A stretch of 64,000 nt of DNA from contig CAYPFY010000005.1 in the NCBI GenBank assembly GCA_964410105.1, forward strand, positions 35,427 to 99,426, in the 5' to 3' direction. This document shows, in pieces, positions 1 through 64,000 of this stretch; the first letter of the stretch is position 1; every line of letters starts with the position of its first letter. Both the position numbers and the translations under genes were made by a program. The notes beneath the pieces were generated by a model. That model did not search any database. It worked only from the letters and a program-made list of their open reading frames with translations, and was not told the origin of the DNA. The stretch comes from an uncultured Chlorobiaceae bacterium (GTDB lineage Bacteria > Bacteroidota > Ignavibacteria > UBA10030 > SZUA-254).

Positions 1-150
1 GTTCCAGAATTTTCCTGAATTAAAAAAAGTCACCCCGCGGTGAAACTCGTCCCAGTCCTCTTCCGACATCGGAATTTCGCGGAGAGGATCGCGCTGAATC
101 TCGGACGGTTTCTTTTTTTGTGGCCGGGGATTCTTCATTCTGGGTAACAT
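1..150 (-). CDS. DUF309-family protein, N-terminal part (runs off window edge)
   Basis: Not in the ORF track. Manual translation from ATG at 150 gives MLPRMKNPRPQKKKPSEIQRDPLREIPMSEEDWDEFHRGVTFFNSGKFWN..., resembling the DUF309 N-terminal motif (G..LFN.G.F..AHE). Confidence 0.65.
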   Translation of the reverse strand, partial: MLPRMKNPRPQKKKPSEIQRDPLREIPMSEEDWDEFHRGVTFFNSGKFWN

Positions 151-170
151 ACATAAAAGAACATTCTTAT

Positions 171-1286
171 TCAACGATCTCGCGGGGAAATCCGCACCGG
201 GTGAGGGATTTTCCAGAAGCCCGGGATGGGCGTTGAACACGTCGCGCATCGTCCGTCGACGAGCGTGTTGCGGAGCACCACATAGCCGCGACGCTCGATG
301 ACCACATGATGGCAGCTCGGGCACACAGTGTTCTCGTACGTGCCAACTTTCCCGGGGAGGTTCCCGGCGTAGACATAGTGAAGCCCGGATTCGTAACCTT
401 TCTCGGCCGCCCTCATCAGGGTGCGCACCGGGGTGTTATCCGTTTCGAGCATCTTGTAATCGGAGTGAAACGCCGTCACGTGCCAGGGGATATCGGGTGA
501 CACCGACGCGATGAACCTGGCGATGGCGGTGAGTTCTTCCTCGGAATCGTTATATCCGGGCACTATCAACGTCACGATTTCGAGCCAGATCTTCCGTTCA
601 TGCAGGGAGCGGATGGTGTCGAGGACCGTTTGCAGCAGCCCGCCCAGCTTCCGGTAGCGCTTATCGTCAAAACCCTTCAGATCGACCTTATAGAGGTCGA
701 CCCACGGCTGGATGAAATCGAGAACCTCGGGAGTGGCATTTCCGTTGGAGACATAGGATGTCACGAGCCCGTAACGGCGTGCGACCTTGAATATTTCAAC
801 CCCCCACTCGCTCGTGATCAGGGGCTCATTATAGGTGCTGGTGACGATCGAGGCGTGATGATCGAACGCCAGGCCGACAAAATCCTCCGGCGTGAGGTGT
901 TCGGGGGCGGACAGCGCGTTCGGATCGCGCAGCGCCTGGGAGGTCACCCAGTTCTGGCAGTAGGAACAATGATAGTCGCACCCGAGCATTCCGAAACTCA
1001 TAGCACGGCTCCCCGGAAGCGCGTGGAAGAACGGCTTCTTCTCGACCGGGTCAATCTGCAGGCCGCCGACATACCCCCAGGGAACGTAGAGGACCCCCCC
1101 TTTATTGTATCTTACACGGCATATCCCGTCCTTCCCCTCCCCGATGAGACACCGGTGTCCGCACGCGAAACATTCGAGCCTGCCGTTCCCCGCGTCGCGG
1201 TAGAGAGATCCCTTCTTGGTATTCCGCGATAAAAGGTCTTTAAGAGAAATGTCTTCAGTTTCGGGCATCGCGTCCCTCTGTTTCAA
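171..1286 (-). CDS. amrS: AmmeMemoRadiSam system radical SAM enzyme (PFL-activase-like)
   Basis: N-terminal CxxCxHxC, CDYHCSYC radical-SAM motif, IDPVEKKPFFH, YAGN, C-terminal CPxC. Alternative ATG start at 1268. Confidence 0.85.
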   Translation of the reverse strand: MKQRDAMPETEDISLKDLLSRNTKKGSLYRDAGNGRLECFACGHRCLIGEGKDGICRVRYNKGGVLYVPWGYVGGLQIDPVEKKPFFHALPGSRAMSFGMLGCDYHCSYCQNWVTSQALRDPNALSAPEHLTPEDFVGLAFDHHASIVTSTYNEPLITSEWGVEIFKVARRYGLVTSYVSNGNATPEVLDFIQPWVDLYKVDLKGFDDKRYRKLGGLLQTVLDTIRSLHERKIWLEIVTLIVPGYNDSEEELTAIARFIASVSPDIPWHVTAFHSDYKMLETDNTPVRTLMRAAEKGYESGLHYVYAGNLPGKVGTYENTVCPSCHHVVIERRGYVVLRNTLVDGRCATCSTPIPGFWKIPHPVRISPRDR

Positions 1287-1371
1287 TATAAATCAATTCC
1301 GGTTGCTGTCAAGTGTGAGAGTTCAGCGGGGACGAGCATCATCGGTCCGCTCTGGCGTCGGGACGAGCCGA

Positions 1372-2286
1372 TCACCGCGGGGCGTTTCCCGGGGAGGGAA
1401 GGGTCCTCTCACGGCGATGTCCTGCGAGAGAGCGCAGAACCCTGAGATTCATCCGATCCTCCTTAAGATCCTCCCCTTTGGGGGTTTCCAATATCTTGGG
1501 AATTCCTCGAAGACGCTCATCTTGCATGAGGAATCGGAACCCGTTCTTTCCGATGGCCCCTTTCCCGATATGTTCATGACGGTCGACCCGAGAGCCAAGC
1601 CCCTTCTTTGAATCATTCGCATGGATGGCCACCAGCTTATCGAACCCGATCACGTCGTGAAACCTCATCATGGTCAACTCATATCCTTTCTCGTTACTTA
1701 TATCGTAGCCCGCGGCGAAGACATGGCATGTGTCGATGCAGACGGCCATGCGGGCGTGCTGGTCGACTCCGTCGATAATTCTTCGCAGCTGCTCGAACGT
1801 ATATCCAAGCGTGGATCCCTGGCCCGCGGTTGTTTCTAGCACGGAAAGGGTCCGTGACCCCTTTGTCATCTCATGCGCCCAGTTGATCGATTCGATGATC
1901 AGTCTGATCCCTTGGTCCTCGCCTGCGCCTGTATGCGCTCCCGGGTGAAAATTGAGATAGGGGATGCCCAGCGCATCGCAGCGCTGGATTTCGTCGACGA
2001 ACGCCTCGCGCGATTTTTTGAGAATCGCCCGGTCCTGAGCGCAGAGATTTATCAGGTACGAATCGTGAGCGACGACGGGAAATATGTTTGATTTCGAGGC
2101 AGCCGTTTTGTAGTTTGCAACATCTTCGGCGGTCAGGGGTTTCGATCTCCACTGATTCGAGTTTTTGGTAAACACCTGGAGGGCACGGCACCCGACGCTT
2201 TCCGCCCTCTCGAACGCCCGGAAAATCCCGCCGGCGACGGACTCATGGGCCCCGATCAGCGGGCCGGAATTGCTGGAATTCTTCAT
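1372..2286 (-). CDS. nfo: Endonuclease IV (deoxyribonuclease IV)
   Basis: IGAHES, VAHDSYLINL, NFHPG, LETTAGQG, CIDTCH, HANDSK, DRHEHIG, ILETP motifs. Start trimmed to ATG 2286 (MKNSSNSGPLIGAH) to avoid overlap with anmK. Confidence 0.93.
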   Translation of the reverse strand: MKNSSNSGPLIGAHESVAGGIFRAFERAESVGCRALQVFTKNSNQWRSKPLTAEDVANYKTAASKSNIFPVVAHDSYLINLCAQDRAILKKSREAFVDEIQRCDALGIPYLNFHPGAHTGAGEDQGIRLIIESINWAHEMTKGSRTLSVLETTAGQGSTLGYTFEQLRRIIDGVDQHARMAVCIDTCHVFAAGYDISNEKGYELTMMRFHDVIGFDKLVAIHANDSKKGLGSRVDRHEHIGKGAIGKNGFRFLMQDERLRGIPKILETPKGEDLKEDRMNLRVLRSLAGHRRERTLPSPGNAPR

Positions 2287-2299
2287 ATCAGAATATACT
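2270..2299 (+). promoter_or_regulatory. Putative sigma70 promoter for anmK (TTGCTG-N18-TATACT); its -10 overlaps an opposite-strand TATATT (2292-2297) for nfo
   Basis: Hexamers read directly in the 24-bp divergent gap between the nfo and anmK start codons. Confidence 0.5.
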
Positions 2300-2310
2300 A
2301 ATCCATCCCG

Positions 2311-3492
2311 ATGCGTGCCCTCGCAACGCTTCCCAAAAAAAGAAAGCTCGTCATCGGGCTCATGTCGGGCACGTCGGTGGACGCGATCGATGCGGCTCTG
2401 GTCGAGATCAGCGGCCGGGGCATCCACTCAAAGCTGCGGCTCGTTGAGTATCATGAATATCCCTATCCGCGGGGATACAGGCAATTCGTGCTGAAAAACT
2501 CCGATCCGCTGACGGCCAGGCTCGACGACATCGCCCGGCTGAATATCCTTGCCGCGCGCCTATTCTCGGACGCGGCGGCAAAATTGTCGCGAAAGGCGAA
2601 GAGACGTCTCTCGGAGGTCGACCTGATCGGGTCGCACGGGCAGACGATTCAGCACCTCCCGGAGTCACGGAGACTTTTCGGAAATAGAATCCGGGCGACT
2701 TTGCAGGTAGGGCATCCCGCGGCGATCGCGAAAATGACCGGCGTTATCACCGTGGGAGATTTTCGCATCGGCGATGTTGCGCTCGGCGGCACCGGTGCGC
2801 CCCTTGTCCCGATATGTGATTATCTCATGATGAGATCCGGGACAAAAAACCGGATCGCTCTGAATATCGGCGGGATTTCAAACATGACATCTCTTCCGTG
2901 CGCGTGCCGGCTGAAAGACGTGCGGGCCTTCGACACGGGTCCGGGCAACATGGTCATCGATGCGCTTGCCCGACGATTCTTCGGAAGGGATTACGATAAA
3001 GGAGGAACCATCGCCGCCTCGGGAAGGATCAACAGCAGACTGTTGCGCTGGATGATGGCACATCCCTATCTTCGGAAAAAGCCTCCGAAATCCACCGGAC
3101 GGGAGATATTCGGCGAAGCGTTCGTCAGAGAAATACTGCGACGGACTGGACGGGGGGCGCGGCATGAGGATATCATTGCAACCGTGACCGATTACACGGC
3201 CCTCGCTATCTTCGACCAGTATCTGCGCTTCATCAGGCCGGCCGCGCCGGTTGACGAAGTGCTGGTCAGCGGCGGGGGGGCTCACAATATGAGCATCATG
3301 CGCACTTTACAAAGTTGTTTCAGCCCCGCGCGCGTACGCACCACGGACGACCTTCGTATCCCCGGGAACGCGAAAGAGGCAATCTGCTTCGCCCTTCTGG
3401 CGACCGAGGCGTTGGCCGGAAATTCGACCAACATCCCTGCGGTCACCGGAGCGAGGAGGGAGACCGTGCTCGGGACCATCTGCCTTCCCTGA
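2311..3492 (+). CDS. anmK: Anhydro-N-acetylmuramic acid kinase
   Basis: IGLMSGTSVDAID, IGSHGQT, DFR..D...GG.GAPLVP, LNIGGISN, FDTGPGN, SGGGAHN, KEA..FA motifs. Confidence 0.95.
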   Translation: MRALATLPKKRKLVIGLMSGTSVDAIDAALVEISGRGIHSKLRLVEYHEYPYPRGYRQFVLKNSDPLTARLDDIARLNILAARLFSDAAAKLSRKAKRRLSEVDLIGSHGQTIQHLPESRRLFGNRIRATLQVGHPAAIAKMTGVITVGDFRIGDVALGGTGAPLVPICDYLMMRSGTKNRIALNIGGISNMTSLPCACRLKDVRAFDTGPGNMVIDALARRFFGRDYDKGGTIAASGRINSRLLRWMMAHPYLRKKPPKSTGREIFGEAFVREILRRTGRGARHEDIIATVTDYTALAIFDQYLRFIRPAAPVDEVLVSGGGAHNMSIMRTLQSCFSPARVRTTDDLRIPGNAKEAICFALLATEALAGNSTNIPAVTGARRETVLGTICLP

Positions 3493-3495
3493 AAG

Positions 3496-4647
3496 TCAAA
3501 AATCCCTCGTGTAGAAGAAGTAGAGAAACAGGGCAGAACCGGCAAGTTGAATGAGCCGGTAGAGGCGGAACTGTTTCTCCCTCAGGAAACTCCATGCGAA
3601 GGCGGCGAGAAGCATTGTCAGCGCGAAAGCCAGAAAGATCGCCGACGTTTGTAAGATCGAGAGATTTTGGCCCAGGGCCGTCTGGAGATTCGCCGCGGGA
3701 TTGACGGCCGAGCCGTAGAGGACGACCAGGTGGAGGACGTACACAAACAGAGATTCTTTTCCCAGCACTGTAACGGCGGGCATTTTGATCCACCGGGCGA
3801 AGCGCCAGATCCCTGAGATGATCACCAGCAGGGAGCCGACGCGAACCATGAAATAGTTCGGGCTCGTAAACCAGTAGTCGTAGTGCGGGTAGATATTTAT
3901 CGGAATCAGGTCGAAAGCCACCCCCGAGGCGATCAGGGCCAACCCGATGATGGTGAGCCGTCTCATGAAAGCGGCCTGGCGGTTTGCCGCGACCGCCACC
4001 ATGAACTCCCAGGAGACGATAACGCCTGCGAAGAGAAATCCTACATAGGGAAAAAGCGGGAACGGGGAAGCGTGGGCTCCGCTCATGAGCTGGGAAAGCG
4101 CCGGCGGAAAACTGCTAAAATCTGCATCCCAGACCAGCGGAGTCAGGAAACAGACAGACACAATCGCCGAGAGGACAAGCCCATAAAAGCGGGATTCGGT
4201 CTTGAACAAAAAGACGAGGCCGTGGAGTGCGAGCAGGCCGAGCCCGATGCAATGAAGCACATCGCATTGGAAGAGTTGAAGATAATCGGCCGTGGTACCA
4301 TCGGCCACGATCTTTCGAAAGGAAAAATAGGGAAGGTGGATAGCGAGGCCCAGAAGAAGAACGAGGATGAGCCGCTTCACGCGCCGGGCGAGCGGGGGAC
4401 CCCAATGATGGTATTCTTCCCACCGTCTCCTCGTAGAAATCACAAAGGTGAGCCCCGCCCCGAACAGGAACGCAGGGGCGCTCAGGCCGTGAAAAAACTC
4501 ATGAAACTGGAACAGCGGGGATTGTTGAGCGGTTTTCGGCAGAAACGTCCGGAACGTATGCCCTTCGAGCATAAGAAGAATGACGGCGCTCCGGTAGAGA
4601 TCGATGAAGAGAAATCGTTCGGTCCTCGGTGAGGCCTGCTCCGTCAT
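3496..4647 (-). CDS. Polytopic membrane acyl/acetyltransferase (DUF1624 / HGSNAT-catalytic-domain-like)
   Basis: N-terminal IDLYRSAVILLMLEGH, about 9-10 hydrophobic helices, FPLFPY and LGKESLFVYVLH motifs. Start set at ATG 4647. Confidence 0.7.
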   Translation of the reverse strand: MTEQASPRTERFLFIDLYRSAVILLMLEGHTFRTFLPKTAQQSPLFQFHEFFHGLSAPAFLFGAGLTFVISTRRRWEEYHHWGPPLARRVKRLILVLLLGLAIHLPYFSFRKIVADGTTADYLQLFQCDVLHCIGLGLLALHGLVFLFKTESRFYGLVLSAIVSVCFLTPLVWDADFSSFPPALSQLMSGAHASPFPLFPYVGFLFAGVIVSWEFMVAVAANRQAAFMRRLTIIGLALIASGVAFDLIPINIYPHYDYWFTSPNYFMVRVGSLLVIISGIWRFARWIKMPAVTVLGKESLFVYVLHLVVLYGSAVNPAANLQTALGQNLSILQTSAIFLAFALTMLLAAFAWSFLREKQFRLYRLIQLAGSALFLYFFYTRDF

Positions 4648-4658
4648 GGAGGGAACGG

Positions 4659-5636
4659 TCAGGCTGCGAGCACACAATTGATGGCGACGGTGTTCACGAT
4701 ATCCTCGACACTGCAGCCGCGGGAAAGATCGAAGGCGGGCTTCCTCAGGCCCTGCACGATCGGGCCGATGGCCTCTGCGCCGCCGAGACGTTCGGCGAGT
4801 TTATAGCCGATGTTACCCGCGTTGAGGTCGGGAAAGATAAGCACGTTTGCGTTCCCCTCGACGGGGCTTCCGGGCGCCTTGGCCGCCGAGACGCGGGGGA
4901 CGATTGCGGCGTCGACTTGTAGCTCGCCATCGGCAAGAATTTTTGGGTATTTCCGGCTAAAAATATCCTTTGCGCGCTGCACCTTCTCGACCAGAGGATG
5001 GCTCGCGCTCCCTTTAGTGGAAAAAGAAAGGAAAGCCACGCGCGGTTCCTCGCCGCTCAGTTTCCTGTGATTCTCGGCCGTTGCGACCGCAATATCAGCG
5101 AGCTGATCGGAGGAGGGATCAGGAACAACGGCCGAATCTGCGAATGAAAAAATCCGGTGTGGAAAAACCATAAGGAAGAAGCTGGAGGCGATGCTGATGC
5201 CTTCCCGCAGTCCGATCACCTGGATCGCCGCTCGGAGCACGTCCGGCGTGGTGGAGAGCGAGCCGGCCACACTTCCGTCCGCCATCCCTTCGCGGACCAT
5301 CATCGCTCCGAAATACAATGGGTTCGACATCGTTCTGCGGGACTCCTCGATCGTCATCCCCTTGAGTCTTCGGAGATTGAAGAAAATGTGGGAAAAGTCC
5401 GACAGCTTTTCCGATGTGGCCGGATCGATGATCCTGATGCCTGCCAGGCTGGTCTCGGGGGACGCAGCGAGAATAGCCTTCTCGCTTCCGATCAGGAGAG
5501 GGTTGGCGATATGTTCGTCGGCGAGAATCCTTGCTGCCTTTTGCGCGCGGGGATCATGGGCATCGGGAAGGACTACTGTCTTCCTGAGTTTCTTCGCTTC
5601 TTCCTTGATGGATTGGAGGAGATTTGACGGGGTCAT
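4659..5636 (-). CDS. pta: Phosphate acetyltransferase (short PTA_PTB-only form)
   Basis: VVLPDAHDPR, AFLSFSTKGS, DGELQVDAA, FPDLNAGNIGYK, DLSRGCS motifs. Confidence 0.93.
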   Translation of the reverse strand: MTPSNLLQSIKEEAKKLRKTVVLPDAHDPRAQKAARILADEHIANPLLIGSEKAILAASPETSLAGIRIIDPATSEKLSDFSHIFFNLRRLKGMTIEESRRTMSNPLYFGAMMVREGMADGSVAGSLSTTPDVLRAAIQVIGLREGISIASSFFLMVFPHRIFSFADSAVVPDPSSDQLADIAVATAENHRKLSGEEPRVAFLSFSTKGSASHPLVEKVQRAKDIFSRKYPKILADGELQVDAAIVPRVSAAKAPGSPVEGNANVLIFPDLNAGNIGYKLAERLGGAEAIGPIVQGLRKPAFDLSRGCSVEDIVNTVAINCVLAA

Positions 5637-5708
5637 GGGGGAGTTATTCCGGACCGCGGAAATTTCGTTCTTTTCCTGAGGAAAAGCAAATACCCGAATT
5701 GAAACGGC

Positions 5709-7196
5709 TTACGAGACGGGAGCGGGTCTCATCTCCTCAAAAACCATCCGTCCCGCCCCGGCAACAATCTCGGGGAGTTCCGCTATCTCCCGTGACGTAG
5801 TCCTGAAATTGACGATGCAGGCGCGGAGCAAAAACTTCCCGTCGATCACGGCATTGGAAAGAAATACCCTCCCCTCCTTCTGGATCCGGGCCAGAGTTCT
5901 TTCGTTCAGTTCGTTCAGCAAGCCGTCATTATCGGGACCCGGGCGGATTTCGGAGGGAACATACCGAAACGTCGCGATGCTGAGTCCCCGGGTGAACGCC
6001 TGAAGCTCACTGTGCCGAGCCACCGCCCGGTAAAGCTCCTCTGCGAGGGCAATGTCATCGGAGATCATCCCGACAAGACCCTCGCGCCCTGCGCTGAGAA
6101 GGGACATCCAGACTTTCAGGGCGCGGAACCCCCGGGAATTCTGCGGGCCATACTCAAAATAATTCAGCGGAGGTTTCTCTCCATCGTCTTGCAGCCGGTA
6201 ATAGGGAGGGTGAAAGCTAAACGCGTCGGTCAAAAACTCTGGCCGGCGGACGAGGGCGCACCCGGCTTCGAGCGGGGCATAGAGCCATTTGTGGGGATCG
6301 ACGGCCACGGAATCGGCGAGCTCAAGAGAGCGCAGATCCTCGTCCGCATCAGGCAGGGAGGCTGCGAGGGCGCCGTAGGCGCCGTCGACATGCAGCCACA
6401 GCTTATTGTCTTTGCAGATTCTCGAAATCTCACGGATCGGATCTATGGCGCCGGTGCCTGTCGTCCCGGCTGTGCCGATCACCAGGAAGGGTTGGTCCCC
6501 AGCTTTACTGTCCTTGGAGATTTGTTCCTCAAGATCGCCGGCATCCATTCGAAGATTCTTGTCGGTGGCGATCCAGCGGATAGCCTGCGTGCCTAATCCA
6601 AACATATCGGCTGCCTTCTCAATCCAGGTATGAGTCTCCTTCGAGGTGTAAATCCGAAGAGGTTCCCGACGCAGACCCAGGGAGCGGATATCCCAGTCTG
6701 CAGAAGCCTTTCGGGCGGCCAGGAAGCAGACGAAGTTAGCCATGTTACCTCCGCTCACCAGCAAACCGCCGCACTCTGTGGGATAACCGATCAGTTCAGC
6801 AATCCAGCGGACGGTTTGGGCTTCAATCTCGGTCGCGATCGGGGCAAGGTGGAATAATGCGACGTTCGGATTCACCGCTGCCGTGAGAAATTCGCTCAGA
6901 GCGCCTATGGGAGCAGCGGAGGAGGTTATGTACCCGAAAAAGCCCGGATGACCGTTCAGGAGCGAATGCTCAAGCATCAGCTGGGCGGCGTCATCGAGCA
7001 AAGTTGATACATCCCGGCCTTTTTCCGGTAGCGATGAATTCCCCAAAATCTTCCGGATTTCCTCCGGACTCTCTCCCCGGGTGACGGGTCGGGTCCGAAT
7101 CGTGGAGAGAAAGCCTGCGATCTGGTCGGTGAGCCGGTGACCCAGCGTTTTAAATAGTTCGGGATCAATTTCCAGGGAGGAATAGCGTTTCACCAC
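5709..7196 (-). CDS. Group II PLP-dependent amino-acid decarboxylase (aromatic/glutamate decarboxylase family)
   Basis: SGGNMAN, GTAGTTGTGAIDP, HVDGAYG, VDPHKWL (PLP lysine), SRGFRALK motifs. Confidence 0.88.
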   Translation of the reverse strand: MVKRYSSLEIDPELFKTLGHRLTDQIAGFLSTIRTRPVTRGESPEEIRKILGNSSLPEKGRDVSTLLDDAAQLMLEHSLLNGHPGFFGYITSSAAPIGALSEFLTAAVNPNVALFHLAPIATEIEAQTVRWIAELIGYPTECGGLLVSGGNMANFVCFLAARKASADWDIRSLGLRREPLRIYTSKETHTWIEKAADMFGLGTQAIRWIATDKNLRMDAGDLEEQISKDSKAGDQPFLVIGTAGTTGTGAIDPIREISRICKDNKLWLHVDGAYGALAASLPDADEDLRSLELADSVAVDPHKWLYAPLEAGCALVRRPEFLTDAFSFHPPYYRLQDDGEKPPLNYFEYGPQNSRGFRALKVWMSLLSAGREGLVGMISDDIALAEELYRAVARHSELQAFTRGLSIATFRYVPSEIRPGPDNDGLLNELNERTLARIQKEGRVFLSNAVIDGKFLLRACIVNFRTTSREIAELPEIVAGAGRMVFEEMRPAPVS

Positions 7197-7352
7197 TCGT
7201 CACCTCAAGCTTTCGGGAATATAGACAAAAGGGTCTGCTTGCACAACAGGGCAAATCAGGAGCCTAGTCTGACTTCTTGTCAAAAGCAATTCTGGGAAAA
7301 ACTCTGAAATTCTGCCTATAATATTAAAATACTTTAACCGGTTTTCCCATTC

Positions 7353-7381
7353 TTGACTATATGTCAGTTTTTGGGTATCTT
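7353..7381 (+). promoter_or_regulatory. Putative sigma70 promoter of the miaB operon (TTGACT-N17-TATCTT)
   Basis: Hexamers at 7353-7358 and 7376-7381, 25 nt upstream of ATG 7407. Confidence 0.55.
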
Positions 7382-7406
7382 GATTGCGCTTAAACTGATT
7401 CCCCCG

Positions 7407-8750
7407 ATGCACAATCGTAAAGTCTACATCGAGACGTACGGCTGCCAGATGAACTTGGCCGACTCCGAGGTAATTTCCAGTCTCCTGTCGGGAGACGGGT
7501 ATGAAATGACCTCTGATCTGGAGGGTGCTGATCTCATCCTTGTCAACACGTGCAGCATCAGGGACAACGCCGAAAAACGAATTTACGGCCGTCTTGGAGA
7601 ATTCAAGAGACTGAAAAATGAAAGGCCCGGAATCATTGTTGGTGTAATGGGATGCATGGCAGAGCGGCTGAGGGGAAAGCTCTCAGCCGGGGGAGTGGGC
7701 CGGGTAGTGGACCTGATCGTAGGGCCTGACGAATACCGAAGGGTTCCGGAGCTCGTTGCGAGGGCATGGCATGGCGAGAAGGGGATTGCCGTGCAATTGT
7801 CGAGGGTGGAAACGTACGATGACATCATGCCTTTGCGCACCAGCGGGATCAGCGCGTGGATCTCGGTCATGCGCGGATGCGACAAGTTCTGCTCATTCTG
7901 CGTCGTGCCGTTCACGCGCGGGCGGGAGCGGAGCCGGACGCTTGACAGCATCCTGCGGGAGGTGGAAGTGCTCTCCGGCCGCGGGTTCAGGGAAATCACG
8001 CTTCTCGGCCAGAACGTCAATTCGTACCGGGATGGCGGATGCGATTTTGCCGATCTTCTGAAAAATGTCTCTGGAATCGACAGAAGAATCCGGGTGCGAT
8101 TCACGACATCCCATCCGCAGGACATGTCCGAAAAGCTGATCGAGACGATCGCCGGTAATTCGAATCTCTGCAAGTACATTCATCTGCCCGTCCAGTCGGG
8201 ATCCGACCGGATCCTCGGCCTCATGAATCGGACCTACACGCGGGGCCACTACATGAGTCTGGTAAAAAAAATCCGGGATGCGATGCCCTCGGTTTCCCTC
8301 TCGACCGACATCATTTCGGGATTTCCAAGTGAAACGCCGGACGACCATCGGCGTACATTGGACCTCATGGAAGAGATCCGCTACGACGGCGCGTTCATGT
8401 TCAAATATTCTCCGCGGGAGCGCACGCCCGCGTACGAGATGAAGGACGATATCCCCGACATTGCGAAATCGGCCCGCGTGGCTGAGATCATAAAACTCCA
8501 GAACGGGATCTCGTCCGAAAAAAACAGTGCTCATGTGGGTAAAACGGTCGAGGTGCTTGTCGAGGGGCCGAGCAAGAAATCGCAGGACGAATGGCAGGGG
8601 CGGACAGACGGGAATAAAATGGTCATCTTTCCGAAGGGGGATGCATCGGCTGGTACATATATCCGGATCACGATTTCACGATCCAATTCCGCGACCCTTT
8701 TCGGCTCGGCGAATGTCGGAGAAACGACGTCCGTGGTGGAGGCAGCGTGA
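7407..8750 (+). CDS. miaB: tRNA-2-methylthio-N6-dimethylallyladenosine synthase
   Basis: VYIETYGCQMN, NTCSIR, GCDKFCSFC, HLPVQSGS, C-terminal TRAM domain. Start trimmed to MHNRKVY. Confidence 0.96.
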   Translation: MHNRKVYIETYGCQMNLADSEVISSLLSGDGYEMTSDLEGADLILVNTCSIRDNAEKRIYGRLGEFKRLKNERPGIIVGVMGCMAERLRGKLSAGGVGRVVDLIVGPDEYRRVPELVARAWHGEKGIAVQLSRVETYDDIMPLRTSGISAWISVMRGCDKFCSFCVVPFTRGRERSRTLDSILREVEVLSGRGFREITLLGQNVNSYRDGGCDFADLLKNVSGIDRRIRVRFTTSHPQDMSEKLIETIAGNSNLCKYIHLPVQSGSDRILGLMNRTYTRGHYMSLVKKIRDAMPSVSLSTDIISGFPSETPDDHRRTLDLMEEIRYDGAFMFKYSPRERTPAYEMKDDIPDIAKSARVAEIIKLQNGISSEKNSAHVGKTVEVLVEGPSKKSQDEWQGRTDGNKMVIFPKGDASAGTYIRITISRSNSATLFGSANVGETTSVVEAA

Positions 8751-9535
8751 CGATGAATCGCTTCATCCGGATTGCCGGGATGACATTCCTCCTCGTGGGC
8801 ATCGCTCAGGCGCAGCCGGGCGCGGATGAAATGCGGGCCCTCGTCGGAAAAATCGATCATGGCCAGAGCGAAGAAGTCCGGAAAGAGCTGCCCGACCTTA
8901 TCGCAAAGTATCAGAACTCTGCCGGGGTCCTTTATCTCCAGGGGAGGGTGGCCACCGACGGCATTGAAGCCGTAAAATTCTATCAGGGAGTGTTGGACAA
9001 CTATCCGAAAAGCGAATGGGCTGATGATGCGCTGTTCCGGATCTATCAGTATTACCAGGCGCTCGGCCGATACCGAACAGCGGAGGAAAGGGCGCGCCAG
9101 CTGAGGAAGGATTATCCCAGTTCTCCATACATTGCGGAACTCGTCGTCCTCCCCAAGCAGGATTCGCCGGTTACGCTGGCGCCGGCCGACAGTCTGCCGG
9201 TCGATACGCTGCGGGTCCCGCCCGCTGAACCTCCCGTGAAACCGCGTCCGGCGTCGCCGGCTGCCGGAAACTCACCTCCCCCTGCACCGACTCAGTCGAC
9301 GGGAAAATATACTCTTCAGACCGGCGCTTTCTCATCCGTGGCGAACGCCGAGAAGCAGAAAGGCTTTTTCAAAGAATCCGGCTACGGAGTTGAAATCACG
9401 AACAAGATCCGCGGGGGACGGAGCCTGTATCTTGTCTGGGTGGGGAGTTTCCGTGACGCCCAGGAGGCCCGGGCGCTTGGCAAAGAGATTCGCGCAAAAT
9501 ACCGGATCGATCCGATCGTCGTTGAGAGGTATTGA
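8747..9535 (+). CDS. Periplasmic TPR + SPOR domain protein
   Basis: Signal peptide (AQA|Q), TPR-like YPKSEWADDALFR, Pro-rich linker, C-terminal SPOR (YTLQTGAFSS..NA, YLVWVGSF). Confidence 0.8.
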   Translation: MTMNRFIRIAGMTFLLVGIAQAQPGADEMRALVGKIDHGQSEEVRKELPDLIAKYQNSAGVLYLQGRVATDGIEAVKFYQGVLDNYPKSEWADDALFRIYQYYQALGRYRTAEERARQLRKDYPSSPYIAELVVLPKQDSPVTLAPADSLPVDTLRVPPAEPPVKPRPASPAAGNSPPPAPTQSTGKYTLQTGAFSSVANAEKQKGFFKESGYGVEITNKIRGGRSLYLVWVGSFRDAQEARALGKEIRAKYRIDPIVVERY

Positions 9536-10671
9536 GACGTATGGATCATTCTGAAGACGGCCAGTTCGGGATCCTTGGTAACTCCATCGAGATACAGGAG
9601 ATCATTCATGTCATCCGCCAGGTAGCCCCGACCGACCTCACGGTACTCATAACCGGCGAAAGCGGGTCGGGGAAAGAAGTAGTCGCGAAGGCCATTCACG
9701 GCGCCAGCACGCGTGCGGCCAAGCCGATGATCTCGGTCAACGCCGGGGCGATACCCGAGGGCATCATAGAAAGCGAGCTCTTCGGGCACGAGAAGGGGGC
9801 CTTCACGGGCGCTGGCGAAACGCGCAAGGGGTATTTCGAGCTGGCTGACGGCGGGACCATCTTCCTCGATGAGATCGGGGAATTGCCGGTCGGCACGCAG
9901 GTCAAATTCCTCCGGGTGCTCGAAAACGGGGAATACATGCGCGTCGGGTCGGCGGCCCCGAGGAAAGTCGATGTGCGGGTCATCGCGGCGACCAACAAGG
10001 ACCTGGAGAACGAGGTCCGGCACGGCAATTTTCGGGCGGATCTTTTTTTCCGGCTGCGGTCGATCAACATACGGGTCCCCCCGTTACGGGAGAGGCGCGA
10101 GGACATCCCCCTTTTCATCGAGGAGTTTTCGCGCCAGGTTTCCGAGAAGAACGGAATCACATTCGCGGGATTTACGGAAGAGGCGCTGGATCTTCTCAAG
10201 AATTACCGGTGGCCGGGAAACGTCCGTGAGCTCCGCAACGTCATCGAGAGCATGCTCGTCATCGAGCGAGGGAAGAAAATCGACAGCAGCACCATCCGGA
10301 GATACCTCAAAGACTATCAGGATAACGGCCGGAACCTCCCCGTCTTCACGCACAAGACGCCGGATCAGGCCGAGCGCGAGCTGATCCTGCGGGCGCTCCT
10401 CGAGATGAAAAACGACATCATGGAGATCAAGCATATCCTGGGGGACACGCACGGCTCCGCGGTGGGAACGAGGAGGGCGCTCGAAGCGAACATCGATTCT
10501 GAAATCCGGGAAAACGGCGGACGGCAGGTCCTTCCGATCGATGAGATGGAGAGGCGCATGATCGTCAGCGCCCTGGACCGGTTCGAGGGAAACCGTAGGC
10601 TTGCGGCGAAGGCTCTCAATATCAGCGAGCGAACGCTTTACCGCAAAATCAAGGAATACGGGCTTGACTGA
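9532..10671 (+). CDS. Sigma-54-interacting AAA+ transcriptional regulator, Fis-type HTH, no N-terminal receiver/sensor domain
   Basis: GESGSGKE (Walker A), ESELFGHEKGAFTGA, FLDEIGE (Walker B), WPGNVREL, C-terminal HTH. Alternative ATG start at 9541. Confidence 0.92.
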   Translation: MRRMDHSEDGQFGILGNSIEIQEIIHVIRQVAPTDLTVLITGESGSGKEVVAKAIHGASTRAAKPMISVNAGAIPEGIIESELFGHEKGAFTGAGETRKGYFELADGGTIFLDEIGELPVGTQVKFLRVLENGEYMRVGSAAPRKVDVRVIAATNKDLENEVRHGNFRADLFFRLRSINIRVPPLRERREDIPLFIEEFSRQVSEKNGITFAGFTEEALDLLKNYRWPGNVRELRNVIESMLVIERGKKIDSSTIRRYLKDYQDNGRNLPVFTHKTPDQAERELILRALLEMKNDIMEIKHILGDTHGSAVGTRRALEANIDSEIRENGGRQVLPIDEMERRMIVSALDRFEGNRRLAAKALNISERTLYRKIKEYGLD

Positions 10672-11158
10672 CAGGCTCCGGATGATCCTTGCGGGCACGT
10701 TAATTCTGCAGGGATGCTATTCCTTCACGGGGTCTTCGGTTCCGCCGCACCTGAAGACGATCGGCATTGCGCTTTTCGACGATCAGAGCGGGTCGGGAGA
10801 GCCGGCATTGAGGGAAAAACTGACAAACAAGCTCATCGACAGGTTCCGGCAGGACAACAGCCTGCAGGTCGCGGACAGGACGCGTGCCGACTCGATCATT
10901 GAGGGTTCGATCGTCTCTATGCCGGATCAGCCGCAGGTGGTGGCGACCGGGGAAACCGTTACGAAACGAAGGCTCACACTGACGGTCAAGGTCCGGTATC
11001 AGGACACGAAACTGAAAAAAACGGTCTTCGACAAGGAATTTTCAGCCTGGGGAGATTACGAGAGCGGCGGCGGGCCGGCGCAGAGGCAGGCGGGGATCGA
11101 TGCGGCTATCGACAAGCTTGCCGAGGACATACTCCTGGCGGCGGTGGCGGGCTGGTGA
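10664..11158 (+). CDS. lptE: LptE-like LPS-assembly lipoprotein (FCB-group type)
   Basis: Lipobox LILQG|C, YSFTG.S, KTIGIALF, position after the sigma54 regulator as in Bacteroidota. Start uncertain (TTG 10664 or ATG 10682). Confidence 0.7.
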   Translation: MTDRLRMILAGTLILQGCYSFTGSSVPPHLKTIGIALFDDQSGSGEPALREKLTNKLIDRFRQDNSLQVADRTRADSIIEGSIVSMPDQPQVVATGETVTKRRLTLTVKVRYQDTKLKKTVFDKEFSAWGDYESGGGPAQRQAGIDAAIDKLAEDILLAAVAGW

Positions 11159-11197
11159 ACAGAATTCATCACAACATAAAGGCATAAGCGGACGGCC

Positions 11198-12724
11198 ATG
11201 CAAGATTTCATCATCGGAGCCTACTTCATATCCCTGACGGTCCTGTTTGTTTTTGGATCCAGCGGGTTTGTGATGATCTACTACTACATGAGGCATCGCG
11301 GCACTAAACTGCCCCGGGCGGGAGTGTTGACGGAATTCCCCGTGGTCACCCTCCAGCTGCCGGTATACAACGAATACTACGTCGTCGAGCGGCTCATCAA
11401 TGCCTCATGCCGGATTGATTATCCGAAGGAGAAGCTGGAAATCCAGGTCCTGGACGACTCCACGGACGAGACGGTGGAAGTTGTGGATGCCCTCGTCGCG
11501 GCGAAGAGGCGGGAGGGATATAACATCAGTCACTTGCGGCGGGATTCACGGGCCGGGTACAAAGCCGGAGCCCTCAAGGAGGGATTGAAAAAATCCACCG
11601 GGGAATTCGTGGCCATCTTTGACGCCGATTTCGTCCCGAAGCCCAGTTTTCTAAGAGAGACCCTACCCTACTTTTACGACGACCCCGCGACCGGGCTGGT
11701 GCAGACCCGGTGGGAGCATCTCAACAGCAGCTATTCATTCCTCACCCGTGTCCAGGCCATGGCGCTCGACGGGCATTTCGTGATCGAGCAGAATGTCAGG
11801 AACAAGGCGGGGTTCTTCATCAATTTCAACGGCACGGGGGGGATCTGGCGTAAAAAGTGCATTTATGATGCAGGCGATTGGGAGGCGGACACCCTCACCG
11901 AGGATCTCGACCTCAGCTACAGGGCACAGCTCCGGGGATGGAAGTTCAAGTTCCTCAATGACGTCACCTCTCCCGCCGAGCTTCCCTCGGAGATCAACGC
12001 CCTGAAATCCCAGCAATTCCGCTGGACGAAGGGAGCGATAGAGACGGCCCGTAAGATACTTCCGAAAGTATGGAAATCCGACCTGCCGCTGGAGAAAAAA
12101 ATCCATGCGACATTTCATCTTTCGAATAACATCGTCTTCCCCTTCATCCTCGTGGCAGGGATCCTGAACGTCCCGCTCATCTTCATCAAGCACCAGGGCG
12201 GATACGAGTCATACTTTGCGGTCATGGCGCTCTTCGTGTTTGCGTTCATCGGCTCATTCCTCTTCTATCTTTATTCGCAGAAAGACGTCTACCGTGACTG
12301 GCAGAGGCGAATGCTCTTGTTTCCGTTATTCATGGCGGGCAGCATGGGATTTGCCGTCAACAACACGAGGGCCGTGATCGAGGGATTGTTCAGGAAAAAA
12401 TCGGAATTCGTACGCACCCCGAAATATTCCGTGGTGAAAAAGGGTGATCACTGGCTCGACAAGAAATACGCGCTCATGAAAGTGAATTACACAGTCGTCA
12501 TCGAGCTTGCGCTGGCTCTTTATTGCCTCTTCGGCGTCGGGGCGTCGATCTACTATCTCGAGCTCGCGGCAGTGCCGTTCCAGATGCTCTTCACGCTGGG
12601 ATTCGGGCTCGTCGCCTGGCTGTCCTTGAGGCACGCCTGGATGGCCCGGAGGCTGGCGGCCCGGGAAAACACCCCGGACGTCGAGCAGCCTGCGCTTTTT
12701 GCGGAAAACGTCGGCGTCAGCTAG
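11198..12724 (+). CDS. Processive GT2 glycosyltransferase (cellulose-synthase-like)
   Basis: QLPVYNE, QVLDDSTD, GYKAGAL, IFDADF, TEDLDL, QQFRW (D,D,D,QxxRW), flanking TM helices. Confidence 0.9.
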   Translation: MQDFIIGAYFISLTVLFVFGSSGFVMIYYYMRHRGTKLPRAGVLTEFPVVTLQLPVYNEYYVVERLINASCRIDYPKEKLEIQVLDDSTDETVEVVDALVAAKRREGYNISHLRRDSRAGYKAGALKEGLKKSTGEFVAIFDADFVPKPSFLRETLPYFYDDPATGLVQTRWEHLNSSYSFLTRVQAMALDGHFVIEQNVRNKAGFFINFNGTGGIWRKKCIYDAGDWEADTLTEDLDLSYRAQLRGWKFKFLNDVTSPAELPSEINALKSQQFRWTKGAIETARKILPKVWKSDLPLEKKIHATFHLSNNIVFPFILVAGILNVPLIFIKHQGGYESYFAVMALFVFAFIGSFLFYLYSQKDVYRDWQRRMLLFPLFMAGSMGFAVNNTRAVIEGLFRKKSEFVRTPKYSVVKKGDHWLDKKYALMKVNYTVVIELALALYCLFGVGASIYYLELAAVPFQMLFTLGFGLVAWLSLRHAWMARRLAARENTPDVEQPALFAENVGVS

Positions 12725-12737
12725 CGAGGTCTGTAGC

Positions 12738-13562
12738 GTGACGACCGAATACCTCGAACTCAAACTGCACAGGCGGCCGCATTCCCCCCTATTCGCTCAC
12801 CTTGCGAGCAACTACCTTGAGGCGGGGCGTGTCACGGAGGCGGTAGAGCTCTGCCGCGCCGGGCTTGTGAGATACCCCCGATACGCGACGGCTCACATCA
12901 TCCTGGCAAGGTGCCTTGCCGCCGGTTCGGACTATGCCGCGGCGCTCGCGGCCCTCGGCGAGGCAGAGAACACGCTTCCCGATTCCGCGATGCCTGCGAA
13001 GCTGCGCTCACTCTGGGAGCCGCTCCTCACGGCACGGGTGGCGAAGCGCGATGAGGCCGTAGAGCAGGAAGACATTGCTGTAGGAGATCACGCCGATTCG
13101 ATCGCTGACTCGGCGGCGATCATAGGGCTTATTCAGCCCGGCGGTCAACCCGCCGGGGATACCTTTCCCCGGGAGGCGGAACCGAGCGAAGAGAGAATTC
13201 CGGATGTGCCGGTACTGGACGGCGCGCTGGGATTCGCGAAGCCGGATCACCCGGAAAACGTGCTGTCAGCGCACCGGGGCGATGTCGTCGCAGCATCTGA
13301 GCAGCAGTCGGGTGAGATTGCCGAGATGATGGAACCCGGGATCGAGGCCTGGGCGGAGCTGGGAGAAATCAGCGACAGGGGAAGAATTGTGAGCAAGACG
13401 CTGGCAGAAATCTACGCTACACAGAGGGCATACGGGGAAGCGATCATAACGTACCTCCTCTTAAAGCGTCAGAAGCCCGAACACGCGGCGGAATTCAACG
13501 CCCGCATTCAGGAACTCGACAAAATTCGGATCGCGAAGCCGGCAACTACTTCAGGGAGGTGA
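12738..13562 (+). CDS. TPR-containing hypothetical protein
   Basis: N-terminal TPR (SPLFAHLASNYL...YATAHIILARC), acidic linker, C-terminal IVSKTLAEIYATQ helix typical of FCB-group TPR proteins. GTG start at 12738. Confidence 0.65.
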   Translation: MTTEYLELKLHRRPHSPLFAHLASNYLEAGRVTEAVELCRAGLVRYPRYATAHIILARCLAAGSDYAAALAALGEAENTLPDSAMPAKLRSLWEPLLTARVAKRDEAVEQEDIAVGDHADSIADSAAIIGLIQPGGQPAGDTFPREAEPSEERIPDVPVLDGALGFAKPDHPENVLSAHRGDVVAASEQQSGEIAEMMEPGIEAWAELGEISDRGRIVSKTLAEIYATQRAYGEAIITYLLLKRQKPEHAAEFNARIQELDKIRIAKPATTSGR

Positions 13563-13800
13563 CGTATTTGGTCAGGCTGGATTTCTTGTTCGCCGCGTTA
13601 TTGCGGTGGATGATCCCCTTTGCGGCGAGCTGATCGAGCAATTTAACCACCTTTTTCAACTCCGCGCCGGCCTTCTCCTTCTCCTTTGACGTTCGAACCC
13701 GCTTGATGGCGGTTTTCATCCGGGAGACGTATGCGCGGTTGTGGGCGCGATGCTTCAGCGCTTTACGCGCCTGGCGTTCGGCTGAAAGATGCTGTGCCAT
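13546..13800 (-). CDS. rpsT: 30S ribosomal protein S20
   Basis: SAERQAR...NR...SRMKTAIK...KGIIHRNNAANKKS. Confidence 0.96.
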   Translation of the reverse strand: MAQHLSAERQARKALKHRAHNRAYVSRMKTAIKRVRTSKEKEKAGAELKKVVKLLDQLAAKGIIHRNNAANKKSSLTKYVTSLK

Positions 13801-13838
13801 TTTACAGAAATTCCCTTCGAATTGGTGAAAGACTCTTC

Positions 13839-13867
13839 AATATACAAAAATATCCGCCCGCGAGCAA
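13839..13867 (-). promoter_or_regulatory. Putative sigma70 promoter of rpsT (TTGCTC-N17-TATATT)
   Basis: Hexamers at 13867-13862 and 13844-13839. Confidence 0.65.
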
Positions 13868-13902
13868 CGAAAAAACAACCTCCTCGCACCGCCGGCCGGT
13901 TC

Positions 13903-16047
13903 TCACCGGACAAGGAGGAGTTTTCTGGCGGCGAAAAACGATCCGGATTGCAGCGTGCAGAGATAAACACCGCTCGGATACCCTTTCGCATCCCACGAAA
14001 TCTTGTAAAAACCCGGCTCCATTTCCTTTGAGACGATCGACGCGATCTCCCGCCCGATGAGATCGTAGATCCTGATCCTCACAAACCCTCGCCTTGGAAC
14101 TGCATACTCGAATGTCGTCCCTGGATTGAAGGGATTCGGGTAATTCTGGCTGAGTGAAAATTTTTCGGGGAGGGGTCGCGTTTCCCCCGCCGAGGTGATC
14201 ATCTCAGATAAAGGCCGCCGCCATACTCCACCTCCATAAATTCCGGCAAAAATTTCCGTGCCCCTGATAGCAAGCGAGCGAACATCGATATTCACAAGCC
14301 CTGCGACCGCCAGAGCCCAGTTCTGGCCGTTGTCGTTTGAAACGTATATCCCCCAGCCGATCGTGGCGGCAAAAATATTCGACCCTGAGATCGCCAGGGA
14401 GGAGATTCTCCTGTGATCGAGTCCGCTATTGATCTCTGACCAGCTCAGCCCCCGGTCGGTGGACAGGAAGACGCCGGCTCCATCTGTGCCGGCAAAAATG
14501 CTCGAATCCCTGACAGCAAGCGTTAGGATTCCGGAGAGTTGGGGAGGTGTAGGAAGGAGAGCCCAACTCACTCCCCCGTCGGTTGAACGAAAAATGCCCG
14601 GGCCCGAGCTTCCGGCAAGGACGGCAGGAACGCTTCCCGTGTCTCCGGGGATTACGGCCAGCGCTGATATCGTGGATGCTGTAAGTCCTGAGTCGGCGCT
14701 GAACCACGTGCTTCCGTCGTCGGTCGTCCTGAAAATTCCGTTCCCCTCAGTTCCCGCAAGGGCAATCGATCCCCCTGAGCCATCGGGGAATGAGGCGAGG
14801 GTGAGCACAGACATATTTTTCAGCCCGGGACCAAGCCACGTTGATCCGTTATCGGAAGAGACGAAGACACCTCCCCCGCTCGTTCCCGCGAAAATGGTCT
14901 CCCCGCTTTTCCTATCTCGTCCGACGGCAAGGGAGTAGGTGTCGTGGGTCGTCATCCCGCTTGTCCGTGTGGTCCATGCGGATCCTCCGTCGGTTGAACG
15001 GGAAACACCATTGATCGCACCTGCAAAAATCTCCGAATCGGTGACTGCAAGCGAGTGGACGAGAGTAGCGTTGAATCCTGCATTGCTCTCGGTCCAGGTC
15101 GACCCCTCATCGGTCGATCGGAATACGCCGCAGGCTTGCGTCCCGGCAAGCAGTATCCTCGCGCCGGAGATCTCGGCGAACACAGCTAGCGAGAAGACAT
15201 TGAGGTCGGTCAGGCCAGAGTCTGCGTGTTCCCAGTGGGCGCCCGAATTCGTCGAGCGAAAAACCCCATGTGAACCACCGACACAAACAGTATACTTGCC
15301 AAGATTGTTGGGCATTCCGACAATCGTTCGCACGTCGGCGTCGACGAGACCGGAATCGATCTCAAGCCAGCTGCCTCCCCTGTCGGAAGAGAGGTATACC
15401 CCTGAGCCAGCGGTGCCCGCAATAATCACCGTATCGAGGGCGAAAAGGGCCCGAATTCCGAAAGGCGGGAGATCCCCGGTGACATCGTTCCAGCTGATTC
15501 CATTATCAGTGGATCGATAAACCCCCGCGCCCGCTGCGCCAATAAAGATCTCCGTATCGAGCACAGCGACTGAGGTGAACCCGTCTTCCGGGAGGCCGGA
15601 CCTGGTTGTGTCCCAATTCATTCCGTTGTCGGTGGAAATGAACATACCCTGGTCAGTCCCCGCAAAAACGGTCGACCCTCTTGCGGCGAGGGACAGAATC
15701 GAGGCACTCCCGATCGGTCCGACAAAATTCTGGTACCAGGTGGATCCGCCATCGCTCGAGAAGAGGATGCCGTCGGAGCTCGTTCCGTAAAAGATTGACG
15801 AATCGTTGAATGCGAACGTCTGGACCGAAGAGCCAATGAAATCGTAGGCTGATTTCCAGCTCAGACCCTTGTCCGTTGAATGATAGAATCCCAGATCGGA
15901 CGTGCCGAGGAAGAGTTCAGAATCATGGACCCCAAACGACAGGACGAATCCGCCACGGGGGCCATTGGTCGGTTGCCACTGGGCAACGGATTTTAGGGAT
16001 GGAAAGGTCGCGGCGATGACCGTTAAGAGAATAAGCCGTGTTTTCAT
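13903..16047 (-). CDS. Secreted Asp-box (BNR) repeat beta-propeller protein with T9SS-type C-terminal domain
   Basis: Signal peptide (SVA|Q), 13 SxDxGxxW-type Asp-boxes counted, C-terminal SQNYPNPFNP...GVY...RKLLLVR. Confidence 0.85.
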   Translation of the reverse strand: MKTRLILLTVIAATFPSLKSVAQWQPTNGPRGGFVLSFGVHDSELFLGTSDLGFYHSTDKGLSWKSAYDFIGSSVQTFAFNDSSIFYGTSSDGILFSSDGGSTWYQNFVGPIGSASILSLAARGSTVFAGTDQGMFISTDNGMNWDTTRSGLPEDGFTSVAVLDTEIFIGAAGAGVYRSTDNGISWNDVTGDLPPFGIRALFALDTVIIAGTAGSGVYLSSDRGGSWLEIDSGLVDADVRTIVGMPNNLGKYTVCVGGSHGVFRSTNSGAHWEHADSGLTDLNVFSLAVFAEISGARILLAGTQACGVFRSTDEGSTWTESNAGFNATLVHSLAVTDSEIFAGAINGVSRSTDGGSAWTTRTSGMTTHDTYSLAVGRDRKSGETIFAGTSGGGVFVSSDNGSTWLGPGLKNMSVLTLASFPDGSGGSIALAGTEGNGIFRTTDDGSTWFSADSGLTASTISALAVIPGDTGSVPAVLAGSSGPGIFRSTDGGVSWALLPTPPQLSGILTLAVRDSSIFAGTDGAGVFLSTDRGLSWSEINSGLDHRRISSLAISGSNIFAATIGWGIYVSNDNGQNWALAVAGLVNIDVRSLAIRGTEIFAGIYGGGVWRRPLSEMITSAGETRPLPEKFSLSQNYPNPFNPGTTFEYAVPRRGFVRIRIYDLIGREIASIVSKEMEPGFYKISWDAKGYPSGVYLCTLQSGSFFAARKLLLVR

Positions 16048-16131
16048 TTACACCTCACGATCGACACTGTGAATAGGAATGCCGTTTTTGTCATAGTGAT
16101 AACCGGGCTAGTCCGTCATCGTCAAAAAAAA

Positions 16132-16743
16132 TCACCACCCTGCGCCAAGCCACAGATCAAAGGAATCCTTCCTGACGCTGAGAAACTGCGAATTGTACGA
16201 TTCCTGGAAATCGAAATTATATCTTAACTCCACTGACATCAGGGGAAACACCATGGCGCTCGATTGGGCGCCGATGCCGACCGATGCCCCGAGAGCTGTC
16301 TTCCTGAACTGGTCATAGACGCCGTTAAAAATGTCCTGATCCGATTCGTAGCCCACCAAAAAATCCAGGCGTGGACCGGCAAAGAAGAAGGGGGACAAAA
16401 AGTCTCCGGCGACCGTCGCCTTGGCAAACACCGGGATGGAGATGTAATCGACGCGGTTCCACTGAGTCTCCTTGAGAAGATTCAGCTGGTCCTGACCCAT
16501 TCCGCGCTGGATGATCTCCAGCTCACCGATGAGGGACAGGGGAGAATGAACGGACCATTCGGCGAAAAAGGCCGCGCCGAACCCGAATCTGCGCTTGGTC
16601 TCGAGCGACGGGAGGTAATTGTACTCGAATGATTGCCCGGCGAGGGTACCCGCGAACTTTACGCCGAGGTGATCGGGGGATTGTCCACGCGTGCCCGCAC
16701 AGGGAATTGCAAGCAACAGCAAAGCGCACCCAGCCGTCTTCAT
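16132..16743 (-). CDS. Outer-membrane beta-barrel (PorT/OmpA-like porin family) protein
   Basis: Signal peptide (TRG|Q), GVKFAG, YISIPV, GPRLDFL, ELRYN, C-terminal aromatic residue (LGAGW). Confidence 0.75.
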   Translation of the reverse strand: MKTAGCALLLLAIPCAGTRGQSPDHLGVKFAGTLAGQSFEYNYLPSLETKRRFGFGAAFFAEWSVHSPLSLIGELEIIQRGMGQDQLNLLKETQWNRVDYISIPVFAKATVAGDFLSPFFFAGPRLDFLVGYESDQDIFNGVYDQFRKTALGASVGIGAQSSAMVFPLMSVELRYNFDFQESYNSQFLSVRKDSFDLWLGAGW

Positions 16744-16961
16744 ATGAGCCTCCTCATCATAACTGTATTGACTGCGATTCGCCGGGCTGAATTGTTCTGT
16801 CCGAACCCTCCGGCCTCCCGGCAGATCCTGGGCGCAACATACGGAAAAGATTTTTTTGTATCAAGCTCCGTTTCACCTCACCGGGCAGGGAGCATCTACC
16901 CCAAACGTTTTCCCGATGGCAAAAAGGCCAATCGAGCCGAGTAAGACCAAATGCGGTGAAT

Positions 16962-16990
16962 TTGCATCCTATTGCGTCGGAACATATATT
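16962..16990 (+). promoter_or_regulatory. Putative sigma70 promoter upstream of the TPP riboswitch (TTGCAT-N17-TATATT)
   Basis: Hexamers at 16962-16967 and 16985-16990, ending 11 nt before the aptamer P1. Confidence 0.65.
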
Positions 16991-17001
16991 GAAGCTGATC
17001 G

Positions 17002-17087
17002 CCGTTAGGGGTGTCCCGCCGGCAAACGCGGGACTGAGAATAATACCCTAGGAACCTGATCTGGATGATGCCAGCGTAGGGAAACGG
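17002..17087 (+). ncRNA. TPP riboswitch (THI element)
   Basis: P1 ccgtt/aacgg, GGGGTGTCCC...GGGACTGAGA, ACCC, CCTGATCTGGATGATGCCAGCGTAGGGAA; upstream of thiamine-related genes. Confidence 0.95.
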
Positions 17088-17095
17088 AATCCTGG

Positions 17096-17144
17096 AATGC
17101 CGTTTTTCTGATCCTCCCGATCAGAAAAGCGGCATTTGTTTTTT
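17096..17144 (+). terminator. Intrinsic terminator: riboswitch expression platform
   Basis: 18-bp stem aatgccgtttttctgatc / gatcagaaaagcggcatt (one G-U), 5-nt loop, then tgtttttt. Confidence 0.88.
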
Positions 17145-17155
17145 GGAGAGACATC

Positions 17156-19465
17156 ATGAAGAATCTCATCCTGTTACTCGTTGGGACTGTCACAATTCTG
17201 CACGCGCAGGACGCCTCCGGGCAGGACACTGCAATTTACTACTTCCCCCCCGTCACCGTCAGTCCGACGGCGGCGTTTGAGAGACAGACCCCTGTCACAT
17301 TCTCGAATTTGACCAGGGAGCAGATACAGGATCGCTACTCCATTCAGGATGTCCCGGTTTTGCTCTCTGAATTGCCGTCGATCACCTATTATTCGGAGAA
17401 TGGAAACGGCATCGGATACAGTCACCTGAACCTGCGGGGATTCGAGCAGCGCCGGCTCTCGATAATGGTCAACGGGGTTCCACAGAACGACCCGGAGGAT
17501 CATGACGTCTACTGGATCGATTTCCCCGATCTCATGGCGGGGGCGGAAAACATCCAGGTGCAGCGCGGGGCCGGGAGCGAATTCTACGGACCTCCTGCGA
17601 TAGGCGGTTCGATCAATATCATCACGAATCCGTTCAGTCAGAGGCCGGGGGTGCGCCTGGAGAGCTCCTTTGGTTTCCAGGAATTCGGGGATAGCAGCGA
17701 ATCGGTCATGCTCGGGACCCGGAAATTCCAGGCATCCGTCAATTCCGGGCTGATTGACCGCCGGTATCTGATATATGGAAAGCTCGGAAAAATCGTGAGC
17801 AACGGGTACAGAATAAACTCCTGGGCCGAGCTCAATTCCTACTTCCTCGGCGCCGTGCGGATTGATGAAAACATGACCACCCGCATCAATTTCTATGGGG
17901 GCCCCATTCAAGATGCCTTGGCCTACGTAGGGATCCCCAAGTCGTACAACGAGGACAAGCGGCTGCGGAGGATCAACTATAGCGACTGGGCATATGACAG
18001 CACGGGGATGAATCTTTCGTACAGCGTCCTGCAGAAGCCGCAGGCCACGGAGGAATTCTCGCAGCCTCACTACGAGCTTATTCATGACTGGAGAATATCG
18101 AGAGAAGTCGCGCTCCACAACACCCTTTTCTATCTGCAGGGAGACGGGTACTTTCTTTACGACGGCGACTGGATCCCGTATCCCGATGCGAACGGAAACC
18201 CGACCCCCTCCATACTCTGGTTTCGCAACAATGTGGGGTACGACTCCACCTTCGGCGTATCGACATTTCCTGCGTTCATCATCAGGGGCTTCGTCGGCAA
18301 CAAGCAATGGGGGTGGCTGCCGCACCTGGAGATAAACCATGGCACCGGGAATCTCATCCTCGGGGGCGAAGTCAGGATACACCGTTCCCTTCATTACGGT
18401 AAAATCGAGTATGCCTCGCAATACCCTTCCGCCTCCTTTGACCCCGACTTCAGGATCTACGAATACAACGGCGAGAAGGACATTTTTTCGCTCTATGGTC
18501 ATGAGCTGTACCGCGCAGACGAAAAGACAAACGTCATGGCGGAGATCCAGCTTGCCTGGAACCGTTACGGAATTCAAAACGAGAAATTTCTGGGGAACAA
18601 CTTTTCCTACCCCTATTTCTTCGTCAATCCCCGCATCGGGCTGAACGAGAATTTTTCCGACAACCTCAATGCTTACGCATCGGCAGCCTACACATCGAGG
18701 GAACCGACGCTCAGGAACCTCTATGCTGCGGAGGACACCTATTTTGGGGCAGCGCCGCAATTCAGGGGAGACACCACAGGCGGGGTCGTCCGCTATGACT
18801 TCACCCAGCCGCTGGCTCAGCCTGAGCATCTTCTTGACATCGAAGTGGGGGGGTCACTCAAGACTGTCAGGGCACAGCTTTCAGCAAGTTTCTTCTGGAT
18901 GGAATTCACCGATGAGCTCGTCAAGAGCGGGCAGGTGGACATCTTCGGCCAGCCTGTAACAGGCAATGCCGAGCGAACACGCCATCTTGGGGTCGAGATT
19001 GAGGGTTCGGCTGGGCTCTCGGATGCCATCACGATTGGGGGAAACGCGGCGATCTCGAGCAATCGTCTTATCCGGCACACCGAATACGTTCCTTCCACCG
19101 ATGCGACGGGGGCAGCGGTGTACGCGCCGGTTTCGCTCGACGGAAACCCGATCGCGGGCTTTCCCGACTTTCTCGGGAACCTGCGGCTCTCGTACCGGGG
19201 AGGAAGCATTGCGTCCTCGCTCACGGTCAAGTATGTGGGGAGTTTTTACACCGACAATTTCAAGAACGAGGCGAATAAGAACGACGACTATATCGTTGTC
19301 AACGGCGAAATCCTGTTGGATCTCCTAGGATTCAACTCGGAGTTCACCCTTCGGGGCGAGGTGCGGAATATATTTAACAGGCTGTACTTTGCTGGCGGGG
19401 AAGGGGAAAAATTTTTCCCGGCGGCCGAGCGGAATTATCTCTTCGGGATCGTGGCGAGATTCTGA
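17156..19465 (+). CDS. TonB-dependent receptor, probable thiamine uptake
   Basis: Signal peptide (LHA|Q), plug motifs LRGF..R...NGVP.ND and IQVQRG...GG.INI, C-terminal NIFNRLY...F; under TPP riboswitch control. Confidence 0.88.
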   Translation: MKNLILLLVGTVTILHAQDASGQDTAIYYFPPVTVSPTAAFERQTPVTFSNLTREQIQDRYSIQDVPVLLSELPSITYYSENGNGIGYSHLNLRGFEQRRLSIMVNGVPQNDPEDHDVYWIDFPDLMAGAENIQVQRGAGSEFYGPPAIGGSINIITNPFSQRPGVRLESSFGFQEFGDSSESVMLGTRKFQASVNSGLIDRRYLIYGKLGKIVSNGYRINSWAELNSYFLGAVRIDENMTTRINFYGGPIQDALAYVGIPKSYNEDKRLRRINYSDWAYDSTGMNLSYSVLQKPQATEEFSQPHYELIHDWRISREVALHNTLFYLQGDGYFLYDGDWIPYPDANGNPTPSILWFRNNVGYDSTFGVSTFPAFIIRGFVGNKQWGWLPHLEINHGTGNLILGGEVRIHRSLHYGKIEYASQYPSASFDPDFRIYEYNGEKDIFSLYGHELYRADEKTNVMAEIQLAWNRYGIQNEKFLGNNFSYPYFFVNPRIGLNENFSDNLNAYASAAYTSREPTLRNLYAAEDTYFGAAPQFRGDTTGGVVRYDFTQPLAQPEHLLDIEVGGSLKTVRAQLSASFFWMEFTDELVKSGQVDIFGQPVTGNAERTRHLGVEIEGSAGLSDAITIGGNAAISSNRLIRHTEYVPSTDATGAAVYAPVSLDGNPIAGFPDFLGNLRLSYRGGSIASSLTVKYVGSFYTDNFKNEANKNDDYIVVNGEILLDLLGFNSEFTLRGEVRNIFNRLYFAGGEGEKFFPAAERNYLFGIVARF

Positions 19466-20083
19466 ATGCGGGCCCTCATCATCGCCAACGGCTCTATTCC
19501 CGCCGCGGATCTAACCCGTAGGACAGCTGCGCGGTCGGGGCTGATCGTCTGCGCGGACGGCGGGGCAAACCATGCACGTGAATTGGAGATTGTTCCCCAC
19601 GTCATAATCGGTGATTTCGACTCCGTCGTGCCTTCGACACTGCAATACTTCAGCGGGGCAAGACAGCTCCGCATCGCAGATCAGGATAGCACAGACCTTG
19701 AGAAGGCCATCAAATTCTGCATCGAGCAAAAAGCATCGCAGATTGATGTGATCGGTGCCTCGGGAGACCGCGTGGACCATGTCACCGGCGCACTCGGATG
19801 TTTCAAGAAATTTCCGAAAGCTCACCTTGAGCTGATCGACAGCGTGGGGACGCTGAGCCGCATCGATGGTCTTGTCACATTCGAAGCTGCAGCGGGTGAG
19901 AAAATTTCGCTTATACCTCTTGAGCGCTGCACGGGGATTACGACGGAAAACCTGCTCTATCCTTTACAGGATGCCATGCTCGAGTTGGGAGTGCGGGAGG
20001 GTATCAGCAACCAGGCGGTAGGGCGCCCGGTGACAATCTCGGTCGTGACCGGAACACTGCTCCTTTACCGGTTTCACCGATGA
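19466..20083 (+). CDS. thiN: Thiamine pyrophosphokinase
   Basis: LIIANG, CADGGAN, IGDFDS, DQDSTDLEKA, GDRVDH, GISN motifs. Confidence 0.93.
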   Translation: MRALIIANGSIPAADLTRRTAARSGLIVCADGGANHARELEIVPHVIIGDFDSVVPSTLQYFSGARQLRIADQDSTDLEKAIKFCIEQKASQIDVIGASGDRVDHVTGALGCFKKFPKAHLELIDSVGTLSRIDGLVTFEAAAGEKISLIPLERCTGITTENLLYPLQDAMLELGVREGISNQAVGRPVTISVVTGTLLLYRFHR

Positions 20084-20123
20084 AGGCTCACCCGATTGTC
20101 GCCCGACGGAGGAGTAATCCCCG

Positions 20124-21548
20124 GTGATCCATCTTGCCCCTTCCGACATCGCAGTCATCTTCCTCTACTTCGGTGCTGTGATTTTTGTTGGTTTCCGGGC
20201 GGCCCGGAAGTCACGAGGCACCGAGGAGGATTTCCTTCTCGCAGGCCGATCGTTGACACTGCCGATTTTCGTCATGACCCTGGTATCCACCTGGTATGGA
20301 GGCATACTCGGAGTGGGAGAGTTTTCCTACCGGTACGGCATATCGAACTGGGTTGTGCAGGGCGTTCCATATTACATCTTTGCGGCCATTTTCGCTCTGT
20401 TCCTCGCCAAGAAGATAAGGGCAACGGGCCTCTACACGATCCCCGATAAGCTCGAGGCAGAATACGACAGGAAGACTGCGATTCTTGGATCGATCCTGAC
20501 CTTTATACTGATGACGCCCGCTCCCTACATCCTGATGCTGAGCGTGTTTCTTCAGATGCTCTTCGGATGGAGCATGGCTCTTTGCCTGTTTGTCACTGCG
20601 GTCGTGGCGGCCTCGTACCTTTATGTCGGCGGATTCCGATCTGATGTCGAGACTGACGTTCTCGAGTTTTTTCTCATGTTCGCCGGATTCGCGGTAATAC
20701 TTCCCTTCAGTTACATGAAATTCGGTGGAACAGATTTCCTCACCTCGCACCTCCCCCCCTTGCATCTCACATGGCACGGGGGCAATTCGGCGCAGTACAT
20801 CATAGTCTGGTTCTTCATTGCCCTCTGGACACTCGTCGACCCAGCGTTTCATCAGCGATGTTATGCAGCAAAGGATGGGTCTGTCGCGCAACGGGGGATT
20901 CTGATTTCCATCATATTCTGGCTCGCGTTTGATTTCTTGACCGCGACGGCCGGGCTTTACGCCCGGGCGGCGATCCCGGGCCTGAGCGAGCCGATGAGGG
21001 CCTATCCCCTGCTCGCGGAAACGGTGCTCCCCCCCCTAGCCAAGGGTCTCTTCTATGTCGGAATGCTTGCGACAATCATGTCGACACTCAACACACTAGC
21101 CTTTGTTTCGGCACAGACCCTAGGCAGGGATTTTTGGCTGCGTTTGAAGGGGATACCGCTGGGATCGGCCTCATCGGAACAATCATCTCTGCGTTCAACT
21201 CAGGCGTGTCTTGTCATTTCCTTTCTTTTGTCCATAGGCCTGGCCCTCTTGATACCGAGCGTGATCAACATGTGGTATACGATCGGCACGGTGATCATCC
21301 CGGGATTATTGATTCCATTAATGTCCAGTTATTTCGTGCGGTGGAAAATCGCGCCCGGCATGGCATTCCTTTCAATGCTATCAGGATGGTTGGTTTCGTC
21401 CGGGTGGTTAGTCGCGGGACAGGGTCAAGGGGGCGGCTATCCACTCAACGTTGAACCGATGTATCCCGGGCTGGCAGCATCGGCCTTTGTCTGGATCTGG
21501 GGACGGAGATTCTCTTCCCCAGATCAGACGCTGAATACGCAAGCCTAA
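20124..21548 (+). CDS. Sodium:solute symporter (SSS) family, probable thiamine or thiamine-precursor transporter
   Basis: FLLAGRSL, STWYGG, GGFRSDV.TD, QRCYAAK, ATIMSTL, about 13 TM helices. Confidence 0.88.
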   Translation: MIHLAPSDIAVIFLYFGAVIFVGFRAARKSRGTEEDFLLAGRSLTLPIFVMTLVSTWYGGILGVGEFSYRYGISNWVVQGVPYYIFAAIFALFLAKKIRATGLYTIPDKLEAEYDRKTAILGSILTFILMTPAPYILMLSVFLQMLFGWSMALCLFVTAVVAASYLYVGGFRSDVETDVLEFFLMFAGFAVILPFSYMKFGGTDFLTSHLPPLHLTWHGGNSAQYIIVWFFIALWTLVDPAFHQRCYAAKDGSVAQRGILISIIFWLAFDFLTATAGLYARAAIPGLSEPMRAYPLLAETVLPPLAKGLFYVGMLATIMSTLNTLAFVSAQTLGRDFWLRLKGIPLGSASSEQSSLRSTQACLVISFLLSIGLALLIPSVINMWYTIGTVIIPGLLIPLMSSYFVRWKIAPGMAFLSMLSGWLVSSGWLVAGQGQGGGYPLNVEPMYPGLAASAFVWIWGRRFSSPDQTLNTQA

Positions 21549-21722
21549 AATATGGAACCTAGGGGGTGAGTAGAGGGTTTTGGTCGAGATAGGCGGTCAG
21601 TTCAGGGTAACACATGACGTCTGGCAAGAGCTCATAGTCGGATTTGATCTGACGGATACCCAATGAGCTGTTTACCCGCATCTGCGGGACTGTAAACTCC
21701 TCAAATGCGACAAGGAAGCCGA

Positions 21723-21757
21723 TAAAAAAGCGGCGGCTCCCCCATCGGAACCGCCGC
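21723..21757 (-). terminator. Intrinsic terminator of the beta-propeller gene
   Basis: Minus strand gcggcggttcc-loop-ggagccgccgc followed by tttttt, about 30 nt after the stop at 21789. Confidence 0.8.
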
Positions 21758-21788
21758 CCGTCCCTTGCCTCCACATAGGTAATAGCCG

Positions 21789-23435
21789 CTATTTCATGAG
21801 AAGCATCTTCTTCACCTGTTGAAACTTCCCGTTGTTTGCAACGATCCGATAAAAATACGTTCCGCTCGCAAGATCCGATGCGTTCACATCCACCTCATGG
21901 AGGCCCTGGGAGTAGTACTCGTTATGAACCAGGGTTCGCACTTCTCTCCCCAATAGGTCATAGATCGTTAGACTAACGGGTCCGGGTTCCCGAAGAGTGA
22001 ACCGTATCTTGGTAGCCGGATTGAAGGGATTCGGATAGTTCTGCGAGAGTTGATATTGATTCGGGTCGGATGCAGACTGTGGAGAACCCCCAACGAAGGC
22101 GGCGCGCGACGTAAAAGTACCTCCGGTATAGTACTTCACAAGGAACAGATCCTGCGGAAGCCCGCTGAGGGTATTCTGATTTGTGGAGCCGAAGAGCACC
22201 AGACTGCTGTCATTATTGCTCGACGCCATGCCGACGCAGAGATTGCCGAGGCCGCCACCTCCGGCATTGCTCGGATCGTATATGGTTTCCGATTGGAATG
22301 TGCCTGAGGAATTAAATCTGTCAAGAACATACTTCGTAGGACTGGCATTTGTCGTCCCGCTGGTATAGAAGTCCCCGGTTGTCCCATTAATCCTGATGGT
22401 AGTCCAGGTGGAGGGCGTCGTAGCATCTCCCGACCATGCGTTCACCCCTGTCGTCTTGTCGATCTTGAAAAACTGTGAGCCGTTTGCGTGATACCCAGCA
22501 GCATAAACGGCGTTGTTATCTATAGCCATTCCTCCCGACGCAAACTGGAACGATGAGCAATTATACGAGCGGTTCGCCCAGCTTTGAGTTCCCGAGGGGG
22601 TATATTTGATGGTGGCGACATCGGCGTCGCCGCACGACGCGTAGCTGGTGCCGGTTACATAGCATCCGGACGTGTCTGCGATCAGATTCAGAGGAAGGTC
22701 GGAGCCCCCATTATCGTAGGTTTTCACCCACTGCTGGGCAATATTCAGGTCATACTTCACGGTGAGATAGTTCGGATTGGAGCTCCCTGCCTTGGCGAGC
22801 ACATAGATCGCCGAATTGGGAACCAGGGCAGCGCCTACGACGATATCCGAGTCCCCGCTGTCGTAATGACTGTCTCCCTGGAAGCCGAGAACGGCGTCGT
22901 ATTTCAATATCGTGACGTCGTATTTGGTGGAAACAGTGACCCTGCTCATTCCGACAACGTAAAACACGTTTGATCCGGGTCCTGCTGGCAGGATTTTGAC
23001 TGCGTCGTCATTTCGGTTAAGGGAGTTATAGTCATACCGTTTCACGTTGGAATTGCTCATGACGGTTGTTCCCCCCGTATCGATAACAAAGGATGCTATG
23101 TCGTAATCGGTACCGGACTGGCTCTTCCCAGTAATAAACAGGTAGGAGCCCTGGACGGCGATTGATTTCGCCTGGTCGTTATTGCCATTGTCGTACGTCT
23201 GCAACCACTTCAGCACACCGTTCCGGTCGAACTTTGCAACAAGATAGTCATACTCATTCGACGTATTCTTGATCCACCCGGCGACATAAATATTGCCGTT
23301 TACATCGACCGCCGCGTCATTGATCTGGTCATCCTTTCCATAACCGTCAAGTTGCAGTTTAAATTTATATGTTGGTTGGCCGAACGCGCTCGTGAGGCCG
23401 ACGCAAAGAAGACCTATGAGAATAGAGAATTTCAT
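21789..23435 (-). CDS. Secreted beta-propeller (SBBP-like repeat) protein with T9SS-type C-terminal domain
   Basis: RBS GGAGG, ATG 23435, signal peptide (AFG|Q), repeats of the type D....AVD..GN.YV.G......D....K.D..G...W...YD, C-terminal SQNYPNPFNP...KKMLLMK. Confidence 0.85.
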   Translation of the reverse strand: MKFSILIGLLCVGLTSAFGQPTYKFKLQLDGYGKDDQINDAAVDVNGNIYVAGWIKNTSNEYDYLVAKFDRNGVLKWLQTYDNGNNDQAKSIAVQGSYLFITGKSQSGTDYDIASFVIDTGGTTVMSNSNVKRYDYNSLNRNDDAVKILPAGPGSNVFYVVGMSRVTVSTKYDVTILKYDAVLGFQGDSHYDSGDSDIVVGAALVPNSAIYVLAKAGSSNPNYLTVKYDLNIAQQWVKTYDNGGSDLPLNLIADTSGCYVTGTSYASCGDADVATIKYTPSGTQSWANRSYNCSSFQFASGGMAIDNNAVYAAGYHANGSQFFKIDKTTGVNAWSGDATTPSTWTTIRINGTTGDFYTSGTTNASPTKYVLDRFNSSGTFQSETIYDPSNAGGGGLGNLCVGMASSNNDSSLVLFGSTNQNTLSGLPQDLFLVKYYTGGTFTSRAAFVGGSPQSASDPNQYQLSQNYPNPFNPATKIRFTLREPGPVSLTIYDLLGREVRTLVHNEYYSQGLHEVDVNASDLASGTYFYRIVANNGKFQQVKKMLLMK

Positions 23436-23843
23436 TGCGACCTCCAATGGTTTTAGAGTTTTTTTCTGTTTTCCTGCCTGCGCAAAAGAAGGAGTGCGCT
23501 CTGGCGTGGCAGACGCACGGGCGACACGGATCATCCTCTCAGTCCGTCCCTTTCCAGTCTATGGTGAGACTTTTGCAAAAGTGCGCTGGATCCGTCGACA
23601 GCTATGGGTAGTGGGCAGGGAAGGCCCTTGCGAAATCGTCCCCAGAAACCGAGGCTCGATTACAGACCAGTTCCCCCGTCAACGCTTCTATGGCTTATGC
23701 ACTGACGACTGCCTCCCGGATGGGGGAGCCCCCGGCCCAAAGCTCTGCGAAACGAGATCTCTCTGCGCCTATCCTGGATTGTTACCCGGAGAATTCAGCC
23801 TCTCCGGGTTTCGAGGGTGAAGTGGTGAAACGAAGGTAATGTC

Positions 23844-23872
23844 AATGTATGCGGAACGAGGGGATGCCGCAA
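23844..23872 (-). promoter_or_regulatory. Sigma70-like promoter for the beta-propeller gene (TTGCGG-N17-TACATT)
   Basis: -35 at 23872-23867, -10 at 23849-23844; same register relative to the operator as the cassette promoter at 27070-27098. Confidence 0.7.
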
Positions 23873-23912
23873 TGGGGTATATACCTATATATGAGGGGGG
23901 TGAACACCCCAT
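23870..23912. promoter_or_regulatory. Operator copy 1: two GGGGT-N4-ACC(C/T)-type inverted repeats 23 bp apart; candidate binding site of the NarL-type regulator
   Basis: caatggggtatatacctatatatgaggggggtgaacaccccat; 36/43 identical and ungapped versus 27096-27138. Confidence 0.8.
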
Positions 23913-23937
23913 CATCCGTGGGGCGTTCGCAAACCGG

Positions 23938-24579
23938 TTATTTCACAATTCCTTTCAGAATCGCGTATCGGGTGAGTGTAATGGCATCGTGGAGGTCCAG
24001 TTTATTCATGATCTGCTGCCGGTACTTTTCGATCGTCTTAGTACTCAGGCAGAGCGTAGAGCTGATTTGTGAATTCGTTTGACCGATGGATATACACTGA
24101 AGGATTTCGCGTTCCCTGAGCGTAAGAACCGGTTCGAGGGGTGTCGCGCCGCGGATCTGAAGAATCGCCTTCGAAACGGTGGGGCTGAAATAAGCGTTTC
24201 CTTTCTTGATCTCACGGATTGCGAAAATCAGCTCGCTGGAGGCGGTTTGCTTTACAAGATAACCTCGTACCCCTGCCTGGATCGCGTGCGTAACGCATTC
24301 CACATCATCTGACATTGAAAGAATGATCAGACCGATGGAGGGGTCGCACTCGTGGATTCTGGCCGCTGCCTGGAGCCCATTCATCTCCGGCATGGTGATA
24401 TCCATGATCACGATCGAAGGTCGAAGATCCCGGGCGAGCTCGAGAGCGTCGTTCCCCGTGGCGGCTTCTCCGACCACGGTGATATCAGGTTCTGCCGAAA
24501 GGAGCGCTTTCAGCCCCTGCCTAAAAATTGTATGGTCGTCAGCCAGCAGCACGCCGATTTTCGACATTTTTTCCCTCAC
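23938..24579 (-). CDS. NarL/FixJ (LuxR-HTH) family response regulator
   Basis: LLADDH, MDITMP (phospho-Asp), GYLVK, LTLREREIL...G.TN..I...L.LS.KT...Y; GTGA overlap with the kinase stop. Confidence 0.95.
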   Translation of the reverse strand: MREKMSKIGVLLADDHTIFRQGLKALLSAEPDITVVGEAATGNDALELARDLRPSIVIMDITMPEMNGLQAAARIHECDPSIGLIILSMSDDVECVTHAIQAGVRGYLVKQTASSELIFAIREIKKGNAYFSPTVSKAILQIRGATPLEPVLTLREREILQCISIGQTNSQISSTLCLSTKTIEKYRQQIMNKLDLHDAITLTRYAILKGIVK

Positions 24580-25820
24580 TTCCCCGGCATGGGAAGCCTC
24601 ACATGGAGTGCGGTTCCCCGGCCGGATTTTGAATTGATATCGAGACTGCCTCCCACAAGTTTCATCCGCTCCTGCATTCCGAGCAATCCGAGATGGGGCC
24701 TCGAGCCGTCAAAGTTGCGGCTGACGTTATCGGGGTCAAATCCACGGCCATTATCCCGGATGGCCAGCACGAAACACCCGTCCTCCTGGGAGCACTCCAC
24801 AGCGACACTGGTCGCTGAAGCGTGCTGAGCGATATTGGTGAGCGATTCCTGCAGAACTCGGTAGAGCGCCAGCTTCTCCGAGCGGCCGAACAGCTCTATC
24901 GAGGGGCATTCGACAAAATCAATGGCCACTTTTGTCCGATTTGAGAATTCTCTCAAATATCCCCGGACGACAGGCAGGAAACCCACCTGGTCAAGCGATT
25001 CGGGGAGAAGATCCTGAAGAACCTGCCGCACCCTCCCCATGACCTCGCGGGTCAGGTCCTGAGCATCCTGTAGCCGGTCGTGGGCGTCTTTCGTTGCAAT
25101 TCCCGGATCCTTTTTCAAGACCTCCAGGTTTATGGTGATCGCGGCCAGCGTCTGACCGATCTCGTCGTGGAGTTCGCGTCCGATCCGCAGACGATCATTT
25201 TCCTGCACCTGGATGACCTGACGGCTCAACTGAGCCAATCGGTCCTGCATCGCAACCGCCTGGTGGAGCAGCAATTCGGATTTTCGCCGAGCGGAGCGCA
25301 GGGTACGGTCATAGCTCACCCGCTCGGTGATATCCCTGGCAATGCCCCGAACGGCCCTGGTCTTGCCATTGTCGATCACGGGCGAACTCCGAAATTCGAA
25401 CACGAACAATCGTGACTTATCCCTGGAGAAAACCGGGATCACTCCCGAAACTTCCTTCATGGAGTCGGCAACAGCCTTCAGATATCTTACAAATTTTGGA
25501 CGCATTCCTGGGGAGAGAAAATCGGTGACATCCTTCCCGATAAGCGCATCCGGCGGGTATCCGAGCAATGTCGAAGCAACCCGATTCACGCTCAGGACAA
25601 CGCCCGTCGCCGAGTGGACATAGACCAGATCCGAGACATTTTCGAAAAGATCGGCGTATCTCCGCTCATTCTCCTCAAGGAGCGCAAAATGTTCCCTCTG
25701 CAGTCTGGCCTTTGTCCTCTCGTTCAGGAAAAGGAGCGCGACCATTCCGATCCCGAGGGTAAGGGCGACGATCGTTCCTACAAGGAGGATCCACCAGAAC
25801 TCAGATGTTGGACCGGACAT
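24576..25820 (-). CDS. Sensor histidine kinase: 1 TM + PAS + HisKA_3 + HATPase_c
   Basis: True start ATG 25820 (MSGPTSEFWWILLV). Single N-terminal TM, PAS (LFENVSDLVYV...RGIARDIT), RELHDEIGQ, RVLQESLTN, DNGRGF, GLLGMQER. Confidence 0.93.
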   Translation of the reverse strand: MSGPTSEFWWILLVGTIVALTLGIGMVALLFLNERTKARLQREHFALLEENERRYADLFENVSDLVYVHSATGVVLSVNRVASTLLGYPPDALIGKDVTDFLSPGMRPKFVRYLKAVADSMKEVSGVIPVFSRDKSRLFVFEFRSSPVIDNGKTRAVRGIARDITERVSYDRTLRSARRKSELLLHQAVAMQDRLAQLSRQVIQVQENDRLRIGRELHDEIGQTLAAITINLEVLKKDPGIATKDAHDRLQDAQDLTREVMGRVRQVLQDLLPESLDQVGFLPVVRGYLREFSNRTKVAIDFVECPSIELFGRSEKLALYRVLQESLTNIAQHASATSVAVECSQEDGCFVLAIRDNGRGFDPDNVSRNFDGSRPHLGLLGMQERMKLVGGSLDINSKSGRGTALHVRLPMPGK

Positions 25821-26437
25821 AGGAAAGCCAAGGCAAAACAGATATTTGTCGCGATGGTGAGGCTCCAGTGCAAAACCCAGACGCCGATTGCTTCCTGAAC
25901 ATGGAAGTTCGTCAACACATTCAGGAGCAGGAAGAGCGTCATATTTCCCGCAAAATAAACGATGACCCCCGCAACTGCCCACACCCGGAAATTCCGGCTC
26001 AGCGGCGAGGCCCCCGCGGAACGGATGGCGAACACAGCTCCGACAGCGGCGGCGATCATCACCGCGGAGGTGACAGCTTTGGTAAACTCGGCCTGGCCGG
26101 AGAGAGGTTCAAAAGTGAACTTGGAGATCAGCCAGAATCCCGAATACGCAAGAATGCTCCATCGCAACAGCTTTGCAAACGTTCGGCCCTTTTGCCACGG
26201 AGCGACCAACATACTCAGCACGGCAAATTCTATCAGATTATAGACATGGAGGACCCACAAGTTCTGCATGTGCCGGATAGCCATGAAGAACGTGACAAAT
26301 TCGGTTGTCGCGCCCAGCGAAACATACGCAAGGAGCAATCTCCGCTCCTTGTCAAGAAGCGATCTCCTGTAAAAACTGGCACCTAACGGCAGGGCGTTAG
26401 ATGCCAGATCAACATACGCAAGGAGAGGAAGATTCAC
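25778..26437 (-). CDS. Standalone polytopic (about 7 TM) membrane protein, candidate co-receptor of the kinase
   Basis: About 7 hydrophobic segments, NLWVLHVYNLIEF and W...G..VYF.GN...F motifs; 3' end overlaps the kinase start by 43 nt. Confidence 0.75.
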   Translation of the reverse strand: MNLPLLAYVDLASNALPLGASFYRRSLLDKERRLLLAYVSLGATTEFVTFFMAIRHMQNLWVLHVYNLIEFAVLSMLVAPWQKGRTFAKLLRWSILAYSGFWLISKFTFEPLSGQAEFTKAVTSAVMIAAAVGAVFAIRSAGASPLSRNFRVWAVAGVIVYFAGNMTLFLLLNVLTNFHVQEAIGVWVLHWSLTIATNICFALAFLCPVQHLSSGGSSL

Positions 26438-26455
26438 GCGTTCGGGATCGGATCG

Positions 26456-26875
26456 TTACCGTTCGAGAGCGCTTTTTCCATCACAGATTGGTGGACAAGG
26501 AAACCCGTACTCAAGTATGTTACCGCCGGTTAGATCCGCGCCGGTCGCGTCGATCCCCACAATTACCAGAGCAGATGCTCCGGTGAGTTTCCTGCCGTAA
26601 TAGGCACGAATACCGACGCATTGCGGCTGATTCAAGACTGCGAGCAGAGCGTCGCGAGAAAAAACTTCTCCCAGGACAGAACCGGTCGCCGCTGAGTTCT
26701 TGAAATTCTTCACAAGCTCAACGGCATCGCTGAGCGAAATCGCATGACTCTCGTGACCCGTGAACTGAGAGGATTGGGCCCGGAGCTCGCCCTCGGGGGA
26801 AACCTGCCATAAAGATACGATAAAGATTGCAAAAAACAGAACTCGGGCAGGCGAAAGGTCATGATTGAACGTCAT
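26456..26875 (-). CDS. Small exported protein with CVGIRAYYG and C-terminal PCPPIC motifs (function unknown)
   Basis: Strong RBS AGGAGG, signal peptide ending ELRA|Q, mature part about 106 aa with 3 Cys; first gene of the cassette. Confidence 0.8.
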   Translation of the reverse strand: MTFNHDLSPARVLFFAIFIVSLWQVSPEGELRAQSSQFTGHESHAISLSDAVELVKNFKNSAATGSVLGEVFSRDALLAVLNQPQCVGIRAYYGRKLTGASALVIVGIDATGADLTGGNILEYGFPCPPICDGKSALER

Positions 26876-27069
26876 AATTCCTCCTATAATAAAAGATTGA
26901 TAGAATCAGTTAATGTGTTTCCGGAGGGATAGAAGTCAGCCACATCATGCGCGTCCCCTGCTGATCCGATCATGGACTCACCGGGGCTTAATTGGTGAAG
27001 GAAAGGTCGACGTGAAACGGAGATGATTCCCCTGGGACTCCTTTCAGAGAGGTTGGGGTCGTCTGTAAC

Positions 27070-27098
27070 AATTTAACCGTGGAAACCCGATCCATCAA
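27070..27098 (-). promoter_or_regulatory. Sigma70-like promoter of the signalling cassette (TTGATG-N17-TAAATT)
   Basis: -35 at 27098-27093, -10 at 27075-27070. Confidence 0.7.
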
Positions 27099-27160
27099 TG
27101 GGGTATACACCTATTTTCGGGGGGGGTGATTACCCCATGGGGAGGGGGGTCATCACCCCC
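27096..27160. promoter_or_regulatory. Operator copy 2: three GGGGT-N4-ACC(CC) inverted repeats starting at 27100, 27123 and 27146
   Basis: ggggt-atac-accta, ggggt-gatt-acccc, ggggt-catc-acccc with exact 23-bp periodicity. Confidence 0.8.
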
Positions 27161-27355
27161 CACTTTCAGAGAATGGCTGAGGTTCTTTAAGAAACTCTGA
27201 GAAACTTACTGCGATTCTAGCGAAGGAGTGGTGCCACGTTGGTAGGGCAGTCGCTACCGGGTTTCTGGATCTGTCAGACGACGAGGAAAGTGGATCTGGT
27301 CAGACTGCAACGGATCGACGCACCTTGCAATCGTCCGGCTGTCAGATTGCGGGTT

Positions 27356-28150
27356 TTAGAGCAATTCAGCCCTGAACACCGTTCGTGCCTTTCCCGCCAG
27401 CTTAACGCGGTCGCCGTTAGTCCGCAGGTAGAGCACGCCGCCGCGCGGGGATGCCTGATAGGCGACGAGGGAATCTTTCTTGAGCTTCGCCGCCCAATAG
27501 GGGCCCAGGGCGCAGTGCGCTGACCCGGTCACGGGATCCTCGTCAACGCCGGACCCCGGGGCAAAGAACCGGGAAATGCAATCGTATGGAGGCGAGGCGC
27601 GGCTCGTTACCATGACGCCCCGCACCGGGATCTGTTTCAGAGCGCGGTGGTCGGGATTCATTCGTCTCACCGTCTCTTCGGAATCCACCTCGACGAGGTA
27701 ATCAAATTGATTTTTCCCAACATAGAGAGCGGACACGCCGAGCCCCTCGAGAAGCAATGCAGGAGGTTCAGCCCTGGTTTCGGCCTTCGCGGGAAAATCC
27801 AGCTCAATACGCTCTCCGTCTTTGCGTGCAGTGAGGGTCCCGCTCTTCGTATAAAACTGGGCCAGGCCCGGTTTCAGGAATTGAAATTCCCAGAGAACAT
27901 GAGCGCTGGCGAGAGTTGCATGACCGCAGAGGGCGACCTCGACAGAGGGAGTAAACCAGCGGAGATCGTAGCCGTCTCCATTCCGGTGAAGGAAGGCCGT
28001 TTCGGAGAGATTCATCTCCATCGCCACATTCTGCATCCAGACAGGATCGGCCTCTTGGTCGAGAATGCAGACGGCCGCGGGATTTCCCGAATACTCTTTA
28101 TCGCTGACAAACGCGTCGACCTGAAACAGGGGGATCTTCGACATCATCAC
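27356..28150 (-). CDS. PhzF-family isomerase/epimerase
   Basis: QVDAF...GNPAAV, NLSETAF, RWFTP..EV.LCGHATLA, EDPVTGSAH motifs. Confidence 0.92.
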   Translation of the reverse strand: MMMSKIPLFQVDAFVSDKEYSGNPAAVCILDQEADPVWMQNVAMEMNLSETAFLHRNGDGYDLRWFTPSVEVALCGHATLASAHVLWEFQFLKPGLAQFYTKSGTLTARKDGERIELDFPAKAETRAEPPALLLEGLGVSALYVGKNQFDYLVEVDSEETVRRMNPDHRALKQIPVRGVMVTSRASPPYDCISRFFAPGSGVDEDPVTGSAHCALGPYWAAKLKKDSLVAYQASPRGGVLYLRTNGDRVKLAGKARTVFRAELL

Positions 28151-31100
28151 TCCTTATGAGGATTTGGAAGAATCACATCATACACATTCGGCAGAGAGGA
28201 GTCCTTTTTCCCCCCGCCAGTCCATTCCGAGGGCGTGGCTTCGACGGTTCGAAACTCACCGATCCCGGCGCCGCCGTGATCATCCTGGCAACCGACGAGC
28301 ACCGAAAAATTCCAGCGGGGGCTGGGTCTTCCAAGAATTTTCACGGGCACGGCAAACTCAATTTTCCCCCTTGGAGCATCGCCGAGAGGTTTTAGTTCGT
28401 CACCGGCAAGCGGCACATACTCAGCCAGAGTCTTTCCGCTATCGTTCATGACGCGGACCCCTCCGCCGACATAAATAATATCTTCAAATGCGTAACGTGA
28501 GTCAAGAATGAATTTCGAATTCATGCCCACGTCGGTTCGGCCAGACCCTGGGATGCCGTCTTTATCGATGGCGATAGCGGCATAGGTCAGCTGGAAACCG
28601 TATTCCGGATGCCATCCGGGATTCGAGAGTTTTCTGAATTTCAGATAAAAATACACAAAATCGTCATCGGATGTTACCCGGAATCTCGTGATATCCAGGC
28701 TTCCAGGCTGCAGGCTGGGGGTGAGCGGGTAGAGATACGTCTCATCCCCCGCCGGATCGGATACATTGGCAATGACGCGCGCGTGCTGGTTCTCCCTTTT
28801 AATCTCTGCATGCGAAAGAACAGCGTATGGAGGGGACTTCAACGAGGGGAGGCCCTCCCGGATTCTGGGAGTGGCGAGTTTGATCCCGGCGAGAAGCGGG
28901 ACGGGCTGAGAATTCGGAAACGTCGAATCACTTGCGCTCCCGTCCCCCGTCAGGGAGATTCTTCCGCCTTTTTTTGAGAACGAGATCGTGCCCTGCGGAT
29001 GAAGTATCCCCCGGGCGGCAACATACTTGTGAAATCCGCGATTCAGATCGAACTCAACATCAAGGTCGCTGCCGGCTTCCGAGGAAGAGAGATTTATCGT
29101 CACATCTCCCTTCTGAGCACGAAACTCCGCCAGTATAGAATGATCCTTCACATGGAGAATCGCCCGGGCGTACGACACCTCAGAGGGAAAATTCGGGTAC
29201 AGAACGAGCCGGCAGGAATCCGGCCTTTCGCCGGCGACCGTGACGCCGAGATACGACTGATAAAAAGTCCTGACAAATTCCGCAAGACTCCAGGCCTGCG
29301 AAAACGCCCCAGAAAGCCGGGGCTCATTCTCGCGTGGCCGGGGAGCGGCGTCGATCAGCTCGGAGAGAGTGCCGACTGCTCCGCGGTCAAGTATCTGTCC
29401 CGCCATATTCTCCGTGACCCGGAACGCAAGATCGGGAAGGCCGTAGCCGCACGCGATATCTATCCATTTCCCGGAAAGCCAGGTCCACACGATCCCGTTA
29501 TGATAGGCGGCATCCTGAACGTAGTTGGGGAAATGGTGAAAGGGATGGAAGTTATCGTCGTCCTGTGACAATGAAGCGATCCCATAGGGATAGACCAGGG
29601 ACTCCGTTACGGCATTAAAGACATGAAGCGCGATCGGGTCGTCCGACAATACAAGAGACCCGACGTCGAACAGTTGGTTGGGGCGGAGCTCACGGCCTGG
29701 TGTTCCATCGGCACGAAGATGATCATAGAGGAGCCTCTTCCCGCTATCGACAAACTTTTCGAAATTTCTCCTGACCGAATCAGCGAGACGCGTCCACGTC
29801 AGGCGCTTGTCTTTCGCCGGGCTCATTGCCGCGCCGGCGCGAAGCTGCTCATACCAGAGTGCCTGGACATCGTTCGCCCTGTTGCCCCGGGGGCTCCACG
29901 GCCCCGCGGGGCCGACCGCATCCATCCACGTTTCAGCGTCATCGTGTGTAAGGAATCTCAGAGGATCTGTATGGTATTTCAGAGTGCCGTCGATAGATCG
30001 TTTCACGACGGGCCACATTTCAGCGGCGAACGCGGTGTCTCCGGAATATCGAACATAATCACGGAGGGCCATGACAAACCGCGGGGTGCCGTCGGCGGTA
30101 TTATATGCCATCGTCGACGCCGTCACCAGATTCGGGATGCGGCCATAGGTCGTGCTCCCGGAATTCGTATCCTGCCATCCGGCAAAGGACCGGAGAATCT
30201 CCCTTGCATCGGCGAAATCGCCCGTAACAAGGGCAGCGCCGGGGAGAGAGATAAAGGAATCGCGGCCCCAGTAGTCATCGAACCAGGGGAGTCCCGCAAA
30301 AATCCCCTTCTTGCGTTGATTCATCACCAGAGCATCTATCGAGATTTTCGCCCAGGCGAGGGCCTTATCGAGGCGCGGGTTATCCGTCCTGCACTCCGAT
30401 CGGGCAAGAATCTTTTCCAGGCGCTTCTTCCGTTTCCTCCGTAGCTCATCAGAATTCCCCGACACCGAGGCAGCAAGATTTATGGTGTGCGTCTCGTCGT
30501 CGCCGGCCGCGAACACGACTTCAACCCGTTCTCCTCTTCGGGGTTTGCAGAGCAGTGCCGCCGGGGAACAACCCGGCCCGGAGAGGCGGGCCGTGAAATC
30601 TGGCATTCCGCCTCGAACCGTGATACCAACCCAGACCGGGTAGTCTTCGCGCGATGCTCTGTGTTGGTGAGAACTGCGTGCAACGAGGAGCACATTCTTC
30701 TCAAATTTCACCAGAAAATCGCGTGAATTGCCCTCGAAGAGCGGGCTCACCGCCACGGAGCCCGGGGGGAGATTTTCGAGAATCACCATGAAAGCATTGA
30801 GCGAATCGACGAGAGAGAGGATTTCCCGGACGCCGTTGGGATAAACGCGTACGAGCTCGTGGGGGAAGACTGATGCGTCAGATGCGGCCGGATCGAGGTA
30901 TTTTCCGCCGACCGAGATGGCATAATCATCCAGCATTTCGGTGGACATGATTCGCCATCCCTGCCAGCCGGAGCGGTGGCGTCCGTTCGTCTCGGTATAG
31001 AAGACTCCGGACTCCTTATTTGTATAAGCGAGTTCCCTTGAAAAGCCGGGTGGAACATCGATTTTCAGCCCATCGAGGGAACTCGCCGATTCCTGAGGGA

Positions 31101-31182
31101 AGCAGATTGATCTGATGAGAGAGGAGAGAACGAGCGCGGTTTGCCACCGCGCTCGTCCGGATCCCTCGGCGGGGCAGATCAC
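28147..31182 (-). CDS. Amylo-alpha-1,6-glucosidase (glycogen-debranching, (alpha/alpha)6) fused to a C-terminal glucodextranase-type DOMON domain
   Basis: AGLPWF.DYWGRDSFISLPG, YNTADGT, TWMDA, RPNQL, YHNG.VWTWL, SQAWS; C-terminal D..GDE.Y.YP, LDI..F, AIDKDG, GCQDD motifs. Confidence 0.82.
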   Translation of the reverse strand: MICPAEGSGRARWQTALVLSSLIRSICFPQESASSLDGLKIDVPPGFSRELAYTNKESGVFYTETNGRHRSGWQGWRIMSTEMLDDYAISVGGKYLDPAASDASVFPHELVRVYPNGVREILSLVDSLNAFMVILENLPPGSVAVSPLFEGNSRDFLVKFEKNVLLVARSSHQHRASREDYPVWVGITVRGGMPDFTARLSGPGCSPAALLCKPRRGERVEVVFAAGDDETHTINLAASVSGNSDELRRKRKKRLEKILARSECRTDNPRLDKALAWAKISIDALVMNQRKKGIFAGLPWFDDYWGRDSFISLPGAALVTGDFADAREILRSFAGWQDTNSGSTTYGRIPNLVTASTMAYNTADGTPRFVMALRDYVRYSGDTAFAAEMWPVVKRSIDGTLKYHTDPLRFLTHDDAETWMDAVGPAGPWSPRGNRANDVQALWYEQLRAGAAMSPAKDKRLTWTRLADSVRRNFEKFVDSGKRLLYDHLRADGTPGRELRPNQLFDVGSLVLSDDPIALHVFNAVTESLVYPYGIASLSQDDDNFHPFHHFPNYVQDAAYHNGIVWTWLSGKWIDIACGYGLPDLAFRVTENMAGQILDRGAVGTLSELIDAAPRPRENEPRLSGAFSQAWSLAEFVRTFYQSYLGVTVAGERPDSCRLVLYPNFPSEVSYARAILHVKDHSILAEFRAQKGDVTINLSSSEAGSDLDVEFDLNRGFHKYVAARGILHPQGTISFSKKGGRISLTGDGSASDSTFPNSQPVPLLAGIKLATPRIREGLPSLKSPPYAVLSHAEIKRENQHARVIANVSDPAGDETYLYPLTPSLQPGSLDITRFRVTSDDDFVYFYLKFRKLSNPGWHPEYGFQLTYAAIAIDKDGIPGSGRTDVGMNSKFILDSRYAFEDIIYVGGGVRVMNDSGKTLAEYVPLAGDELKPLGDAPRGKIEFAVPVKILGRPSPRWNFSVLVGCQDDHGGAGIGEFRTVEATPSEWTGGGKKDSSLPNVYDVILPNPHKE

Positions 31183-31742
31183 TTCTTATTCTTGGCCTGC
31201 TCGGCGGCTGTCCAGGGAGGAACAATCTGATTCATCCGGGCGTAGGCGATGGACTGTCCGAGATGTTCGTGCATATGAAGCGCAGCGTTGAAATAGACTC
31301 CTCGGACGGTCGTTTCTTCCCCGAACAATTTCGCGGGCTTGTCGAGATCGGCATCGGAGGTATTTTGAATCGCGGCGCGGACGAAGTCGAAAGATTTGGA
31401 GAGCTCCTTCTTGACATCTGCCTTTTCCGTCACCGTCTTCTCCATATCCTTTGCAACGTTATCAGGCTTCTTCACCCCGGCCATCGACGGAAACAGATAG
31501 TTCGCTCCGGCGATGTGTGTGAAAACCTCGCTGACGGACCGGACTCCCTCCATGGGGCGCCAGCCATATTTTCCGGCGGGCATGGCGTCGGCGAGGCCTT
31601 CGATCTTTTCCTCAACGTCTTTCAGCTGGGCGAGGAATTCTGCCCTGAATCCCCCGGCTGGCTTAGCGGCTTTCGACGTATCCTGCGCGGAAAGACGGCC
31701 GAGACCGAGGGCAACGAGAACTGACAGAATGAAAACTCTCAT
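31179..31742 (-). CDS. Exported DinB-family protein
   Basis: Signal peptide (LSA|Q), WRP..GVRS..EVF.HIA, H..EH.GQ...YAR...VPPW. Start at ATG 31742. Confidence 0.85.
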   Translation of the reverse strand: MRVFILSVLVALGLGRLSAQDTSKAAKPAGGFRAEFLAQLKDVEEKIEGLADAMPAGKYGWRPMEGVRSVSEVFTHIAGANYLFPSMAGVKKPDNVAKDMEKTVTEKADVKKELSKSFDFVRAAIQNTSDADLDKPAKLFGEETTVRGVYFNAALHMHEHLGQSIAYARMNQIVPPWTAAEQAKNKK

Positions 31743-31805
31743 GGAAAAACTCCTTTGATAAGTGATGATCCAGTATACCAAAAAAAACACAATAATGCAG
31801 AGAAT

Positions 31806-32225
31806 TCAGGGTTTTTCGCCCCCGCCCACCCAGAGGAGCGCAAGAAACATCGTGAGACCGATGATGGTCACGAGAATGGCGGCGATCGTCAGGGATAGAT
31901 CCGTGAAATACTGCCTCCCGAGAACGAGGAGAACCACGGGAAGAGATATCACGCCGAACGCGTTCGTCATTGCGATTGCCCTGGCCCAGGCCTGACCTGC
32001 GCGAACCCCGGAAGCGGAGTAAAGCGTGCTCACGCCGAAAGGCATCAGAAGAACGCCAACGAAGGCCCGGTAGAAGAGAAGGGGGATATTCGCCCCCGGT
32101 GATATCTCACGATAAAGCCACTGGTGGACGATCGGGGTAGCAAGAAGATGCACGAAGGCAAGCACGATCAGCAAAACTCCTTCGATCAGCAGAAGGCGTG
32201 CGACAACGATATGGCGACCGCTCAT
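31806..32225 (-). CDS. Hypothetical 4-TM membrane protein
   Basis: Four hydrophobic helices; has its own TTGACA-N17-TATCTT promoter. Confidence 0.6.
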   Translation of the reverse strand: MSGRHIVVARLLLIEGVLLIVLAFVHLLATPIVHQWLYREISPGANIPLLFYRAFVGVLLMPFGVSTLYSASGVRAGQAWARAIAMTNAFGVISLPVVLLVLGRQYFTDLSLTIAAILVTIIGLTMFLALLWVGGGEKP

Positions 32226-32233
32226 GGCGAGAA

Positions 32234-32262
32234 AAGATAGCGACTTTTCTCTGGACTGTCAA
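32234..32262 (-). promoter_or_regulatory. Sigma70 promoter TTGACA-N17-TATCTT, 8 nt upstream of the ATG at 32225
   Basis: Hexamers at 32262-32257 and 32239-32234. Confidence 0.65.
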
Positions 32263-32331
32263 CGTCCCTCCCGATTAAACCAATTCTGAAAGAGATGGTC
32301 GAACATGTAGGACGACAGGACGGAGAATTTT

Positions 32332-32793
32332 ATGAAATCCATATTTTTTGCCGCATTGCTCAGCCTCTCAACACTTGCCTACGGCCAGCGGGGACCGATG
32401 CATCGCCATCACCCGGGATTCGGCCATCGCGATCGCATCGTGGAGAGATTGAAGCTTACCGACGACCAGCGCAAACAGTTTGACAAAATATCTTCCGCCC
32501 TCGCGCGGAAGCAAATCGCACTCCGAGCAAAGATCATTTCGATGCGCGTCGACATGCGGGATTTGGTCCGGGAAGATCCTCCAAGCAAGACGAAGATCGA
32601 GACCCTCGAAAAGGACATGAACAGGCTTGAGGGGGATATCAAAGCCAACCGTACCGACTTCTGGTTTGACGTGAACACAATACTGACGCCCGAGCAGAAG
32701 CAGGAATGGAAGGCCGCTCTCGCTTCCCCGGCGCGCAGGCCGATGAGAGGATTGATGCACTGGGAGGGTGGGGGGGACGGCGCCGGGCGGTAG
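32332..32793 (+). CDS. Spy/CpxP (LTXXQ) family periplasmic protein
   Basis: Signal peptide (AYG|Q), LKLTDDQ and ILTPEQ motifs, helical. Confidence 0.85.
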   Translation: MKSIFFAALLSLSTLAYGQRGPMHRHHPGFGHRDRIVERLKLTDDQRKQFDKISSALARKQIALRAKIISMRVDMRDLVREDPPSKTKIETLEKDMNRLEGDIKANRTDFWFDVNTILTPEQKQEWKAALASPARRPMRGLMHWEGGGDGAGR

Positions 32794-32839
32794 CAGAATC
32801 CTCCGGCGGGAGAACGGGCTCAGCCGGTGTTCCGGGCCG

Positions 32840-34225
32840 TCAATTGATGATCTTTCCGAACGAACTCACCTGAGGTTCGACCTTCTTTTTGTCCCCCGCG
32901 ATAACGATCCGCATCTCATCGGGACGAAGGATTGTTTTTGCGATCTCGCTCACCTTTGAGGGCGTTACCCCATAAACGTTTTTGACATACCCGCTCAGGT
33001 AAGCCTCGGGGAGGCCATGGAGATTAATGAGCGCCAGCTGGCCGATAATCCCAAACCGGGATGAATTCTGGAGGACGAAAATGCCGGCGAGGTAATTCTG
33101 TATTCCTCTCAGTTCTTCTTCTGGAGGCGGAGTCGATTGAAGTCTAGTGATCTCATAGAGAATCTCCTTGATCGACGGACCCGTCACATCCGTCGTCACG
33201 TCGGCCTCCTCGGCCCAGAAGGCGTTCCTGTAACGCGAGGAAATCACGCTGCCGGGTGAGTACGTATACCCTTTATCCTCACGGATGTTGCTCGTTATCC
33301 GGGACGCGAAAGAGCCGCCGAGCAGGGCATCTGTCACCTTGAGAGCCATGTACTCTTTGTTGCTCGGGTCTATGACCGGCAGCCCGATGTACACCGTCGA
33401 CTGTGCGGCCCCGGGCCGGTCGATAATATGAATATCGCGGGCTGACACCGGGTTCGGAATATTGACGAGGGGATCTGCCCCGCGTTTCCAGCTGGAGAAG
33501 GCCGTGGAGATAGCCTTGGAAACTGATTTCCGTTCGAACCGGCCGACGACATACAGATGAGCCCGCGCCGCGCCGGCGTTCGCATCGTGGAACGACCGGA
33601 GTCTTTCGGTCGTATAGGCTTGAATCATCGACTCTGTTGGGAGGGTTCGCCCGTAGGGATGCCCCGGGAACATGAGTTTCCGGAAGAGTTCATTGGTCAT
33701 CTGCTGCGGGTCGGCCTGTGCGAGGTGAAGGGCGCGGAGCTTGTCATTCTTCAGGCGCGGGAGCTCCGATTCGGGCAGTTTAGGATTGCGCACGATATCG
33801 GCGAGGAGGGAAATCATATCGGGAGCCGATTCGGACAGAACGTCGCCGGAAAAAGTCGTCTGATCGGGGCCCACAGAGACGCCGACCGATCCGCCCATCA
33901 GGGCGGCTTCACGGGAAATGTCCTGCGCCGAGCGGGTCGTGGTCCCCTCCTTCATCATGTCACCCAAAAGATCGGCAAGCCATACTTCATCGGGTCCCTC
34001 ATTCAGATTCCCCATCCGGACAGCGATCTCGACCGAGGCTTTGGGCACGGTTCCGTAGGGGACGAGGGTCACTCCCATCCCGTTGGGAAGCTTGAAGGAT
34101 TCTTTCTTCGGAAGCCGGAACTCTTTTGGCTTCCCCCCTTCGGGCGGAACTTGCTTCTGGGCGATTGCCGGCGCTGAGAAGAGGATCGCAGCGGCTAAGA
34201 CAGCGAAAGCGTTATTCTTGCTCAT
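32840..34225 (-). CDS. M16 (pitrilysin/insulinase) family, non-catalytic subunit
   Basis: Signal peptide (AIA|Q), M16 fold motifs (LPNGM, HPYG, SRI...IREDKGYTY) but no HxxEH. Confidence 0.88.
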   Translation of the reverse strand: MSKNNAFAVLAAAILFSAPAIAQKQVPPEGGKPKEFRLPKKESFKLPNGMGVTLVPYGTVPKASVEIAVRMGNLNEGPDEVWLADLLGDMMKEGTTTRSAQDISREAALMGGSVGVSVGPDQTTFSGDVLSESAPDMISLLADIVRNPKLPESELPRLKNDKLRALHLAQADPQQMTNELFRKLMFPGHPYGRTLPTESMIQAYTTERLRSFHDANAGAARAHLYVVGRFERKSVSKAISTAFSSWKRGADPLVNIPNPVSARDIHIIDRPGAAQSTVYIGLPVIDPSNKEYMALKVTDALLGGSFASRITSNIREDKGYTYSPGSVISSRYRNAFWAEEADVTTDVTGPSIKEILYEITRLQSTPPPEEELRGIQNYLAGIFVLQNSSRFGIIGQLALINLHGLPEAYLSGYVKNVYGVTPSKVSEIAKTILRPDEMRIVIAGDKKKVEPQVSSFGKIIN

Positions 34226-34226
34226 A

Positions 34227-35576
34227 TCATTGTCCCGATTTCGGGATGATGGCGAGAGTCGTTTGCCCGGACTTACCAAGAAACTCCCGCGCGGTCTTCT
34301 GCAAAAGTTCAGGAGTCACCTTGCGGATTTCGCTCTCAATCTTGTTGATGCGTGCCGGATCGTCGTCGAACAGGGCGAAGGAGGCGAGGAGATCGGCGCG
34401 CCCGAATCCATAAAACTCCGTCGCCATATCATAGAACCCCGACCGGAATTTCACCAACGCGCGTTTCATCGTTGCGGCGTCCACGGGCGAATTTCGGACC
34501 GATTCAATGACAGAATCGACCACGGAGACAATCGCCGATGGAGGAACGGCGGTGTCATGCACAAGGTTCAGCATCCAGAGCATCGGCCCGGCATAATCGA
34601 ACATATTTCCCAAAAGATTTATCCCACCGTCGACGGATTGCGCAAAACCATGTTTTTGGACGAGAGCATCGTGGAGCTTGCTGTCGGGTCCCTGGAGCAG
34701 GATCTGATCAAGGATTCCCATCGCGTAATACTCCGGCGTATTCCGTTCGGGCATATGGTACGCGATGGCGATCGCGGGCTGATTCGCCAGGGTGTCCCGT
34801 TTCGAAAAACTCTTCTTTTCTGTTTGTTTCGGTTCAGCGATGTCAGGTTTCGGCGGTTGCGGCGACGACGGAATCTTGGCGAAGTATTTGGAGATGAACC
34901 GCTTCGCTTCCGCGGGTTTAAAATCTCCGACGACGGCGAGGACGGCGTTATTCGGCGCGTAGTAGGTCGTGAAAAACCGTTGTACATCCTGGAGATTTGC
35001 CGAATCGAGATCCTTCAGATCGCCGTAAAAGTTATGGGCGTTAAACCAGTTGGTATTTGCGTACTGCGGCATATCGAGCCAGGGGAACCCGCCATACGGC
35101 TGGTTAAGGACATTCACCTTCACCTCGTTTTCCACCACCCCTTTCTGGTTGGTCAGGTTGTCCTGGGTGACGGCGAGACCTTTCATCCGATCGGCCTCGG
35201 CCCAGAGCATTGTTTCGAGCTTGTGGGAGGGAAGGATTTCGAAATAATTCGTGAAATCGAAGCGCGTCGAACCGTTCAGGGCTCCCCCGTTTTTCTGCAT
35301 CAGCTTGATGAACTCCATCTTGCCCAGGTTAGCGGAACCCTGGAACATCATATGTTCAAACAGGTGGGCGAATCCGGTACGGTCCCGCGGCTCGTTGCGG
35401 AATCCTATATTATAGTAGACGGCGACGGTAACGATTGGCGCGGAGGGATCGGGGGAGAGAACGACCTTCAGCCCGTTATCCAACCGATAATACTCAACCG
35501 GGACAGTGAAGGATTCCGGGGAGACCTTGCCCATGCCTGTGGCGGCGAGGAGGCAGGCCAGGGTGAGCGTGCGCAT
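34227..35576 (-). CDS. M16 family zinc peptidase, catalytic subunit
   Basis: TGFAHLFEHMMFQGS (HxxEH), NGST..D.TNY, EVKVN. Start at ATG 35576. Confidence 0.92.
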   Translation of the reverse strand: MRTLTLACLLAATGMGKVSPESFTVPVEYYRLDNGLKVVLSPDPSAPIVTVAVYYNIGFRNEPRDRTGFAHLFEHMMFQGSANLGKMEFIKLMQKNGGALNGSTRFDFTNYFEILPSHKLETMLWAEADRMKGLAVTQDNLTNQKGVVENEVKVNVLNQPYGGFPWLDMPQYANTNWFNAHNFYGDLKDLDSANLQDVQRFFTTYYAPNNAVLAVVGDFKPAEAKRFISKYFAKIPSSPQPPKPDIAEPKQTEKKSFSKRDTLANQPAIAIAYHMPERNTPEYYAMGILDQILLQGPDSKLHDALVQKHGFAQSVDGGINLLGNMFDYAGPMLWMLNLVHDTAVPPSAIVSVVDSVIESVRNSPVDAATMKRALVKFRSGFYDMATEFYGFGRADLLASFALFDDDPARINKIESEIRKVTPELLQKTAREFLGKSGQTTLAIIPKSGQ

Positions 35577-35625
35577 CACCGTCGAGAAAACTCGGTCGGC
35601 GCGAGGCCGGTCTTCGACTGGCACG

Positions 35626-36072
35626 TTACTTCTTATGGAAATATTTCTTCAAAGGAATCCAGTAATTGTCGACCCAGCCCTTTTTATAGCTTTCGGCCTG
35701 AGATGCGGGGATTTTCGTCTGGATCATCTTCACTTCTGTGCCGCTGCCTTTAGATTTAAATGTGAATTCAATAATCGAGGGGCCGTAGCCCGCCGGCCAT
35801 TCGGTTGTTCTCCACTCCTGAACGATGCGGCGCGCATTCTCGAGCCGAATATTCTTACCGCAGATATATCCATCCCATGCCGTGAACAGTCCACCCACAC
35901 GCCGGTCGCAAGTCGCCTTTGCGCCGGTGAATTCGGAATGCCTTTGCTCATTAAGAAGCGCGTCGTAGATTTCGACCGGCTTTGCGGTGATGAATTCCGT
36001 CTGTTTAATAGTCCTTGTCCTCAGGGATTTCGGAGTGGGCCGGGCCTGTCGTCGTGTGCCTCTTGCTTCCAT
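35626..36072 (-). CDS. SRPBCC/AHSA1-like (START-fold) protein
   Basis: IYDALL...HSEFTG, GG.FTAWDGYI.G, RIVQEWR, GW...YW. Confidence 0.85.
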   Translation of the reverse strand: MEARGTRRQARPTPKSLRTRTIKQTEFITAKPVEIYDALLNEQRHSEFTGAKATCDRRVGGLFTAWDGYICGKNIRLENARRIVQEWRTTEWPAGYGPSIIEFTFKSKGSGTEVKMIQTKIPASQAESYKKGWVDNYWIPLKKYFHKK

Positions 36073-36114
36073 GACGAAGCTCCTTAAGTTGATTCGACGG
36101 GAGGAATTCCGGGA

Positions 36115-36143
36115 AATATAAAGAGTAAATCTGTCAATATCAA
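36115..36143 (-). promoter_or_regulatory. Putative sigma70 promoter TTGATA-N17-TATATT for the AHSA1-M16 operon
   Basis: Hexamers at 36143-36138 and 36120-36115. Confidence 0.6.
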
Positions 36144-36299
36144 TGGCAGAATGGCATGGTCGCCAGGGAAAACCCCTTCAAATCGGGCTCCCGGACCCAC
36201 TTTTCGGTTGGCTGCCTTTGAGCAGGCGGATTATTCGGCTGACAGTCTTGCCGCAGGTGCATTCTTTAGCCGCAACGCCGTGTGAGGAGGCCGAGATTT

Positions 36300-37850
36300 T
36301 CAAGAAATCAGCAGCCGCCGGCGGCGTCCCTGAAAAGAAGCCGACAGAATGAGAATTGTGAGTAGCGCTACGGAAACCGTCGTGGCCACGGGCGTTTCAG
36401 CAGAAGATCCCATGAAATCGATCGGTGCTACCTTATTCATCGGGCCGGCGTACCACAGAATCAGATAGAGAACTTCGAACATTTTCCCGTTTCCCGTCCA
36501 GACTCCGAGGCCGAGCGCGAGAGTGGGAATAAAAGCGGCCCCGGCAGCCCACGCAATAACACCCTGAAAATCGCCCGCAAGGAGCAGTCGGATTCCAAGA
36601 AAACTTCCTGAAATGAGAGCTAACAGGACGCCGGCCGCCCATGCCGCCGGGAGCAAACGCCGGAGCGGGTGGGGCGTCGAAAACAGGATCTGGTCGGTCC
36701 CATGAAGAGACTCCCTGCTTCCGAGGGAGGACCAGAGAGCGATCGGCCAGATCCACGCCAGCGGGAGAATATATCCCCGGGCAATGTCGAGGGGGACAAA
36801 TAGTCCCGCCATGACGAAGCCGCTGGCGACCACGGTCCACCACAGACCTGCATCTCGGGTCATGAGGGTGAACTCCGCGTCGAGTATCCGGACAAATCGC
36901 GACCGGGGGATCAGTGGAAGCAGCGGTGAAATTAGGTGGAGGTTTATCCTGCCACCGGCTGAGCGCTTGCGCTTCGCAGAAGGGGTAACGCGGGCCGAGT
37001 CGAACCGATCAAAGCAAAGCGCCGCGAAAAGGAGAAGGCACCCTGCGGCGGCGATGCAGCCGCACCGGCCGAGAATCAGCCCGAAATCCACGTCCATCCC
37101 ATTCCAAGCGAAAGTCTTCAGGTGCCACTTCTCGCCGCTTTCTTTGATATTGAATCCGAGACTCATCTCCCCCTTCGATGAATCTCCGGGGGAAATCTTC
37201 CTCACGGCGCTTGTCATGTTCCTGATGACGGGATCGACCCCCAGGATCGTACTCACATGGAGGGCCTCCGTGCTATTGGCAAAAATCCACACAAAGAAAA
37301 AAACAAAATTTCCGAGCGTACGGCGGAGCGGTGGGAGAGATTCGAACAGCACCGCCGATGCCGCCACGAGAGTCATCGTCGGAAGAACTATCAGAAGAAA
37401 AGGAGTGCAGAGCGCCCAGCGGAGATGATAATCTTCGCCGCGCACGATTTGCATCGCGGCGGCGCCCGCCATGAGGACGAGGGTCATCGCCCCGAGCACC
37501 AGCATGTTGCTGCACCCTTTGGAGAGAACATAGTGAATAGTTTTCATGGGAGAAGCCGCGAGGATCTGCCCCACTCTCGTCTGATAGTCCCTCGAAATCG
37601 AATTCTTCGTGAGATAAAAGCCCGCAAGGGAAAGGAAGAGATTCGACATGATAGCCACGAGAGCCCCGATCCACGCGGAATTATAGATCCCCCGAAAGCC
37701 TTCCAGCTGAAGCGTGACATAGGAAGAGTCATTGGGAGGCGTGAAGAGGTATGCGGAATACAGCGCGAAGGCGAGAGTGATAATGAAGCTGAAGCGGCGG
37801 GTTCGTTCACGGAAATCCGCGAGCGCCAGCCGTGTGATTCTGCCGATCAT
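36300..37850 (-). CDS. ABC-2-type exporter permease (duplicated membrane domain)
   Basis: Two hydrophobic halves, directly downstream of and overlapping an ABC ATPase. Confidence 0.72.
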   Translation of the reverse strand: MIGRITRLALADFRERTRRFSFIITLAFALYSAYLFTPPNDSSYVTLQLEGFRGIYNSAWIGALVAIMSNLFLSLAGFYLTKNSISRDYQTRVGQILAASPMKTIHYVLSKGCSNMLVLGAMTLVLMAGAAAMQIVRGEDYHLRWALCTPFLLIVLPTMTLVAASAVLFESLPPLRRTLGNFVFFFVWIFANSTEALHVSTILGVDPVIRNMTSAVRKISPGDSSKGEMSLGFNIKESGEKWHLKTFAWNGMDVDFGLILGRCGCIAAAGCLLLFAALCFDRFDSARVTPSAKRKRSAGGRINLHLISPLLPLIPRSRFVRILDAEFTLMTRDAGLWWTVVASGFVMAGLFVPLDIARGYILPLAWIWPIALWSSLGSRESLHGTDQILFSTPHPLRRLLPAAWAAGVLLALISGSFLGIRLLLAGDFQGVIAWAAGAAFIPTLALGLGVWTGNGKMFEVLYLILWYAGPMNKVAPIDFMGSSAETPVATTVSVALLTILILSASFQGRRRRLLIS

Positions 37851-38725
37851 TCAGGGGTCGTCTGGGTTCCTATCAATGACAGATAGGCATCCTCGAGGGT
37901 TGGGGGAACCGGGCGGGCAAACGGGGGCGGGTTCGATTCCATCAAGGCCCTCACCCTTATCCCATCGCTCCTGCGCATCGTGCTCGTTATCTGGTATCTT
38001 TTCTTAAGATCCGGCACCTCGCTGGCCGGGGAGACCCAGTCGAATACTTTTCCTTCCACGGTTTTCAAGAGAAGATCGGGGGGCATTGACGTCAGAAGCG
38101 ATCCGTGCCGGATGATAGCGATCTCCGAAGCGGCGGCCTCGACATCGGAAACTATATGAGTTGAGAGAATGACGATACGTTCGCCCGGGAGTTCCGAAAG
38201 AATATTCCGGAAGCGAAGCCGTTCCTCGGGATCGAGGCCGCCCGTCGGTTCATCGACGATCAGGAGCCGGGGGTCGTTCAGCAGGGCCTGGGCGATCCCG
38301 ACGCGCTGCTTCATCCCGCCGGAGAATGAGCCGAGCGGTCGGTTTGCCGCCTCGGTAAGATTCAGCATCTCGAGAAGCTCTCCTGTGCGGCGGCGTGCTC
38401 GCCGGGCGTCAATTCCCTTTGCCGCCGCGATATAATCCAGGAATTCGGAGGCGGTCAAATTGGGATATATTCCAAAATCCTGGGGGAGATATCCGAGCGT
38501 CTCCCGAAGCTCATTCCGAGATTTCTGAATATCCTTTCCGCACCAATGGACCGAGCCGGAGGAGGGGCGAGTGATTGTCGCGAGAATGCGCATGAGCGTC
38601 GACTTCCCAGCCCCGTTCGGGCCGAGGAGACCGAGCACTCCCGGCTTGATCGAGAGACTGAAATCATTCAGCCCAAGGACGCCGCTTTTGTACCGTTTGG
38701 ACAGTGCGTCGATCCGGAGGTTCAT
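37847..38725 (-). CDS. ABC transporter ATP-binding protein (DrrA-like)
   Basis: GPNGAGKST, GYLPQ, FSGGMKQR, IVDEPT.GLDP, STHIV. Confidence 0.95.
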   Translation of the reverse strand: MNLRIDALSKRYKSGVLGLNDFSLSIKPGVLGLLGPNGAGKSTLMRILATITRPSSGSVHWCGKDIQKSRNELRETLGYLPQDFGIYPNLTASEFLDYIAAAKGIDARRARRRTGELLEMLNLTEAANRPLGSFSGGMKQRVGIAQALLNDPRLLIVDEPTGGLDPEERLRFRNILSELPGERIVILSTHIVSDVEAAASEIAIIRHGSLLTSMPPDLLLKTVEGKVFDWVSPASEVPDLKKRYQITSTMRRSDGIRVRALMESNPPPFARPVPPTLEDAYLSLIGTQTTPE

Positions 38726-38769
38726 CGTGGGATGGTACGGCGGGCGGGAAGAAATGTTTCCCGGGATTC

Positions 38770-39573
38770 CTACGGGATTTCTTCGAGAAGATCTTCGAGC
38801 ATGCCGGCGATTTTTTCCTTCATAACGAGCCCGCCGATCTTCGCGACCCGATCATCCCACAACACCTCCCCCGTCATCGAGTCCAGGAAAAAAAGCCGCG
38901 CGGACATTTGCGTGACATGCTGGACGGTCACCTTCTCGAGCGTCGGAGGCCCGTGGTATTGTCCGGACTGGCTTGCGGCGGGGACGTTATATCCCCCCAC
39001 CAGGATGACGCACATCAGTCCTCCTCCTACCCGCCTTCCGATCGTGCCTCCTTCAGGAATGAGGAATGAGGAATCCCCCTTGCCCCTCTCGACGACGGAA
39101 AGTTTCAGGTAAAGGCCCTGAAGGTTACGGCGGAGGGCGGTATCCGATTTGAAAACCTCATCCACGAAAAAGGGAGGCGAGCCCGCATCGAGCTCCTCGA
39201 TATCCCGCTCCACGTCGGCGGGCGTCCGGAGCACTTTATAGGTCTTATCGGGATTCATCAGCATCCCGATTGAAGAAAGAAGCGTGCGGTCCACATGGTA
39301 CCCTTTATCGTTCAATCGTCCCGCGAGCATATTCAGGCACATCCGGCCGAGCCCTGCGTTTTCGGGGATGTCGACCTTTTCCGTATCTCCCAGGACCGCG
39401 TGGATAATCACGGCATCGGCGAGAATGACCGTCGAAGGGTAGCGGGTTTTCTGTACGGGAAAATCCGGGTAGCGGGCGAGCGGCGACGTGCCGCAGCCGG
39501 AAATGCCGGCGCAGAGGACGGAGGCGAACGCGGCGAGCGTACAAATAAATCGCGGGGAGAGGCGTATCCTCAT
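38770..39573 (-). CDS. Hypothetical lipoprotein
   Basis: Lipobox-like GISG|C after a hydrophobic stretch (MRIRLSPRF...). Start uncertain. Confidence 0.6.
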   Translation of the reverse strand: MRIRLSPRFICTLAAFASVLCAGISGCGTSPLARYPDFPVQKTRYPSTVILADAVIIHAVLGDTEKVDIPENAGLGRMCLNMLAGRLNDKGYHVDRTLLSSIGMLMNPDKTYKVLRTPADVERDIEELDAGSPPFFVDEVFKSDTALRRNLQGLYLKLSVVERGKGDSSFLIPEGGTIGRRVGGGLMCVILVGGYNVPAASQSGQYHGPPTLEKVTVQHVTQMSARLFFLDSMTGEVLWDDRVAKIGGLVMKEKIAGMLEDLLEEIP

Positions 39574-39679
39574 GCCAAGAATATAGGGAGTCATCGAATG
39601 AATAACAATTTGGCGGAGAGGAAAATATTTCGTACGTTGGCTCGCCGGTGAAAACGACGGACGCGAAGAAAAACTTTGC

Positions 39680-40885
39680 ATGAACATCTGCATGCTGGCG
39701 CGGCTCATGCCGGCTCAGGCCGGCGGAGGCGTGCAGGACCACACGAGAATGCTCGCGGAAGGTCTGGCCTCCCGCGGGCACCGCGTTGTCGTCGTCGCCA
39801 CCGGCCGCGACGATGGAAGAGAAGTTGAGGAGTCGCGCGGAGTCACGATCCATTATCTCCGGGGGACGCGGCAGGGGAAATTAGAAGCCGCGTGGTGGCG
39901 AGAGAGCATCAATCACGTTGCCCGGCTTCATTCTGAAAGACCATTCACGCTCATCCACAGCCAGGGCCCTGCCGGCTATGGCGCCATAAGGGAGGCTCAT
40001 CGCTTGGAAATCCCCGGAGTCATCTCCTTCCACGGCACCCATTACGACGAGCTGATGACGAGGTGGCGGAGTCTGCGGCACGGCTACAGAATGTCGAAAA
40101 ACCTCGCCGCCATCCTCATCATCACCGGAAAAATCCTTTTCTGGGATCTCCGCTCCATACCGAAGGCCCGTGCGGTCATTGCCACAAGCAACGAGCAGGC
40201 GGAGATCCTTCGCAGGTATTTTGTCCCGCAATCGAAGATCTTCAAGGTTTTCAACGGCATGGATCTGGCGCCTTTCGCCATGGAAACTCCCTCCGGAGAG
40301 TTGCGGAAGAAGCTCGGCATAGGGAGGGAATCGCGCGTCCTCCTGTGCGTCGCGCGGCTCATACGGGACAAGGGAGTTCACAATGCGATCTCTGCGATGC
40401 CCGGCGTTGTGGAAAAATTCCCCGGCACCATTCTGCTCATAATTGGTGACGGCAGTTACCGTCCAAATCTTGAAAAACAAGTCAAAGAGATGGGGTTGGG
40501 ACGGACCGTTGCATTCGTCGGGGCGGTCGATTTTGGCGAGCTGCCCGCGTATTTCAGCCTTTGCGACATTTTTCTAAATCCCACGGAACAGCAGAACGGC
40601 TACGACCTCACCATGGTCGAGGCGATGGCAAGCGGGAGGCCCGTCATATCGAGCGATATCGGCAGCACGCCAACGCTGATCGAGCACGGGGTTGACGGCA
40701 TCCTCTTTCCCGCGGGGGACGTAAGTCGGCTTTCCCGTGAAATCGCCTCCCTGCTCGGGGATGAGCCGAGGCGAAGGGCTCTGGCGAGCGCGGCCCGGCA
40801 AAAAGTCGCGGAAAAATTCACTCTGGATAAAATGATAGAAGGAACGCTCGAGGTTTACAGGCAGATCCGCCCGGGCAGCGACTAG
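39680..40885 (+). CDS. GT4 glycosyltransferase
   Basis: GGVQDH, FNGMD, RLIRDKG, IIGDG, EAMASG.PVI.SD.G. Confidence 0.92.
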   Translation: MNICMLARLMPAQAGGGVQDHTRMLAEGLASRGHRVVVVATGRDDGREVEESRGVTIHYLRGTRQGKLEAAWWRESINHVARLHSERPFTLIHSQGPAGYGAIREAHRLEIPGVISFHGTHYDELMTRWRSLRHGYRMSKNLAAILIITGKILFWDLRSIPKARAVIATSNEQAEILRRYFVPQSKIFKVFNGMDLAPFAMETPSGELRKKLGIGRESRVLLCVARLIRDKGVHNAISAMPGVVEKFPGTILLIIGDGSYRPNLEKQVKEMGLGRTVAFVGAVDFGELPAYFSLCDIFLNPTEQQNGYDLTMVEAMASGRPVISSDIGSTPTLIEHGVDGILFPAGDVSRLSREIASLLGDEPRRRALASAARQKVAEKFTLDKMIEGTLEVYRQIRPGSD

Positions 40886-42403
40886 ATGGCGGATGCGAAG
40901 AAAATAACCTCGGCGGTCGCCTGGAATTTTTTCGGCAAGTCCACATTCTTTTTCCTCAAATTCCTGGAATCGCTCCTTCTCGTCAGGCTCATCGGGAGCG
41001 AGCAGTACGGCCTTTACGGATCGCTGATAAACGTCCAGGCGATCGTCGCCCTCATCATCTCGCTCGGGCTGGAAAGCGTCATCAGCCGGTTCGTGCCGCA
41101 GTTCAGGGCGGAGCAGGATTTTTCGAAGCTCCACACCCTGATGCGAAACGTGATCCGGATGCGGTTCCTCCTCCTCGCCGTAGTGGGAATCATCTTCCTT
41201 GCCGGGGGGGACGAACTGGCAAAAATTTTCCACGGAACCCTCACGGGCGGCTATCTCCGGCTCGCGTTCGCCCTGGTCGCCCTCGTGTCATTCCACACGA
41301 TATTTCGCGCGTACCTGGACCTTTCCTTTCAGTTGAAATTCATCAATCTCCTCGATATCGGGAGTCAATCGACCTATCTGGCGATCTCCTTCATTCTGGT
41401 GAGCATGGGGTATGGCTTGCCGGCCGTCGTCGTCACGCTGATCTGCGTGAATGCGACCGTGCTTCTGATACTATACCTGAAATACCGGATCGAAAAATCG
41501 AAACTCCCTGGATCGTCGGGGTGGAGCGGCATCCCCAAAAAACGCGTCTATCAGTACAGCGGCACCATGTACATCCTCACCCTTCTCAATTATGTCCTTG
41601 GAAAGGGTCTCGATGTCCTGCTCGTCGGCATATTGCTTCAGGACCTTCGCCAGGTCACCTATTATCTTCTCGGATTCAACGTAGCATTCTACGCCGTCAG
41701 CATGACCGATCTTGCGGTTTCCGGCAACTTTGTCGTTTCCCTGATCGTCGAGGCGCAGACGCAGCGGAACGTAGCGGCCCTGCGAAAAATTTATCGCGGG
41801 CTGTTTGAATTCATCTACCTCTTCATCATCCCGATCCTCGTGGGGGGAATTCTGCTCAACCGCCAGATAATCGGGCTTCTGTACAGGGCTGAAAACTTTC
41901 CCGCGGCTCCAATCATGGCGACGTTTCTCGTGGCCCTTTCGATCGCGAAGCTGAGCAGCATCGCATCCACATTTCTTGTTCAGCTCGACAAGGAAAGGAC
42001 GATCACGATCACGCGCGCTCTTTTCGGCGCGGCCAACCTCGTGCTCGATCTTCTGCTCATCCCGAAATACGGTGCGTTCGGGGCGGCGATCGCCACCGGC
42101 GTGATACTCGTCCTCGTCTCCCTCTACGAGACATGGCTCCTGCGGGGATTGATCGCCCCATTATTTAGCGGGAAATTTCTTGCGAAAACCCTGGCAGCTT
42201 CCGCCGTCATGGGGCTCTGCGTCTTCCTTCTCGCCGCGTCATGGGAGGCGCGGGCCGCGGTGAAAGTCCCGGTTCTTGTTGCGGTGGGCGGGGGGATTTA
42301 CGTTGCGGGAGTGGCCTTCCTTAAGCCGTTTTCCCCGGAGAACACGGACCTCCTGAGGAACAGCAACTTTCCGTTGAAAAACCTGCTCCTTCGGCTCTTC
42401 TAG
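40886..42403 (+). CDS. Wzx-like oligosaccharide flippase
   Basis: About 14 TM helices, RLIGSEQYGLY, LLIPKYGAFGAAIAT. Confidence 0.85.
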   Translation: MADAKKITSAVAWNFFGKSTFFFLKFLESLLLVRLIGSEQYGLYGSLINVQAIVALIISLGLESVISRFVPQFRAEQDFSKLHTLMRNVIRMRFLLLAVVGIIFLAGGDELAKIFHGTLTGGYLRLAFALVALVSFHTIFRAYLDLSFQLKFINLLDIGSQSTYLAISFILVSMGYGLPAVVVTLICVNATVLLILYLKYRIEKSKLPGSSGWSGIPKKRVYQYSGTMYILTLLNYVLGKGLDVLLVGILLQDLRQVTYYLLGFNVAFYAVSMTDLAVSGNFVVSLIVEAQTQRNVAALRKIYRGLFEFIYLFIIPILVGGILLNRQIIGLLYRAENFPAAPIMATFLVALSIAKLSSIASTFLVQLDKERTITITRALFGAANLVLDLLLIPKYGAFGAAIATGVILVLVSLYETWLLRGLIAPLFSGKFLAKTLAASAVMGLCVFLLAASWEARAAVKVPVLVAVGGGIYVAGVAFLKPFSPENTDLLRNSNFPLKNLLLRLF

Positions 42404-42410
42404 GAGCGGA

Positions 42411-43373
42411 TCAGCTGTTTCGCTCGGTCAGGAGCGAGCGGTACAGGTCTCGGAGCATCGAGACGACCCGGAGGGGCGCATTCTCGGCCCGGACGCGTTC
42501 ACGCAAAGCCTCGCCCGGCCGGTTCAGCGCCGTCGTGATGCCGTGGTGGATGAGTTCCCAGGAAGTCGGTTCCACATAATCGGCATCCGGGCCGAAGAAT
42601 TCCTCTCCCCTCCTGCTCACGACAATCCTCGCGCCGGCGGCCGCCGCATTAAGCGATTCTATTGAAAAAGCGGAAGACGCGTCCACATACACGCTGCACG
42701 CGGCAAACGCCGAGCGATACGACTCGGGATCGGCGGACTTTATCAGCGACAGTCGAGGGTTGTCAGGAAAATTCACTGAAATATCGTGAGAGAGAAGAAA
42801 CACGCCGGGGTGGTAAATCCTTTCGAGAGCCTTTGCGAGGCGGGAAACATCCTCTGCTGTGCTGGGAATCGCGAGTACAAACCGATCGACGCCATACTTT
42901 TGCACGAAAACGCGCCCATCGGCGTGCAGAAACTCCTCGTCGAAGGCGGGAGGAATGCAGACAATCCGTCGCCTGTCGATCCGGAACACTGTCTCGACGA
43001 AAGCCAACTGAGACGGAGTGAGGGTGACGATGGCGGATGCGAGCGACGAAATCTCCGAGCGGCGGCGGAATTCCCCCGGTTTGTTCCAGCCCAGTGATCG
43101 AAAAACCCGTTTGGCCGATGGAGAAGAGAGCGGGAAGAGCGGAGGCGAGAAGACAAACGGAATCGAACTTTTCTTGAGGGAAACCGCGAGCTCCGCGGAC
43201 TCCTGGCCGGAGCCAGTGAGGTGAACGCAGTCGACGGGCGACTCGGGAACGCCTGAAATCCTTGTGGCCTCAATTCCCATGTCGCGGGCCGCCGGTTCGA
43301 ACAGAATCTTTGGATGGGAGGATTCCATCCGGTCATCGGAAAAAACCCCGACGGCGACGGATCCTGGCATCAT
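42411..43373 (-). CDS. Divergent GT4-like glycosyltransferase
   Basis: GT-B C-terminal features (YRSAFAACSVYV, AAAAGARIVVS, YVEP) with a degenerate donor-binding motif. Confidence 0.6.
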   Translation of the reverse strand: MMPGSVAVGVFSDDRMESSHPKILFEPAARDMGIEATRISGVPESPVDCVHLTGSGQESAELAVSLKKSSIPFVFSPPLFPLSSPSAKRVFRSLGWNKPGEFRRRSEISSLASAIVTLTPSQLAFVETVFRIDRRRIVCIPPAFDEEFLHADGRVFVQKYGVDRFVLAIPSTAEDVSRLAKALERIYHPGVFLLSHDISVNFPDNPRLSLIKSADPESYRSAFAACSVYVDASSAFSIESLNAAAAGARIVVSRRGEEFFGPDADYVEPTSWELIHHGITTALNRPGEALRERVRAENAPLRVVSMLRDLYRSLLTERNS

Positions 43374-44353
43374 GTCAGCACCGATTCAATCGCATGAGTC
43401 AAACTGTTTTCCCGTTTTTGCCTGGGAAACAGGGAGACGATGCGGGCCCGGGCGGTTTCCCCCATCGGATCTTCCGTTGTGAGAGCTCTATGGAGCGCGT
43501 AGACGAGTGCTTCAGAATCGTCGGGGGGAACGAGAATGCCTTCGGTCCCGAGGGCTGTAGGATTGCCGCCGACGGAAGAAGCGACGGGGATGCAGGCGCA
43601 GAGCATTGCTTCGCAGAGCGAATTTGCGAGGCCCTCGCGGCGGGAAGGCTGGCAATACACTTTGGATCTTTGATAGAACGGGAGCAGGTCATTGCGGGGC
43701 ATGGGGGCATAGAACTTCATATTCATCGGTGGCCGCAGGCTGAGGCCGAGGCGGGGTTCGACTCCTATCACCGTAAAATTCACGGCCGGCATCTTCCAGG
43801 CGGCTTCGATCAGGAGATCGAGCCCCTTGACGAGAGCGCGGTTTCTTTCCCGCACCGATGCAACTGTCAGCACGCACTGTTCTTTTGCTCCATAGGGCTT
43901 CCAGAATTCGGCATCATAACCTGTGGGAACATAAGAGATATTCGACCCATCGTAAGCGGCGAGACGGGTCGCCTCCGGGATCAGCGAGGGGTCGACCACG
44001 AGAATGCGCTGCGCGTGGTGAAAAACATAGCGGAGGAGCCGTGCCCGCCAGGGGCTGAGCCAGATCCCGTAGTTAAGCCGGGCATCGTCGGCGACATCCA
44101 CCCCGCCAACGACCACAATCGATTTCACGTTCAGAAAATTTCCGACAAAAACCCCGATGAAGGCGTACACGGATGCGAACCAGCAGAAGACGGCGTCGGC
44201 GGCGAATATTTTCAAAAAAATCCGGACGGCGTTCTTCAGCCCGCCTCCGACGACTGCGCTCACGGAGTAGCGGCGCCTCAAGAACTCCAGATCATCGCGG
44301 ACGAATGGCTGGTCGACGGGGGAAATGAACAGAATATCTCGCTCTGGGGGCAC
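43370..44353 (-). CDS. GT4 glycosyltransferase
   Basis: VKGLDLL, QPSRREGL...CEAMLC...PV.S.VGG. Confidence 0.88.
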   Translation of the reverse strand: MPPERDILFISPVDQPFVRDDLEFLRRRYSVSAVVGGGLKNAVRIFLKIFAADAVFCWFASVYAFIGVFVGNFLNVKSIVVVGGVDVADDARLNYGIWLSPWRARLLRYVFHHAQRILVVDPSLIPEATRLAAYDGSNISYVPTGYDAEFWKPYGAKEQCVLTVASVRERNRALVKGLDLLIEAAWKMPAVNFTVIGVEPRLGLSLRPPMNMKFYAPMPRNDLLPFYQRSKVYCQPSRREGLANSLCEAMLCACIPVASSVGGNPTALGTEGILVPPDDSEALVYALHRALTTEDPMGETARARIVSLFPRQKRENSLTHAIESVLT

Positions 44354-44356
44354 GGT

Positions 44357-45472
44357 TCAGGCGTGCGATTTGGAAACTTGCGATTCCAGCAGGGCGAGGG
44401 CATTTGTAGCCGCGTCATCCCAGTTGAAGGTTTTGGCCCAGGCGACGGCGGCCGTCGAGAGGCGCTCCCGAAGTCCCCGGTCGGTGAGAAGGCGCGTCAT
44501 CCGGCCTGCGAGCTCTGTGACATTTCCATACGGGTAGAGCAGGCCGGTCTCTCCGTCCTTGATCGCGTCGCGCAGGCCCGGGACGTCGCTCGCCACGACC
44601 GGGGTTCCGCACGCGTTCGACTCGACGACGGTCAGTCCCCAGCCTTCTTTGGCCGACGTGTTGACCACAAACCAGATCTCCTGGAGCAGGCGGACCTTCG
44701 TCTTTTCGTCGACGAAGCCGGTAAACCTCACAGCTTCCTCGAGATGCAGTTCGGCTGAAAGACGTTCGAGGGCCGGGCGGTGGTCCCCTTCCCCGATTAT
44801 CACAAGCCGCGCATCGGGAAAGGAATCGCGGATCCTGGAGAAAGCCCGGAGAAGATGATCGACGGACTTATATTTTTTCAGCCGGCCGAAGTAGCCGACA
44901 AGGGGCGACCGGCTCCGGCGGGCTGCATCGGGCACATGCAGCTCATGATCGACGCAGTTGTAGATGATCTCGACTTGAGTGAACCCGCGTTCGGTAAGCT
45001 CGGCCTTCGTGCTGGGGGAGACGGCCGCGACGGCCGAGCCTGAATTCCTCGCGATAGTCACGCCGAGCCATTCGACGGCCGAGAAAACCAGGGCGACGGG
45101 AAACGGCGCCTCCAGAAAAATCTTAGCACCAAACAGGTGATGAAAGATGAAAACCAGAGGCCTCCGGATGAAAAGGGGTGTAAAAAAGGGAACTTTGTTG
45201 AAATCATCGACGACCACGTCGAAGTTTTCATGCCGGAAATGCGTGAAATACCGAAGCGGGACATAGAGGCTGAAGAGAAGCCTCCGACCTTCTCGGATTA
45301 CATTGATGCCATCGATCGATTCCCTGCCGGGCGCGCCGTTGAAGGACGAGCAAAAGAGCGTCACATCATGTCCTCGCCGTGCGATACGGGAAAAAATCTG
45401 GTGCATATGCACCTCTGCGCCGCCGCCGAGCGGATTTTTGATGTCCTGCCAGTTAAGAACGAGGATTTTCAC
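44357..45472 (-). CDS. GT4 glycosyltransferase
   Basis: MKILVLNWQD...GGAEVH, GRLKKYK, KEGWGLTVVESNACGTPVVASDVPGL. Confidence 0.92.
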   Translation of the reverse strand: MKILVLNWQDIKNPLGGGAEVHMHQIFSRIARRGHDVTLFCSSFNGAPGRESIDGINVIREGRRLLFSLYVPLRYFTHFRHENFDVVVDDFNKVPFFTPLFIRRPLVFIFHHLFGAKIFLEAPFPVALVFSAVEWLGVTIARNSGSAVAAVSPSTKAELTERGFTQVEIIYNCVDHELHVPDAARRSRSPLVGYFGRLKKYKSVDHLLRAFSRIRDSFPDARLVIIGEGDHRPALERLSAELHLEEAVRFTGFVDEKTKVRLLQEIWFVVNTSAKEGWGLTVVESNACGTPVVASDVPGLRDAIKDGETGLLYPYGNVTELAGRMTRLLTDRGLRERLSTAAVAWAKTFNWDDAATNALALLESQVSKSHA

Positions 45473-45555
45473 CTGCTGCCCCTCGGGACGGGGGTAGGCC
45501 AGAAGCTCAGCAGGTCGGAAGAAATGGAGGGGTCAGCAAGCGTGTGGCACAAGTC

Positions 45556-48294
45556 CTATTGCACCTTTGCTGTATCCTTAGCGGTCCCGGCGATTTTTTG
45601 TTCATACGACTGGATTTTGGACTTGATCTCGGGAGTATTGGGATAGAGCGCGAGGGCGCGGTTCAGAAGATCGACCGCGGCGCGGTAGTCCTTGCGGGAA
45701 TCATAAATATCGAGAAGCGTCCTGTACGGCATAAAAGGATCCTGGGCGTCCACCCTCCCTGAATTGATCGCCTCCATGGCGCTGGGCTCCACCGTCTTGG
45801 CATAGAGGTTGAAATTGACCGTATCGCCGAGTTGGGTGAAGAGAGTCATAAAATAGGCCGAGATGCGCCAGTCCTGCATCGGGATCACCGAGACGGGGAT
45901 CGTTTTTTCCATCTGCCCGAAAATCTGCTTCGCCCTTGGCCGGTCGTTCTTGGCATTCATGGCAAACTGTGCGAGGCGCATGAAATTGAACCGGTAGTTC
46001 TGAACCATTCGCTGGACATTCTCGTCGTAATAGACTCCCTGGTCGTTCAGATTTCGGTAAAGATATCCCCACTGGGGAGTTTTCACCGGAGCCACGTGAT
46101 CGGCCAGCACATTGGAGGCCATGATATCGTAATCGAGTCCCTGATCCGCCTGGCCGGTCTTGATCGGCTTGAGTCTGAAGCTGAGGCCTTCCATCCAGAG
46201 ATAATTGTCCAGGCCGATCTTAGAATCGGGGGAGCAGGTGACGGCAAAGTAGATGGGGCGGTCCCACCGGATGGATGTGATGATCGAGTACACCATGATA
46301 TCCTGCACGCGGAGAATACGGATATCCTGCTGGTACGGCACTCCGTTCATCGGGAAGCTGATACGCCCCTGATTGAGGACCAAGGTGTCCGTCACCCCGA
46401 ACTTTTCCGCCACTTGACGGGGAACGGCGATCGCTCTCTGCTGGGGTTTCCAGGCCGTCGGGGTGATACGCTCGATCTGTTCATTCGAAAAGGGAAGGTC
46501 GATTTTCCTGGCGCCATGGGGGGAGCTGTTCTTCAGCATATAGATATACCAGGGGGTATTCACGAGACTCAGATTCACGATCCTCACATCCTGGCGGACC
46601 CCTTCGACGTCCTGCAGGTACCAGAGGGGAAAAGTGTCGTTATCGCCGTTGGTGAAGAGAATCCCGTCCTTCTCGCAGCTTTGCAGCAGATTATAGGAAT
46701 AGTCCCAGGCGACATAGTTCCTGCTCCGGTCATGGGAGAACCAGTTGATCCTGGCGAGATTCACCGGGACGGCGGCCAGAGAGAGAAGCAGGACGCCGGA
46801 CGCCATGGCGGACGGGTTGGCCATCGGGAGAGCTTCCTTCAGAACCTCAATGATGCCATAGACGCCGATCCCGATCCAGAGAGCCATGCAATAATATGCT
46901 CCGACGTAGAAATAATCGCGTTCGCGCGGCTGGGGGTCCTGCTGATTCTGGTAGAGGTCAAGCACGATCCCCATAATCGTGAACATCACCAGAAGCACCA
47001 TGCCCATCTTCCAGTCTTTCTTGAAATGATACCAGAGGCCGAACAATCCGATGAAGAACGGGATTCCGAAAGTGTCGGAGAAGCTCACCCCGGCATCCTG
47101 GAAGTCCCCCTCTGCACCGATGAAATTCCAGAGCACGTACCGGATATACATATGGTTAACCTGGTAGCGCCAGAAAAAGTCCATGTCGCTTGTATAATTC
47201 ACGCGGGTCGGCTCGTGCATCGGCTCACGGGAGTAACGCCGAGGGAAGAGTTTTTCGACATAATTCTGCTCGTCGTTATCCCAGCTCTCCCCCTTCAGAT
47301 AGGGCGCCTGGCCGTACTGTTCGCGCGTGAGGTAACTAGTAAGCCGGGCGAGATTATTGGGGCGATTCTCGTTCATGGGCACATTATCGACATTGGCCCT
47401 CATGATCACCTGTGTATAGGTCGTATAGCCCAGGACCACCAGGAGAAAAGAGAGTGATGCGATATGGAGCATCTTATGCCTCGTCTCCAGACTCTTGTAG
47501 GCGCTATAGGCGGCGATGAGAGTGACCGCGAGGGGGACGAAGGGAAAAATCGGGCTCTTGACCCCGCCGACGTCGCCGTCGAGGAACGAGGGAAGCAGCT
47601 GCACCACGCCGGGATAGATCACGAAAAATGTGATGAGAGCGATCGCGCTGAAACGGAAGAAAGTCTGTCGGTTGACCTCATAATTGCGGAAATAGAAGAG
47701 CATCATCACGGGGATCGTCACAAGCAGGGCGAGGATATGCACCCCGGTCGAGAGGCCGAGCAGGTAGGCGATCATGAGGACATAGCGCTCGTTCCTGGGT
47801 TCATCTGCCTTCTCCCACCACCGGAGGGCGAGCCAGAGGATGGCCGAGACAAAAAACATCCCCATGCCGTAGACTTCGGCCTCGATAGAATTGTCCCAGT
47901 AGGTGTTGCTGAAGGCGAGGCCCCATGCGGCGACGGCCGAGGGGCCGTAGGTGACGAGTCGGTCATACATCGACTGTACGGGGCCCCGGAACCGCTGGAT
48001 AACCTTCACCGTGACCAGGTAAAGAAACATGATGGCGAGAGCGCTTCCGATTGACGATACGGCGTGCATGCGGGCGGCGATATCATCGCGAAACGGAATC
48101 AGCGATGCGATGCGGGCGAGAAACAGAAAGAGCGGCGAGCCGGGAGGATGAGGGACCTGCATCAGCCGCGCGGCTGCGCAGAATTCGCCGACATCCCAGA
48201 AAACCACCGTTGTGGAGAGCGTCCTCAGGTAGACGGTAATCGTGACGAGGAAGACGAGGAGAGCCACCCCCCGGTTTATCTGTTTTTCAGCCAT
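45556..48294 (-). CDS. DUF2723 membrane protein (TMEM260-like GT-C fold) with a C-terminal TPR
   Basis: WDVGEF, VPHPPGSPLF, EAEVY, GVH, REQYG, FTNGDNDTFPLWYLQ.VEG.R motifs. Confidence 0.88.
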   Translation of the reverse strand: MAEKQINRGVALLVFLVTITVYLRTLSTTVVFWDVGEFCAAARLMQVPHPPGSPLFLFLARIASLIPFRDDIAARMHAVSSIGSALAIMFLYLVTVKVIQRFRGPVQSMYDRLVTYGPSAVAAWGLAFSNTYWDNSIEAEVYGMGMFFVSAILWLALRWWEKADEPRNERYVLMIAYLLGLSTGVHILALLVTIPVMMLFYFRNYEVNRQTFFRFSAIALITFFVIYPGVVQLLPSFLDGDVGGVKSPIFPFVPLAVTLIAAYSAYKSLETRHKMLHIASLSFLLVVLGYTTYTQVIMRANVDNVPMNENRPNNLARLTSYLTREQYGQAPYLKGESWDNDEQNYVEKLFPRRYSREPMHEPTRVNYTSDMDFFWRYQVNHMYIRYVLWNFIGAEGDFQDAGVSFSDTFGIPFFIGLFGLWYHFKKDWKMGMVLLVMFTIMGIVLDLYQNQQDPQPRERDYFYVGAYYCMALWIGIGVYGIIEVLKEALPMANPSAMASGVLLLSLAAVPVNLARINWFSHDRSRNYVAWDYSYNLLQSCEKDGILFTNGDNDTFPLWYLQDVEGVRQDVRIVNLSLVNTPWYIYMLKNSSPHGARKIDLPFSNEQIERITPTAWKPQQRAIAVPRQVAEKFGVTDTLVLNQGRISFPMNGVPYQQDIRILRVQDIMVYSIITSIRWDRPIYFAVTCSPDSKIGLDNYLWMEGLSFRLKPIKTGQADQGLDYDIMASNVLADHVAPVKTPQWGYLYRNLNDQGVYYDENVQRMVQNYRFNFMRLAQFAMNAKNDRPRAKQIFGQMEKTIPVSVIPMQDWRISAYFMTLFTQLGDTVNFNLYAKTVEPSAMEAINSGRVDAQDPFMPYRTLLDIYDSRKDYRAAVDLLNRALALYPNTPEIKSKIQSYEQKIAGTAKDTAKVQ

Positions 48295-48329
48295 TGATAC
48301 CTCGGAAAAAATCCCAAAAATGGATTGTC

Positions 48330-48358
48330 AATATAGAAGAAATACGAGCCATTCGCAA
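48330..48358 (-). promoter_or_regulatory. Putative sigma70 promoter TTGCGA-N17-TATATT for the DUF2723-GT4 operon
   Basis: Hexamers at 48358-48353 and 48335-48330. Confidence 0.6.
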
Positions 48359-48364
48359 AAAAAA

Positions 48365-49507
48365 TCAGGTGAGGGAGCAGAGCTCTTCGCTAATCGAGTC
48401 GCAGAGGAGGAACCCCTTATCGGTGAGGCGCAGCGTATCGTCATGAAGGACGGCAATCCTGCCGGCGACGAGCCGTCCGATGATCTCTTGGCCGGAGCGA
48501 AGGAGGTCGACCCCGTGGTCGGCTTTCAGACGGGAGAGATTTACGCCATTGCTTCGGAGCCCGAGCATGATCGCTTCGTCGAGCTGCTGACCCGGCGTAA
48601 GAATTTCCTCTCCTCCGACGGGTCGTTGGCCGTTGCGGATTTTTGTGATATATGTCGAAATGCTGGGAGAATTCCACCAGCGCCGCGGCGGGAGAAACGA
48701 GTGGGCGGAGGGGCCGAGGCCGAGATACGGGGAGCCGTCCCAGTAGCTAGAGTTATGGCGCGAACGGAACCCCGGCTTTGCGAAATTCGACACTTCGTAA
48801 TGTTCGTAGCCCCGGGCGCCGAGAAATTCCATCGTAAATTCATACATGGCCGCCTCCGTCTCCAGAGGGAGCGGGGAAACGATCTTATCCCTCACCATCC
48901 TGAAAAGGGGGGTCGACGGCTCGACGATCAGGCTGTAGGCTGAGATATGTGCCGGCTCAAGCTCGGCTGCCGAACGCAGATTATGTTCCCAGCGGGCCAG
49001 CGTTTGATGGGGGAGAGCGAAAATGAGGTCCAGGCTTGTATTCGCGAACCCTGCCTCCCGGGCAAGAGCGATAACGGAGCGGGCCTGAGCTGCAGAATGG
49101 ATTCTCGTCAGAAAGCGAAGGTCGTCGTCGAAGAACGACTGGACGCCGAAGCTGAGCCGGTTCACGCCCGCGTCCCGGTACCCCCGAAGTTTTTCACGAT
49201 TGACAGTGCCCGGATTCGTCTCAAGAGTAATCTCGGGATCGGGCCAAAATGTAAACGACCGGGAGAGGTGATCGAGGATAGTCCCGACCTGCGAGGGGGA
49301 GAGAAGCGAAGGGGTTCCGCCGCCGAAAAATACCGTCCCGAACGCCGGGAATTTCTCCTGGGACGCGGCGAGATCGATCTCAGCGTGAAGCGCGCTGAGA
49401 AAATCATCGACCGGGTCGAGGTTCTCTATCGAGTAAAAGTCGCAATAGATGCACTTATGCTCGCAGAACGGAATGTGGAGATAGAGGCCGGCAGAATTCT
49501 GCTGCAT
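48365..49507 (-). CDS. hemW: Radical SAM heme chaperone (HemN-like)
   Basis: LYLHIPFCEHKCIYCDF, FGGGTPS, NRLSFGVQSF, YEVSNF, YLGLGPSAHS. Start at ATG 49507. Confidence 0.92.
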   Translation of the reverse strand: MQQNSAGLYLHIPFCEHKCIYCDFYSIENLDPVDDFLSALHAEIDLAASQEKFPAFGTVFFGGGTPSLLSPSQVGTILDHLSRSFTFWPDPEITLETNPGTVNREKLRGYRDAGVNRLSFGVQSFFDDDLRFLTRIHSAAQARSVIALAREAGFANTSLDLIFALPHQTLARWEHNLRSAAELEPAHISAYSLIVEPSTPLFRMVRDKIVSPLPLETEAAMYEFTMEFLGARGYEHYEVSNFAKPGFRSRHNSSYWDGSPYLGLGPSAHSFLPPRRWWNSPSISTYITKIRNGQRPVGGEEILTPGQQLDEAIMLGLRSNGVNLSRLKADHGVDLLRSGQEIIGRLVAGRIAVLHDDTLRLTDKGFLLCDSISEELCSLT

Positions 49508-49511
49508 AAGG

Positions 49512-50252
49512 TCAGCGGACCAGCGTTCCGAGGCGATCCCAGCGGACATCGAATCCTTCCATGGACCAGTAGACGATCATCGCTCTCCCCTGCACATTTT
49601 CTTCCGGCAAAAATCCCCAGTGGCGGCTGTCGTAGCTATGGTCAAGATTGTCGCCGAGAACAAACAGGTAATTCTTTTGAATGGCATAGGACGACGAGGG
49701 CTTCCCGTCGATGAGAACTGCTCCCTGAACCTCAACCGAATGGCCCTCGCGTTCAATCACCTGCTTCCAGACGGGCGAGAATCCCGAATCCAGCCTGATG
49801 ACATCGCCTCGCCGCGGAACGGTGGTCGGAGACATTTCCGGGCAATCCGGGGCAGCGAAAGGCGAGCCGTTGATCCAGGCGAATCCGGCGTGGAAAGAAA
49901 TCTCATCTCCGGGCACGGCAACGCACCTTTTCACAAAAAACGTGGGGCGGGCGGGGCGCGGCGATCCCGGCAGCTCGAACATGATCACATCTCCCCTCTT
50001 CACGTCCCCGAGTTTCGGAAGCGGGAGAAACCCAGCGTTCAGGAACGGGACCGTCAGAGTGCGGCCCCCGTAAGCCAGCTTATTGACGAGCAGGAAGTCC
50101 CCCGGCAGGATCGTTGACTCCATGGAGGGCGACGGGATATAAATGGCCTCGAGCACAAAAACCTTCAGGATCAAAGCGAGTCCTGCCGTCACCGCCAGGA
50201 TCTGGACGAAGGGCCGCAAGGTGCGGGCGATGGTTCGGGCTTCGGGGGTCAC
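49512..50252 (-). CDS. lepB: Signal peptidase I (copy 2)
   Basis: PSPSME (Ser), VKRC (Lys), GDN.DHSYDSR.WG. Confidence 0.92.
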   Translation of the reverse strand: MTPEARTIARTLRPFVQILAVTAGLALILKVFVLEAIYIPSPSMESTILPGDFLLVNKLAYGGRTLTVPFLNAGFLPLPKLGDVKRGDVIMFELPGSPRPARPTFFVKRCVAVPGDEISFHAGFAWINGSPFAAPDCPEMSPTTVPRRGDVIRLDSGFSPVWKQVIEREGHSVEVQGAVLIDGKPSSSYAIQKNYLFVLGDNLDHSYDSRHWGFLPEENVQGRAMIVYWSMEGFDVRWDRLGTLVR

Positions 50253-50256
50253 AGCG

Positions 50257-51117
50257 TCAATGGACGATCGTTCCGAACCGGCTCATCCGGACGGAAGAAA
50301 TCTTCCGGGCCATATCGTGAAATGCCACGTCCGGGTCCCATGACCAGTAGACGATGAGGGGCGTGCCGACGACGGATTCCTCGGGGATGAAGCCCCAGAA
50401 TCTGCTATCGAGGCTGTTATCTCGGTTATCTCCCATGCCGAATACGTAATTCCTTTCGACGATATATCGGGATGCTTCAGCCCCGTCCACGAAAAACTTC
50501 CCATCCCGCATTTCAAACCGATGCCCTTCGCGCCGGATGAAGGTGTCCCAGCGAATGTAATTTTCGGGGGTCAGCGTCACCACGTCCCCCTTCTTGGGAA
50601 CAACGATAGGGCCATAATAATCCTCATTAAAGGGCGCGCCCTTGGGAAATATTTTCGGATCCGGGAAACCCGGGGGCCTCACAAAAGACGAATTGAATTT
50701 CACATTTCGGGGGACGGGGGCGGGCTGGCCGTTGACGAAAAGGCGGCGGTTTACCACCTGGACGGTATCGCCGGCGACGGCGACGCAGCGCTTAAGATAA
50801 TAAGCGAACTCCGAAGCTTCCACTTCGTCCCTGTTGCCGGGGAAGATGAACACAATGATATCTCCTCTTTCGACATGCCAGATCGCCGGGAGTTTAAAGG
50901 CGGGTATCTTTGCGCTCGTCAGCGGGATCGTCCGGGGGGTCGTGCCCCCGAAGACGAACTTATTGACGAGCAGAAAATCCCCGGACATGATTTCGTTCTC
51001 CATCGAGCCGGTGGGCACTTCGAACGACGCCAGGACGAAGCTGTTCAGCACGAGGAAGGCGGACAGAATGATCGAGAGCTCCTTCGCCCACCCTATGAGT
51101 GTTGCTTTGATATTCAT
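50257..51117 (-). CDS. lepB: Signal peptidase I (copy 1)
   Basis: PTGSME, LKRC, GDNRDNSLDSRFWG. Start trimmed to ATG 51117. Confidence 0.93.
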   Translation of the reverse strand: MNIKATLIGWAKELSIILSAFLVLNSFVLASFEVPTGSMENEIMSGDFLLVNKFVFGGTTPRTIPLTSAKIPAFKLPAIWHVERGDIIVFIFPGNRDEVEASEFAYYLKRCVAVAGDTVQVVNRRLFVNGQPAPVPRNVKFNSSFVRPPGFPDPKIFPKGAPFNEDYYGPIVVPKKGDVVTLTPENYIRWDTFIRREGHRFEMRDGKFFVDGAEASRYIVERNYVFGMGDNRDNSLDSRFWGFIPEESVVGTPLIVYWSWDPDVAFHDMARKISSVRMSRFGTIVH

Positions 51118-51146
51118 TGATTCACCCTCAGATATAACACCGTTGA

Positions 51147-52943
51147 TCAGTCCTCCATCGCGAGGACCGCGAGGAAGGCCTCCTGTGGAATCTCCACCCT
51201 TCCCACCTGTTTCATACGCCTTTTTCCTTCTTTTTGCTTCTCCAGAAGCTTGCGCTTGCGGGAAATGTCGCCTCCGTAGCATTTCGCCAAAACGTTTTTG
51301 CGCATCGCCGAAATGGAATCACGCGCGATCACCTTGCTCCCGATGGCGGCCTGGATGACGACCTCGAACATCTGGCGGGGGATTAGTTTGCGCAGTTTCG
51401 CGCACAGTTTTTTCCCCCATTCATAGGCTTTATCGCTGTGAACGATTGTGGAAAGCGCATCGACCGGCTCGGAGTTCAGCAGAATATCCAGCTTCACGAG
51501 GTCGGACGTGCGGTATTCGAGAAAATCATAATCGAGCGACGCGTACCCCCGCGACATCGACTTAAGCTTGTCGTAGAAATCGAAAATAATCTCGGAGAGC
51601 GGAAGCTCATAGCGAAGATCCGCGCGGGTCGGATCGATGTAGGTCGTATTCTTATAGACCCCCCGGCGATCGGTGCAGAGCTTCATGATGCTCCCTATAT
51701 ACTCCGCGGGCGTAATGATCTGGGCGGTGATGAAGGGCTCCTCGATGTGGTCGATCTCCCCGGCGGGGGGCATCAGTGCCGGGTTGTCGACGAGGGATAT
51801 TCCCCGATCCGTCCGCATCACGCGATATTCGACGTTGGGGACGGTGGTTATCAGCTCCTGCTTGTACTCGCGCTCAAGACGTTCCTGGACGATCTCCATA
51901 TGAAGGAGGCCGAGAAACCCAGCGCGGAACCCGAAGCCGAGGGCAATCGAGGATTCCGGCTCGAAAATCAGAGAGGCGTCGTTCATCCGGAGTTTTTCGA
52001 GAGAATCCCGCAACTCGGAGAAATTATCCGCGTTGACGGGATAGAGTCCGGCAAAAACCATCGGTTTCGCTTCCTTGTAGCCGGGGAGCGGACCGGGGGC
52101 AGGCTGTGCTGCGTTCGTCACCGTATCGCCCACCTTCGTATCGTGGACATCCTTCGCCCCGGGGATCAGGTAGCCCACATTGCCGGCGGAGAGCTCCTTC
52201 GTCCTGAGGCGCTGCATCTCAAGGATGCCGACCTCCTCGGCGTCAAACGTCCTATCGGTGGCGAAGAATTTCACCTTGTCTTTTTCCCTCAGAATCCCGT
52301 CGAAGATTCTGATATAGACGACGGAGCCCCGGTAGCCGTCGAAAATCGAGTCGAAGATAAGGGCTTTCAGGGGAGCTTCCGGGTCTCCCTGGGGGGGGCG
52401 GATCCGTTCAACGACCGCTTCGAGAATCTCGTCGACTCCCAGCTTCATTTTTGCGCTCGCCAGAATAATCTCCTCCTCTTTGCACCCGATGAGATCCATG
52501 ATCTGATGCTTGACGGAGTCGACCATTGCGCTGGGGAGATCGATTTTATTGATGACGGGAATGATCTCGAGCCCTGCGTCGATGGCGAGGTAGAGATTGC
52601 TGATCGTCTGGGCCTCGACCCCCTGGGAGGCATCGACGACGAGGATTGCCCCTTCGCAGGCGGCGAGGGAGCGGGAGACTTCGTAGGAAAAGTCGACGTG
52701 CCCGGGCGTATCAATTAGATTAAGAGTAAAACTCCGTCCATCCCGGGACTTATACTTCATCTGAATCGCGTGGAGTTTTATCGTAATCCCCCGTTCCTGC
52801 TCCAGTTCCATATCGTCGAGCACCTGATTCGTCTTCATCTCGCGTTCCGTCACGGTCCCGGTACGTTCCAGGAGGCGATCGGCGATCGTAGATTTGCCGT
52901 GGTCGATATGGGCGATGATGCAGAAGTTGCGGATATTATCCAT
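51147..52943 (-). CDS. lepA: Elongation factor 4
   Basis: [46 protein letters not shown]. Confidence 0.98.
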
Positions 52944-52980
52944 GGTCCCGGGTGCCTAAAAAACCGAGCTTTATAAAAAT

Positions 52981-53004
52981 AATCCCGCTCGCGCGGGCGG
53001 GATT
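52981..53004 (-). other. Hairpin in the lepA 5' leader
   Basis: aatcccgc...gcgggatt 8-bp stem between the predicted promoter and the lepA start. Confidence 0.5.
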
Positions 53005-53014
53005 CAACCGTAAA

Positions 53015-53043
53015 AATATACCACAAAATCGACAGATTTACAA
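53015..53043 (-). promoter_or_regulatory. Putative sigma70 promoter of lepA (TTGTAA-N17-TATATT, extended TG)
   Basis: Hexamers at 53043-53038 and 53020-53015. Confidence 0.65.
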
Positions 53044-53125
53044 GGCATTCTTGCTGTTCACGTGTGCAACCCCGATATTCTCCGAACGCCAAAAGTATCC
53101 GATCAAAATCCCCGGACAGCGACAC

Positions 53126-53617
53126 GTGAGTAATCTCCGGTCACAATCGGAAGAGTTCAGCATCACTGTTGAGATCAGCGCAGCTGTCGATCGCGTCTGG
53201 AGTGTCATGAGCGATGTGGAACGATGGCATGAATGGACGCCGAGCGTCACCAGCATCAGGAAACACGCAGGCCCCCTGCGAGTCGTAAGCCGCATCGTCA
53301 TACGGCAGCCTAAGCTGCCGCCGGCGTCCTGGCGGGTCGTCGAATTGGAGCAGCGTCGCGGATTCACGGCTGTCACAGGAAGTCCGCTCCTGAGAGTGAC
53401 GGCTCGCCATTGGATGGATCCAGAACGGTCGGGGACGAGAGTCGTATTATCAATTCGGTTCTCGGGTCCTTTAGGTCGAATCGTCGCCCGGCTGACCCGC
53501 GGTCTGAACCAGCGTTATCCTGCTCTCGAGGCAAACGGGCTAAAGGAGCGATGCGAGAGTTCGGTTCCCCATCAGAGGATCGAACCAGAGGGAGATTCAT
53601 TCCGGGAAGAGCGGTGA
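53126..53617 (+). CDS. SRPBCC (polyketide cyclase/dehydrase-like) protein
   Basis: I.A..DRVW.VM.DVE.W.EW.PS, SGPLG..VA. GTG start at 53126 preferred. Confidence 0.82.
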   Translation: MSNLRSQSEEFSITVEISAAVDRVWSVMSDVERWHEWTPSVTSIRKHAGPLRVVSRIVIRQPKLPPASWRVVELEQRRGFTAVTGSPLLRVTARHWMDPERSGTRVVLSIRFSGPLGRIVARLTRGLNQRYPALEANGLKERCESSVPHQRIEPEGDSFREER

Positions 53618-53719
53618 AATCCCGGAAAAACCTGGCGTCATGATACCCGCGGTTGAATCTTGTGCCGATTTAGAGTAGATTTCCTCAAGATCATATATCT
53701 CTTTCCCCGGAAAACTCTC

Positions 53720-55420
53720 GTGAAATTCCCGTCTTTGTTAATCTGCCGAGCGGTGTCAGTCCTGATCCTCTGCGCGGTGCTGGTCGGGGCGGCCGCCGCC
53801 CGGCACAATGACCAGAATTCACCTCTCCCATCCTACGGAGTAACACCGGGGAAAACCGCCCATGACAAATGCGGACTACGGCACTCCTTCGAGATCCTGA
53901 GAGACTGGAGGAGTTTTAGCACAACCGAGCAACAGGCCTATCGGGCGTTCTTCGCCCCGCCGTCGACACAGACAGAGCGGGTCATCGGGCATTTCGCCAT
54001 ATATTATGACACAACAGGGTCCAATGCCCCGGCCCTCATAACGATTGACAGCTCGGGCAATCCCCACCGGATCCCTGGCACCGTGGAGGCGTTTGTCGAT
54101 TCAGTGGGCAAATTCTTCAACTACGCGTGGGACTACGAAATCGGCGTCTTGGGGTATTCCCCCCCTCCGGTGGCGGTAGACGGAACGTACAGCGTCTTCA
54201 TACAGAATTTCGGAGGATCCGGACTATACGGTGAGACAATGTTTAGTATCGACCCTATCGATCCGGGCCCGCCGGCTCGGTATGCGACATACATCGAGAT
54301 CGACAGGGATTTCCAGTACGTCTACGAGCCGACGAGGGGGATGCCGGCGTTGAAAGTCACGGCCGCCCACGAATTTCACCATTCGATACAGGTCGGGTCT
54401 TACGGAACGTGGGATAACGATTTCTACTTTTATGAAATCACCTCGACCTGGATGGAGGACGTCGTGTTTGGCGACGTCAACGATTACTACCAGTACCTCC
54501 GGGGAAGTTTCGGGGAACCGACGGGTCAATTTGCGACCCCCGAAGTCTCGTTCAGCACGTCGGGTGGTCTGATCGAATACAGCCGGGCGATCTGGGGAAA
54601 ATTCATCGAAAAGAGATTTGGCCGCGATCTCATGCGCAGGACGTGGGATGTCATGAAACATCTGCCGAGCATCCCCTCGATCGACAGTGCTCTGAGAGCT
54701 GCCGGGAGCTCGTTCCCGCAGGCATTCGTCGAATGGAGCGAATGGAACTCCCATACGGGGCCCGTCAGCGACAGCGTGGATTTTTATACCGAATCAAGGC
54801 AGTATCCGCCGATAGCCCGGAGGCAGCAAATCAGGTATACGGCGCCCGGGCAAACTTTTTCGGACTCGATCGCGGGGATGAGTTCCGTGTATCGCGGCAT
54901 CTGTCTCCCCTCATCCCCTTCGGCGGCCTGTGACACGAGCCCTGAGGTGCTGGTCATCGTCAGCAACGTCGACATGGGTGCGTCGGACAACGGCATACAG
55001 TACAAATTCAGTTACGACATAGCGGGCAGTGGCGATACCACCTACAAAAAACTTTCCAACGGACTCTATGTGCGCCTCTCGACGTCGAATCCGTCCAACT
55101 GGGCCACGGTGGAATTGGTGCCGGCGGTCTCGGGGGTGCCGGAGGCGGGTGAGCCGCGGGCCTTCAGGCTCGGGCAGAATTATCCGAACCCGTTCAATCC
55201 GACGACGCGCATCCCCTTTGACCTGGACCGGGAACAGCGCGTGACGCTCAGGATCTATACGCTCCTGGGGCAGGAGATTGCGACCCTCGTGGACGGCAAC
55301 CTCCATGTCGGGAAGCATGAGGCCATATTCCGGGGAGAGGGTCTGTCGAGCGGAGTATACCTCTACAGGCTGAGCGCGGGGGCGCAGACCGTTTCAAAAC
55401 TCATGGTCCTCATCCGGTAG
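53720..55420 (+). CDS. Secreted zinc metalloprotease (MXAN_6640-like) with T9SS-type C-terminal domain
   Basis: Signal peptide, KVTAAHEFHHSIQ (HExxH), EITSTWMED, C-terminal QNYPNPFNP. Confidence 0.82.
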   Translation: MKFPSLLICRAVSVLILCAVLVGAAAARHNDQNSPLPSYGVTPGKTAHDKCGLRHSFEILRDWRSFSTTEQQAYRAFFAPPSTQTERVIGHFAIYYDTTGSNAPALITIDSSGNPHRIPGTVEAFVDSVGKFFNYAWDYEIGVLGYSPPPVAVDGTYSVFIQNFGGSGLYGETMFSIDPIDPGPPARYATYIEIDRDFQYVYEPTRGMPALKVTAAHEFHHSIQVGSYGTWDNDFYFYEITSTWMEDVVFGDVNDYYQYLRGSFGEPTGQFATPEVSFSTSGGLIEYSRAIWGKFIEKRFGRDLMRRTWDVMKHLPSIPSIDSALRAAGSSFPQAFVEWSEWNSHTGPVSDSVDFYTESRQYPPIARRQQIRYTAPGQTFSDSIAGMSSVYRGICLPSSPSAACDTSPEVLVIVSNVDMGASDNGIQYKFSYDIAGSGDTTYKKLSNGLYVRLSTSNPSNWATVELVPAVSGVPEAGEPRAFRLGQNYPNPFNPTTRIPFDLDREQRVTLRIYTLLGQEIATLVDGNLHVGKHEAIFRGEGLSSGVYLYRLSAGAQTVSKLMVLIR

Positions 55421-55477
55421 ACTTCCGCAGACGCCTCAGTTCCGCATTCCCGACCCGTCCCTCCGGGCACTTGGCGC

Positions 55478-55506
55478 TTGTCATTCTGCAGCAAAATTCC
55501 CATATT
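55478..55506 (+). promoter_or_regulatory. Putative sigma70 promoter TTGTCA-N17-CATATT for the S46 peptidase
   Basis: Hexamers at 55478-55483 and 55501-55506. Confidence 0.5.
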
Positions 55507-55576
55507 TGGTCGTCAAGGCGGCGCTAACGCTGGCAAGCCCTCTTTCCACCATAAGACTCAGCTCCGGGAGAATTTT

Positions 55577-57793
55577 ATGAACAAACTGATCGGCCGTCTC
55601 ATCATCACGCTATTCTGTCTCATCGGTTGCGCCACTCTCACATTGCCGGACGAGGGCATGTGGCTCATGGTGCAGCTCGACAAGCTGCCTTTCGAAGACA
55701 TGCGGCATCGGGGCCTGGAGCTTTCGCGGCAGGATCTCTATAATCCCGGGGGCACGAGCCTCAAGGACGCCGTCGTCCTCCTTCCCGGGGGAACCGGCTC
55801 ATTCGTCTCGGCCGAGGGCCTCATCATCACCAACCATCACATCGCGTTCTCGGCCATTCAGTCGGTGAGTTCCGTCCAGGATGATTATCTCAAAAATGGC
55901 TTCGTCGCCTCGGCACACTCGGAGGAGATATCGGTGCCTTCATACACGGCATCGATAGTGGATTCAATCAAGGATGTCACCGACGAGATCCTTTCTGCGG
56001 TCAGCGACATCGCGGCGCCGGAGGCGCGGGCAAAGGCAATCCAGAAAAAAATAGCGGATGTGCAGCGCGCGGCGAAAGGGACGAGCGAGATCGAATGCAC
56101 CGTCTCCGAGACTTTCAGCGGAGTAAAATACTATCTATACTGCACGCACGTCATTCGGGACCTCCGTCTCGTCTATGCGCCCCCGTCCTCGATCGGCAAT
56201 TACGGCGGAGAGGTAGACAACTGGTACTGGCCGCGACATACCGGGGATTTCGGATTCATGAGGGCGTACGTAGCGCCGGACGGCAAAGCAGCCAAGTTTT
56301 CGAAGGACAACGTGCCGTACAGGCCGAAAAAATTTCTCCCCATCTCCTCAAAACCGCTTGACGAGCATTCCTTTGCGATGATCATGGGTTATCCGGGGAG
56401 AACGTTCCGCTACGCGACATCTCCCGAAATCAAGCTCTCCAAGGAGGAGACGCTCCCGCTCACCATCAATATTTACAGAACCAGGATGGACGTCATGGAG
56501 GCGGCCGGGAAGAAAGACCGCGCCGTTGAAATCAAATACGCGACTGCCTGGAGGCAACTTGCCAACACGTACAAGAAATACGAAGGAGTTCTGGAGGGCA
56601 TGACGCGCTCGGGCATCCTGGACAAGAGGCGGGATGAGGAGCGCCGGCTTGATGAGTTCATCCATTCAAAACCGGACCTCGGCCAAAAATACGGGACCGT
56701 CCTCCCGGAGATCGCCAGGGCGTACGACACCCTGAAAACCTTTAACAGGAAACAGATCGTCCTGAACCAGATCGGAGCAAGTTCGGACATTCTGAGAATT
56801 TCACGGCGATTCCGGACATATGCGCAAAGCTTTGAGAAGGATTCCACAGGCAAGATGAGCCCGCGGGGAGGCAGCGCCGACCTGAAGCAGTTTCTGGAAA
56901 ACGCTTTCAAAGATCTGGACCTGGCTGAAGACAAAGCAGAACTGCAAGCCGTTCTCCTGAAGAGCAGGGATCTTCCGGAAGGCGAGCGGATCGAGTCTTT
57001 ACGGGGCATCCTCGGCGACCGCGCCGAAGAAATGAAGGAAAAATCGGATAAATTCCTGGAAAGAATTTACAAGGAATCGAAACTCACCACCCCTGCGGGG
57101 TGTAATGAAATGCTGGGGAAGGAGCCCGGCGAAATCCTGGACGATGAATTCGTGAAATTCGCCCAGAAACTGGAGGAGGACAACGCCCCTTTGCAAAGCC
57201 GGGTGGCGGCTTTCAATGCAAAAATCGGACTCCTCCGTTCAAAGCTTCTTCAGGCTATGATGGCATGGAAAGGATCGGCTCTCTATCCGGATGCGAACAG
57301 GACCCTCCGCATCACCTATGGCGAAGTCAAGTCATTCGATCCGAGGGATGGAGTCCATTACGATTACGAGACCTCGCTGGGGGGCGTCATCGAAAAGGAA
57401 ACGGGGGAAGACCCCTTCATCGTGCCGCAAAGACTCCACGATCTTTCTGTGAAAAAGGATTACGGCCCCTATGCGGATCCCCGGTTACACGATGTGCCGG
57501 TCGCATTCATTGCGGATCTCGACATAACCGGCGGAAATTCGGGGAGCCCGGTGATCAACGGGAAGGGAGAGCTTATCGGCGTCGCTTTTGACGGAAACTG
57601 GGAAGCGGTGGTCGGAGATTACATCTACCAGGAACCCCTCAACCGCTCCATAAACGTTGAATCCAGGTACGTCCTGTTCCTTCTTGACAAATTCTCCAAC
57701 GCCCAAAACATCATGAAGGAGCTCGTCATCCACGGAGAATCTCCGGGAAAAACATCGCCCCAGACCACCGAGGCGAGCGGAGGTCGCCATTAA
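55577..57793 (+). CDS. S46 family dipeptidyl peptidase, DPP7-type
   Basis: DEGMW, TNHH, NW.WPRHTGDF, DITGGNSGSPV, AFDGNWE (Gly at the DPP7/DPP11 specificity position). Start at ATG 55577. Confidence 0.93.
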   Translation: MNKLIGRLIITLFCLIGCATLTLPDEGMWLMVQLDKLPFEDMRHRGLELSRQDLYNPGGTSLKDAVVLLPGGTGSFVSAEGLIITNHHIAFSAIQSVSSVQDDYLKNGFVASAHSEEISVPSYTASIVDSIKDVTDEILSAVSDIAAPEARAKAIQKKIADVQRAAKGTSEIECTVSETFSGVKYYLYCTHVIRDLRLVYAPPSSIGNYGGEVDNWYWPRHTGDFGFMRAYVAPDGKAAKFSKDNVPYRPKKFLPISSKPLDEHSFAMIMGYPGRTFRYATSPEIKLSKEETLPLTINIYRTRMDVMEAAGKKDRAVEIKYATAWRQLANTYKKYEGVLEGMTRSGILDKRRDEERRLDEFIHSKPDLGQKYGTVLPEIARAYDTLKTFNRKQIVLNQIGASSDILRISRRFRTYAQSFEKDSTGKMSPRGGSADLKQFLENAFKDLDLAEDKAELQAVLLKSRDLPEGERIESLRGILGDRAEEMKEKSDKFLERIYKESKLTTPAGCNEMLGKEPGEILDDEFVKFAQKLEEDNAPLQSRVAAFNAKIGLLRSKLLQAMMAWKGSALYPDANRTLRITYGEVKSFDPRDGVHYDYETSLGGVIEKETGEDPFIVPQRLHDLSVKKDYGPYADPRLHDVPVAFIADLDITGGNSGSPVINGKGELIGVAFDGNWEAVVGDYIYQEPLNRSINVESRYVLFLLDKFSNAQNIMKELVIHGESPGKTSPQTTEASGGRH

Positions 57794-57924
57794 AGTTTTT
57801 CAATCTTCATCATTTCACCCTCCGGGGCTTGACTTTATGGAGGGATTTTGACTTAATGCCAGTGGATTTCTGCTCTTTCCCACCATAATCACTACGAGGG
57901 TTAAACAACGTCAAGGGGGTCTCC

Positions 57925-60900
57925 ATGAGCACGTTGATTACTCGTCATCTTCGCATTGCCGCCATAGCGGCGGTCATCCTTACAGTTCCACACCTGGCTC
58001 ACTCCGCCCGGCCGCAGAGGCAATCCGAGATCCGGAGGTACATGGAGGCTGCGCGGCAGCTTCGCGAATATCGCGCCCGGAATTCTGCTGCGGGGATGGC
58101 CAAGTCAGCACAATTCTCAAGAGAAATGCCGGCGCAGGTCGGGATCAGGATCAACAAGGCAGTTCACACGTCGTCGACAATATACTTTTACGACGATTTC
58201 GAGTCGGGCGCGCACACATGGACGACGGAGCTGTACGGGGGCTCCACAGATGACATCTGGCACGCCACCACGTTAAATGCGAGCTCCCCGACGCACAGCC
58301 GGTGGCCCGGCGTCGAGCTCCAGTCGAATTACAATACCGGGCGGAAAATCAACACGGCCGTCGTTTCGGAGCCGATCAACCTGGCCGCGGCCGTCGGGCC
58401 GGTGACGCTGCTTTTTGCTGAAAACTATGTCACCGAGAATGGCTGGGACGACTGCATGGTAGACGTCAGCACGGACGCCGGGGTCACATGGACGCACCTG
58501 CGCGGAGGCTACGGGGCGGCGCCGTCCGGCGACAGCCATGGGTGGAAAGTCACGTCGCTCAACCTTTCGGCATATGCGGGGCAGATCATAAAAATCCGCT
58601 TTTATTTCGACACGGGGGATGACCGGTTCAATGACTTTCCCGGGTGGTTCGTCGACGACGTCACCCTGTTCGATCAGGGCGGCACGATCACCGGCAAAAA
58701 ATTCTTCGATGTTAACAATAACGGCTCAAAAGATCCCGGGGAGAGGGGAATAAAGTACTGGCCGATCACGGCGAGCGGTCCGATCACCGTCACCGCGACC
58801 ACAAACGAGAGAGGAAGATACAGGCTCACGCTCCCCCTCGGCTCCTACACGCTGACGGAGGGAGCGAGGCCGGGATGGAGTCAGACGTATCCGCTGTCAG
58901 GATCGTGGGCTGTCAATCTAGCGACGGCCGACACGGTCGTCGACAGCATTCATTTCGGGAACTGGACCCACGCGAGTTTCATTAACGGCACCAAATACAA
59001 TGATCTCAACCACAGCGGTTCGGTGGACGGGGGCGACACAGCGCTCCCCGAATGGAAAATCGTCCTTGCCGACACCGATGGGAACGCTATCGACTTCGAT
59101 TACACCGATTCTCTCGGGCAATATTCTCTCTACGTTTTCCAGCCGGGACGATACGTCGTCCGTGAGGAGGGAAAGGCGGGGTGGACGCAGTCTTACCCGC
59201 CGGATGAAGTTTATAAGATCGACATCCCCGATCTCAACACCACGTCGGTCAACAATCATTTTGCGAACTACCTCGATGGCGGAGTGAGCGAGCTCATCGG
59301 GATGAAATTCAACGACCTCAACCGCGACGGCATCAAGGACCCGCATGAACCGGGACTCCCGGGCTTCACCATCCGGCTGTCAGGGACCATCAATCGGAAG
59401 GTCAAGACGGACAGCTCCGGGTTCTATGATTTTACTGGCGTTCCTCCGGGGGGATATCACATCAGCGAGGATCAGCAGGCCGGGTGGTGGAAGTCCGTGC
59501 CGGCGTCGGGATACGACCTGTCATTGGACTCGGCGGTGCTGGTGGATAGCCTGGACTTCGGCAACTACGCGATCGTCCCCGGCTCCCTCGGGGGAATTCT
59601 ATACGAGGACTCAAATGGAAACGGGTTGAAGGACACGTCCGAGGGGGGCCTTTCGGGATGGAGGATCGACTTCTCCGGCACGACCTACTTCGGATCTTCG
59701 GCATACGGGACAACGACAACGGACCTGAACGGCATGTACTCGTTCGGTGGACTTTGGCCGGGGAATTACACCGTGAGCGAACTTTTCAGGGGCAACTGGA
59801 GGCAGACGCAGCCGGCAAATCTCAAGCCCTACCATATGGCCCTCGGAGCGGAGGAAAACCGCACCGGAGTAGATTTCGGCAACCATCGCGACAGCACATT
59901 CAGCCTTTCCTTCAGGACTTTCTTGCCTGAGAGCCTTGCCCTCGGGGTTGACAGGAAGGGAAAGCACAAGCCCGTGCAGCCGAAGCCCGATAAAATAGAA
60001 TTCCTGGCGGAGATCGTCAATTCCGAGAGCACAGCCGCGGCGAAGCTCAGAATCACCCTTGGAGTTGGGCTCACTGACTCGCTGGGATTCGACAGGCCGG
60101 GAACGGAATTCATTGTCGATGCTCACATGAAGACATTTGAGCTCACATTCACAACTCCTGTGGACACCGGCGACACGGTTCGTGTCTGGGGATTCGGCAG
60201 AGCGCCTAAGGTACAGACTGCAAAATACAGGTGGAAATTCCCGGGAGACGTGGCCGGGCCGGTGAGATTTTCGCCGAATTTCCCAACCATGGTGTATAGA
60301 TACCCGATGCCGAACACCATAAACCTCCTTAGTCTGACGGGGCAGGGATTGAAGGTCGGGACCGGGGGTGCGCACTCCGTCGTCCACGGGAGATATCAGG
60401 ACGTCCAAAAATCCCTCATCGACAGTCATGAGAGGATGCATCTGGGAGATCCCCGATGCCTTGCGGTCTTTAGCAACGGGCGCTCGATCACGACGCAGCA
60501 AAAATCCCTCTCGCCCACGAAGGGGAACAACAAACTCTTTGCTGAGGCGATTGCGTTACAGACGAACATCGTCGCAAGCGACGCCGGCATCACGCCTGAC
60601 GGCTTCGGGAACCTCATCTTCGACGAGGGAACGGGGATCGACTCGCTCCACCCGTTCAACGGCAGATCGGTGCGGGAGATAGCCGGGATGCTCGATGTTT
60701 ACATGTCATCGGCGATAGAATCGCTGCGGACGGCGCGGTGCGACACGGCGGGGCCGTTCCGATGGATCACTCCCTGGGAAATCTTGCAAAAAATCCGGAT
60801 GATTGACTCGGGCTTTTCCGGCCGGATGGATACCATCAGCTTCGCCGGCGGACTGGTTCTCAGCCCGGTGCGGTTGCTGAGCGCAGTGCCGTACATGAGG

Positions 60901-61260
60901 CTGGACTCATCGGGGAGAAACCGCCCCTTCGCCTCCCGGCGGCCCCTTCCGCAGCCGCTCCCCGAGGTATACTCGTTGTCGCAAAACTACCCGAACCCAT
61001 TCAATCCGGCAACCGTCATCGAGTTTTTCCTCCCCGTTCAGAGCGTCGTCACGCTGAAAGTATTCAACACGCTGGGCCAGGAGGTGCAGACGGTCGTCGA
61101 CAGGGAGCCGCTGGAGGACGGTACCTACCAGTATGAGGTGTCGGGGAGTAAACTTGCCTCGGGCGTCTATTATTACAGGCTCGTTGCCGAACCGGTTCCG
61201 GACGAAGACAGCCCGAAGCAGGTCTTCACGAGCTCGAGGAAGATGATCCTGCTGAAGTGA
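57925..61260 (+). CDS. Large secreted adhesin-like protein: jelly-roll domain + 4 SdrD-B-like repeats + unknown domain + T9SS-type C-terminal domain
   Basis: DDFESG...WFVDDV domain; four G..(F/Y).D.N..G..D..E..L..W/F repeats; SQNYPNPFNP...KMILLK. Confidence 0.82.
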   Translation: MSTLITRHLRIAAIAAVILTVPHLAHSARPQRQSEIRRYMEAARQLREYRARNSAAGMAKSAQFSREMPAQVGIRINKAVHTSSTIYFYDDFESGAHTWTTELYGGSTDDIWHATTLNASSPTHSRWPGVELQSNYNTGRKINTAVVSEPINLAAAVGPVTLLFAENYVTENGWDDCMVDVSTDAGVTWTHLRGGYGAAPSGDSHGWKVTSLNLSAYAGQIIKIRFYFDTGDDRFNDFPGWFVDDVTLFDQGGTITGKKFFDVNNNGSKDPGERGIKYWPITASGPITVTATTNERGRYRLTLPLGSYTLTEGARPGWSQTYPLSGSWAVNLATADTVVDSIHFGNWTHASFINGTKYNDLNHSGSVDGGDTALPEWKIVLADTDGNAIDFDYTDSLGQYSLYVFQPGRYVVREEGKAGWTQSYPPDEVYKIDIPDLNTTSVNNHFANYLDGGVSELIGMKFNDLNRDGIKDPHEPGLPGFTIRLSGTINRKVKTDSSGFYDFTGVPPGGYHISEDQQAGWWKSVPASGYDLSLDSAVLVDSLDFGNYAIVPGSLGGILYEDSNGNGLKDTSEGGLSGWRIDFSGTTYFGSSAYGTTTTDLNGMYSFGGLWPGNYTVSELFRGNWRQTQPANLKPYHMALGAEENRTGVDFGNHRDSTFSLSFRTFLPESLALGVDRKGKHKPVQPKPDKIEFLAEIVNSESTAAAKLRITLGVGLTDSLGFDRPGTEFIVDAHMKTFELTFTTPVDTGDTVRVWGFGRAPKVQTAKYRWKFPGDVAGPVRFSPNFPTMVYRYPMPNTINLLSLTGQGLKVGTGGAHSVVHGRYQDVQKSLIDSHERMHLGDPRCLAVFSNGRSITTQQKSLSPTKGNNKLFAEAIALQTNIVASDAGITPDGFGNLIFDEGTGIDSLHPFNGRSVREIAGMLDVYMSSAIESLRTARCDTAGPFRWITPWEILQKIRMIDSGFSGRMDTISFAGGLVLSPVRLLSAVPYMRLDSSGRNRPFASRRPLPQPLPEVYSLSQNYPNPFNPATVIEFFLPVQSVVTLKVFNTLGQEVQTVVDREPLEDGTYQYEVSGSKLASGVYYYRLVAEPVPDEDSPKQVFTSSRKMILLK

Positions 61261-61283
61261 ACAGAAAAGCGTTCTGAAGTCGG

Positions 61284-61316
61284 CAGCCGGTCCGCATGCG
61301 GACCGGCTGTTTTGTT
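61284..61316 (+). terminator. Intrinsic terminator
   Basis: Perfect 26-nt palindrome cagccggtccgcatgcggaccggctg followed by ttttgtt. Confidence 0.85.
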
Positions 61317-61345
61317 ATTGGGGGTCAAAAAGCTGCCAGCAGTTT

Positions 61346-62482
61346 TCATTCGAGTCTCTTTCTGAACCTCAGAACGCTCATCGTCAGAATTGACACGCCG
61401 ATGACGAAAAGCGCGAGCGCCTGGGGCCAGAGTTCGACAATTGTGGCCCCTTTCAGAAAAACTCCGCGGACAATTTCGAGAAAATAGCGGAGGGGTATGA
61501 GATAAGTGAAGTACTGGATAACGCGCGGCATATTGGCAATGGGGAACGTGAACCCCGAGAGGAACGTGAACGGCATAAAAAAGAAAAACTGTGCAATGAG
61601 CATTGCCTGCTGTTGGGACTTCGCCAGCGTGGAGACGAAGAGCCCGAGGCCGAGGGTCGTCAGGATAAAGAGTCCGCACAGCCCGAAGAGCAGGAAAAGG
61701 CTGCCGACGAGAGGGACCTCGAACCAGAAATGGGCTATCGCGAGGACGATGATGACGTCGGCAAACCCAATGATCGTAAAGGGAATGAGCTTCCCCAGGA
61801 TCAGCTGATAGGGTTTGATCGGGGTGACCATCAACTGCTCGAGGGTCCCGATCTCCTTCTCCTTGACGATGCCGAGGGAGGTCAGGGTCATGGTGATAAT
61901 CATCAGCACGAGGGCGACCACGCCGGGCACCATATAATTCGAGCTCTTCAGGTCGGGATTGAACCAGACGCGCGGTTCCGGGAGCACGCGGCCGACCCTG
62001 CCTCCCCGATATTGAACAGGGGATTCGATAAGAATTTCCTGGGAGTACGAGGCGACGATCTGGTTCGCGTACGAAAGAAGGACGCTTGCCGTATTCGCGT
62101 CGGCGCCGTCGAGGATCACCTGCACCCTTGCGGATTCATGTCCGAGGATTTTTCTCCCGAAACCTGACGGAATCTCGAGGGCGATCGACGCTTTGGCGTG
62201 GGTGATATAGTAGTCCGCTTCATCGGGCGAGCTCACCGCATATTTTTCTATGAAATAGCCGGAGTTCGTGAAATCCTTCAGAAACGACCGGCTCTCCTCG
62301 GTATAGTCAAGATCGCAGACCACGAGGTTGCTGTTTTTGATGTCGGTCGTCGCGGCGTAGCCGAGGAGCAGCACCTGCATGATCGGCGCCACGATGGAGA
62401 CGGACAGCATTCGCTTGTCCTGACGGACCTGGTAGAACTCCTTCCTGATGATCTCGCCGATTATGGAAAGCCCGTTTCGCAT
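61346..62482 (-). CDS. ABC-2 transporter permease (YbhR-like)
   Basis: KEFYQVRQDKR, LLGYAA, WFNPDL.S, KEKE.GT.EQL.VTP, LSGF.FPI..MP. Confidence 0.92.
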   Translation of the reverse strand: MRNGLSIIGEIIRKEFYQVRQDKRMLSVSIVAPIMQVLLLGYAATTDIKNSNLVVCDLDYTEESRSFLKDFTNSGYFIEKYAVSSPDEADYYITHAKASIALEIPSGFGRKILGHESARVQVILDGADANTASVLLSYANQIVASYSQEILIESPVQYRGGRVGRVLPEPRVWFNPDLKSSNYMVPGVVALVLMIITMTLTSLGIVKEKEIGTLEQLMVTPIKPYQLILGKLIPFTIIGFADVIIVLAIAHFWFEVPLVGSLFLLFGLCGLFILTTLGLGLFVSTLAKSQQQAMLIAQFFFFMPFTFLSGFTFPIANMPRVIQYFTYLIPLRYFLEIVRGVFLKGATIVELWPQALALFVIGVSILTMSVLRFRKRLE

Positions 62483-62487
62483 AAAAC

Positions 62488-63615
62488 TCAGAGTGACCTC
62501 TTTCGCATTCGTTTCGCGCTTAGTCCGATGGTAAAAGCGACGAAGAGCCCCATATAGATGAACTGAGGCCAGACAGCCTCAAATCCCGTCCCCTTCAGCA
62601 TGACGGCCCGGACCACCACGAGGAAGAACTTGTTAATGGCGATATTCGATAAAATCTGGAGCACGACCGGCATATCAGAAATGGGGAACACGAATCCCGA
62701 GAGGAGAAATGAGGGAAGCAGCGACGTAAAAACAGACAGCATGAAGGCCACCTGCTGAGAATCGGTTATCGTGGAGATGAGCAGCCCCTGACCCAGCGCC
62801 CCGAGGATTATCGTAAAAATTGCCGCGTAGAGCAGGAGCAGGCATCCCTTAACCTGGATATGGAACAGAAAATAACCGAGAATGAGGATCGACGAAGCGG
62901 CAAGCAGGCTTATCACCATGTAGGGGATCGTCTTTCCGATAATCAGCTGGACGGGCCTCATTGGGGAGATCATTATTTGTTCCATGGTCCCACGCTCTTT
63001 TTCGCGCACGACCGTCATCGATGTCGAGACGACGGCCGTAAGCACGAGAATAAATCCGATCAGGCCGGGGACCAGAAAAAGCGACGATACGAGATCGGGG
63101 TTATACCAGATCCTGGGCTGAAGATCGATGGGAACATAACCTTCCCGGCCCATCCGGAGGGCGGAGGCAATGATGCGCCGGTTCGAATAATCGGTCGTCA
63201 GCCGGGAGGCGTTCCCGACAGCCTGCCCAGCAGAATTGGCATCCGCCCCGTCGACGAGAATCTGAACCCGCGCGTCGGTACCGGCAAGCAGATCCCTGCC
63301 GAACCCGCGGGGAATAACCACAGCAATCCTCGCCCCCCCTTCGAGGAATCCCTCCTCTATGTCTGAATACGAATCGACATCCATCCGGTAATCGAAAAAT
63401 TCCGAATTCTTGAATTTGTCGAGCAGCGCGCGGCTCTCAGCGGACTTGTCCTGGTCGAAAATCACAAGAGGGACATGTTTCACATCAAAATTAAGGGCAT
63501 ATCCCACGAGAATGATCAGCGCCGCGGGGAGGACGAGCAGCATCCCGAGAGACGTCGGGTCCCGCCGGATCTGTCTGAATTCTTTGATGACGATTGGTTT
63601 AAGAGCTTTCAGCAT
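62488..63615 (-). CDS. ABC-2 transporter permease (YbhS-like)
   Basis: KEFRQIRRD, GYALNFDV, WYNPDL.S, REKERGTMEQ, LSGFVFPI. Confidence 0.92.
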   Translation of the reverse strand: MLKALKPIVIKEFRQIRRDPTSLGMLLVLPAALIILVGYALNFDVKHVPLVIFDQDKSAESRALLDKFKNSEFFDYRMDVDSYSDIEEGFLEGGARIAVVIPRGFGRDLLAGTDARVQILVDGADANSAGQAVGNASRLTTDYSNRRIIASALRMGREGYVPIDLQPRIWYNPDLVSSLFLVPGLIGFILVLTAVVSTSMTVVREKERGTMEQIMISPMRPVQLIIGKTIPYMVISLLAASSILILGYFLFHIQVKGCLLLLYAAIFTIILGALGQGLLISTITDSQQVAFMLSVFTSLLPSFLLSGFVFPISDMPVVLQILSNIAINKFFLVVVRAVMLKGTGFEAVWPQFIYMGLFVAFTIGLSAKRMRKRSL

Positions 63616-63618
63616 TGC

Positions 63619-63999
63619 CTATGCTTGCACCTCGGAAGCCGCTTTATCTTTTTCCAGGAGATAGAGAAAAACGTCCTCAAGCGAAGGGACGATCCGTTCG
63701 ACGCGGTGAGCGGGGATTTGCCGCTCGGCGAGAGAGCGTCTGATCAGCTCCTCCCCTTCCCGTTCGTCGCTCACCATAACGTGAAGGGCAGTTCCAAAAA
63801 CCGACGTCTCAAGGGCCCAGGGTTTCGAGCGGATGATCTCGAGCGCTTCGACGGTTTCTGACTGGTCGAGGGACACTTCGAGAATGGGATTCGTGATATT
63901 GCGGGTTTTCAGCTCCGTCGGGCTCCCGGCCGCGATAAGTTTCCCGGCGTTAATCAGAATGATGTCGTTGCAATACTCCGCTTCGTCGAGGAAATGGGT
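63619..63999 (-). CDS. ABC transporter ATP-binding protein, C-terminal part (5' end outside window)
   Basis: Manual translation from the edge gives THFLDEAEYCNDIILINAGKLIAAGSP (H-loop) ... PSLEDVF. Confidence 0.88.
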   Translation of the reverse strand, partial: THFLDEAEYCNDIILINAGKLIAAGSPTELKTRNITNPILEVSLDQSETVEALEIIRSKPWALETSVFGTALHVMVSDEREGEELIRRSLAERQIPAHRVERIVPSLEDVFLYLLEKDKAASEVQA

Positions 64000-64000
64000 C

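Follow-up and report, generated by a model that had tools for sequence, protein, structure and literature searches.

A riboswitch-controlled operon with a sodium:solute symporter as candidate inner-membrane thiamine importer in an auxotrophic member of the Ignavibacteria group

The window, meaning the whole stretch of 64,000 nucleotides that was analysed, carries a probable thiamine-scavenging operon controlled by a TPP riboswitch. The operon would serve an auxotroph, and its sodium:solute symporter (SSS) protein would be the inner-membrane Na+:thiamine importer, a non-orthologous replacement of PnuT. We assign this reading a probability of about 75%. The host is an uncultured thiamine auxotroph of the Ignavibacteria group (GTDB phylum Bacteroidota). 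The TPP riboswitch was followed by genes for a TonB-dependent receptor, a thiamine pyrophosphokinase (TPK) and the SSS symporter, with intergenic gaps of 0 and 40 nt. This layout, described in a first-pass annotation, was borne out by Rfam, by Pfam/TIGR matches and by the ORF coordinates. The features were as follows:

16961-16990, + strand: promoter-like site, TTTGCA-18-TATATT, 9/12 matches in a consensus scan, immediately 5' of the aptamer
16997-17099, + strand: TPP riboswitch aptamer (THI element), RF00059, Rfam covariance-model match
17095-17147, + strand: expression platform, 19-bp intrinsic-terminator hairpin and U-run, from the terminator scan and the minimum-energy fold
17156-19465, + strand: TonB-dependent outer-membrane receptor (Omr1/OMthi type), 769 aa, matches to Plug and TonB_dep_Rec_b-barrel
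19466-20083, + strand: thiamine pyrophosphokinase (TPK/ThiN/Tnr3), 205 aa, match to TIGR01378 thiamine diphosphokinase
20084-20123, + strand: TPK-SSS spacer, 40 nt, GGAGG Shine-Dalgarno-like motif about 10 nt 5' of the GTG start
20124-21548, + strand: SSS-family symporter, 474 aa, match to PF00474 SSF with 105.9 bits
21728-21759, - strand: GC-rich hairpin between the SSS gene and a convergent T9SS-cargo gene, from the terminator scan, T-run on the minus strand

The aptamer matched RF00059 over its full length (model positions 1-105) with 72.1 bits, compared with a gathering score of 54.3 (E 3.1e-12). It was the only TPP riboswitch found by Rfam in the host genome. Across 66 homologous aptamers, compensatory changes on both sides were present in 15 of 24 helix pairs, a value reached by none of 500 shuffles, and 96% of the cells were paired against 31-53% in slid controls; the alignment was fitted to the Rfam model, which biases these values toward the structure. 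The promoter-like site is a prediction from a scan whose consensus leaves out Bacteroidota-type promoters. The 19-bp hairpin spanned 17095-17137, was followed by GTTTTTTGG and was present in the minimum-energy fold (z -3.2). Read by hand, the 5' arm of the terminator, GCCGUUUUU, offers an alternative pairing partner for GGAAACGG, the 3' strand of aptamer helix P1, and this pairing represents a candidate antiterminator. In a crude scripted search of 63 relatives, 36 had a comparable hairpin with a T-run 3' of the aptamer. With the predicted terminator and the putative antiterminator pairing, the aptamer would bind TPP and control the downstream genes in a ligand-dependent manner. At low cellular TPP, the antiterminator would form in the leader RNA and the three genes would be transcribed as one mRNA. 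Rising TPP would bind the aptamer and close P1, freeing the terminator so that transcription would halt 5' of the receptor gene.

The receptor showed a signal-like sequence at its N-terminus, and the Plug and 22-strand barrel layout of Omr1/OMthi was found immediately 3' of the riboswitch. By domain layout and riboswitch context it is assigned to the Omr1/OMthi (BT2390) type, and the 49-54% identical receptors that stand first in PnuC-type operons of the host's order lend indirect support to a putative orthology with BT2390. Orthologues with 40-63% identity were located behind TPP riboswitches in relatives, together with either an SSS or a PnuC inner-membrane gene. The TPK scored 143.7 bits against TIGR01378 (cut-off 76.4), and both its catalytic and its B1-binding domain were matched (PF04263 and PF04265). 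The stop codon TGA of the receptor gene directly abutted the ATG of the TPK gene. Terminator and promoter consensus scans of the TPK-SSS spacer revealed neither a terminator-like hairpin nor a promoter-like site. Receptor, TPK and SSS genes are probably co-transcribed as one mRNA. The hairpin at 21728-21759 is the terminator of the minus-strand T9SS-cargo gene. It may terminate the operon transcript as well, but this is uncertain because the plus strand lacks a T-run after the hairpin.

Conservation of the operon was assessed in 80 loci from Ignavibacteria, Kryptonia and related MAGs, which as related genomes are non-independent samples. Riboswitches in the relatives were called by Rfam scans and a covariance model. 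The TPK gene was located immediately 5' of the SSS gene in 71 loci, a receptor was also present in 67 and a TPP riboswitch was upstream in 63. The median TPK-SSS gap across the relatives was 6 nt, and 31 pairs overlapped by 1 or 4 nt. With its recurrence in most of the 80 related loci, the arrangement is far beyond chance. In other lineages the pair also occurred with other partners: a pilin-like protein whose gene follows a TPP riboswitch (L084 and L085), a receptor and a truncated TPP riboswitch match (L087), a different outer-membrane protein (L089) and the gene order PRK-TPK-SSS-SDR (L091). Two apparent fusions were rejected. In L021, TPK and SSS shared one 683-aa frame, but an SSS protein of 100% identity was present in the protein database as a stand-alone protein of 468 aa, and no TPK-SSS fusion occurred among the top 120 database matches. 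The frame was attributed to a local difference or to faulty assembly. The 1238-aa product P0141 joined SSS and TonB receptor; a fusion of an inner- and an outer-membrane protein cannot be real, and it was read as a gene-call artefact that shows SSS-receptor adjacency only.

These linkages bear on whether the SSS gene is a passenger, a chance neighbour or separately transcribed gene whose product carries an unrelated substrate such as pantothenate, proline, acetate or choline. The 40-nt gap and the SSS gene's own Shine-Dalgarno motif would fit this explanation, as would the distant members of the SSS clade with at most 40% identity (P0219, P0139, P0199, P0204, P0257 and P0189), which had no TPK or TPP riboswitch nearby. 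However, the gap holds no terminator or promoter-like site, and the TPK linkage was kept over several lineages with differing envelope partners, often with overlapping stop and start codons. Together with the family comparisons below, this makes a passenger highly improbable.

The host genome is 99.03% complete, and gene absences were assessed genome-wide. Neither thiE nor thiC had a match. The best matches to thiD, ThiG and ThiM reached only 32, 21 and 24.7 bits, respectively, and were counted as not found. The PnuC/PnuT family (PF04973), ThiT and ThiB were without a match in the genome. Two further candidates were discarded: the sole TenA-family match was a CADD folate protein, and the only thiL candidate was a 186-aa remnant under the cut-off. 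TPK was present as a single copy. Since no other genes for a route to TPP were found, the one visible way for the cell to obtain TPP is through this single TPK and imported thiamine.

In Bacteroides, OMthi (BT2390), PnuT (BT2396) and Tnr3/TPK (BT2397) form a TPP-riboswitch-controlled system of thiamine acquisition (Costliow and Degnan 2017, PMC5613172), and the OMthi-PnuT-TPK genes are a single operon in most gut Bacteroidetes (PMC5613172). The role of the BT2390 receptor has genetic support in B. thetaiotaomicron (PMC5613172). The first-pass annotation had spoken of two orphan transporters; this does not hold for the receptor, which is of that genetically supported type. The host operon follows the same logic of riboswitch, TonB receptor, inner-membrane carrier and TPK, but the carriers differ. 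Bacteroides PnuT is a Pnu facilitator of about 190 aa, whereas the host carrier, an SSS protein of 474 aa, belongs to the LeuT-fold superfamily and is presumably Na+-coupled. As a PF00474 protein in a genome with no PF04973 match, it is not a member of the Pnu family and is predicted to work like PnuT.

The proposal that the SSS protein takes the PnuT role was strengthened by two genomes of the host's order, G079 and G070. They showed the order TPP riboswitch, receptor, TPK and PnuC, with PnuC where the SSS gene sits in the host operon. Their receptors were 49-54% and their TPKs 39-41% identical to those of the host operon, and the host itself has no other visible route to TPP. The distribution of the genes was followed in 81 genomes sampled at class level, all with a completeness of at least 90%. 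SSS without thiE was found in 49 genomes, thiE without SSS in 21, both in five and neither in six. All six of the latter had a PnuC homologue. In four of them it was located away from the TPP riboswitch, receptor and TPK, and therefore the complementarity of SSS and PnuC was clean in only two genomes. Because of the TPK linkage, PnuC in the same slot and the distribution of thiE and SSS, the candidate SSS protein is very probably the inner-membrane thiamine importer.

An alternative substrate would be a thiamine-related compound other than free thiamine, namely HMP, thiazole, a degradation product, TMP or TPP. SSS proteins under TPP riboswitches elsewhere have been proposed as HMP carriers (PMC11452348, PMC4260697), thiE was present in 5 of the 54 SSS-bearing genomes, and the operon of L108 contained additional genes for a ThiE/TenI-like protein, an AIRS (ThiL-like) protein and a methyltransferase. 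The L108 genes and the five genomes with both thiE and SSS leave room for a wider substrate range of the SSS proteins. Against import of a precursor, the host genome lacks thiD, thiE, thiM and tenA to use it. TPK, which acts on free thiamine, is the invariant partner of the SSS gene, the slot is filled in sister operons by PnuC, from the family of the thiamine carrier PnuT, and the SSS protein is unlike SAR11 ThiV in the TM1 core. Import of a related compound instead of thiamine is thus considered unlikely.

Sequence comparisons placed the symporter in the sodium:solute symporter family by its PF00474 match and by conserved Na2-site hydroxyls in TM8. S320 and T321 aligned with the Na2-site serines of CHT1 (S346/S347), SGLT1 (S392/S393) and PutP. 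Among 79 orthologues, position 320 was Ser in 75 and position 321 was Ser or Thr in all 79. The best specific NCBIfam match was PanF (TIGR02119), and the nearest solved relative was the choline transporter sfCHT/CHT1 (E 1.8e-16; PDB 9rws, 8j74, 9bfi). Both could point to a passenger with pantothenate or choline as substrate. However, the scores were far under the cut-offs, with 91.5 versus 328.05 bits for PanF and 52.9 versus 515.5 bits for PutP (TIGR02121), and the protein was also under the cut-off of PRK10484.

Thiamine is a cation, as is the quaternary ammonium compound choline. Three of the six aromatic site residues of CHT1/SLC5A7 and sfCHT aligned with the host SSS protein (W62 with W57, Y91 with Y83 and W406 with W384). 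The positions of CHT1 W141 and W254 were occupied by T131 and D239. The chloride loop of CHT1, 63-VGGGY-67, was two residues shorter in the host protein, with Y67 among the missing residues. The CHT1 set of W62, Y67, Y91, W141, W254 and W406 with the chloride loop was hence incomplete, and the loss of this loop and of two cage tryptophans speaks against a choline carrier. Because identity is low, the host SSS protein falls outside the CHT family. A comparison of TPK-linked with unlinked SSS members revealed no residues forming a clean thiamine-specific signature, because most candidate pocket residues are common to the distant unlinked members.

The ThiV/SSSP members considered here were ThiV of Methylobacillus flagellatus, reportedly described by Rodionov in 2002, SAR11_0811 and the algal SSSP. 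Such SSS proteins under TPP riboswitches have been proposed as thiamine or pyrimidine carriers (PMC11452348, PMC4260697); canonical ThiV is the SSSP clade (PMC4260697), and ThiV is listed among the B1 transporters (PMC6593275). A resemblance of the host protein to ThiV had been suggested at first and stood in part. Both are SSS proteins with a TPP riboswitch and a neighbourhood of thiamine genes, and the likeness extends to function and context. ThiV/SSSP genes cluster with thiD, thiE, thiM, tenA and thiG in HMP auxotrophs, whereas the host SSS gene pairs with TPK in full auxotrophs. The signature residues of the SSSP clade are Tyr78, Asp139 and Phe254 (SiaT numbering). A by-eye comparison with a published alignment showed SLIASALGAW (Dur3-like) in the unwound segment of TM1 of SAR11 ThiV and TLVSTWYGG in the host SSS family. 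From this TM1 comparison, the host protein does not look like canonical ThiV/SSSP, and the likeness appears to be functional only.

Thiamine would be captured at the outer membrane by the TonB-dependent receptor of the Omr1/OMthi type, cross the inner membrane via the SSS protein powered by the sodium gradient, and be converted directly to TPP by TPK. A different direction or mode of transport has been raised in the literature: excretion roles are possible for some secondary vitamin transporters (PMC6593275), and PnuT itself is described as a facilitator relying on metabolic trapping by the kinase (PMC5749112). That the SSS protein mainly releases or exchanges thiamine, or acts as a facilitator instead of a concentrative importer, is nevertheless hardly credible. 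An auxotrophic host has nothing to export, the operon is predicted to be switched on by low TPP, and the conserved Na2 site fits inward symport.

The locus type is not new. In Caldithrix abyssi, Cabys_3975-3977 comprise a TPP riboswitch, a TonB receptor, a sodium-solute symporter and TPK (Kublanov et al. 2017, PMC5317091). The species was predicted to be auxotrophic for thiamine, and the locus was interpreted as a candidate for thiamine transport (PMC5317091). This locus, likened to the host operon by its published description, is of the same type but from another phylum. The case was argued there for the receptor, and the symporter was merely listed. Novelty is modest, with the locus type in print since 2017. 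Beyond the single operon, we lean towards a distinct, unnamed clade of Na+:thiamine symporters, nearer to CHT1 than to ThiV/SSSP, that replaced PnuT in place within an operon of riboswitch, receptor and kinase that is otherwise conserved. In auxotrophic Ignavibacteria, Kryptonia and several other phyla, this clade would supply the main carrier of thiamine across the inner membrane, with the conserved W57, Y83, W384, E66 and D239 as the thiazolium-cation site.

Dependence on external thiamine is common among environmental bacteria, and surveys of B1 exchange rate each genome against a set list of transporters, including ThiBPQ, ThiT, PnuT, ThiV and Omr1. In two thirds of the sampled Bacteroidota class, and in other phyla, the inner-membrane carrier of thiamine appears to be an SSS subfamily that this list omits. 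If this is true, a survey would credit such organisms with an outer-membrane receptor but with no passage through the inner membrane, and a substrate would be gained for a large protein group that at present bears just the label sodium:solute symporter.

The gene order proposed in the first-pass annotation, with gaps of 0 and 40 nt, was borne out in every detail by the ORF coordinates and family matches. The operon and its leader comprised the following features.

Features of the thiamine operon in the window
16961-16990, directly upstream of the aptamer: predicted promoter-like site (TTTGCA, 18 nt, TATATT)
16997-17099, + strand: TPP riboswitch aptamer (Rfam, 72.1 bits)
17095-17137, directly downstream of the aptamer: predicted 19-bp hairpin followed by GTTTTTTGG
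17156-19465, + strand: TonB-dependent receptor, 769 aa, Plug and barrel, signal-like N-terminus
19466-20083, + strand: thiamine pyrophosphokinase (TPK), 205 aa, TIGR01378 143.7 bits (cut-off 76.4), both Pfam domains
20124-21548, + strand: SSS-family symporter, 474 aa, PF00474 105.9 bits

The SSS protein scored far under the cut-offs for PanF (91.5 vs 328 bits) and PutP (52.9 vs 515 bits). GGAGG preceded its GTG start within the 40-nt gap, where the scan revealed no terminator-like or promoter-like site. The gene downstream was convergent. The flanking genes (13903-16047 and 21789-23534, both on the - strand) code for secreted BNR/Sortilin-type glycosidase-like and beta-propeller proteins, which are unrelated to the operon. 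Their C-terminal type IX secretion sorting domains place the organism in Bacteroidota sensu GTDB.

The TPP riboswitch was full-length (gathering score 54.3) and the sole Rfam family match within the 64-kb window. Covariation over 66 aptamers showed 96% of cells paired and compensatory changes in 15 of 24 pairs, which was matched by none of 500 shuffles. The 19-bp hairpin dominated the minimum-energy fold of the leader and, together with GTTTTTTGG, ended 9 nt ahead of the first start codon. Its 5' arm contains GCCGUUUUU, for which GGAAACGG, the 3' strand of aptamer helix P1, is an alternative partner. Because a terminator-type hairpin is combined with this alternative pairing, read by eye from the sequence, the leader is read as the usual transcription-termination design. 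Bound TPP would close P1, allow the terminator to form and switch the operon off.

In a scan with one genome per species, SSS proteins 49-79% identical to that of the window were encoded at 80 loci. Apart from one Armatimonadota MAG, all sources were uncultured MAGs assigned to Ignavibacteria, Kryptonia or 'Bacteroidota'. TPK was located directly 5' of the SSS gene in 71 loci and the receptor upstream of TPK in 67, contig ends cutting most of the others. A covariance model built from nine aptamers detected a same-strand upstream TPP riboswitch in 63 of the 80. The median TPK-SSS gap was 6 nt, and the genes overlapped by 4 nt in 27 pairs and by 1 nt in four, a signature of translationally coupled genes that would share one transcript.

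The TPK-SSS pair was also present outside this clade, with differing envelope partners. Loci L084 (1724-4800) and L085 held a TPP riboswitch, a prepilin-type N_methyl/SBP_bac_10 protein, TPK and SSS (47% identical) without a TonB receptor. In L087 the partner was a CarboxypepD_reg-type receptor, and a truncated TPP match lay where the contig ends. In L089 (837-6416), a 687-aa protein without Pfam match and a Toluene_X/TraF_2/DUF5723-like outer-membrane protein took the place of the TonB receptor ahead of the pair. The search gave no TPP riboswitch for this locus, whose upstream end lies near the contig edge. L091 (1475-5712) showed the order PRK-like kinase, TPK, SSS and short-chain dehydrogenase. 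The dehydrogenase recalls OarX, a thiamine-salvage candidate clustering with thiV (PMC11223231). More remote SSS proteins of the clade (≤40% identity) had neither TPK nor riboswitch nearby, so the thiamine link is shown for part of the clade only.

Three cases deviated in gene structure. In an Ignavibacterium album MAG (L108, identical to L049; 2936-10296), the operon was extended to TPP riboswitch, CarboxypepD_reg-type TonB receptor, SAM methyltransferase, AIRS-family (ThiL-like) protein, TMP-TENI (ThiE/TenI-like) protein, TPK and SSS. The three genes inserted between receptor and TPK suggest that this lineage may salvage more than intact thiamine. A single 683-aa TPK-SSS frame (L021, 5356-7407) was rejected as a true fusion; it is probably a local mutation or assembly error, because identical SSS proteins stand alone elsewhere. 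The metagenomic protein P0141 (1238 aa), called as one product with an SSS domain followed by Plug and TonB barrel, is implausible as a protein and is probably a call that runs across two neighbouring genes; it places SSS and receptor side by side in a further lineage.

Canonical ThiV belongs to the SSSP clade of M. flagellatus, SAR11_0811 and algal SSSP (PMC4260697). It adjoins precursor-salvage genes, and SAR11 ThiV is held to carry HMP (PMC11452348). Compared by eye, the unwound part of TM1 reads SLIASALGAW in SAR11 ThiV (published alignment, PMC11452348), whereas the SSS family of the window has TLVSTWYGG. Of the solved structures, sfCHT, a choline transporter from bacteria, gave the best sequence match (9rws, E 1.8e-16); SGLT1 and human CHT1 came next. 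Residues were compared using printed alignments and the published CHT1 site (PMC11589582). The Na2 serines S346/S347 of CHT1 correspond to S320/T321, and W62, Y91 and W406 to W57, Y83 and W384. CHT1 W141 and W254 align with T131 and D239, and the counterpart of the chloride loop lacks two residues. Among 79 orthologues, D239 and W384 were kept in all, W57 and Y83 in 78 each; position 320 was Ser in 75 and position 321 Ser or Thr in all 79. Since distant relatives without the thiamine linkage share most of these residues, such positions are no signature of specificity for thiamine. A carrier coupled to sodium, with aromatic and acidic residues in its pocket, would suit a cationic vitamin.

The SSS protein, thiE and the Pnu family were searched in 81 same-class genomes of at least 90% completeness. 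The SSS gene occurred without thiE in 49 genomes, thiE without the SSS gene in 21, both in five and neither in six; these are plain counts without statistics, since relatedness makes the genomes non-independent. Each of the six lacking both genes encoded a PnuC-family protein. The sole other PnuC match was in G001, the only sampled genome with both SSS gene and PnuC homologue; its frame (C12:28023-28562) contains an internal TGA and may be a decaying copy. In two of the six, G079 and G070, which belong to the same order as the window, a TPP riboswitch was followed by receptor (49-54% identical), TPK (39-41% identical) and, directly after TPK, PnuC in the position of the SSS gene. This is the Bacteroides arrangement (PMC5613172), and the exchange would be an in situ replacement. 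In the remaining four genomes, the single TPP riboswitch heads an orthologous receptor alone and PnuC lies elsewhere, without thiamine neighbours. These four add nothing to this argument. In two genomes of one genus (family f10), loci L121 (3621-5387) and L122 (4500-5746) showed a lone TPP riboswitch, the receptor orthologue and two or three ORFs of ~180-217 aa each without Pfam match. Since these genomes have neither SSS gene nor thiE, the ORFs are candidates for a further thiamine uptake component.

The locus type is already in print, and the operon of the window is a further member. The same gene set, Cabys_3975-3977 of Caldithrix abyssi, was counted among candidate thiamine transporters of an auxotroph by Kublanov et al. 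2017 (PMC5317091). The Omr1/OMthi receptor type has genetic support in B. thetaiotaomicron (PMC5613172). No paper testing, naming or phylogenetically placing this SSS subfamily was found in a search covering few subscription journals.

Family searches covered the whole host assembly (3.50 Mb, 38 contigs, completeness 99.03%). They found no thiE, thiC, PnuC/PnuT, ThiT or ThiB, and only a 32-bit match for thiD (cut-off 205), a 21-bit match for ThiG and a match under the cut-off for ThiM (24.7 bits). The one TenA-family match was rejected as TenA, being a CADD folate-related protein (TIGR04305, 251 bits). Outside the window, a 186-aa ORF on contig C12 (L111:1288-1848, + strand) reached 117.5 bits against the cut-off of 184 for the thiamine-phosphate kinase ThiL, with a match confined to model positions 27-86 at the N-terminus and 207-320 at the C-terminus. 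The ORF resembles a remnant with an internal deletion, left over from a thiamine pathway since lost. TPK was single-copy, and the aptamer at 16997-17099 was the only TPP riboswitch in the genome. The operon is real, and comparative evidence lends good support to this reading of its function, with the transporter's substrate as a prediction; we put the probability that the SSS protein is a thiamine importer at roughly three in four. As far as a draft genome can show, the only visible route to TPP is through TPK and imported free thiamine, and the two membrane proteins of the operon are the only riboswitch-controlled import candidates. This favours thiamine over a precursor as the transported compound.

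Follow-up and report, generated by a model that had tools for sequence, protein, structure and literature searches.

A two-component cassette followed by a propeller gene

The window, by which we mean the whole 64-kb stretch of DNA that was analysed, contains a cassette of four minus-strand genes (running from 26875 to 23938) followed on the same strand by a gene for a secreted beta-propeller protein. Gene 1 (26456..26875), which is also the conserved first gene of orthologous cassettes, encodes a 139-aa secreted protein with an invariant C-terminal CPPxC motif. This protein belongs to an uncharacterised family with 3219 representatives at E≤1e-3, matches nothing in Pfam or NCBIfam, and its AF2 model (pLDDT 84.5) returned no fold match when compared with the PDB using Foldseek at E<0.09. 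Gene 2 (25778..26437) encodes an uncharacterised 219-aa polytopic membrane protein with about 6 TM segments, for which neither Pfam nor a PDB sequence profile search gave a match; a GTG start at 26437 is preferred for this gene because the resulting N-terminus, MNLPLLAYVDLASN, is conserved in orthologs.

The remaining two cassette genes are adjoining and encode a two-component pair. Gene 3 (24576..25820) encodes a 414-aa sensor histidine kinase with TM, PAS, HisKA_3 and HATPase_c regions, and gene 4 (23938..24567) a 209-aa NarL/FixJ-type response regulator with a REC domain and a GerE helix-turn-helix domain (Pfam Response_reg 3.7e-26, GerE 1.2e-15), which is the candidate binder of the palindromes described below. 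The nearest solved relatives of this regulator in a PDB search are VraR, NarL, DevR and DesR (VraR structures at 4e-35, DevR at 5e-28), and it scores 133 bits against the NCBIfam NarL model, for which the cut-off is 250. The propeller gene (21789..23435) encodes a secreted protein of 548 aa with beta-propeller repeats and a type IX secretion (T9SS) C-terminal sorting domain, as indicated by matches to Pfam Por_Secre_tail and SBBP and to TIGR04183. Its real start is at 23435 (MKFSIL), with GGAGG 7 nt upstream.

Two tandem palindrome arrays abut similar promoters

An earlier note on this DNA had described a shared box at two places, one heading the four-gene cassette and the other the propeller gene, and both the gene layout and a direct comparison of the two segments (23870-23912 and 27096-27138) agree with that description: they match ungapped at 36 of 43 positions. 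In a repeat search the matching stretch grows to 50 nt, with 80% identity (23863-23912 / 27089-27138). One other pair of this length and identity is found in the window, at 61514/62656. The exact palindrome GGGGT-N4-ACCCC occurs three times in 64 kb (23897, 27123 and 27146), compared with an estimated chance expectation of about 0.1 per window for this 10-base pattern at 56% GC, and the shorter form GGGGT-N4-ACC occurs five times (23874, 23897, 27100, 27123 and 27146). All five sites are confined to the two intergenic box regions and are spaced in steps of exactly 23 bp, which bears out the inverted repeats and the periodicity that had been claimed. When two mismatches are allowed, 32 occurrences are found versus 35.5 expected in the window, which is chance level; therefore, it is only the strict motif that is special.

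At the cassette promoter, the proximal palindrome (site 1B, 27100..27113, TAGGTGTATACCCC on the minus strand) is centred near -43.5 and ends 1 bp before the TTG of the -35 element, the middle one (site 2B, 27123..27136, GGGGTGATTACCCC) is centred near -66.5, and the distal one (site 3B, 27146..27159, GGGGTCATCACCCC), an exact GGGGT-N4-ACCCC, near -89.5. At the propeller promoter, the proximal (site 1A, 23874..23887, TAGGTATATACCCC on the minus strand) and middle (site 2A, 23897..23910, GGGGTGAACACCCC) palindromes are likewise centred near -43.5 and -66.5. The distal site there (site 3A, 23920..23933, GGGGCGTTCGCAAA), which begins 5 nt past the regulator stop codon, retains one half-site and is thus degenerate as the note had it, compared with the perfect copy at 27146.

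Each array is followed on the minus strand by TTG-N17-TAnATT, and our reading of both copies confirms this further claim. The cassette promoter has a -35-like hexamer TTGATG (27093..27098), of which TTG alone is conserved, and, after a 17-nt spacer, a -10-like hexamer TAAATT (27070..27075), with a predicted transcription start site (TSS) near 27063 and a leader of about 190 nt up to the ATG at 26875. The propeller promoter, 3.2 kb away, has TTGCGG (23867..23872) and TACATT (23844..23849), again with a 17-nt spacer, a predicted TSS near 23837 and a leader of about 400 nt. A stricter sigma-70 scan of the window called neither promoter, because their -35 elements match in TTG only. Searches of Rfam, with the whole window at the gathering threshold and 23350-27400 at E≤1, gave no match to the boxes or leaders; Rfam matches a single element in the whole window, a TPP riboswitch at 16997. 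The 400-nt propeller leader folds no better than its shuffles (z = +0.6), and a terminator scan of the window lists no terminator at the boxes. Since there is no terminator between the regulator gene and its downstream box, the propeller gene may also be transcribed by read-through.

The same layout precedes orthologous cassettes

Phylogenetic footprinting was carried out on 23 sites from 11 organisms. A search upstream of homologous cassettes, where motif discovery had been proposed as a check, found the same architecture ahead of gene 1 in ten other uncultured Bacteroidota-type organisms with genomes of 36-56% GC (L006/L007, L008, L009, L011, L012/L014, L066, L067, L070 and L071), in which the cassette regulators are 51-59% identical. 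Each of these genomes has two to three [T/G]AGGT-N4-ACC[C/T][C/A] palindromes at a spacing of about 23 bp; the one nearest the promoter ends 1 bp before a TTG, and this is followed by N20 and TAnATT. The first 11 ortholog sites were collected by ACCCCATTG-like strings alone. In all 11 of them a -10-like box beginning with TA stands exactly 20 nt past the TTG, and another palindrome lies 23 bp upstream.

Across the 23 sites the alignment gives a near-invariant TAGGT-N4-ACCCC-A-TTG-N20-TA-n-A-T-T. Site 1 (TAGGT-N4-ACCCC-A-TTG) is its most conserved element, TA-n-A-T-T lies exactly 20 nt after the TTG in nearly all sites, and an equivalent of site 2 is found 23 bp upstream of site 1 in most of these promoters. 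The distal palindromes lack conservation between genomes, and the position of site 3B is not conserved in most orthologs.

The second promoter is also found elsewhere, with a copy directly after the regulator stop codon in L006, L012, L067 and L071; it is absent after the regulator gene in L011 and L066 and so is not universal. Further copies lie ahead of nearby or unlinked genes, such as L054, on another contig of the genome that carries L007. The target genes share no common family and vary between genomes; a PD40-propeller paired with a large secreted protein is common to L036 and L054 only.

To score the window independently of its own sites, we made a matrix from the foreign sites alone. 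It gives 39.0 bits at 27138(-) and 37.7 bits at 23912(-), followed by 7.6 and 0.4, which come from the same box scored on the opposite strand or one repeat out of register, compared with a best score of -3.0 elsewhere in the window and a background mean of -68 (sd 14). An exact scan with the core pattern across 185,579 genomes (species representatives, the source genome not being among them) returned 49 hits, compared with about 70 estimated by chance, and most of these are chance occurrences in coding DNA of unrelated taxa. Three of the 49 also have site 2 (L064, L054 and L036), and all three are from Bacteroidota MAGs.

The operator type covaries with the recognition helix of the regulator

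All orthologs with the GGT-N4-ACC operator have a regulator with the recognition helix K-T-[IV]-E-K-[YH]-R-Q-Q. In more distant cassettes that keep this gene order, the regulator is about 30% identical and has the recognition helix T-[IV]-T-F-H-R, and the upstream DNA carries two copies of a different palindrome, GACTATAACATCTTATAGTC, again with a 4-bp centre. The operator type therefore covaries with the recognition helix across cassette subfamilies.

In L006, L008, L009, L011, L012, L066, L067, L070 and L071, as in the window, the candidate operator lies upstream of the regulator's own operon, with at least two tandem dyad-symmetric sites (positioned relative to predicted TSSs), the proximal one abutting the -35. 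Because this layout is conserved beside the cassette, it is very probable that the palindromes are bound by the NarL-type regulator which the cassette itself encodes. Footprinting, matrix scores, rarity of the motif and covariation with the helix also lend support, at the level of sequence, to the earlier proposal of an operator shared by two promoters in identical position and defining an autoregulated regulon. We consider it likely that the boxes are tandem operators through which this regulator activates both promoters; from this pattern we infer the binding of the regulator, its activating effect, where the TSSs lie and what kind of signal is involved. Several features count against this reading: the 23-bp period corresponds to about 2.2 helical turns, which is non-integral, compared with 21 bp for DevR; both leaders (about 190 and 400 nt) are long; the -35 is conserved in TTG alone and the sigma-70 scan calls neither promoter; site 3A is degenerate and the distal palindromes differ between genomes; the promoter behind the regulator gene is not universal; and read-through may reach the propeller gene.

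In the mechanism that we propose, one regulator dimer would occupy each 14-bp palindrome, with the consensus [T/G]AGGT-N4-ACC[C/T][C/A], of which GGGGT-N4-ACCCC is the form taken in the GC-rich genome studied here. Neighbouring dimers, two to three in number, would follow one another in 23-bp steps, on sites centred near -43.5, -66.5 and -89.5, the promoter-proximal dimer at about -43.5 ending 1 bp upstream of the -35 TTG. Phosphorylation of the regulator by the adjacent PAS/HisKA_3 kinase would then lead to recruitment of RNA polymerase to the two weak promoters, one of which (TSS at about 27063) would yield the four-gene cassette transcript and hence positive feedback, and the other (TSS at about 23837) the transcript of the neighbouring T9SS-secreted propeller protein.

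Alternative explanations

The sequence leaves the sign of regulation unfixed, and a dimer abutting the -35, as site 1 would allow by ending 1 bp from the TTG, could in principle repress. The cassette regulator might thus be a repressor or dual regulator that occludes the -35 flank until a signal arrives, with negative autoregulation. We regard this as unlikely, since the sites, which span about -37 to -96, are all upstream of the -35 and leave the -35, -10 and TSS uncovered, the -35 is poor beyond its TTG, as is typical for activator-dependent promoters, and the strict 1-bp register to the TTG in 23 sites fits contact with polymerase. In addition, DevR, a characterised relative with the same layout, is an activator (PMC3177182). 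The presence of sites on contigs without the cassette (L054 and L036) could instead point to another transcription factor, encoded elsewhere, for which the cassette is merely one target. However, the genome of L054 does carry the cassette, on another contig, and the motif is present at every close-subfamily cassette with readable upstream DNA. The operator type also changes together with the recognition helix in distant subfamilies, and GerE-type dimers would be expected to bind palindromes with a 4-bp centre, like those here. A factor encoded elsewhere thus appears slightly less likely even than repression.

The repeats might also act as RNA, in the form of terminator or attenuator hairpins of the upstream PhzF and regulator genes, or represent selfish DNA of the REP or MITE type, a reading to which we assign very little probability. 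A hairpin of 5-7 bp is possible at each palindrome, both window copies give somewhat more stable folds than their shuffles (z = -1.5 and -2.7), and the propeller-side copy begins 5 nt after the regulator stop codon. Yet there is no U-tract, Rfam has no match, and an ortholog at 36% GC is unstructured (z = -0.12) although it keeps the sequence motif and register. In L006, L008 and L054, moreover, the array lies between divergent genes, where no transcript ends, and the window holds two copies only, without flanking repeats. As specific candidates, an intrinsic terminator or RNA element was rejected on the terminator scan, which was empty at the boxes, and on the lack of a conserved fold, and a REP-like repeat on the copy number.

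Implications for uncultured Bacteroidota

Activation of both promoters by the cassette's own regulator, if correct, would provide a concrete cis-regulatory code that can be put to the test, TAGGT-N4-ACCCC-A-TTG-N20-TAnATT. It would apply to an uncharacterised two-component system in uncultured bacteria of the Bacteroidota/Ignavibacteria type, in which, to our knowledge, next to nothing is known of regulation at the promoter level. With this motif it becomes possible to predict regulons straight from MAGs. The finding ties this two-component system to secreted T9SS cargo, and points to two conserved proteins without an assigned function as likely sensor parts. The circuit logic itself, consisting of a NarL-type regulator, tandem sites and positive feedback, is sound but textbook, and it extends known biology without changing it; it is the signalling module that is unstudied, and a search of the literature turned up no account of it. 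A more tentative reading, which we hold to be possible but somewhat short of an even chance, is that the operator marks an undescribed and widespread four-component module in which the two unknown proteins serve as obligatory co-sensors of a cell-surface cue such as redox state or a metal, and in which each subfamily has co-evolved a tandem palindromic operator of its own. The small-protein family comprises more than 3000 representative sequences and has no Pfam family. On this reading, the output in Bacteroidota would vary, with T9SS-secreted or surface proteins such as propellers, a papain-like peptidase and giant adhesin-like proteins.

Comparison with known systems

The operator of NarL consists of TACYYMT heptamers, inverted and pointing towards each other across a 2-bp gap (7-2-7). 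The regulator family is the same here, and the ACCCC core of the half-site resembles TACCCC, but the orientation is everted (GGT...ACC) and the outer bases of the consensus are TA/TA (TAGGT...ACCTA). The earlier suggestion of an everted, TACYYMT-like half-site is not supported, as the base before ACC varies (C, T or G) in the 23 sites and ACCYY is the sole part shared by their half-sites, whose consensus is TAGGT/ACCTA-like. A NarL-heptamer operator was consequently rejected, with the T of TAC unconserved and the arrangement opposite. Hymenobacter chitinivorans was likewise rejected as a cultured model, its homolog being a duplicated version outside any two-component cassette.

In the LiaFSR/VraTSR systems of Firmicutes envelope stress, the autoregulated operon includes a gene for an accessory membrane protein ahead of the kinase gene. 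The present system resembles them in this arrangement, in its HisKA_3-type kinase and in having VraR as the nearest solved relative of its regulator, but its 6-TM and CPPxC proteins have no detectable similarity to LiaF/VraT or any Pfam family, and the kinase PAS domain and operator sequence also differ.

Another possible reading of the promoter hexamers is the Bacteroidota -33 TTG / -7 TAnnTT(TG) type, the primary-sigma consensus being quoted as -33 TTTG / -7 TAnnTTTG (PMC7366714). The likeness lies in the conserved TTG and TAnnTT about 20 nt apart, and in the host, given its T9SS cargo and relatives among Bacteroidota/Ignavibacteria MAGs. The 23-site alignment conserves ATTG and TAnATT, a minority of the sites have the TG that ends the -7 box, and the window copies, TACATTGA and TAAATTGT, fit an ordinary TTG-N17-TAnATT equally well.

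The characterised analogue is DevR/DosR of Mycobacterium tuberculosis (NarL subfamily). Its Dev box consensus is a palindrome with a 4-bp centre, as in the boxes here. The differences lie in the half-site ([T/G]AGGT here), the period (21 bp versus 23 bp here), the phylum (Bacteroidota/Ignavibacteria-like here, with a promoter readable as the -33/-7 type), the two extra conserved cassette genes of unknown function, and the targets, which here are secreted proteins. Both systems pair a REC and GerE regulator with a HisKA_3-type kinase, and both have at least two tandem palindromic boxes with the proximal one beside the -35, and an operator ahead of the regulator-encoding operon, from which autoregulation is predicted here. 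For DevR, tandem boxes at -42.5/-63.5 are bound cooperatively, with positive autoregulation (PMC3177182).

Two promoters in the window share an array of tandem palindromes

The regions at 23870-23912 (box A, CAATGGGGTATATACCTATATATGAGGGGGGTGAACACCCCAT) and 27096-27138 (box B, CAATGGGGTATACACCTATTTTCGGGGGGGGTGATTACCCCAT) align without gaps at 36 of 43 positions, as the earlier note had claimed, and in a repeat search of the window the match lengthens to 50 nt (80% identity). Within the 64 kb, the strict palindrome GGGGT-N4-ACCCC is found at three places (23897, 27123 and 27146), while the shorter form GGGGT-N4-ACC adds 23874 and 27100, for a total of five. All of these matches are confined to the same two intergenic regions and follow exact 23-bp steps; the third site is degenerate in copy A, where 23920 keeps one half-site only, and perfect in copy B (27146). 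When two mismatches are allowed, the 32 matches in the window are at chance level (35.5 expected), indicating that only the strict form of the motif is special.

Directly after each box, on the minus strand, lies a promoter-like sequence with the TTG-N17-TAnATT layout: by sequence reading, TTGCGG (23872-23867), N17 and TACATT (23849-23844) in copy A, and TTGATG (27098-27093), N17 and TAAATT (27075-27070) in copy B. If the -10 hexamers are taken as read, transcription is predicted to start near 23837 and 27063, with palindrome centres near -43.5, -66.5 and -89.5. An equally good reading of these letters is the Bacteroidota -33 TTG/-7 TAnnTT(TG) promoter type (PMC7366714), which would shift the predicted starts by no more than a few nucleotides.

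All genes involved are on the minus strand. Box B precedes, with a leader of about 190 nt, a four-gene cassette encoding a 139-aa secreted protein (gene 1, 26875-26456) and a polytopic membrane protein of about 219 aa (gene 2, 26437-25778), both without family assignment, a TM-PAS-HisKA_3-HATPase kinase (gene 3, 25820-24576) and a REC+GerE (NarL/FixJ-type) response regulator (gene 4, 24567-23938). Box A begins 5 nt past the regulator's stop codon. The gene that it precedes (23435-21789), reached after a leader of about 400 nt, encodes a 548-aa protein of beta-propeller repeats that ends in a C-terminal sorting domain for type IX secretion (T9SS); a 500-nt gap separates the regulator and propeller genes. 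Judged from this sorting domain and from its nearest relatives ('Bacteroidota bacterium' and Ignavibacteriales MAGs), the organism belongs to the Bacteroidota as broadly defined in GTDB. Identical contigs occur in the sequencing runs SRR12313477-83.

The conserved 5' end of the gene for the membrane protein, which has about six transmembrane segments, contains a terminator-like 13-bp hairpin with a T-run (26376-26407, minus strand), and a 22-nt direct repeat (26314-26335 and 26404-26425, 90 nt apart) codes for a repeated LLAYV(D/S)L peptide. This feature may act as an internal attenuator that separates gene 1 from the remaining cassette, or be a mere coding repeat. Elsewhere in the window, a TPP riboswitch (72 bits) in the 16997-21548 region (plus strand) lies immediately 5' of a TonB-dependent receptor gene and is also followed by thiamin pyrophosphokinase and sodium:solute symporter genes; this region looks like a thiamine uptake/salvage operon. 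In the 14225-15055 region, repeats some 35-52 nt long recur at 14244, 14367, 14490 and 15021 with a period of 123 nt.

The motif accompanies homologous cassettes

The closest relatives of the regulator are only 51-63% identical to it, and the contigs that encode them also carry the four-gene cassette; extra cassettes were obtained from a metagenome scan using the small protein. A first-round search of these loci was limited to ACCCCATTG-like strings (proximal half-site plus TTG). All matches were at promoter positions, and every one had, without either being required, a second palindrome exactly 23 bp upstream and a TA-led -10-like box (mostly TAnATT) exactly 20 nt past the TTG. The final alignment, which includes matrix matches from metagenome loci, comprises 23 sites from 11 organisms with GC contents of 36%-56%, and yields the consensus ..[T/G]AGGT-N4-ACC[T/C][A/C]-C..aaa-TAGGT-N4-ACCCC-A-TTG-N20-TA-n-A-T-T.

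Wherever the upstream DNA of a close cassette can be read, the motif is present before its first gene; locus L009 carries the architecture too, although the contig end truncates its array. As in the window, a second copy lies just past the regulator's stop codon, before the next gene, at four loci (L006, L012, L067 and L071). Additional copies precede a divergent papain-family peptidase gene (L006), a small HTH gene (L008) and, at L054 and L036, genes for PD40-propeller proteins together with large secreted or T9SS proteins. Since L054 and the cassette locus L007 are different contigs of one MAG, the predicted regulon reaches beyond the cassette neighbourhood.

The motif is specific

Scored with a matrix made from foreign sites only, leaving out the window's own, the two promoters reach 39.0 and 37.7 bits. 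The next scores, 7.6 and 0.4, come from the same box on the opposite strand or one repeat off, and no other place in the window scores above -3.0 (background mean -68, sd 14), indicating that the window contains exactly two such promoters. An upstream-site matrix also matches CGTAGGTTTTCACCCACT at 22715-22732 (plus strand, 17.7 bits) within the propeller gene; isolated and lacking a partner site or promoter, this match is probably due to chance.

We also scanned the exact pattern AGGT-N4-ACCCCATTG-N20-TAnnTT against 185,579 species genomes, a set of representatives that excludes the source genome. The 49 matches, compared with an estimated 70 or so expected by chance, are mostly coding-sequence coincidences in unrelated taxa, and only three (L064, L054 and L036, all Bacteroidota MAGs) also have the upstream palindrome. 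The motif is thus not common irrespective of context, an outcome that the earlier note would have counted against its reading.

The cassette's own regulator is the favoured binder

Three points favour the cassette's regulator as the candidate binder of the palindromes: the operator travels together with the cassette, GerE-type HTH dimers use palindromic sites of this build, with 4 bp at the centre, and operator type and recognition helix covary between close and distant cassettes. The recognition helix K-T-[IV]-E-K-[YH]-R-Q-Q is common to the orthologs that have the GGT-N4-ACC operator, while distant cassettes of identical gene order (GC about 0.7; regulator about 30% identical) have T-[IV]-T-F-H-R and two upstream copies of another palindrome, GACTATAA-CATC-TTATAGTC. 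In high-GC (about 0.7) versions of the cassette (L081, L083, L085, L087 and L089), whose regulators also differ in their recognition helix, a different 20-bp palindrome, GACTATAACATCTTATAGTC, occurs twice upstream of the small-protein gene. A different, unlinked regulator binding the palindromes is disfavoured by both the motif-cassette linkage and this covariation. Among solved structures, those nearest to the regulator are VraR, NarL, DevR and DesR. The proposed kinship of the half-site with the NarL TACYYMT heptamer finds no support: across the 23 sites the base before ACC is variable, and the conserved outer bases give TAGGT/ACCTA.

Two further loci (L073 near 2780 and L079 near 4180) have a single palindrome, ATACCTA-N4-TAGGTAT (or ATACCGA-N4-TCGGTAT), upstream of small-protein homologs, with the half-site letters of the window's operator but in flipped, NarL 7-2-7-like orientation. 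At L015, a stressosome-like RsbR/S/T/U gene set and a HisKA_3 kinase precede a paralogous regulator (55% identical), and the intergenic region at 6283-6557 contains GGGGTGTTGCCCACC/GGTAGGGTTTCAACCCACC-type repeats; related regulators may therefore read related half-sites.

We rejected readings of the boxes as RNA hairpins, terminators or REP elements. The boxes lack a U-tract and have no Rfam match; the fold is not kept in the 36% GC ortholog, where sequence and register are; the array lies between divergent genes in several genomes; and the window holds only two copies.

The cassette encodes two uncharacterised proteins

The small protein combines a signal peptide, an alpha/beta domain and a C-P-P-x-C that is invariant at the C-terminus; its AF2 model has a mean pLDDT of 84.5. 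Neither Pfam nor NCBIfam matches it, a comparison with PDB folds gave nothing significant, and a family search for the membrane protein likewise gave no assignment. The small-protein family is large, with 3219 representatives at E<=1e-3, and is also found in the form of tandem-duplicated proteins of about 250 aa. Because both proteins are strictly co-conserved with the kinase and the regulator, their distribution suggests that they are accessory sensor components. In the cultured Hymenobacter chitinivorans (L101, 7509-8744), a tandem-duplicated CPPxC homolog outside any two-component cassette adjoins a PF03860 (Csp, copper storage protein) gene, which hints weakly at a role in metal or redox biology.

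A predicted autoregulatory circuit

In the mechanism we propose, the regulator would bind as cooperating tandem dimers and activate transcription by contacting polymerase in a class II-like manner. This fits the positions of the sites, which are wholly upstream of the -35, the conservation of the -35 only in its TTG, and the invariant register between the proximal site and the TTG (23 of 23 sites). The same regulator may instead act as a repressor, though this fits the site positions less well. As an activator, the regulator would form a positive feedback loop, since one of the promoters heads the operon that encodes it. The autoregulated regulon put forward in the earlier note is supported as far as sequence comparison reaches. 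New are the operator itself, its predicted regulon of secreted proteins and the four-gene module, so far uncharacterised, to which it belongs.

Two-component regulons of this kind, NarL-type and autoregulated, with tandem palindromes adjoining the -35, are well known. The best-studied parallel to the proposed circuit is DevR/DosR, which has at least two tandem boxes, at -42.5/-63.5, binds them cooperatively and depends on their spacing, and which positively autoregulates Rv3134c-devRS (PMC3177182).

Follow-up and report, generated by a model that had tools for sequence, protein, structure and literature searches.

A cassette of four co-oriented genes, encoding a small cysteine-containing protein, a protein with seven transmembrane (TM) helices (7TM protein), a histidine kinase and a NarL/FixJ-type response regulator, is present in the window, the 64,000-nt stretch of DNA that was analysed. 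The cassette is real, widely conserved and uncharacterised, and it belongs to Bacteroidota/Ignavibacteriota-type bacteria. Its preferred reading, with a probability of about 0.5, is a two-component system that depends on accessory proteins and has its sensing part divided among three proteins. The evidence points to such an accessory sensor module rather than to a quorum-sensing signal, the reading that the original prediction had put forward for this locus.

The four open reading frames of the predicted operon were confirmed, all on the minus strand (Table 1). The small gene, which has a strong AGGAGG 5 nt ahead of its ATG, is separated from the 7TM gene by 18 nt, and the 7TM gene overlaps the kinase gene by 43 nt. 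The overlap of 4 nt claimed for the kinase and regulator genes holds for a regulator starting at GTG 24579; with the start of the public gene call, ATG 24567, the regulator has 209 aa and the two genes lie 8 nt apart. Coupling of the genes is tight in both cases. Gene callers shorten the 7TM protein to 186 aa (P0004), and alignments of homologues back the GTG start of the 219-aa form, which includes TM1.

Table 1. Features of the cassette and its flanks, in coordinates of the window.
Feature	Position	Strand	Remarks
Palindrome GGGGTCATCACCCC	27146..27159		Upstream of the tandem operator
Tandem operator-like sites GGT-N4-ACC ... GG-N5-ACC	27096..27134	-	Ends in promoter TTG; upstream of the operon
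Downstream promoter element TAAATT (TAnnnT)	27070..27075	-	20 nt past TTG
Small protein gene	26456-26875	-	139 aa: predicted signal peptide, then ~100-aa alpha/beta domain; undescribed family
7TM protein gene	25778-26437	-	219 aa, GTG start; predicted N-out/C-in; undescribed stand-alone family
Histidine kinase gene	24576-25820	-	414 aa, ATG at 25820
NarL/FixJ-type response regulator gene	23938-24579	-	REC + GerE HTH; GTG 24579 or, more likely, ATG 24567
Second tandem-operator copy	23870..23908	-	30 nt past the regulator stop codon, upstream of the next gene
Second downstream promoter element TACATT	23844..23849	-	Same alignment columns as the first copy
Beta-propeller (SBBP repeat) protein gene	21789..23435	-	Signal peptide + T9SS C-terminal sorting domain; probable regulon target

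The quartet is a conserved functional unit. Related loci were found in MAGs of Bacteroidota, Ignavibacteriota, Calditrichia and Fidelibacterota; all 54 genome matches were MAGs. In the neighbourhood survey that had been proposed the genes co-occur widely: the small gene is directly followed by the 7TM gene in all 55 of the loci with enough sequence, a linkage far above chance, and 40 of 46 loci have a kinase gene no more than 3 kb away. The small-protein family comprises at least 527 clusters and the 7TM family at least 1,906. As had been supposed, no characterisation was found in domain, structure or literature searches, the last of which returned analogues but no paper on either family. The gene after the 7TM gene nearly always opens with a short stub and one TM helix, and the kinases encoded across the loci include PAS-HisKA_3, 2xPAS-HisKA, hybrid and PAS-GAF-PAS forms as well as a minimal 1TM-HisKA_3-HATPase form without sensor domain. 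Since these partner types differ, the constant core consists of the small protein, the 7TM protein and a single-pass partner. A NarL-type regulator is the output in 25 of 44 loci and is hence not universal. Certain loci hold just the small protein, the 7TM protein and a 1TM-PAS stub, and up to four tandem 7TM paralogues occur behind one small gene.

Pfam places the kinase in the HisKA_3 (HPK7) group (HisKA_3, E 5.1e-14; HATPase_c, E 2.1e-16) and the regulator in the NarL/FixJ group (Response_reg, E 3.7e-26; GerE, E 1.2e-15); the kinase core also matches the UhpB model (E 6.6e-37), over the transmitter only. Clustered at 90% identity, the kinase and the regulator, like LepA, are singletons. The kinase is built of about 8 periplasmic residues, one TM helix, a cytoplasmic PAS domain (residues 53-168), HisKA_3 (210-275) and HATPase_c (317-412). 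The earlier description of a sensor-poor kinase is therefore right about the single TM helix and the near-absent periplasmic part, but it overlooked the PAS domain, so the protein is not sensor-less; this domain could by itself be the real sensor of the window kinase. In several orthologous cassettes the kinase is minimal (one TM helix, HisKA_3 and HATPase_c; 261-278 aa). Given these minimal single-pass kinases and the virtual lack of a periplasmic sensor, input from the adjoining membrane protein, as initially suggested, is the natural inference. Intramembrane-sensing kinases in the definition of Mascher reportedly receive their input through two closely spaced TM helices only and have no cytoplasmic sensor domain, whereas the kinase of the window combines a single TM helix with a cytoplasmic PAS domain. 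The orthologous kinases of L017, L057 and L061, with one TM helix and no PAS domain, would be alike in working to that class and unlike it in form.

The 7TM protein has no Pfam match at E<=1 and none in NCBIfam or among PDB sequences. Among its 1,906 relatives, the best 150 are without exception stand-alone proteins, about 200-230 aa long, which rules out a frameshifted or split kinase N-terminus. Its structure model (pLDDT 94.8, pTM 0.90) has LYCHOS (probability 1.00, TMq 0.54) and adenosine receptors (about 0.5) as best PDB neighbours in Foldseek. The best 50 PDB matches are all GPCRs or GPCR-like, with TMq of 0.34-0.56, probabilities of up to 1.00 and rmsd of 6-10 Å, the best E value being a non-significant 0.079. 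The bias of Lys and Arg, of which 550 fall in inside loops and 168 in outside loops, predicts an N-out/C-in topology, and conserved polar and aromatic residues are located within the membrane (N59, E70, W102, W153, Y161, W187, N198). A seven-helix receptor-like module linked to histidine-kinase signalling recalls the 7TMR-DISM modules, which, as described by Anantharaman and Aravind in 2003, are said to be fused to an output domain and to carry large extracellular domains. The cassette protein differs from these in lacking a Pfam match at that threshold and in being a bare stand-alone 7TM bundle of about 210 aa, proposed to act in trans.

The small protein has the sequence features of Sec export: a positive n-region with R11, a hydrophobic h-region (VLFFAIFIVSLW) and a small-residue cleavage site (...LRA|QSSQFTG). 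The mature part contains three Cys, with an FTGxExH motif by its N-terminus and PCPPxC toward the C-terminus. Of 86 single-domain homologues, 81 possess a hydrophobic N-region, and AxA-like sites lie 1-5 residues ahead of FTGxExH. Such a region is absent from all 34 tandem-domain forms among the matches listed, and 12 single-domain loci are also signal-less, nine of them beginning directly at MAFTG. The signal-less proteins occupy the same cassette, beside 7TM proteins of unchanged N-out/C-in topology, so that no single conserved periplasmic-face interface would serve all family members. Beside a small protein with signal peptide, the 7TM protein shows higher conservation of its periplasmic segments (0.50-0.53) than beside one without (0.19-0.34), and its TM helices are equally conserved in both settings; this is suggestive only. 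Some variants are lipoproteins; the JGI name 'NlpE' on one homologue (P0112) was probably set off by its lipobox. Eleven residues are invariant in the 86 sequences, including H44, R90, Y92, D114 and PCPPxC. The C-x3-C is kept in signal-less forms too, and H44 is substituted in the Cyclobacteriaceae clade, which weakens the case for a universal Cys2His site. Searches against Pfam (window protein and 86 members), NCBIfam, PDB profiles and Foldseek returned no known-domain relative, nor did Foldseek find a structural neighbour of the domain. The only PDB sequence match was a thioredoxin chain (E 2.2), and for both accessory proteins Pfam and NCBIfam at E<=1 gave nothing but a sub-threshold DUF6108 (E 0.24). 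With a Sec-type signal alone, no T9SS C-terminal domain and a diderm host, the small protein of the window organism is expected to remain in the periplasm.

These properties bear on the quorum-sensing reading, in which the small protein, whole or as a cleaved peptide, would diffuse as a signal, the 7TM protein would receive or process it, and the operon would be positively autoregulated. The signal peptides of most single-domain forms, the placement of FTGxExH right at the predicted mature N-terminus and the small gene at the head of an apparently autoregulated operon would all suit it, as would the occurrence of more than one paralogous cassette per MAG (L034/L051, L046/L048, L036/L056) and, in L004/L005 and L001, of ABC exporter, HlyD and radical-SAM genes in the vicinity of the cassette. 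However, the exporter and radical-SAM neighbours are not kept across loci, and the conserved core has no AgrB-, ComQ- or C39-peptidase-like gene. Over 27 cassettes, the mature small protein averages 46% identity, the regulator 39% and the 7TM protein 25%; the candidate signal is thus the most conserved component, opposite to the pattern of pherotype-style signals. The many orthologues without export signal, the lipoprotein variants and the lack of a visible route across the outer membrane for a folded domain of about 100 aa also speak against a diffusible role, which is very unlikely. Covariation of the small and 7TM proteins had been proposed as a check; the correlation of their pairwise identities (r 0.91) is about equal to those of small protein and regulator (0.88) or 7TM protein and regulator (0.89), and is therefore not informative on special co-evolution.

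The parallel drawn to agr and ComQXPA likewise fails at the level of components, since those of the cassette match no parts of either. Both systems resemble it in being four-gene operons with an exported small product, a polytopic membrane protein, a kinase, a regulator and apparent autoregulation. The agr system uses an AgrB-type membrane peptidase, a short AgrD propeptide, an HPK10 polytopic kinase and a LytTR regulator, whereas the cassette has a GerE-type regulator, a single-pass HisKA_3 kinase, a 7TM protein unrelated to AgrB and a small protein with a folded domain. ComQXPA comprises the polyprenyl transferase ComQ, the short hypervariable ComX and the polytopic ComP; ComP and ComA are also of HisKA_3 and NarL types, the only classes common to both systems. 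The cassette contains no polyprenyl-synthase domain, its kinase has one TM helix, and its small protein, the best-conserved component, is a conserved folded domain rather than a short variable peptide and shows no hypervariability.

If not a signal, the small protein could act on the system or be its product. A feedback inhibitor or connector induced by the system that it restrains, comparable to CpxP-CpxA, MgrB-PhoQ or LiaF-LiaS and leaving the 7TM protein or the PAS domain as sole sensor, would agree with the place of the small gene at the head of the operon, probably the most highly expressed one, behind the system's own operator. Dedicated inhibitors typically co-occur strictly with their kinase module, as the small protein does, and its high conservation suits a protein-protein interface. 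Yet the invariant His, Asp, Arg and Tyr and the C-x3-C resemble a ligand or redox site more than a plain interface, and periplasmic and cytoplasmic versions are hard to reconcile with one inhibitory contact, which makes this role unlikely. Alternatively, the small protein could be an output of the system, such as a thiol redox or metal-handling protein co-transcribed with a 7TM-assisted two-component system answering the same stress. Sco/SenC proteins have a copper site of CxxxC and a distal His in a thioredoxin fold, and a C-x3-C with Pro after the first Cys, together with the conserved His, recalls this site in motif alone, with no sequence relationship or fold match. The motif occurs in exported and non-exported forms, fitting a chemistry possible in either compartment. 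Against this, no homologue among known redox or metal proteins was found, and the core of small protein, 7TM protein and 1TM-PAS partner persists without cis kinase or regulator and with very different output domains, which fits an input role better than an output role; the small protein as output is unlikely.

Upstream of the operon, the predicted operator-bearing promoter was substantiated by a 50-nt direct repeat (27089-27138 and 23863-23912, 80% identical), whose second copy precedes the next gene. Each element consists of two GGT-N4/5-ACC sites followed by TTG-N20-TAnnnT. The exact palindrome GGGGT-N4-ACCCC occurs three times in 64 kb, every time within the two repeat sites, and the composite tandem motif twice against 0.10 expected. 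Six sites from three genomes share 22 invariant columns out of 86 (random windows: mean 0.11, maximum 4), among them T79, A80 and T84 of the downstream promoter element. Additionally, the 27146-27159 region forms a 16-nt inverted repeat with 27121-27136, at 94% complementarity. From the TAnnnT 20 nt past TTG, transcription would start near 27062, with a leader of about 186 nt; an Rfam search of both leaders gave no match. A sigma-70-like match at 26913-26886 overlaps the ribosome-binding site and is attributed to chance (two found, 2.2 expected). The tandem sites are the probable binding site of the NarL-type regulator, and an operator abutting the promoter is consistent with autoregulation. 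The shared operator/promoter makes the beta-propeller gene a probable target. GGGGT-N4-ACCCC was rejected as a general operator, being absent upstream of other loci, and the relaxed GGT-N4/5-ACC tandem motif is common only to the closest relatives, L001 and L004/L005. Because the direct repeats bracket the 3.2-kb cassette almost exactly, they could also be remains of a mobile element (att or target-site duplications) left by insertion of the cassette rather than operators. This origin is extremely unlikely: L001 and L005, from distinct organisms with differing GC content, keep the same element at both positions, its conservation centres on the GGT/ACC half-sites, TTG and TAnnnT, and no integrase or transposase adjoins the cassette in the window.

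An accessory sensor module has several partial analogues. In UhpABC of E. coli, the polytopic UhpC senses the signal and controls the HisKA_3 kinase UhpB and the NarL-type regulator UhpA, and the cassette similarly joins a polytopic membrane protein to these two classes. UhpC is, however, a 12-TM homologue of MFS transporters and UhpB is polytopic, whereas the cassette has a modelled receptor-like 7TM bundle and a single-pass kinase; Uhp is also not known to include a small third protein. LiaFSR and VraTSR are three-component systems of Firmicutes (PMC3543457, PMC10269926). As in these, the HisKA_3 kinase of the cassette has hardly any extracytoplasmic domain and is joined by a NarL-type regulator, its operon is apparently autoregulated and also encodes an accessory membrane protein dedicated to the system, and an adjacent gene is a probable target. 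The 7TM protein has no Pfam or NCBIfam match and is unrelated to LiaF and VraT, LiaS has two TM helices and HAMP instead of one TM helix and PAS, the small CxxxC protein is without counterpart in these systems, and the cassette host is diderm. PrrC/SenC is an accessory protein that tunes the kinase of PrrBA; in SenC this involves redox or metal chemistry, with a CxxxC plus His. Accessory proteins encoded beside the kinase that they tune are also found in HbpS-SenS-SenR of Streptomyces, which involves redox/metal chemistry (PMC4991794), and in QseG-QseE/F (PMC6075780, PMC12691602). The small protein resembles all three in being an exported, lipoprotein or membrane-anchored accessory protein beside a kinase. 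It has no sequence or fold relationship to them, those systems have no separate 7TM partner, and their accessory proteins are always extracytoplasmic, unlike the cassette family with its signal-less members.

In the accessory-protein-dependent system proposed here, the 7TM protein would be a receptor-like bundle with its N-terminus outside. As the fastest-evolving and sometimes tandem-duplicated component, it is the most likely determinant of what is sensed. Its signal would pass laterally, within the membrane, to the one TM helix that the kinase has. The small protein, exported to the periplasm in this organism, would serve the 7TM-kinase complex as a co-sensor or modulator through contacts that we infer among the three proteins. 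The thiols of its near-invariant C-x3-C and the conserved His may take part in this, by redox chemistry or by binding a metal or a different small ligand. The cytoplasmic PAS domain may add a second, independent input. Once phosphorylated, the regulator would bind the tandem GGT-N4/5-ACC sites abutting the TTG of an FCB-type promoter, presumably activating its own operon and the neighbouring gene for the T9SS-secreted beta-propeller protein.

Of all steps in two-component signalling, the input of the signal is understood least, and it has been little studied in bacteria of the FCB group (Bacteroidota, Ignavibacteriota and relatives). The cassette ties two large unannotated families to kinases by strict gene linkage, which gives both a testable function, and its conserved operator/promoter offers a ready reporter, with the beta-propeller gene as a candidate target. 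It also offers an explanation of how kinases of one TM helix and a catalytic core receive a signal. A bolder version, which is unlikely, is that the cassette represents a new input module of the FCB superphylum, in which a stand-alone GPCR-like 7TM protein works in trans with a single-pass kinase and requires the small CxxxC protein, whose FTGxExH segment would engage the receptor from the periplasm or the cytoplasm, depending on the lineage. If the 7TM protein does work as a receptor bundle to which a kinase is coupled in trans, this would be a new wiring of 7TM receptors in bacteria, and protein-assisted coupling of a 7TM protein to a kinase would be a mechanism without described precedent.

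The cassette, in which genes for a small protein, a 7TM protein, a histidine kinase and a NarL-type response regulator follow one another on the minus strand, is best supported as an accessory-protein-dependent two-component system. The gap of 18 nt and the overlaps of 43 and 4 nt given for its junctions in the original prediction agree with the ORF coordinates, and public gene calls, which start the regulator at the ATG, turn the last junction into an 8-nt gap instead. In the same calls the 7TM protein has only 186 aa (database protein P0004) and lacks TM1, because its GTG start codon has no obvious ribosome-binding site. Since its first 33 residues match homologues well in the alignment (MxLPxxAYxDxASNxLPLGAG), the GTG start and the seven helices are right. 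The kinase comprises about 8 residues outside the membrane, one TM helix, a cytoplasmic PAS domain (53-168), HisKA_3 and HATPase_c; its earlier description as a single-TM protein with almost nothing outside the membrane therefore stands, and the PAS domain, then unmentioned, has to be added. The regulator combines REC and GerE domains (NarL/FixJ type). Regulator, kinase and the LepA encoded elsewhere in the window are each the sole member of their own 90%-identity cluster; the host belongs to a poorly sampled lineage. Its GC content is 56%, in contrast to the AT-rich Ignavibacteriales that carry the most closely related cassettes.

Positions of the cassette genes and of other features in the window
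Feature	Position	Strand	Remarks
TPP riboswitch	16997-17099	plus	72 bits
TonB-receptor-like, thiamin pyrophosphokinase and sodium:solute symporter genes	17156-21548		preceded by the riboswitch
Beta-propeller protein	21789-23435		T9SS sorting domain
50-nt repeat, downstream copy	23863-23912		
Response regulator	23938-24579	minus	213 aa from GTG, or 209 aa from ATG 24567
Histidine kinase	24576-25820	minus	414 aa; ATG at 25820
7TM protein	25778-26437	minus	219 aa; GTG start
Small protein	26456-26875	minus	139 aa; AGGAGG 5 nt before ATG
50-nt repeat, upstream copy	27089-27138		
LepA	51147-52943	minus	

Judged by sequence searches, the small protein and the 7TM protein are both members of large undescribed families. 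Neither has a Pfam or NCBIfam match at E<=1, save for sub-threshold DUF6108 (E 0.24), and profile searches of PDB sequences with both proteins found nothing. Single-sequence searches retrieved merely 2-3 relatives of each. A small-protein profile built from four sequences matched 527 proteins at a cut-off of E<=0.01, not one of which bears a Pfam domain or is informatively named, and a 7TM profile run against 1.84 billion representatives gave 1,906 matches at E<=1e-3 (595 at E<=1e-10). Among these 1,906, the best 150 are without exception stand-alone proteins about 200-230 aa long, which rules out that the 7TM gene is a detached kinase N-terminus. Nothing on the two families was found in the literature, as the original prediction had supposed.

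An AlphaFold2 model of the 7TM protein from 115 sequences (pLDDT 94.8, pTM 0.90) contains seven helices. Loops 1, 3 and 5 and the C-tail hold 550 Lys and Arg residues versus 168 in the other segments, a distribution by which the topology is assigned as N-out/C-in. The periplasmic loops are short, and conservation falls mostly on polar or aromatic residues inside the bundle (N59, E70, W102, W153, Y161, G164, W187, N198). A Foldseek search of the PDB gave nothing but GPCRs or GPCR-like proteins among its top 50 hits, including LYCHOS (probability 1.00, TMq 0.54) and adenosine receptors (about 0.5); because the best E-value is only 0.079, the protein is called receptor-like in fold and is not assigned to a GPCR family.

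In the small-protein model (pLDDT 83), a signal-peptide helix is followed by a compact alpha/beta domain of two helices, a beta-hairpin and short strands, for which no structural neighbour was found in the PDB (best E 0.47). Eleven residues are invariant among 86 single-domain sequences (H44, Q83, G88, R90, Y92, D114 and P126-C127-P128-P129-x-C131), and the FTGxExH motif begins 1-5 residues past an AxA-like signal-peptidase site. A hydrophobic N-region is present in 81 of the 86 and in 0/34 tandem-duplicated, two-domain forms. The latter (about 250 aa; e.g. L006 6001-6735, L065 6001-6768, L066 6001-6774, proteins P0007-P0025) occur in the same cassette, often without CPPxC in the first domain. 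Twelve single-domain loci are also signal-less: nine begin directly with MAFTG and three (L060-L062) have other short N-termini. Variants P0112 and P0102 carry lipoboxes (FFVGC, FLGC) and are therefore lipoprotein forms; a JGI annotation of one of them as 'NlpE' has no Pfam support. Signal-less small proteins are encoded in the same cassette, next to 7TM proteins whose topology does not differ. They retain C-x3-C, so that a purely structural role of this motif as a periplasmic disulfide is unlikely.

The quartet recurs in other genomes, as a gene-neighbourhood survey proposed with the original prediction now shows. Scanning GTDB species representatives with the small-protein profile yielded 54 loci, all from MAGs, spanning Bacteroidota (Chitinophagaceae, Cyclobacteriaceae, Ohtaekwangia), Ignavibacteriota, Calditrichia, Fidelibacterota and one genome labelled 'Deferribacteres'. 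Small gene, 7TM gene, single-pass kinase and regulator keep this order in every context examined, with the 7TM gene directly 3' of the small gene in 55/55 loci that have at least 750 nt of downstream sequence. In a scripted survey, the gap between these two is below 30 nt in most loci and a kinase lies within 3 kb in 40/46; a NarL-type regulator is found in 25/44, the others having hybrid kinases, REC-only proteins or other regulators. Eight loci (L059 at 6331-9015, L014, L025, L027, L028, L052, L058 and L062) carry 2-4 tandem 7TM paralogues after a single small gene, which suggests that the receptor-like component has diversified. At its N-terminus, the product of the next gene nearly always has a short stub followed by one TM helix, while the remainder of the kinase varies: PAS-HisKA_3, 2xPAS-HisKA, hybrids with REC, PAS-GAF-PAS-HisKA_3, or a minimal 1TM-HisKA_3-HATPase of 261-278 aa without any sensor domain. 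Six Bacteroidota loci gave no kinase hit within 3 kb of the small gene; the three examined, L016 (5120-6647), L040 (5989-7530) and L044 (5917-7424), contain only the small gene, the 7TM gene and a 164-176-aa 1TM-PAS stub, with neither kinase nor regulator in cis. L047 has such a stub in addition to a complete kinase. An invariant core of small protein, 7TM protein and single-pass partner thus remains, as expected of an input module.

The cassette had been read as quorum-sensing-like, with the exported small protein as signal. When 27 complete, non-redundant cassettes are compared in pairs to test for pherotypes, mature small domains are on average 46% identical, regulators 39% and 7TM proteins 25%. 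The supposed signal is therefore the slowest-evolving part and its supposed receptor the fastest, the reverse of agr and ComQXPA. Additionally, the small protein of the window has only a Sec signal and lacks the T9SS C-terminal domain present in the neighbouring gene's product, which, together with its signal-less orthologues, argues against a diffusible protein signal and leaves the quorum-sensing reading quite improbable. Conservation of the 7TM N-terminus and loops 2 and 6 is 0.50-0.53 in cassettes whose small protein has a signal peptide versus 0.19-0.34 in signal-less ones, uncorrected for phylogeny, and the two groups do not differ in the conservation of the TM helices; this alignment gives a weak positive hint of periplasmic contact between the small protein and the 7TM protein.

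The operator-bearing promoter of the original prediction gains support from a 50-nt direct repeat (80% identical) with one copy upstream of the operon and the other just downstream of the regulator gene, hence in front of the gene that follows. The exact form GGGGT-N4-ACCCC turns up three times in 64 kb, always within these two places. In loci L001 and L005, the closest relatives, both equivalent positions hold the same element, so that relics of a mobile element are a very improbable source of the repeats. The six sites align without gaps, with 22/86 columns invariant (mean 0.11, maximum 4 in 20,000 draws of random windows from the same intergenic regions): GGT-N4-ACC, then AT-N-GG-N5-ACC, TTG, a 20-nt spacer and TAnnnT. 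The composite motif occurs at two places only in the window versus 0.10 expected. TTG-N19-21-TAnnTTTG is the Bacteroidetes-type promoter layout, and tandem sites abutting the upstream promoter element are the usual activator arrangement. The predicted operator thus points to autoregulation of the operon and to control of the downstream gene, which encodes the beta-propeller protein in the window and a conserved exported 315-aa protein, with the same operator/promoter, in L001 and L005. Neither leader contains an Rfam element. The cassette flanks in L005 (1-5418, 9148-12435) and L001 (3690-6251) hold radical-SAM genes, an ABC exporter with an HlyD-like partner, a sigma-54 activator and a patatin gene; in the window, the riboswitch-led genes probably form an operon for thiamine uptake and salvage.

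In UhpABC, the kinase is likewise controlled by an auxiliary membrane protein, and the part in common with the cassette is limited to the HisKA_3 and NarL core. Kinases under the control of auxiliary membrane or exported proteins are also found in LiaFSR/VraTSR, HbpS-SenS-SenR and QseG-QseEF (PMC3543457, PMC4991794, PMC6075780, PMC12691602), each of which resembles the cassette in this respect and shares only the same core. The literature yielded no described counterpart for the pairing of a small CxxxC protein with a GPCR-like 7TM partner that stands alone. For the small protein, a role as feedback inhibitor seems unlikely, and one as an effector outside signalling rather unlikely. In the favoured accessory-dependent system, the small protein, probably periplasmic in this organism, would be a conserved co-sensor or modulator, possibly acting by thiol, metal or small-ligand chemistry. 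The 7TM bundle would be the membrane sensor that sets specificity and would act laterally on the kinase through its one TM helix; the PAS domain of the kinase may add a cytoplasmic input, and the NarL-type regulator would activate its own operon and the neighbouring secreted-protein gene.

Follow-up and report, generated by a model that had tools for sequence, protein, structure and literature searches.

A small cysteine-pair protein and a GPCR-shaped 7TM protein as a candidate input pair of a two-component system in an uncultured Ignavibacteria bacterium

Accessory proteins turn two-component systems into three-component systems in several bacteria, as in NreA-NreB-NreC, LiaF-LiaS-LiaR/VraTSR, UhpC-UhpB-UhpA and HbpS-SenS-SenR. 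The gene for the small accessory sensor NreA, a GAF protein, comes first in nreABC; UhpC is a polytopic MFS membrane receptor that signals to its kinase; and HbpS is a secreted, redox-responsive accessory protein. In the agr and com systems the signal and its receptor co-vary, and ComP and ComA belong to the HisKA_3 and NarL classes. Bacterial seven-helix receptors of the 7TMR-DISM type correspond to Pfam PF07695/PF07696, and the Sco/SenC copper chaperones carry a C-x3-C motif, part of a copper site, on a thioredoxin fold.

The window analyzed here is a stretch of 64,000 nucleotides from an uncultured Chlorobiaceae bacterium (GTDB class Ignavibacteria), and it holds a four-gene unit that can be compared with these systems. 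Its general kind is already known, namely a two-component system with accessory input proteins. Our searches of libraries and literature, however, turned up no earlier description of the two protein families that precede the kinase, of their strict pairing, of the fold of the small domain, which has no structural neighbour, or of the allele swapping at the 7TM gene. A first-pass annotation of this DNA had noted the small first gene; the context that proved decisive, an obligate 7TM partner gene and a kinase/regulator pair, was absent from it. The features of the unit, with the evidence for each in brackets, are the following:

26456-26875, minus strand: coding sequence (with its stop codon) of the 139-aa small protein, which opens the four-gene unit (translation and homologues)
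26880-26885, minus strand: Shine-Dalgarno sequence AGGAGG, 4 nt before the ATG of the small gene (sequence)
26777-26875, minus strand: predicted signal peptide of the Sec/SPase-I type, codons 1-33, ending in LRA↓Q (sequence, homologue alignment and Q-rule context)
26459-26776, minus strand: mature alpha/beta domain of about 100 aa, codons 34-139, of an unannotated family (AF2 model)
26618-26620, minus strand: codon of Cys86, a variable Cys/Ala/Val position uncoupled from the Cys pair (domain alignment and co-variation)
26483-26500, minus strand: PCPPIC, residues 126-131, with the conserved Cys127/Cys131 pair (alignment and co-variation)
26376-26407, minus strand: perfect 13-bp hairpin followed by U5, within the first codons of the 7TM gene (fold z = -3.0)
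25778-26437, minus strand: partner gene for a 219-aa 7TM protein, predicted N-out/C-in, starting 18 nt after the small gene (AF2 model and topology prediction)
24576-25820, minus strand: kinase with a single TM, PAS, HisKA_3 and HATPase, and no periplasmic sensor domain (domain search)
23938-24579, minus strand: response regulator of the NarL/LuxR type, Response_reg plus GerE, overlapping the kinase gene by 4 nt (domain search)

Translation of the first gene reproduced the open reading frame, the leader, the CVGIRAYYG stretch, the near-terminal PCPPIC and the three cysteines that the first-pass annotation had reported. The mature protein has 106 aa and exactly three cysteines (Cys86, Cys127 and Cys131), with CVGIRAYYG at residues 86-94 and 8 residues following PCPPIC. 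Because 1016 representative clusters match it and its dN/dS is 0.03-0.16 between close species pairs, the small gene is clearly real, and the same dN/dS values place it under purifying selection. A search for expression data led only to runs of DNA sequencing, from rock metagenomes, that contain the window sequence. The 480-nt gap that separates the small gene from a PhzF-like gene contains, about 250 nt ahead of the small gene, a 16-nt inverted repeat (GGGGGGTGATTACCCC / GGGGTCATCACCCCCC, window positions 27121-27161, 94% complementary with a 9-nt spacer), which may act as an operator or terminate transcription of the upstream gene.

The leader of the small protein reads MTFNHDLSPAR-VLFFAIFIVSLW-QVSPEGELRA↓Q, with the arrow marking the cleavage site. 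It displays the features of a Sec/SPase-I leader that follows the Q-rule: a charged n-region (Arg11), a hydrophobic core of 12 residues (VLFFAIFIVSLW), a small residue at position -1 and Gln at +1. Canonical AxA↓Q sites are aligned, in the closest homologues, at the same position as the LRA↓Q of the window, and judging by these sequence features the window's small protein is very probably Sec-exported. The first-pass annotation had pointed to an N-terminal Gln (pyroglutamate) after cleavage; Gln at +1 after the signal peptide is a general Bacteroidetes Q-rule (PMC5837995, PMC10653852). Within the window, approximately 7 of 10 plausible leaders end in x↓Q, among them SVA↓Q, TRG↓Q, LHA↓Q, AFG↓Q, LSA↓Q and AYG↓Q; the genes with signal peptides that were considered lie at 13903-16047, 16132-16743, 17156-19465, 21789-23534, 31179-31790 and 32332-32793. 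Since most leaders of the window have Gln at +1, this genome obeys the Bacteroidetes Q-rule, and the Gln is a generic feature.

The periplasmic location that had been assumed is probable for the window protein, given its predicted Sec leader, but does not extend to the family as a whole. Among the best 153 representatives, a hydrophobic N-terminus is missing from 35 of 109 single-domain proteins and from 35 of 44 tandem ones, and leaderless proteins would make up about a quarter to a third of the members as estimated from their sequences. The leaderless state was confirmed on the DNA, using the longest possible ORFs, in five loci (L006, L007, L015, L010 and L020; L numbers denote fetched loci throughout). 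On a FastTree tree of the short domain from 207 single-domain members, the leader state switches at least 14 times, an approximate count, as compared to a mean of 47 for shuffled labels. The Cys pair is retained among both leader-bearing and leaderless members.

A HMMER search, run exhaustively over 1.84 billion cluster representatives (50% identity clusters), retrieved 1016 representatives of the small-protein family at E<=1e-3 and 345 at E<=1e-10. The family spans Ignavibacteria, Bacteroidota, Gemmatimonadota and Edwardsbacteria, and the named genomes that carry relatives include Ignavibacteria, Bacteroidota MAGs, Gemmatimonadales, Candidatus Edwardsbacteria, Hymenobacter, Fibrella, Larkinella and Chitinophaga. 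All 458 matches obtained in a word-index search carry the source name "hypothetical protein". Neither the single sequence nor a 100-sequence profile matched Pfam or NCBIfam, and the same two queries found no match among PDB sequences beyond a weak one to a PDI domain (E = 1). The candidate family DUF6108 (PF19603) was rejected, with a score of 11.9 bits against a gathering threshold of 23.9 (E = 0.24, over 34 residues only); when 100 family members were compared with Pfam, none matched DUF6108 at E<=0.01 and none matched any family. One relative (P0170), out of 120 relatives among those listed, bears the precomputed tag PF28057.1. This accession is absent from our local copy of Pfam and from the searched literature, and it may be a very recent Pfam entry that already covers part of the family. 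The searched literature likewise had nothing of relevance on CPPxC, on PF28057 or on 7TM proteins as accessories of HisKA_3 kinases.

The AF2 model of the small domain, built on 100 sequences, reached a pLDDT of 90. Its elements are, in order, an N-terminal extended segment, a helix (residues 48-61), a strand (69-71), a second helix (74-81), a beta-hairpin (88-95/101-108), a loop, a short strand (125-127), the CPPxC motif and the tail. Searching the PDB with this model using Foldseek retrieved no neighbour (best E = 0.35, TM <= 0.25), and nothing meaningful was found in BFVD. A thioredoxin fold was matched neither by HMM and profile searches of the small protein nor by Foldseek.

Conservation was counted in alignments of 199, and then 325, domains. 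Cys127 and Cys131 are both present in 164 of the 199 domains, with one of them alone in just 7, and the CPPxC pair is kept in 205/209 (single-domain members). The pair is therefore among the most conserved features of the family, in line with the alignment check that the first-pass annotation had proposed. Two other expectations of that annotation were not borne out. Instead of a hypervariable tail, the segment after the last Cys has an essentially fixed length of about 8 aa (median 8, IQR 8-10), with Leu at +6 in 163 of 205 members and an N/S-x-L-N/T pattern. The third cysteine is not part of a three-Cys site: about one domain in four has Ala or Val in place of Cys86; its frequency is 0.77 with the Cys pair and 0.70 without it, and this near-equality points to a buried variable position and not to a third ligand.

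Co-variation with the Cys pair was found only for Glu122 (present in 0.70 of domains with the pair vs 0.19 of those without, p = 3e-9), Pro126, Pro128, Pro129 and the tail residue Leu137, with no co-variation for His44, Gln83, Arg90, Tyr92 or Asp114. A three-Cys or Cys2-His site was rejected on the basis of this test, neither Cys86 nor His44 being coupled to the pair. Since the co-variation is limited to C-terminal residues, the domain combines two separable conserved features. One is a polar core set, in which Gln83, Arg90, Tyr92 and Asp114 are near-invariant and His44 is usually kept (73-86% of domains); the other is a C-terminal cap with the consensus Glu-x4-Cys-Pro-Pro-x-Cys-x5-Leu. The 58 tandem proteins are informative in this respect: the Cys pair is found in the C-terminal domain only in 24, in the N-terminal domain only in 5, in both domains in 22 and in neither in 7, and these proteins keep Arg90, Tyr92 and Asp114 in both domains. 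As the pair occurs in just one domain of 29 of the 58 proteins, it is not needed for folding and behaves as a functional site. From these alignments we infer that Cys127/Cys131 is a functional site rather than a folding staple.

To place the small gene in its genomic context, 40 fetched loci from at least four phyla were searched with profile HMMs of the small and 7TM families. A 7TM-family gene follows the small gene, on the same strand and within 500 nt, in 41 of 42 evaluable cases. Of these loci, 11 had been left out when the 7TM profile was built, and 10 of them matched. The 7TM family was recovered from the fetched loci only; a word-index homology search with the 7TM protein gave just 3 matches. 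The order small gene, 7TM gene, HisKA_3 kinase and NarL regulator is seen in L001, L003-L012, L014, L015, L017, L020-L030, L036, L037 and L040. Overall, the kinase and regulator follow in most loci with enough sequence, including those with leaderless (L036, L037) and tandem (L040) members. The association with a kinase and a regulator is conserved and co-operonic across lineages, as is the case for accessory subunits of two-component systems.

The genes that follow the pair can differ: an AraC-type regulator takes this place in L035 and a hybrid HisKA kinase in L038, and in Fibrella the pair stands alone. In Hymenobacter (L021, L022) and Larkinella (L024, L025, L026), two small + 7TM pairs precede one kinase and one regulator, and the kinase is short (TM + HisKA_3 + HATPase, 270-284 aa). 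This arrangement suggests that several input pairs can feed one kinase. The small + 7TM pair is the constant, portable element of these loci, and the type of kinase and regulator is exchangeable. Additional copies of the 7TM family that have no small-protein gene before them were found in L008 (6826-7443), L016 (2240-2857) and L033 (9088-9717), and the 7TM protein can therefore also occur alone. An apparent 7TM-kinase fusion in Gemmatimonadales (L010, L011, L014) was rejected, as it reflects long spurious ORFs in high-GC DNA and the genes are separate.

The kinase of the window has its probable start at MSGPTSEFWW, which gives its gene an overlap of 43 nt with the 7TM gene. At the start of its single, N-terminal TM helix stands a conserved (D/E)-F-W-W motif (EFWW, DFWW or EIWW; residues about 5-12, window positions about 25790-25810) that is found at the same place in L001, L003, L004, L005, L008 and L009 and could be where the 7TM protein makes contact. 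The next gene after the regulator (21789-23534, minus strand) codes for a protein of 581 aa that combines beta-propeller (SBBP) repeats with a C-terminal sorting domain for type-IX secretion. This protein places the genome in the FCB group and is a possible target of the regulator. In L001, the closest metagenomic relative, the cassette is followed (3690-6702) by genes for a 315-aa protein of unknown function, a 384-aa radical-SAM protein with a Cys-rich C-terminus and a 131-aa protein of unknown function, a trio that is not present in the window.

The 7TM partner has no NCBIfam match and no Pfam match at E<=1e-3, the 7TMR-DISM, AgrB, CPBP and ComQ models included. Its AF2 model is confident (pLDDT 92.6, pTM 0.88), and the top 50 PDB neighbours of this model are all GPCR-type bundles: LYCHOS, class A/B/C receptors and Ste2. 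These matches have TM scores of 0.45-0.57 and are below significance (E >= 0.02), so that the modeled protein may be said to resemble GPCRs in shape, with homology not demonstrated. The K+R bias predicts an N-out/C-in topology for 23 of 23 7TM partners, whatever the leader state of the accompanying small protein. An inverted topology for the partners of leaderless members was therefore rejected; the C-terminal cytoplasmic tails of these partners tend to be longer and more basic. The hairpin with its U-run, which lies 50 nt past the stop codon of the small gene where the 7TM coding sequence begins, may attenuate transcription within the operon, after the small gene. It is absent from L001, L003, L004 and L005 and is specific to this genome.

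Comparison of closely related species revealed that divergence at these loci is concentrated in the 7TM gene:

Chitinophaga (L027/L028/L030): 7TM gene 68% amino acid identity, dS 2.0; small gene, kinase, regulator and flanks 94-100% identity, dS 0.10-0.26
Larkinella (L025/L026): two 7TM genes with 45% and 80% amino acid identity, dS 3.0 and 1.7; other genes dS 0.46-0.96
Fibrella (L032/L023): 7TM gene 40% amino acid identity; flanks 80-93% identity

Identity of the small gene stays at 94-95% where that of the 7TM gene falls to 45-68%. Despite its saturated dS (1.7-3.0), the 7TM gene has a dN/dS of 0.08-0.15. The contrast between this saturated dS and the low dS of the small gene, kinase, regulator and flanking genes (0.1-0.65) indicates that the 7TM gene alone has diverged into old allelic types, which close relatives exchange. 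The small gene and the 7TM gene lie on opposite sides of the swap boundary, and the position of the small gene outside the swapped segment argues against a co-diversifying signal-receptor pair. No consistent concentration of the allelic differences on one membrane face was seen. Hypervariability that is confined to the 7TM gene represents an unusual population-genetic signature.

Based on comparative sequence evidence, the reading that we hold to be reasonably probable makes the small protein an accessory or co-sensor subunit in a signalling module of four genes. It would associate with the adjacent GPCR-shaped 7TM membrane protein, and the two together would supply input to the downstream one-TM kinase, which has no periplasmic sensor domain of its own; the kinase would in turn phosphorylate the NarL-type regulator. 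Cys127 and Cys131 would form a redox- or metal-responsive element that latches the C-terminal cap, most likely, in the periplasm, as a reversible i/i+4 disulfide or a metal-binding pair. We arrive at the co-sensor reading because of the 41/42 synteny with the 7TM gene, the recurrent gene order, the portability of the pair and the sensor-less kinase. That the small protein physically contacts the 7TM protein or the kinase is something we infer, the one link between them being synteny.

Some observations speak against this reading. The 7TM partners of leaderless members share the N-out/C-in topology, so that the small domain would have to work on either face of the membrane, which is hard to envisage for a single fixed interface; the more basic tails of those partners offer the only hint of an explanation. 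In addition, the 7TM gene is hypervariable and the small gene does not diversify along with it, which argues against a tight, allele-specific interface. The lack of significance of the GPCR-like fold matches also counts against it. A more far-reaching version of the co-sensor reading, which we regard as improbable, is a bacterial GPCR-shaped receptor system, previously undescribed, with a dedicated protein co-receptor that can act on either face, ancient exchangeable 7TM alleles, a sensor-less kinase and a CPPxC redox or metal latch that gates the interaction. If true, such a receptor with an allelic 7TM component could serve self/non-self or kin discrimination, or its diversity could be phage- or toxin-driven.

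The order of a small gene, a polytopic membrane protein, a kinase and a regulator recalls agrBDCA and comQXPA, and deeply diverged 7TM alleles among near-identical neighbours are reminiscent of pherotype loci. It might accordingly be asked whether the small gene encodes a pheromone, secreted as a protein or peptide, and the 7TM protein is its receptor or processing enzyme. We find this very unlikely. The first-pass annotation had envisaged a releasable signal from a disulfide-closed mini-loop; however, the entire 100-aa domain is conserved and confidently folded, in place of the short hypervariable mature part of a pheromone, and even the tail past the last Cys is conserved and of fixed length. 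The leaderless representatives (35/109 single-domain and 35/44 tandem) and the 14 or more leader switches on the tree are likewise at odds with secretion. The small gene, at 94-95% identity, is not swapped along with a 7TM allele at 45-68%, the 7TM partner has no AgrB, CPBP or ComQ match in Pfam and a model that is GPCR-like rather than AgrB-like, and the four-gene unit contains no exporter or maturation gene.

The Cys pair can be read differently, as the active element of a free-standing thiol-disulfide oxidoreductase or metallochaperone that works through CPPxC and has no direct signalling role. The pair is proline-flanked and nearly invariant, yet dispensable for folding in one domain of the tandem proteins; Sco proteins share such a C-x3-C pair, and the weak PDB sequence match was to a PDI domain, albeit at E = 1. 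This possibility seems decidedly improbable, given that no thioredoxin-fold match was found by sequence profile or Foldseek, that a Cys2-His site is unsupported by the behaviour of His44, that no cytochrome oxidase or copper genes lie nearby, and that 7TM synteny in 41 of 42 cases would be hard to explain for a housekeeping protein. The synteny evidence serves equally a protein that binds no signal at all, either a negative regulator that holds the 7TM-kinase pair off or an insertion factor for the 7TM protein, in the manner of LiaF or CpxP. First place in the operon, together with the hairpin and U-run behind it, could raise expression of the small gene over that of the downstream genes, which would suit a stoichiometric inhibitor. 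The present data fit an inhibitor and a co-sensor equally well. However, the hairpin is not conserved in relatives, and the highly conserved polar residues, along with the Cys pair, look more like a specific site for binding or reaction than like a passive scaffold. We consider an inhibitor or assembly factor unlikely, and the co-sensor reading is the one that we prefer.

Two-component kinases that have no sensor domain are common, with few of their inputs known, and the small + 7TM pair appears to be a portable input module for such kinases. With more than 1000 clusters of the small protein, and the 7TM family beside them, this is a widespread pair of unannotated families, and the module is present in culturable genera (Chitinophaga, Hymenobacter, Larkinella and Fibrella).

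Set against the systems described at the outset, the small protein shares with Sco/SenC a Cys-x3-Cys pair with an adjacent proline in an exported protein, but differs from them in having no match to the thioredoxin fold, no co-varying His ligand and a different genomic context. The 7TM partner, like 7TMR-DISM proteins, is a bacterial receptor-like bundle with an N-out topology that would feed histidine kinases; in contrast to them it is free-standing, with no fusion to a kinase and no extracellular DISMED domain, and a separate small protein is encoded before it. The similarity to agr (AgrB-AgrD-AgrC-AgrA) and comQXPA lies in the four genes, where a kinase and a regulator are joined by a polytopic membrane protein and by a small product encoded first or second, and in one component being deeply allelic between close relatives. 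Unlike in those systems, the small product is a conserved, folded 100-aa domain, many members of which have no export signal, the hypervariability resides in the 7TM gene only, and there is no similarity to AgrB or ComQ.

In their logic, NreABC, LiaFSR, UhpABC and HbpS-SenSR would be the closest analogues of the module, by analogy and with no homology to their accessory proteins: neither the small protein nor the 7TM protein has sequence or fold similarity to NreA, LiaF, UhpC or HbpS. As in the Nre, Lia, Uhp and HbpS systems, a kinase and regulator pair of the HisKA_3/NarL class would take its input from separately encoded partners of the same operon. The module of the window differs from these three-component systems in having two accessory parts, the small domain and the 7TM protein, and in that the small part is predicted to be periplasmic or cytoplasmic depending on the lineage.
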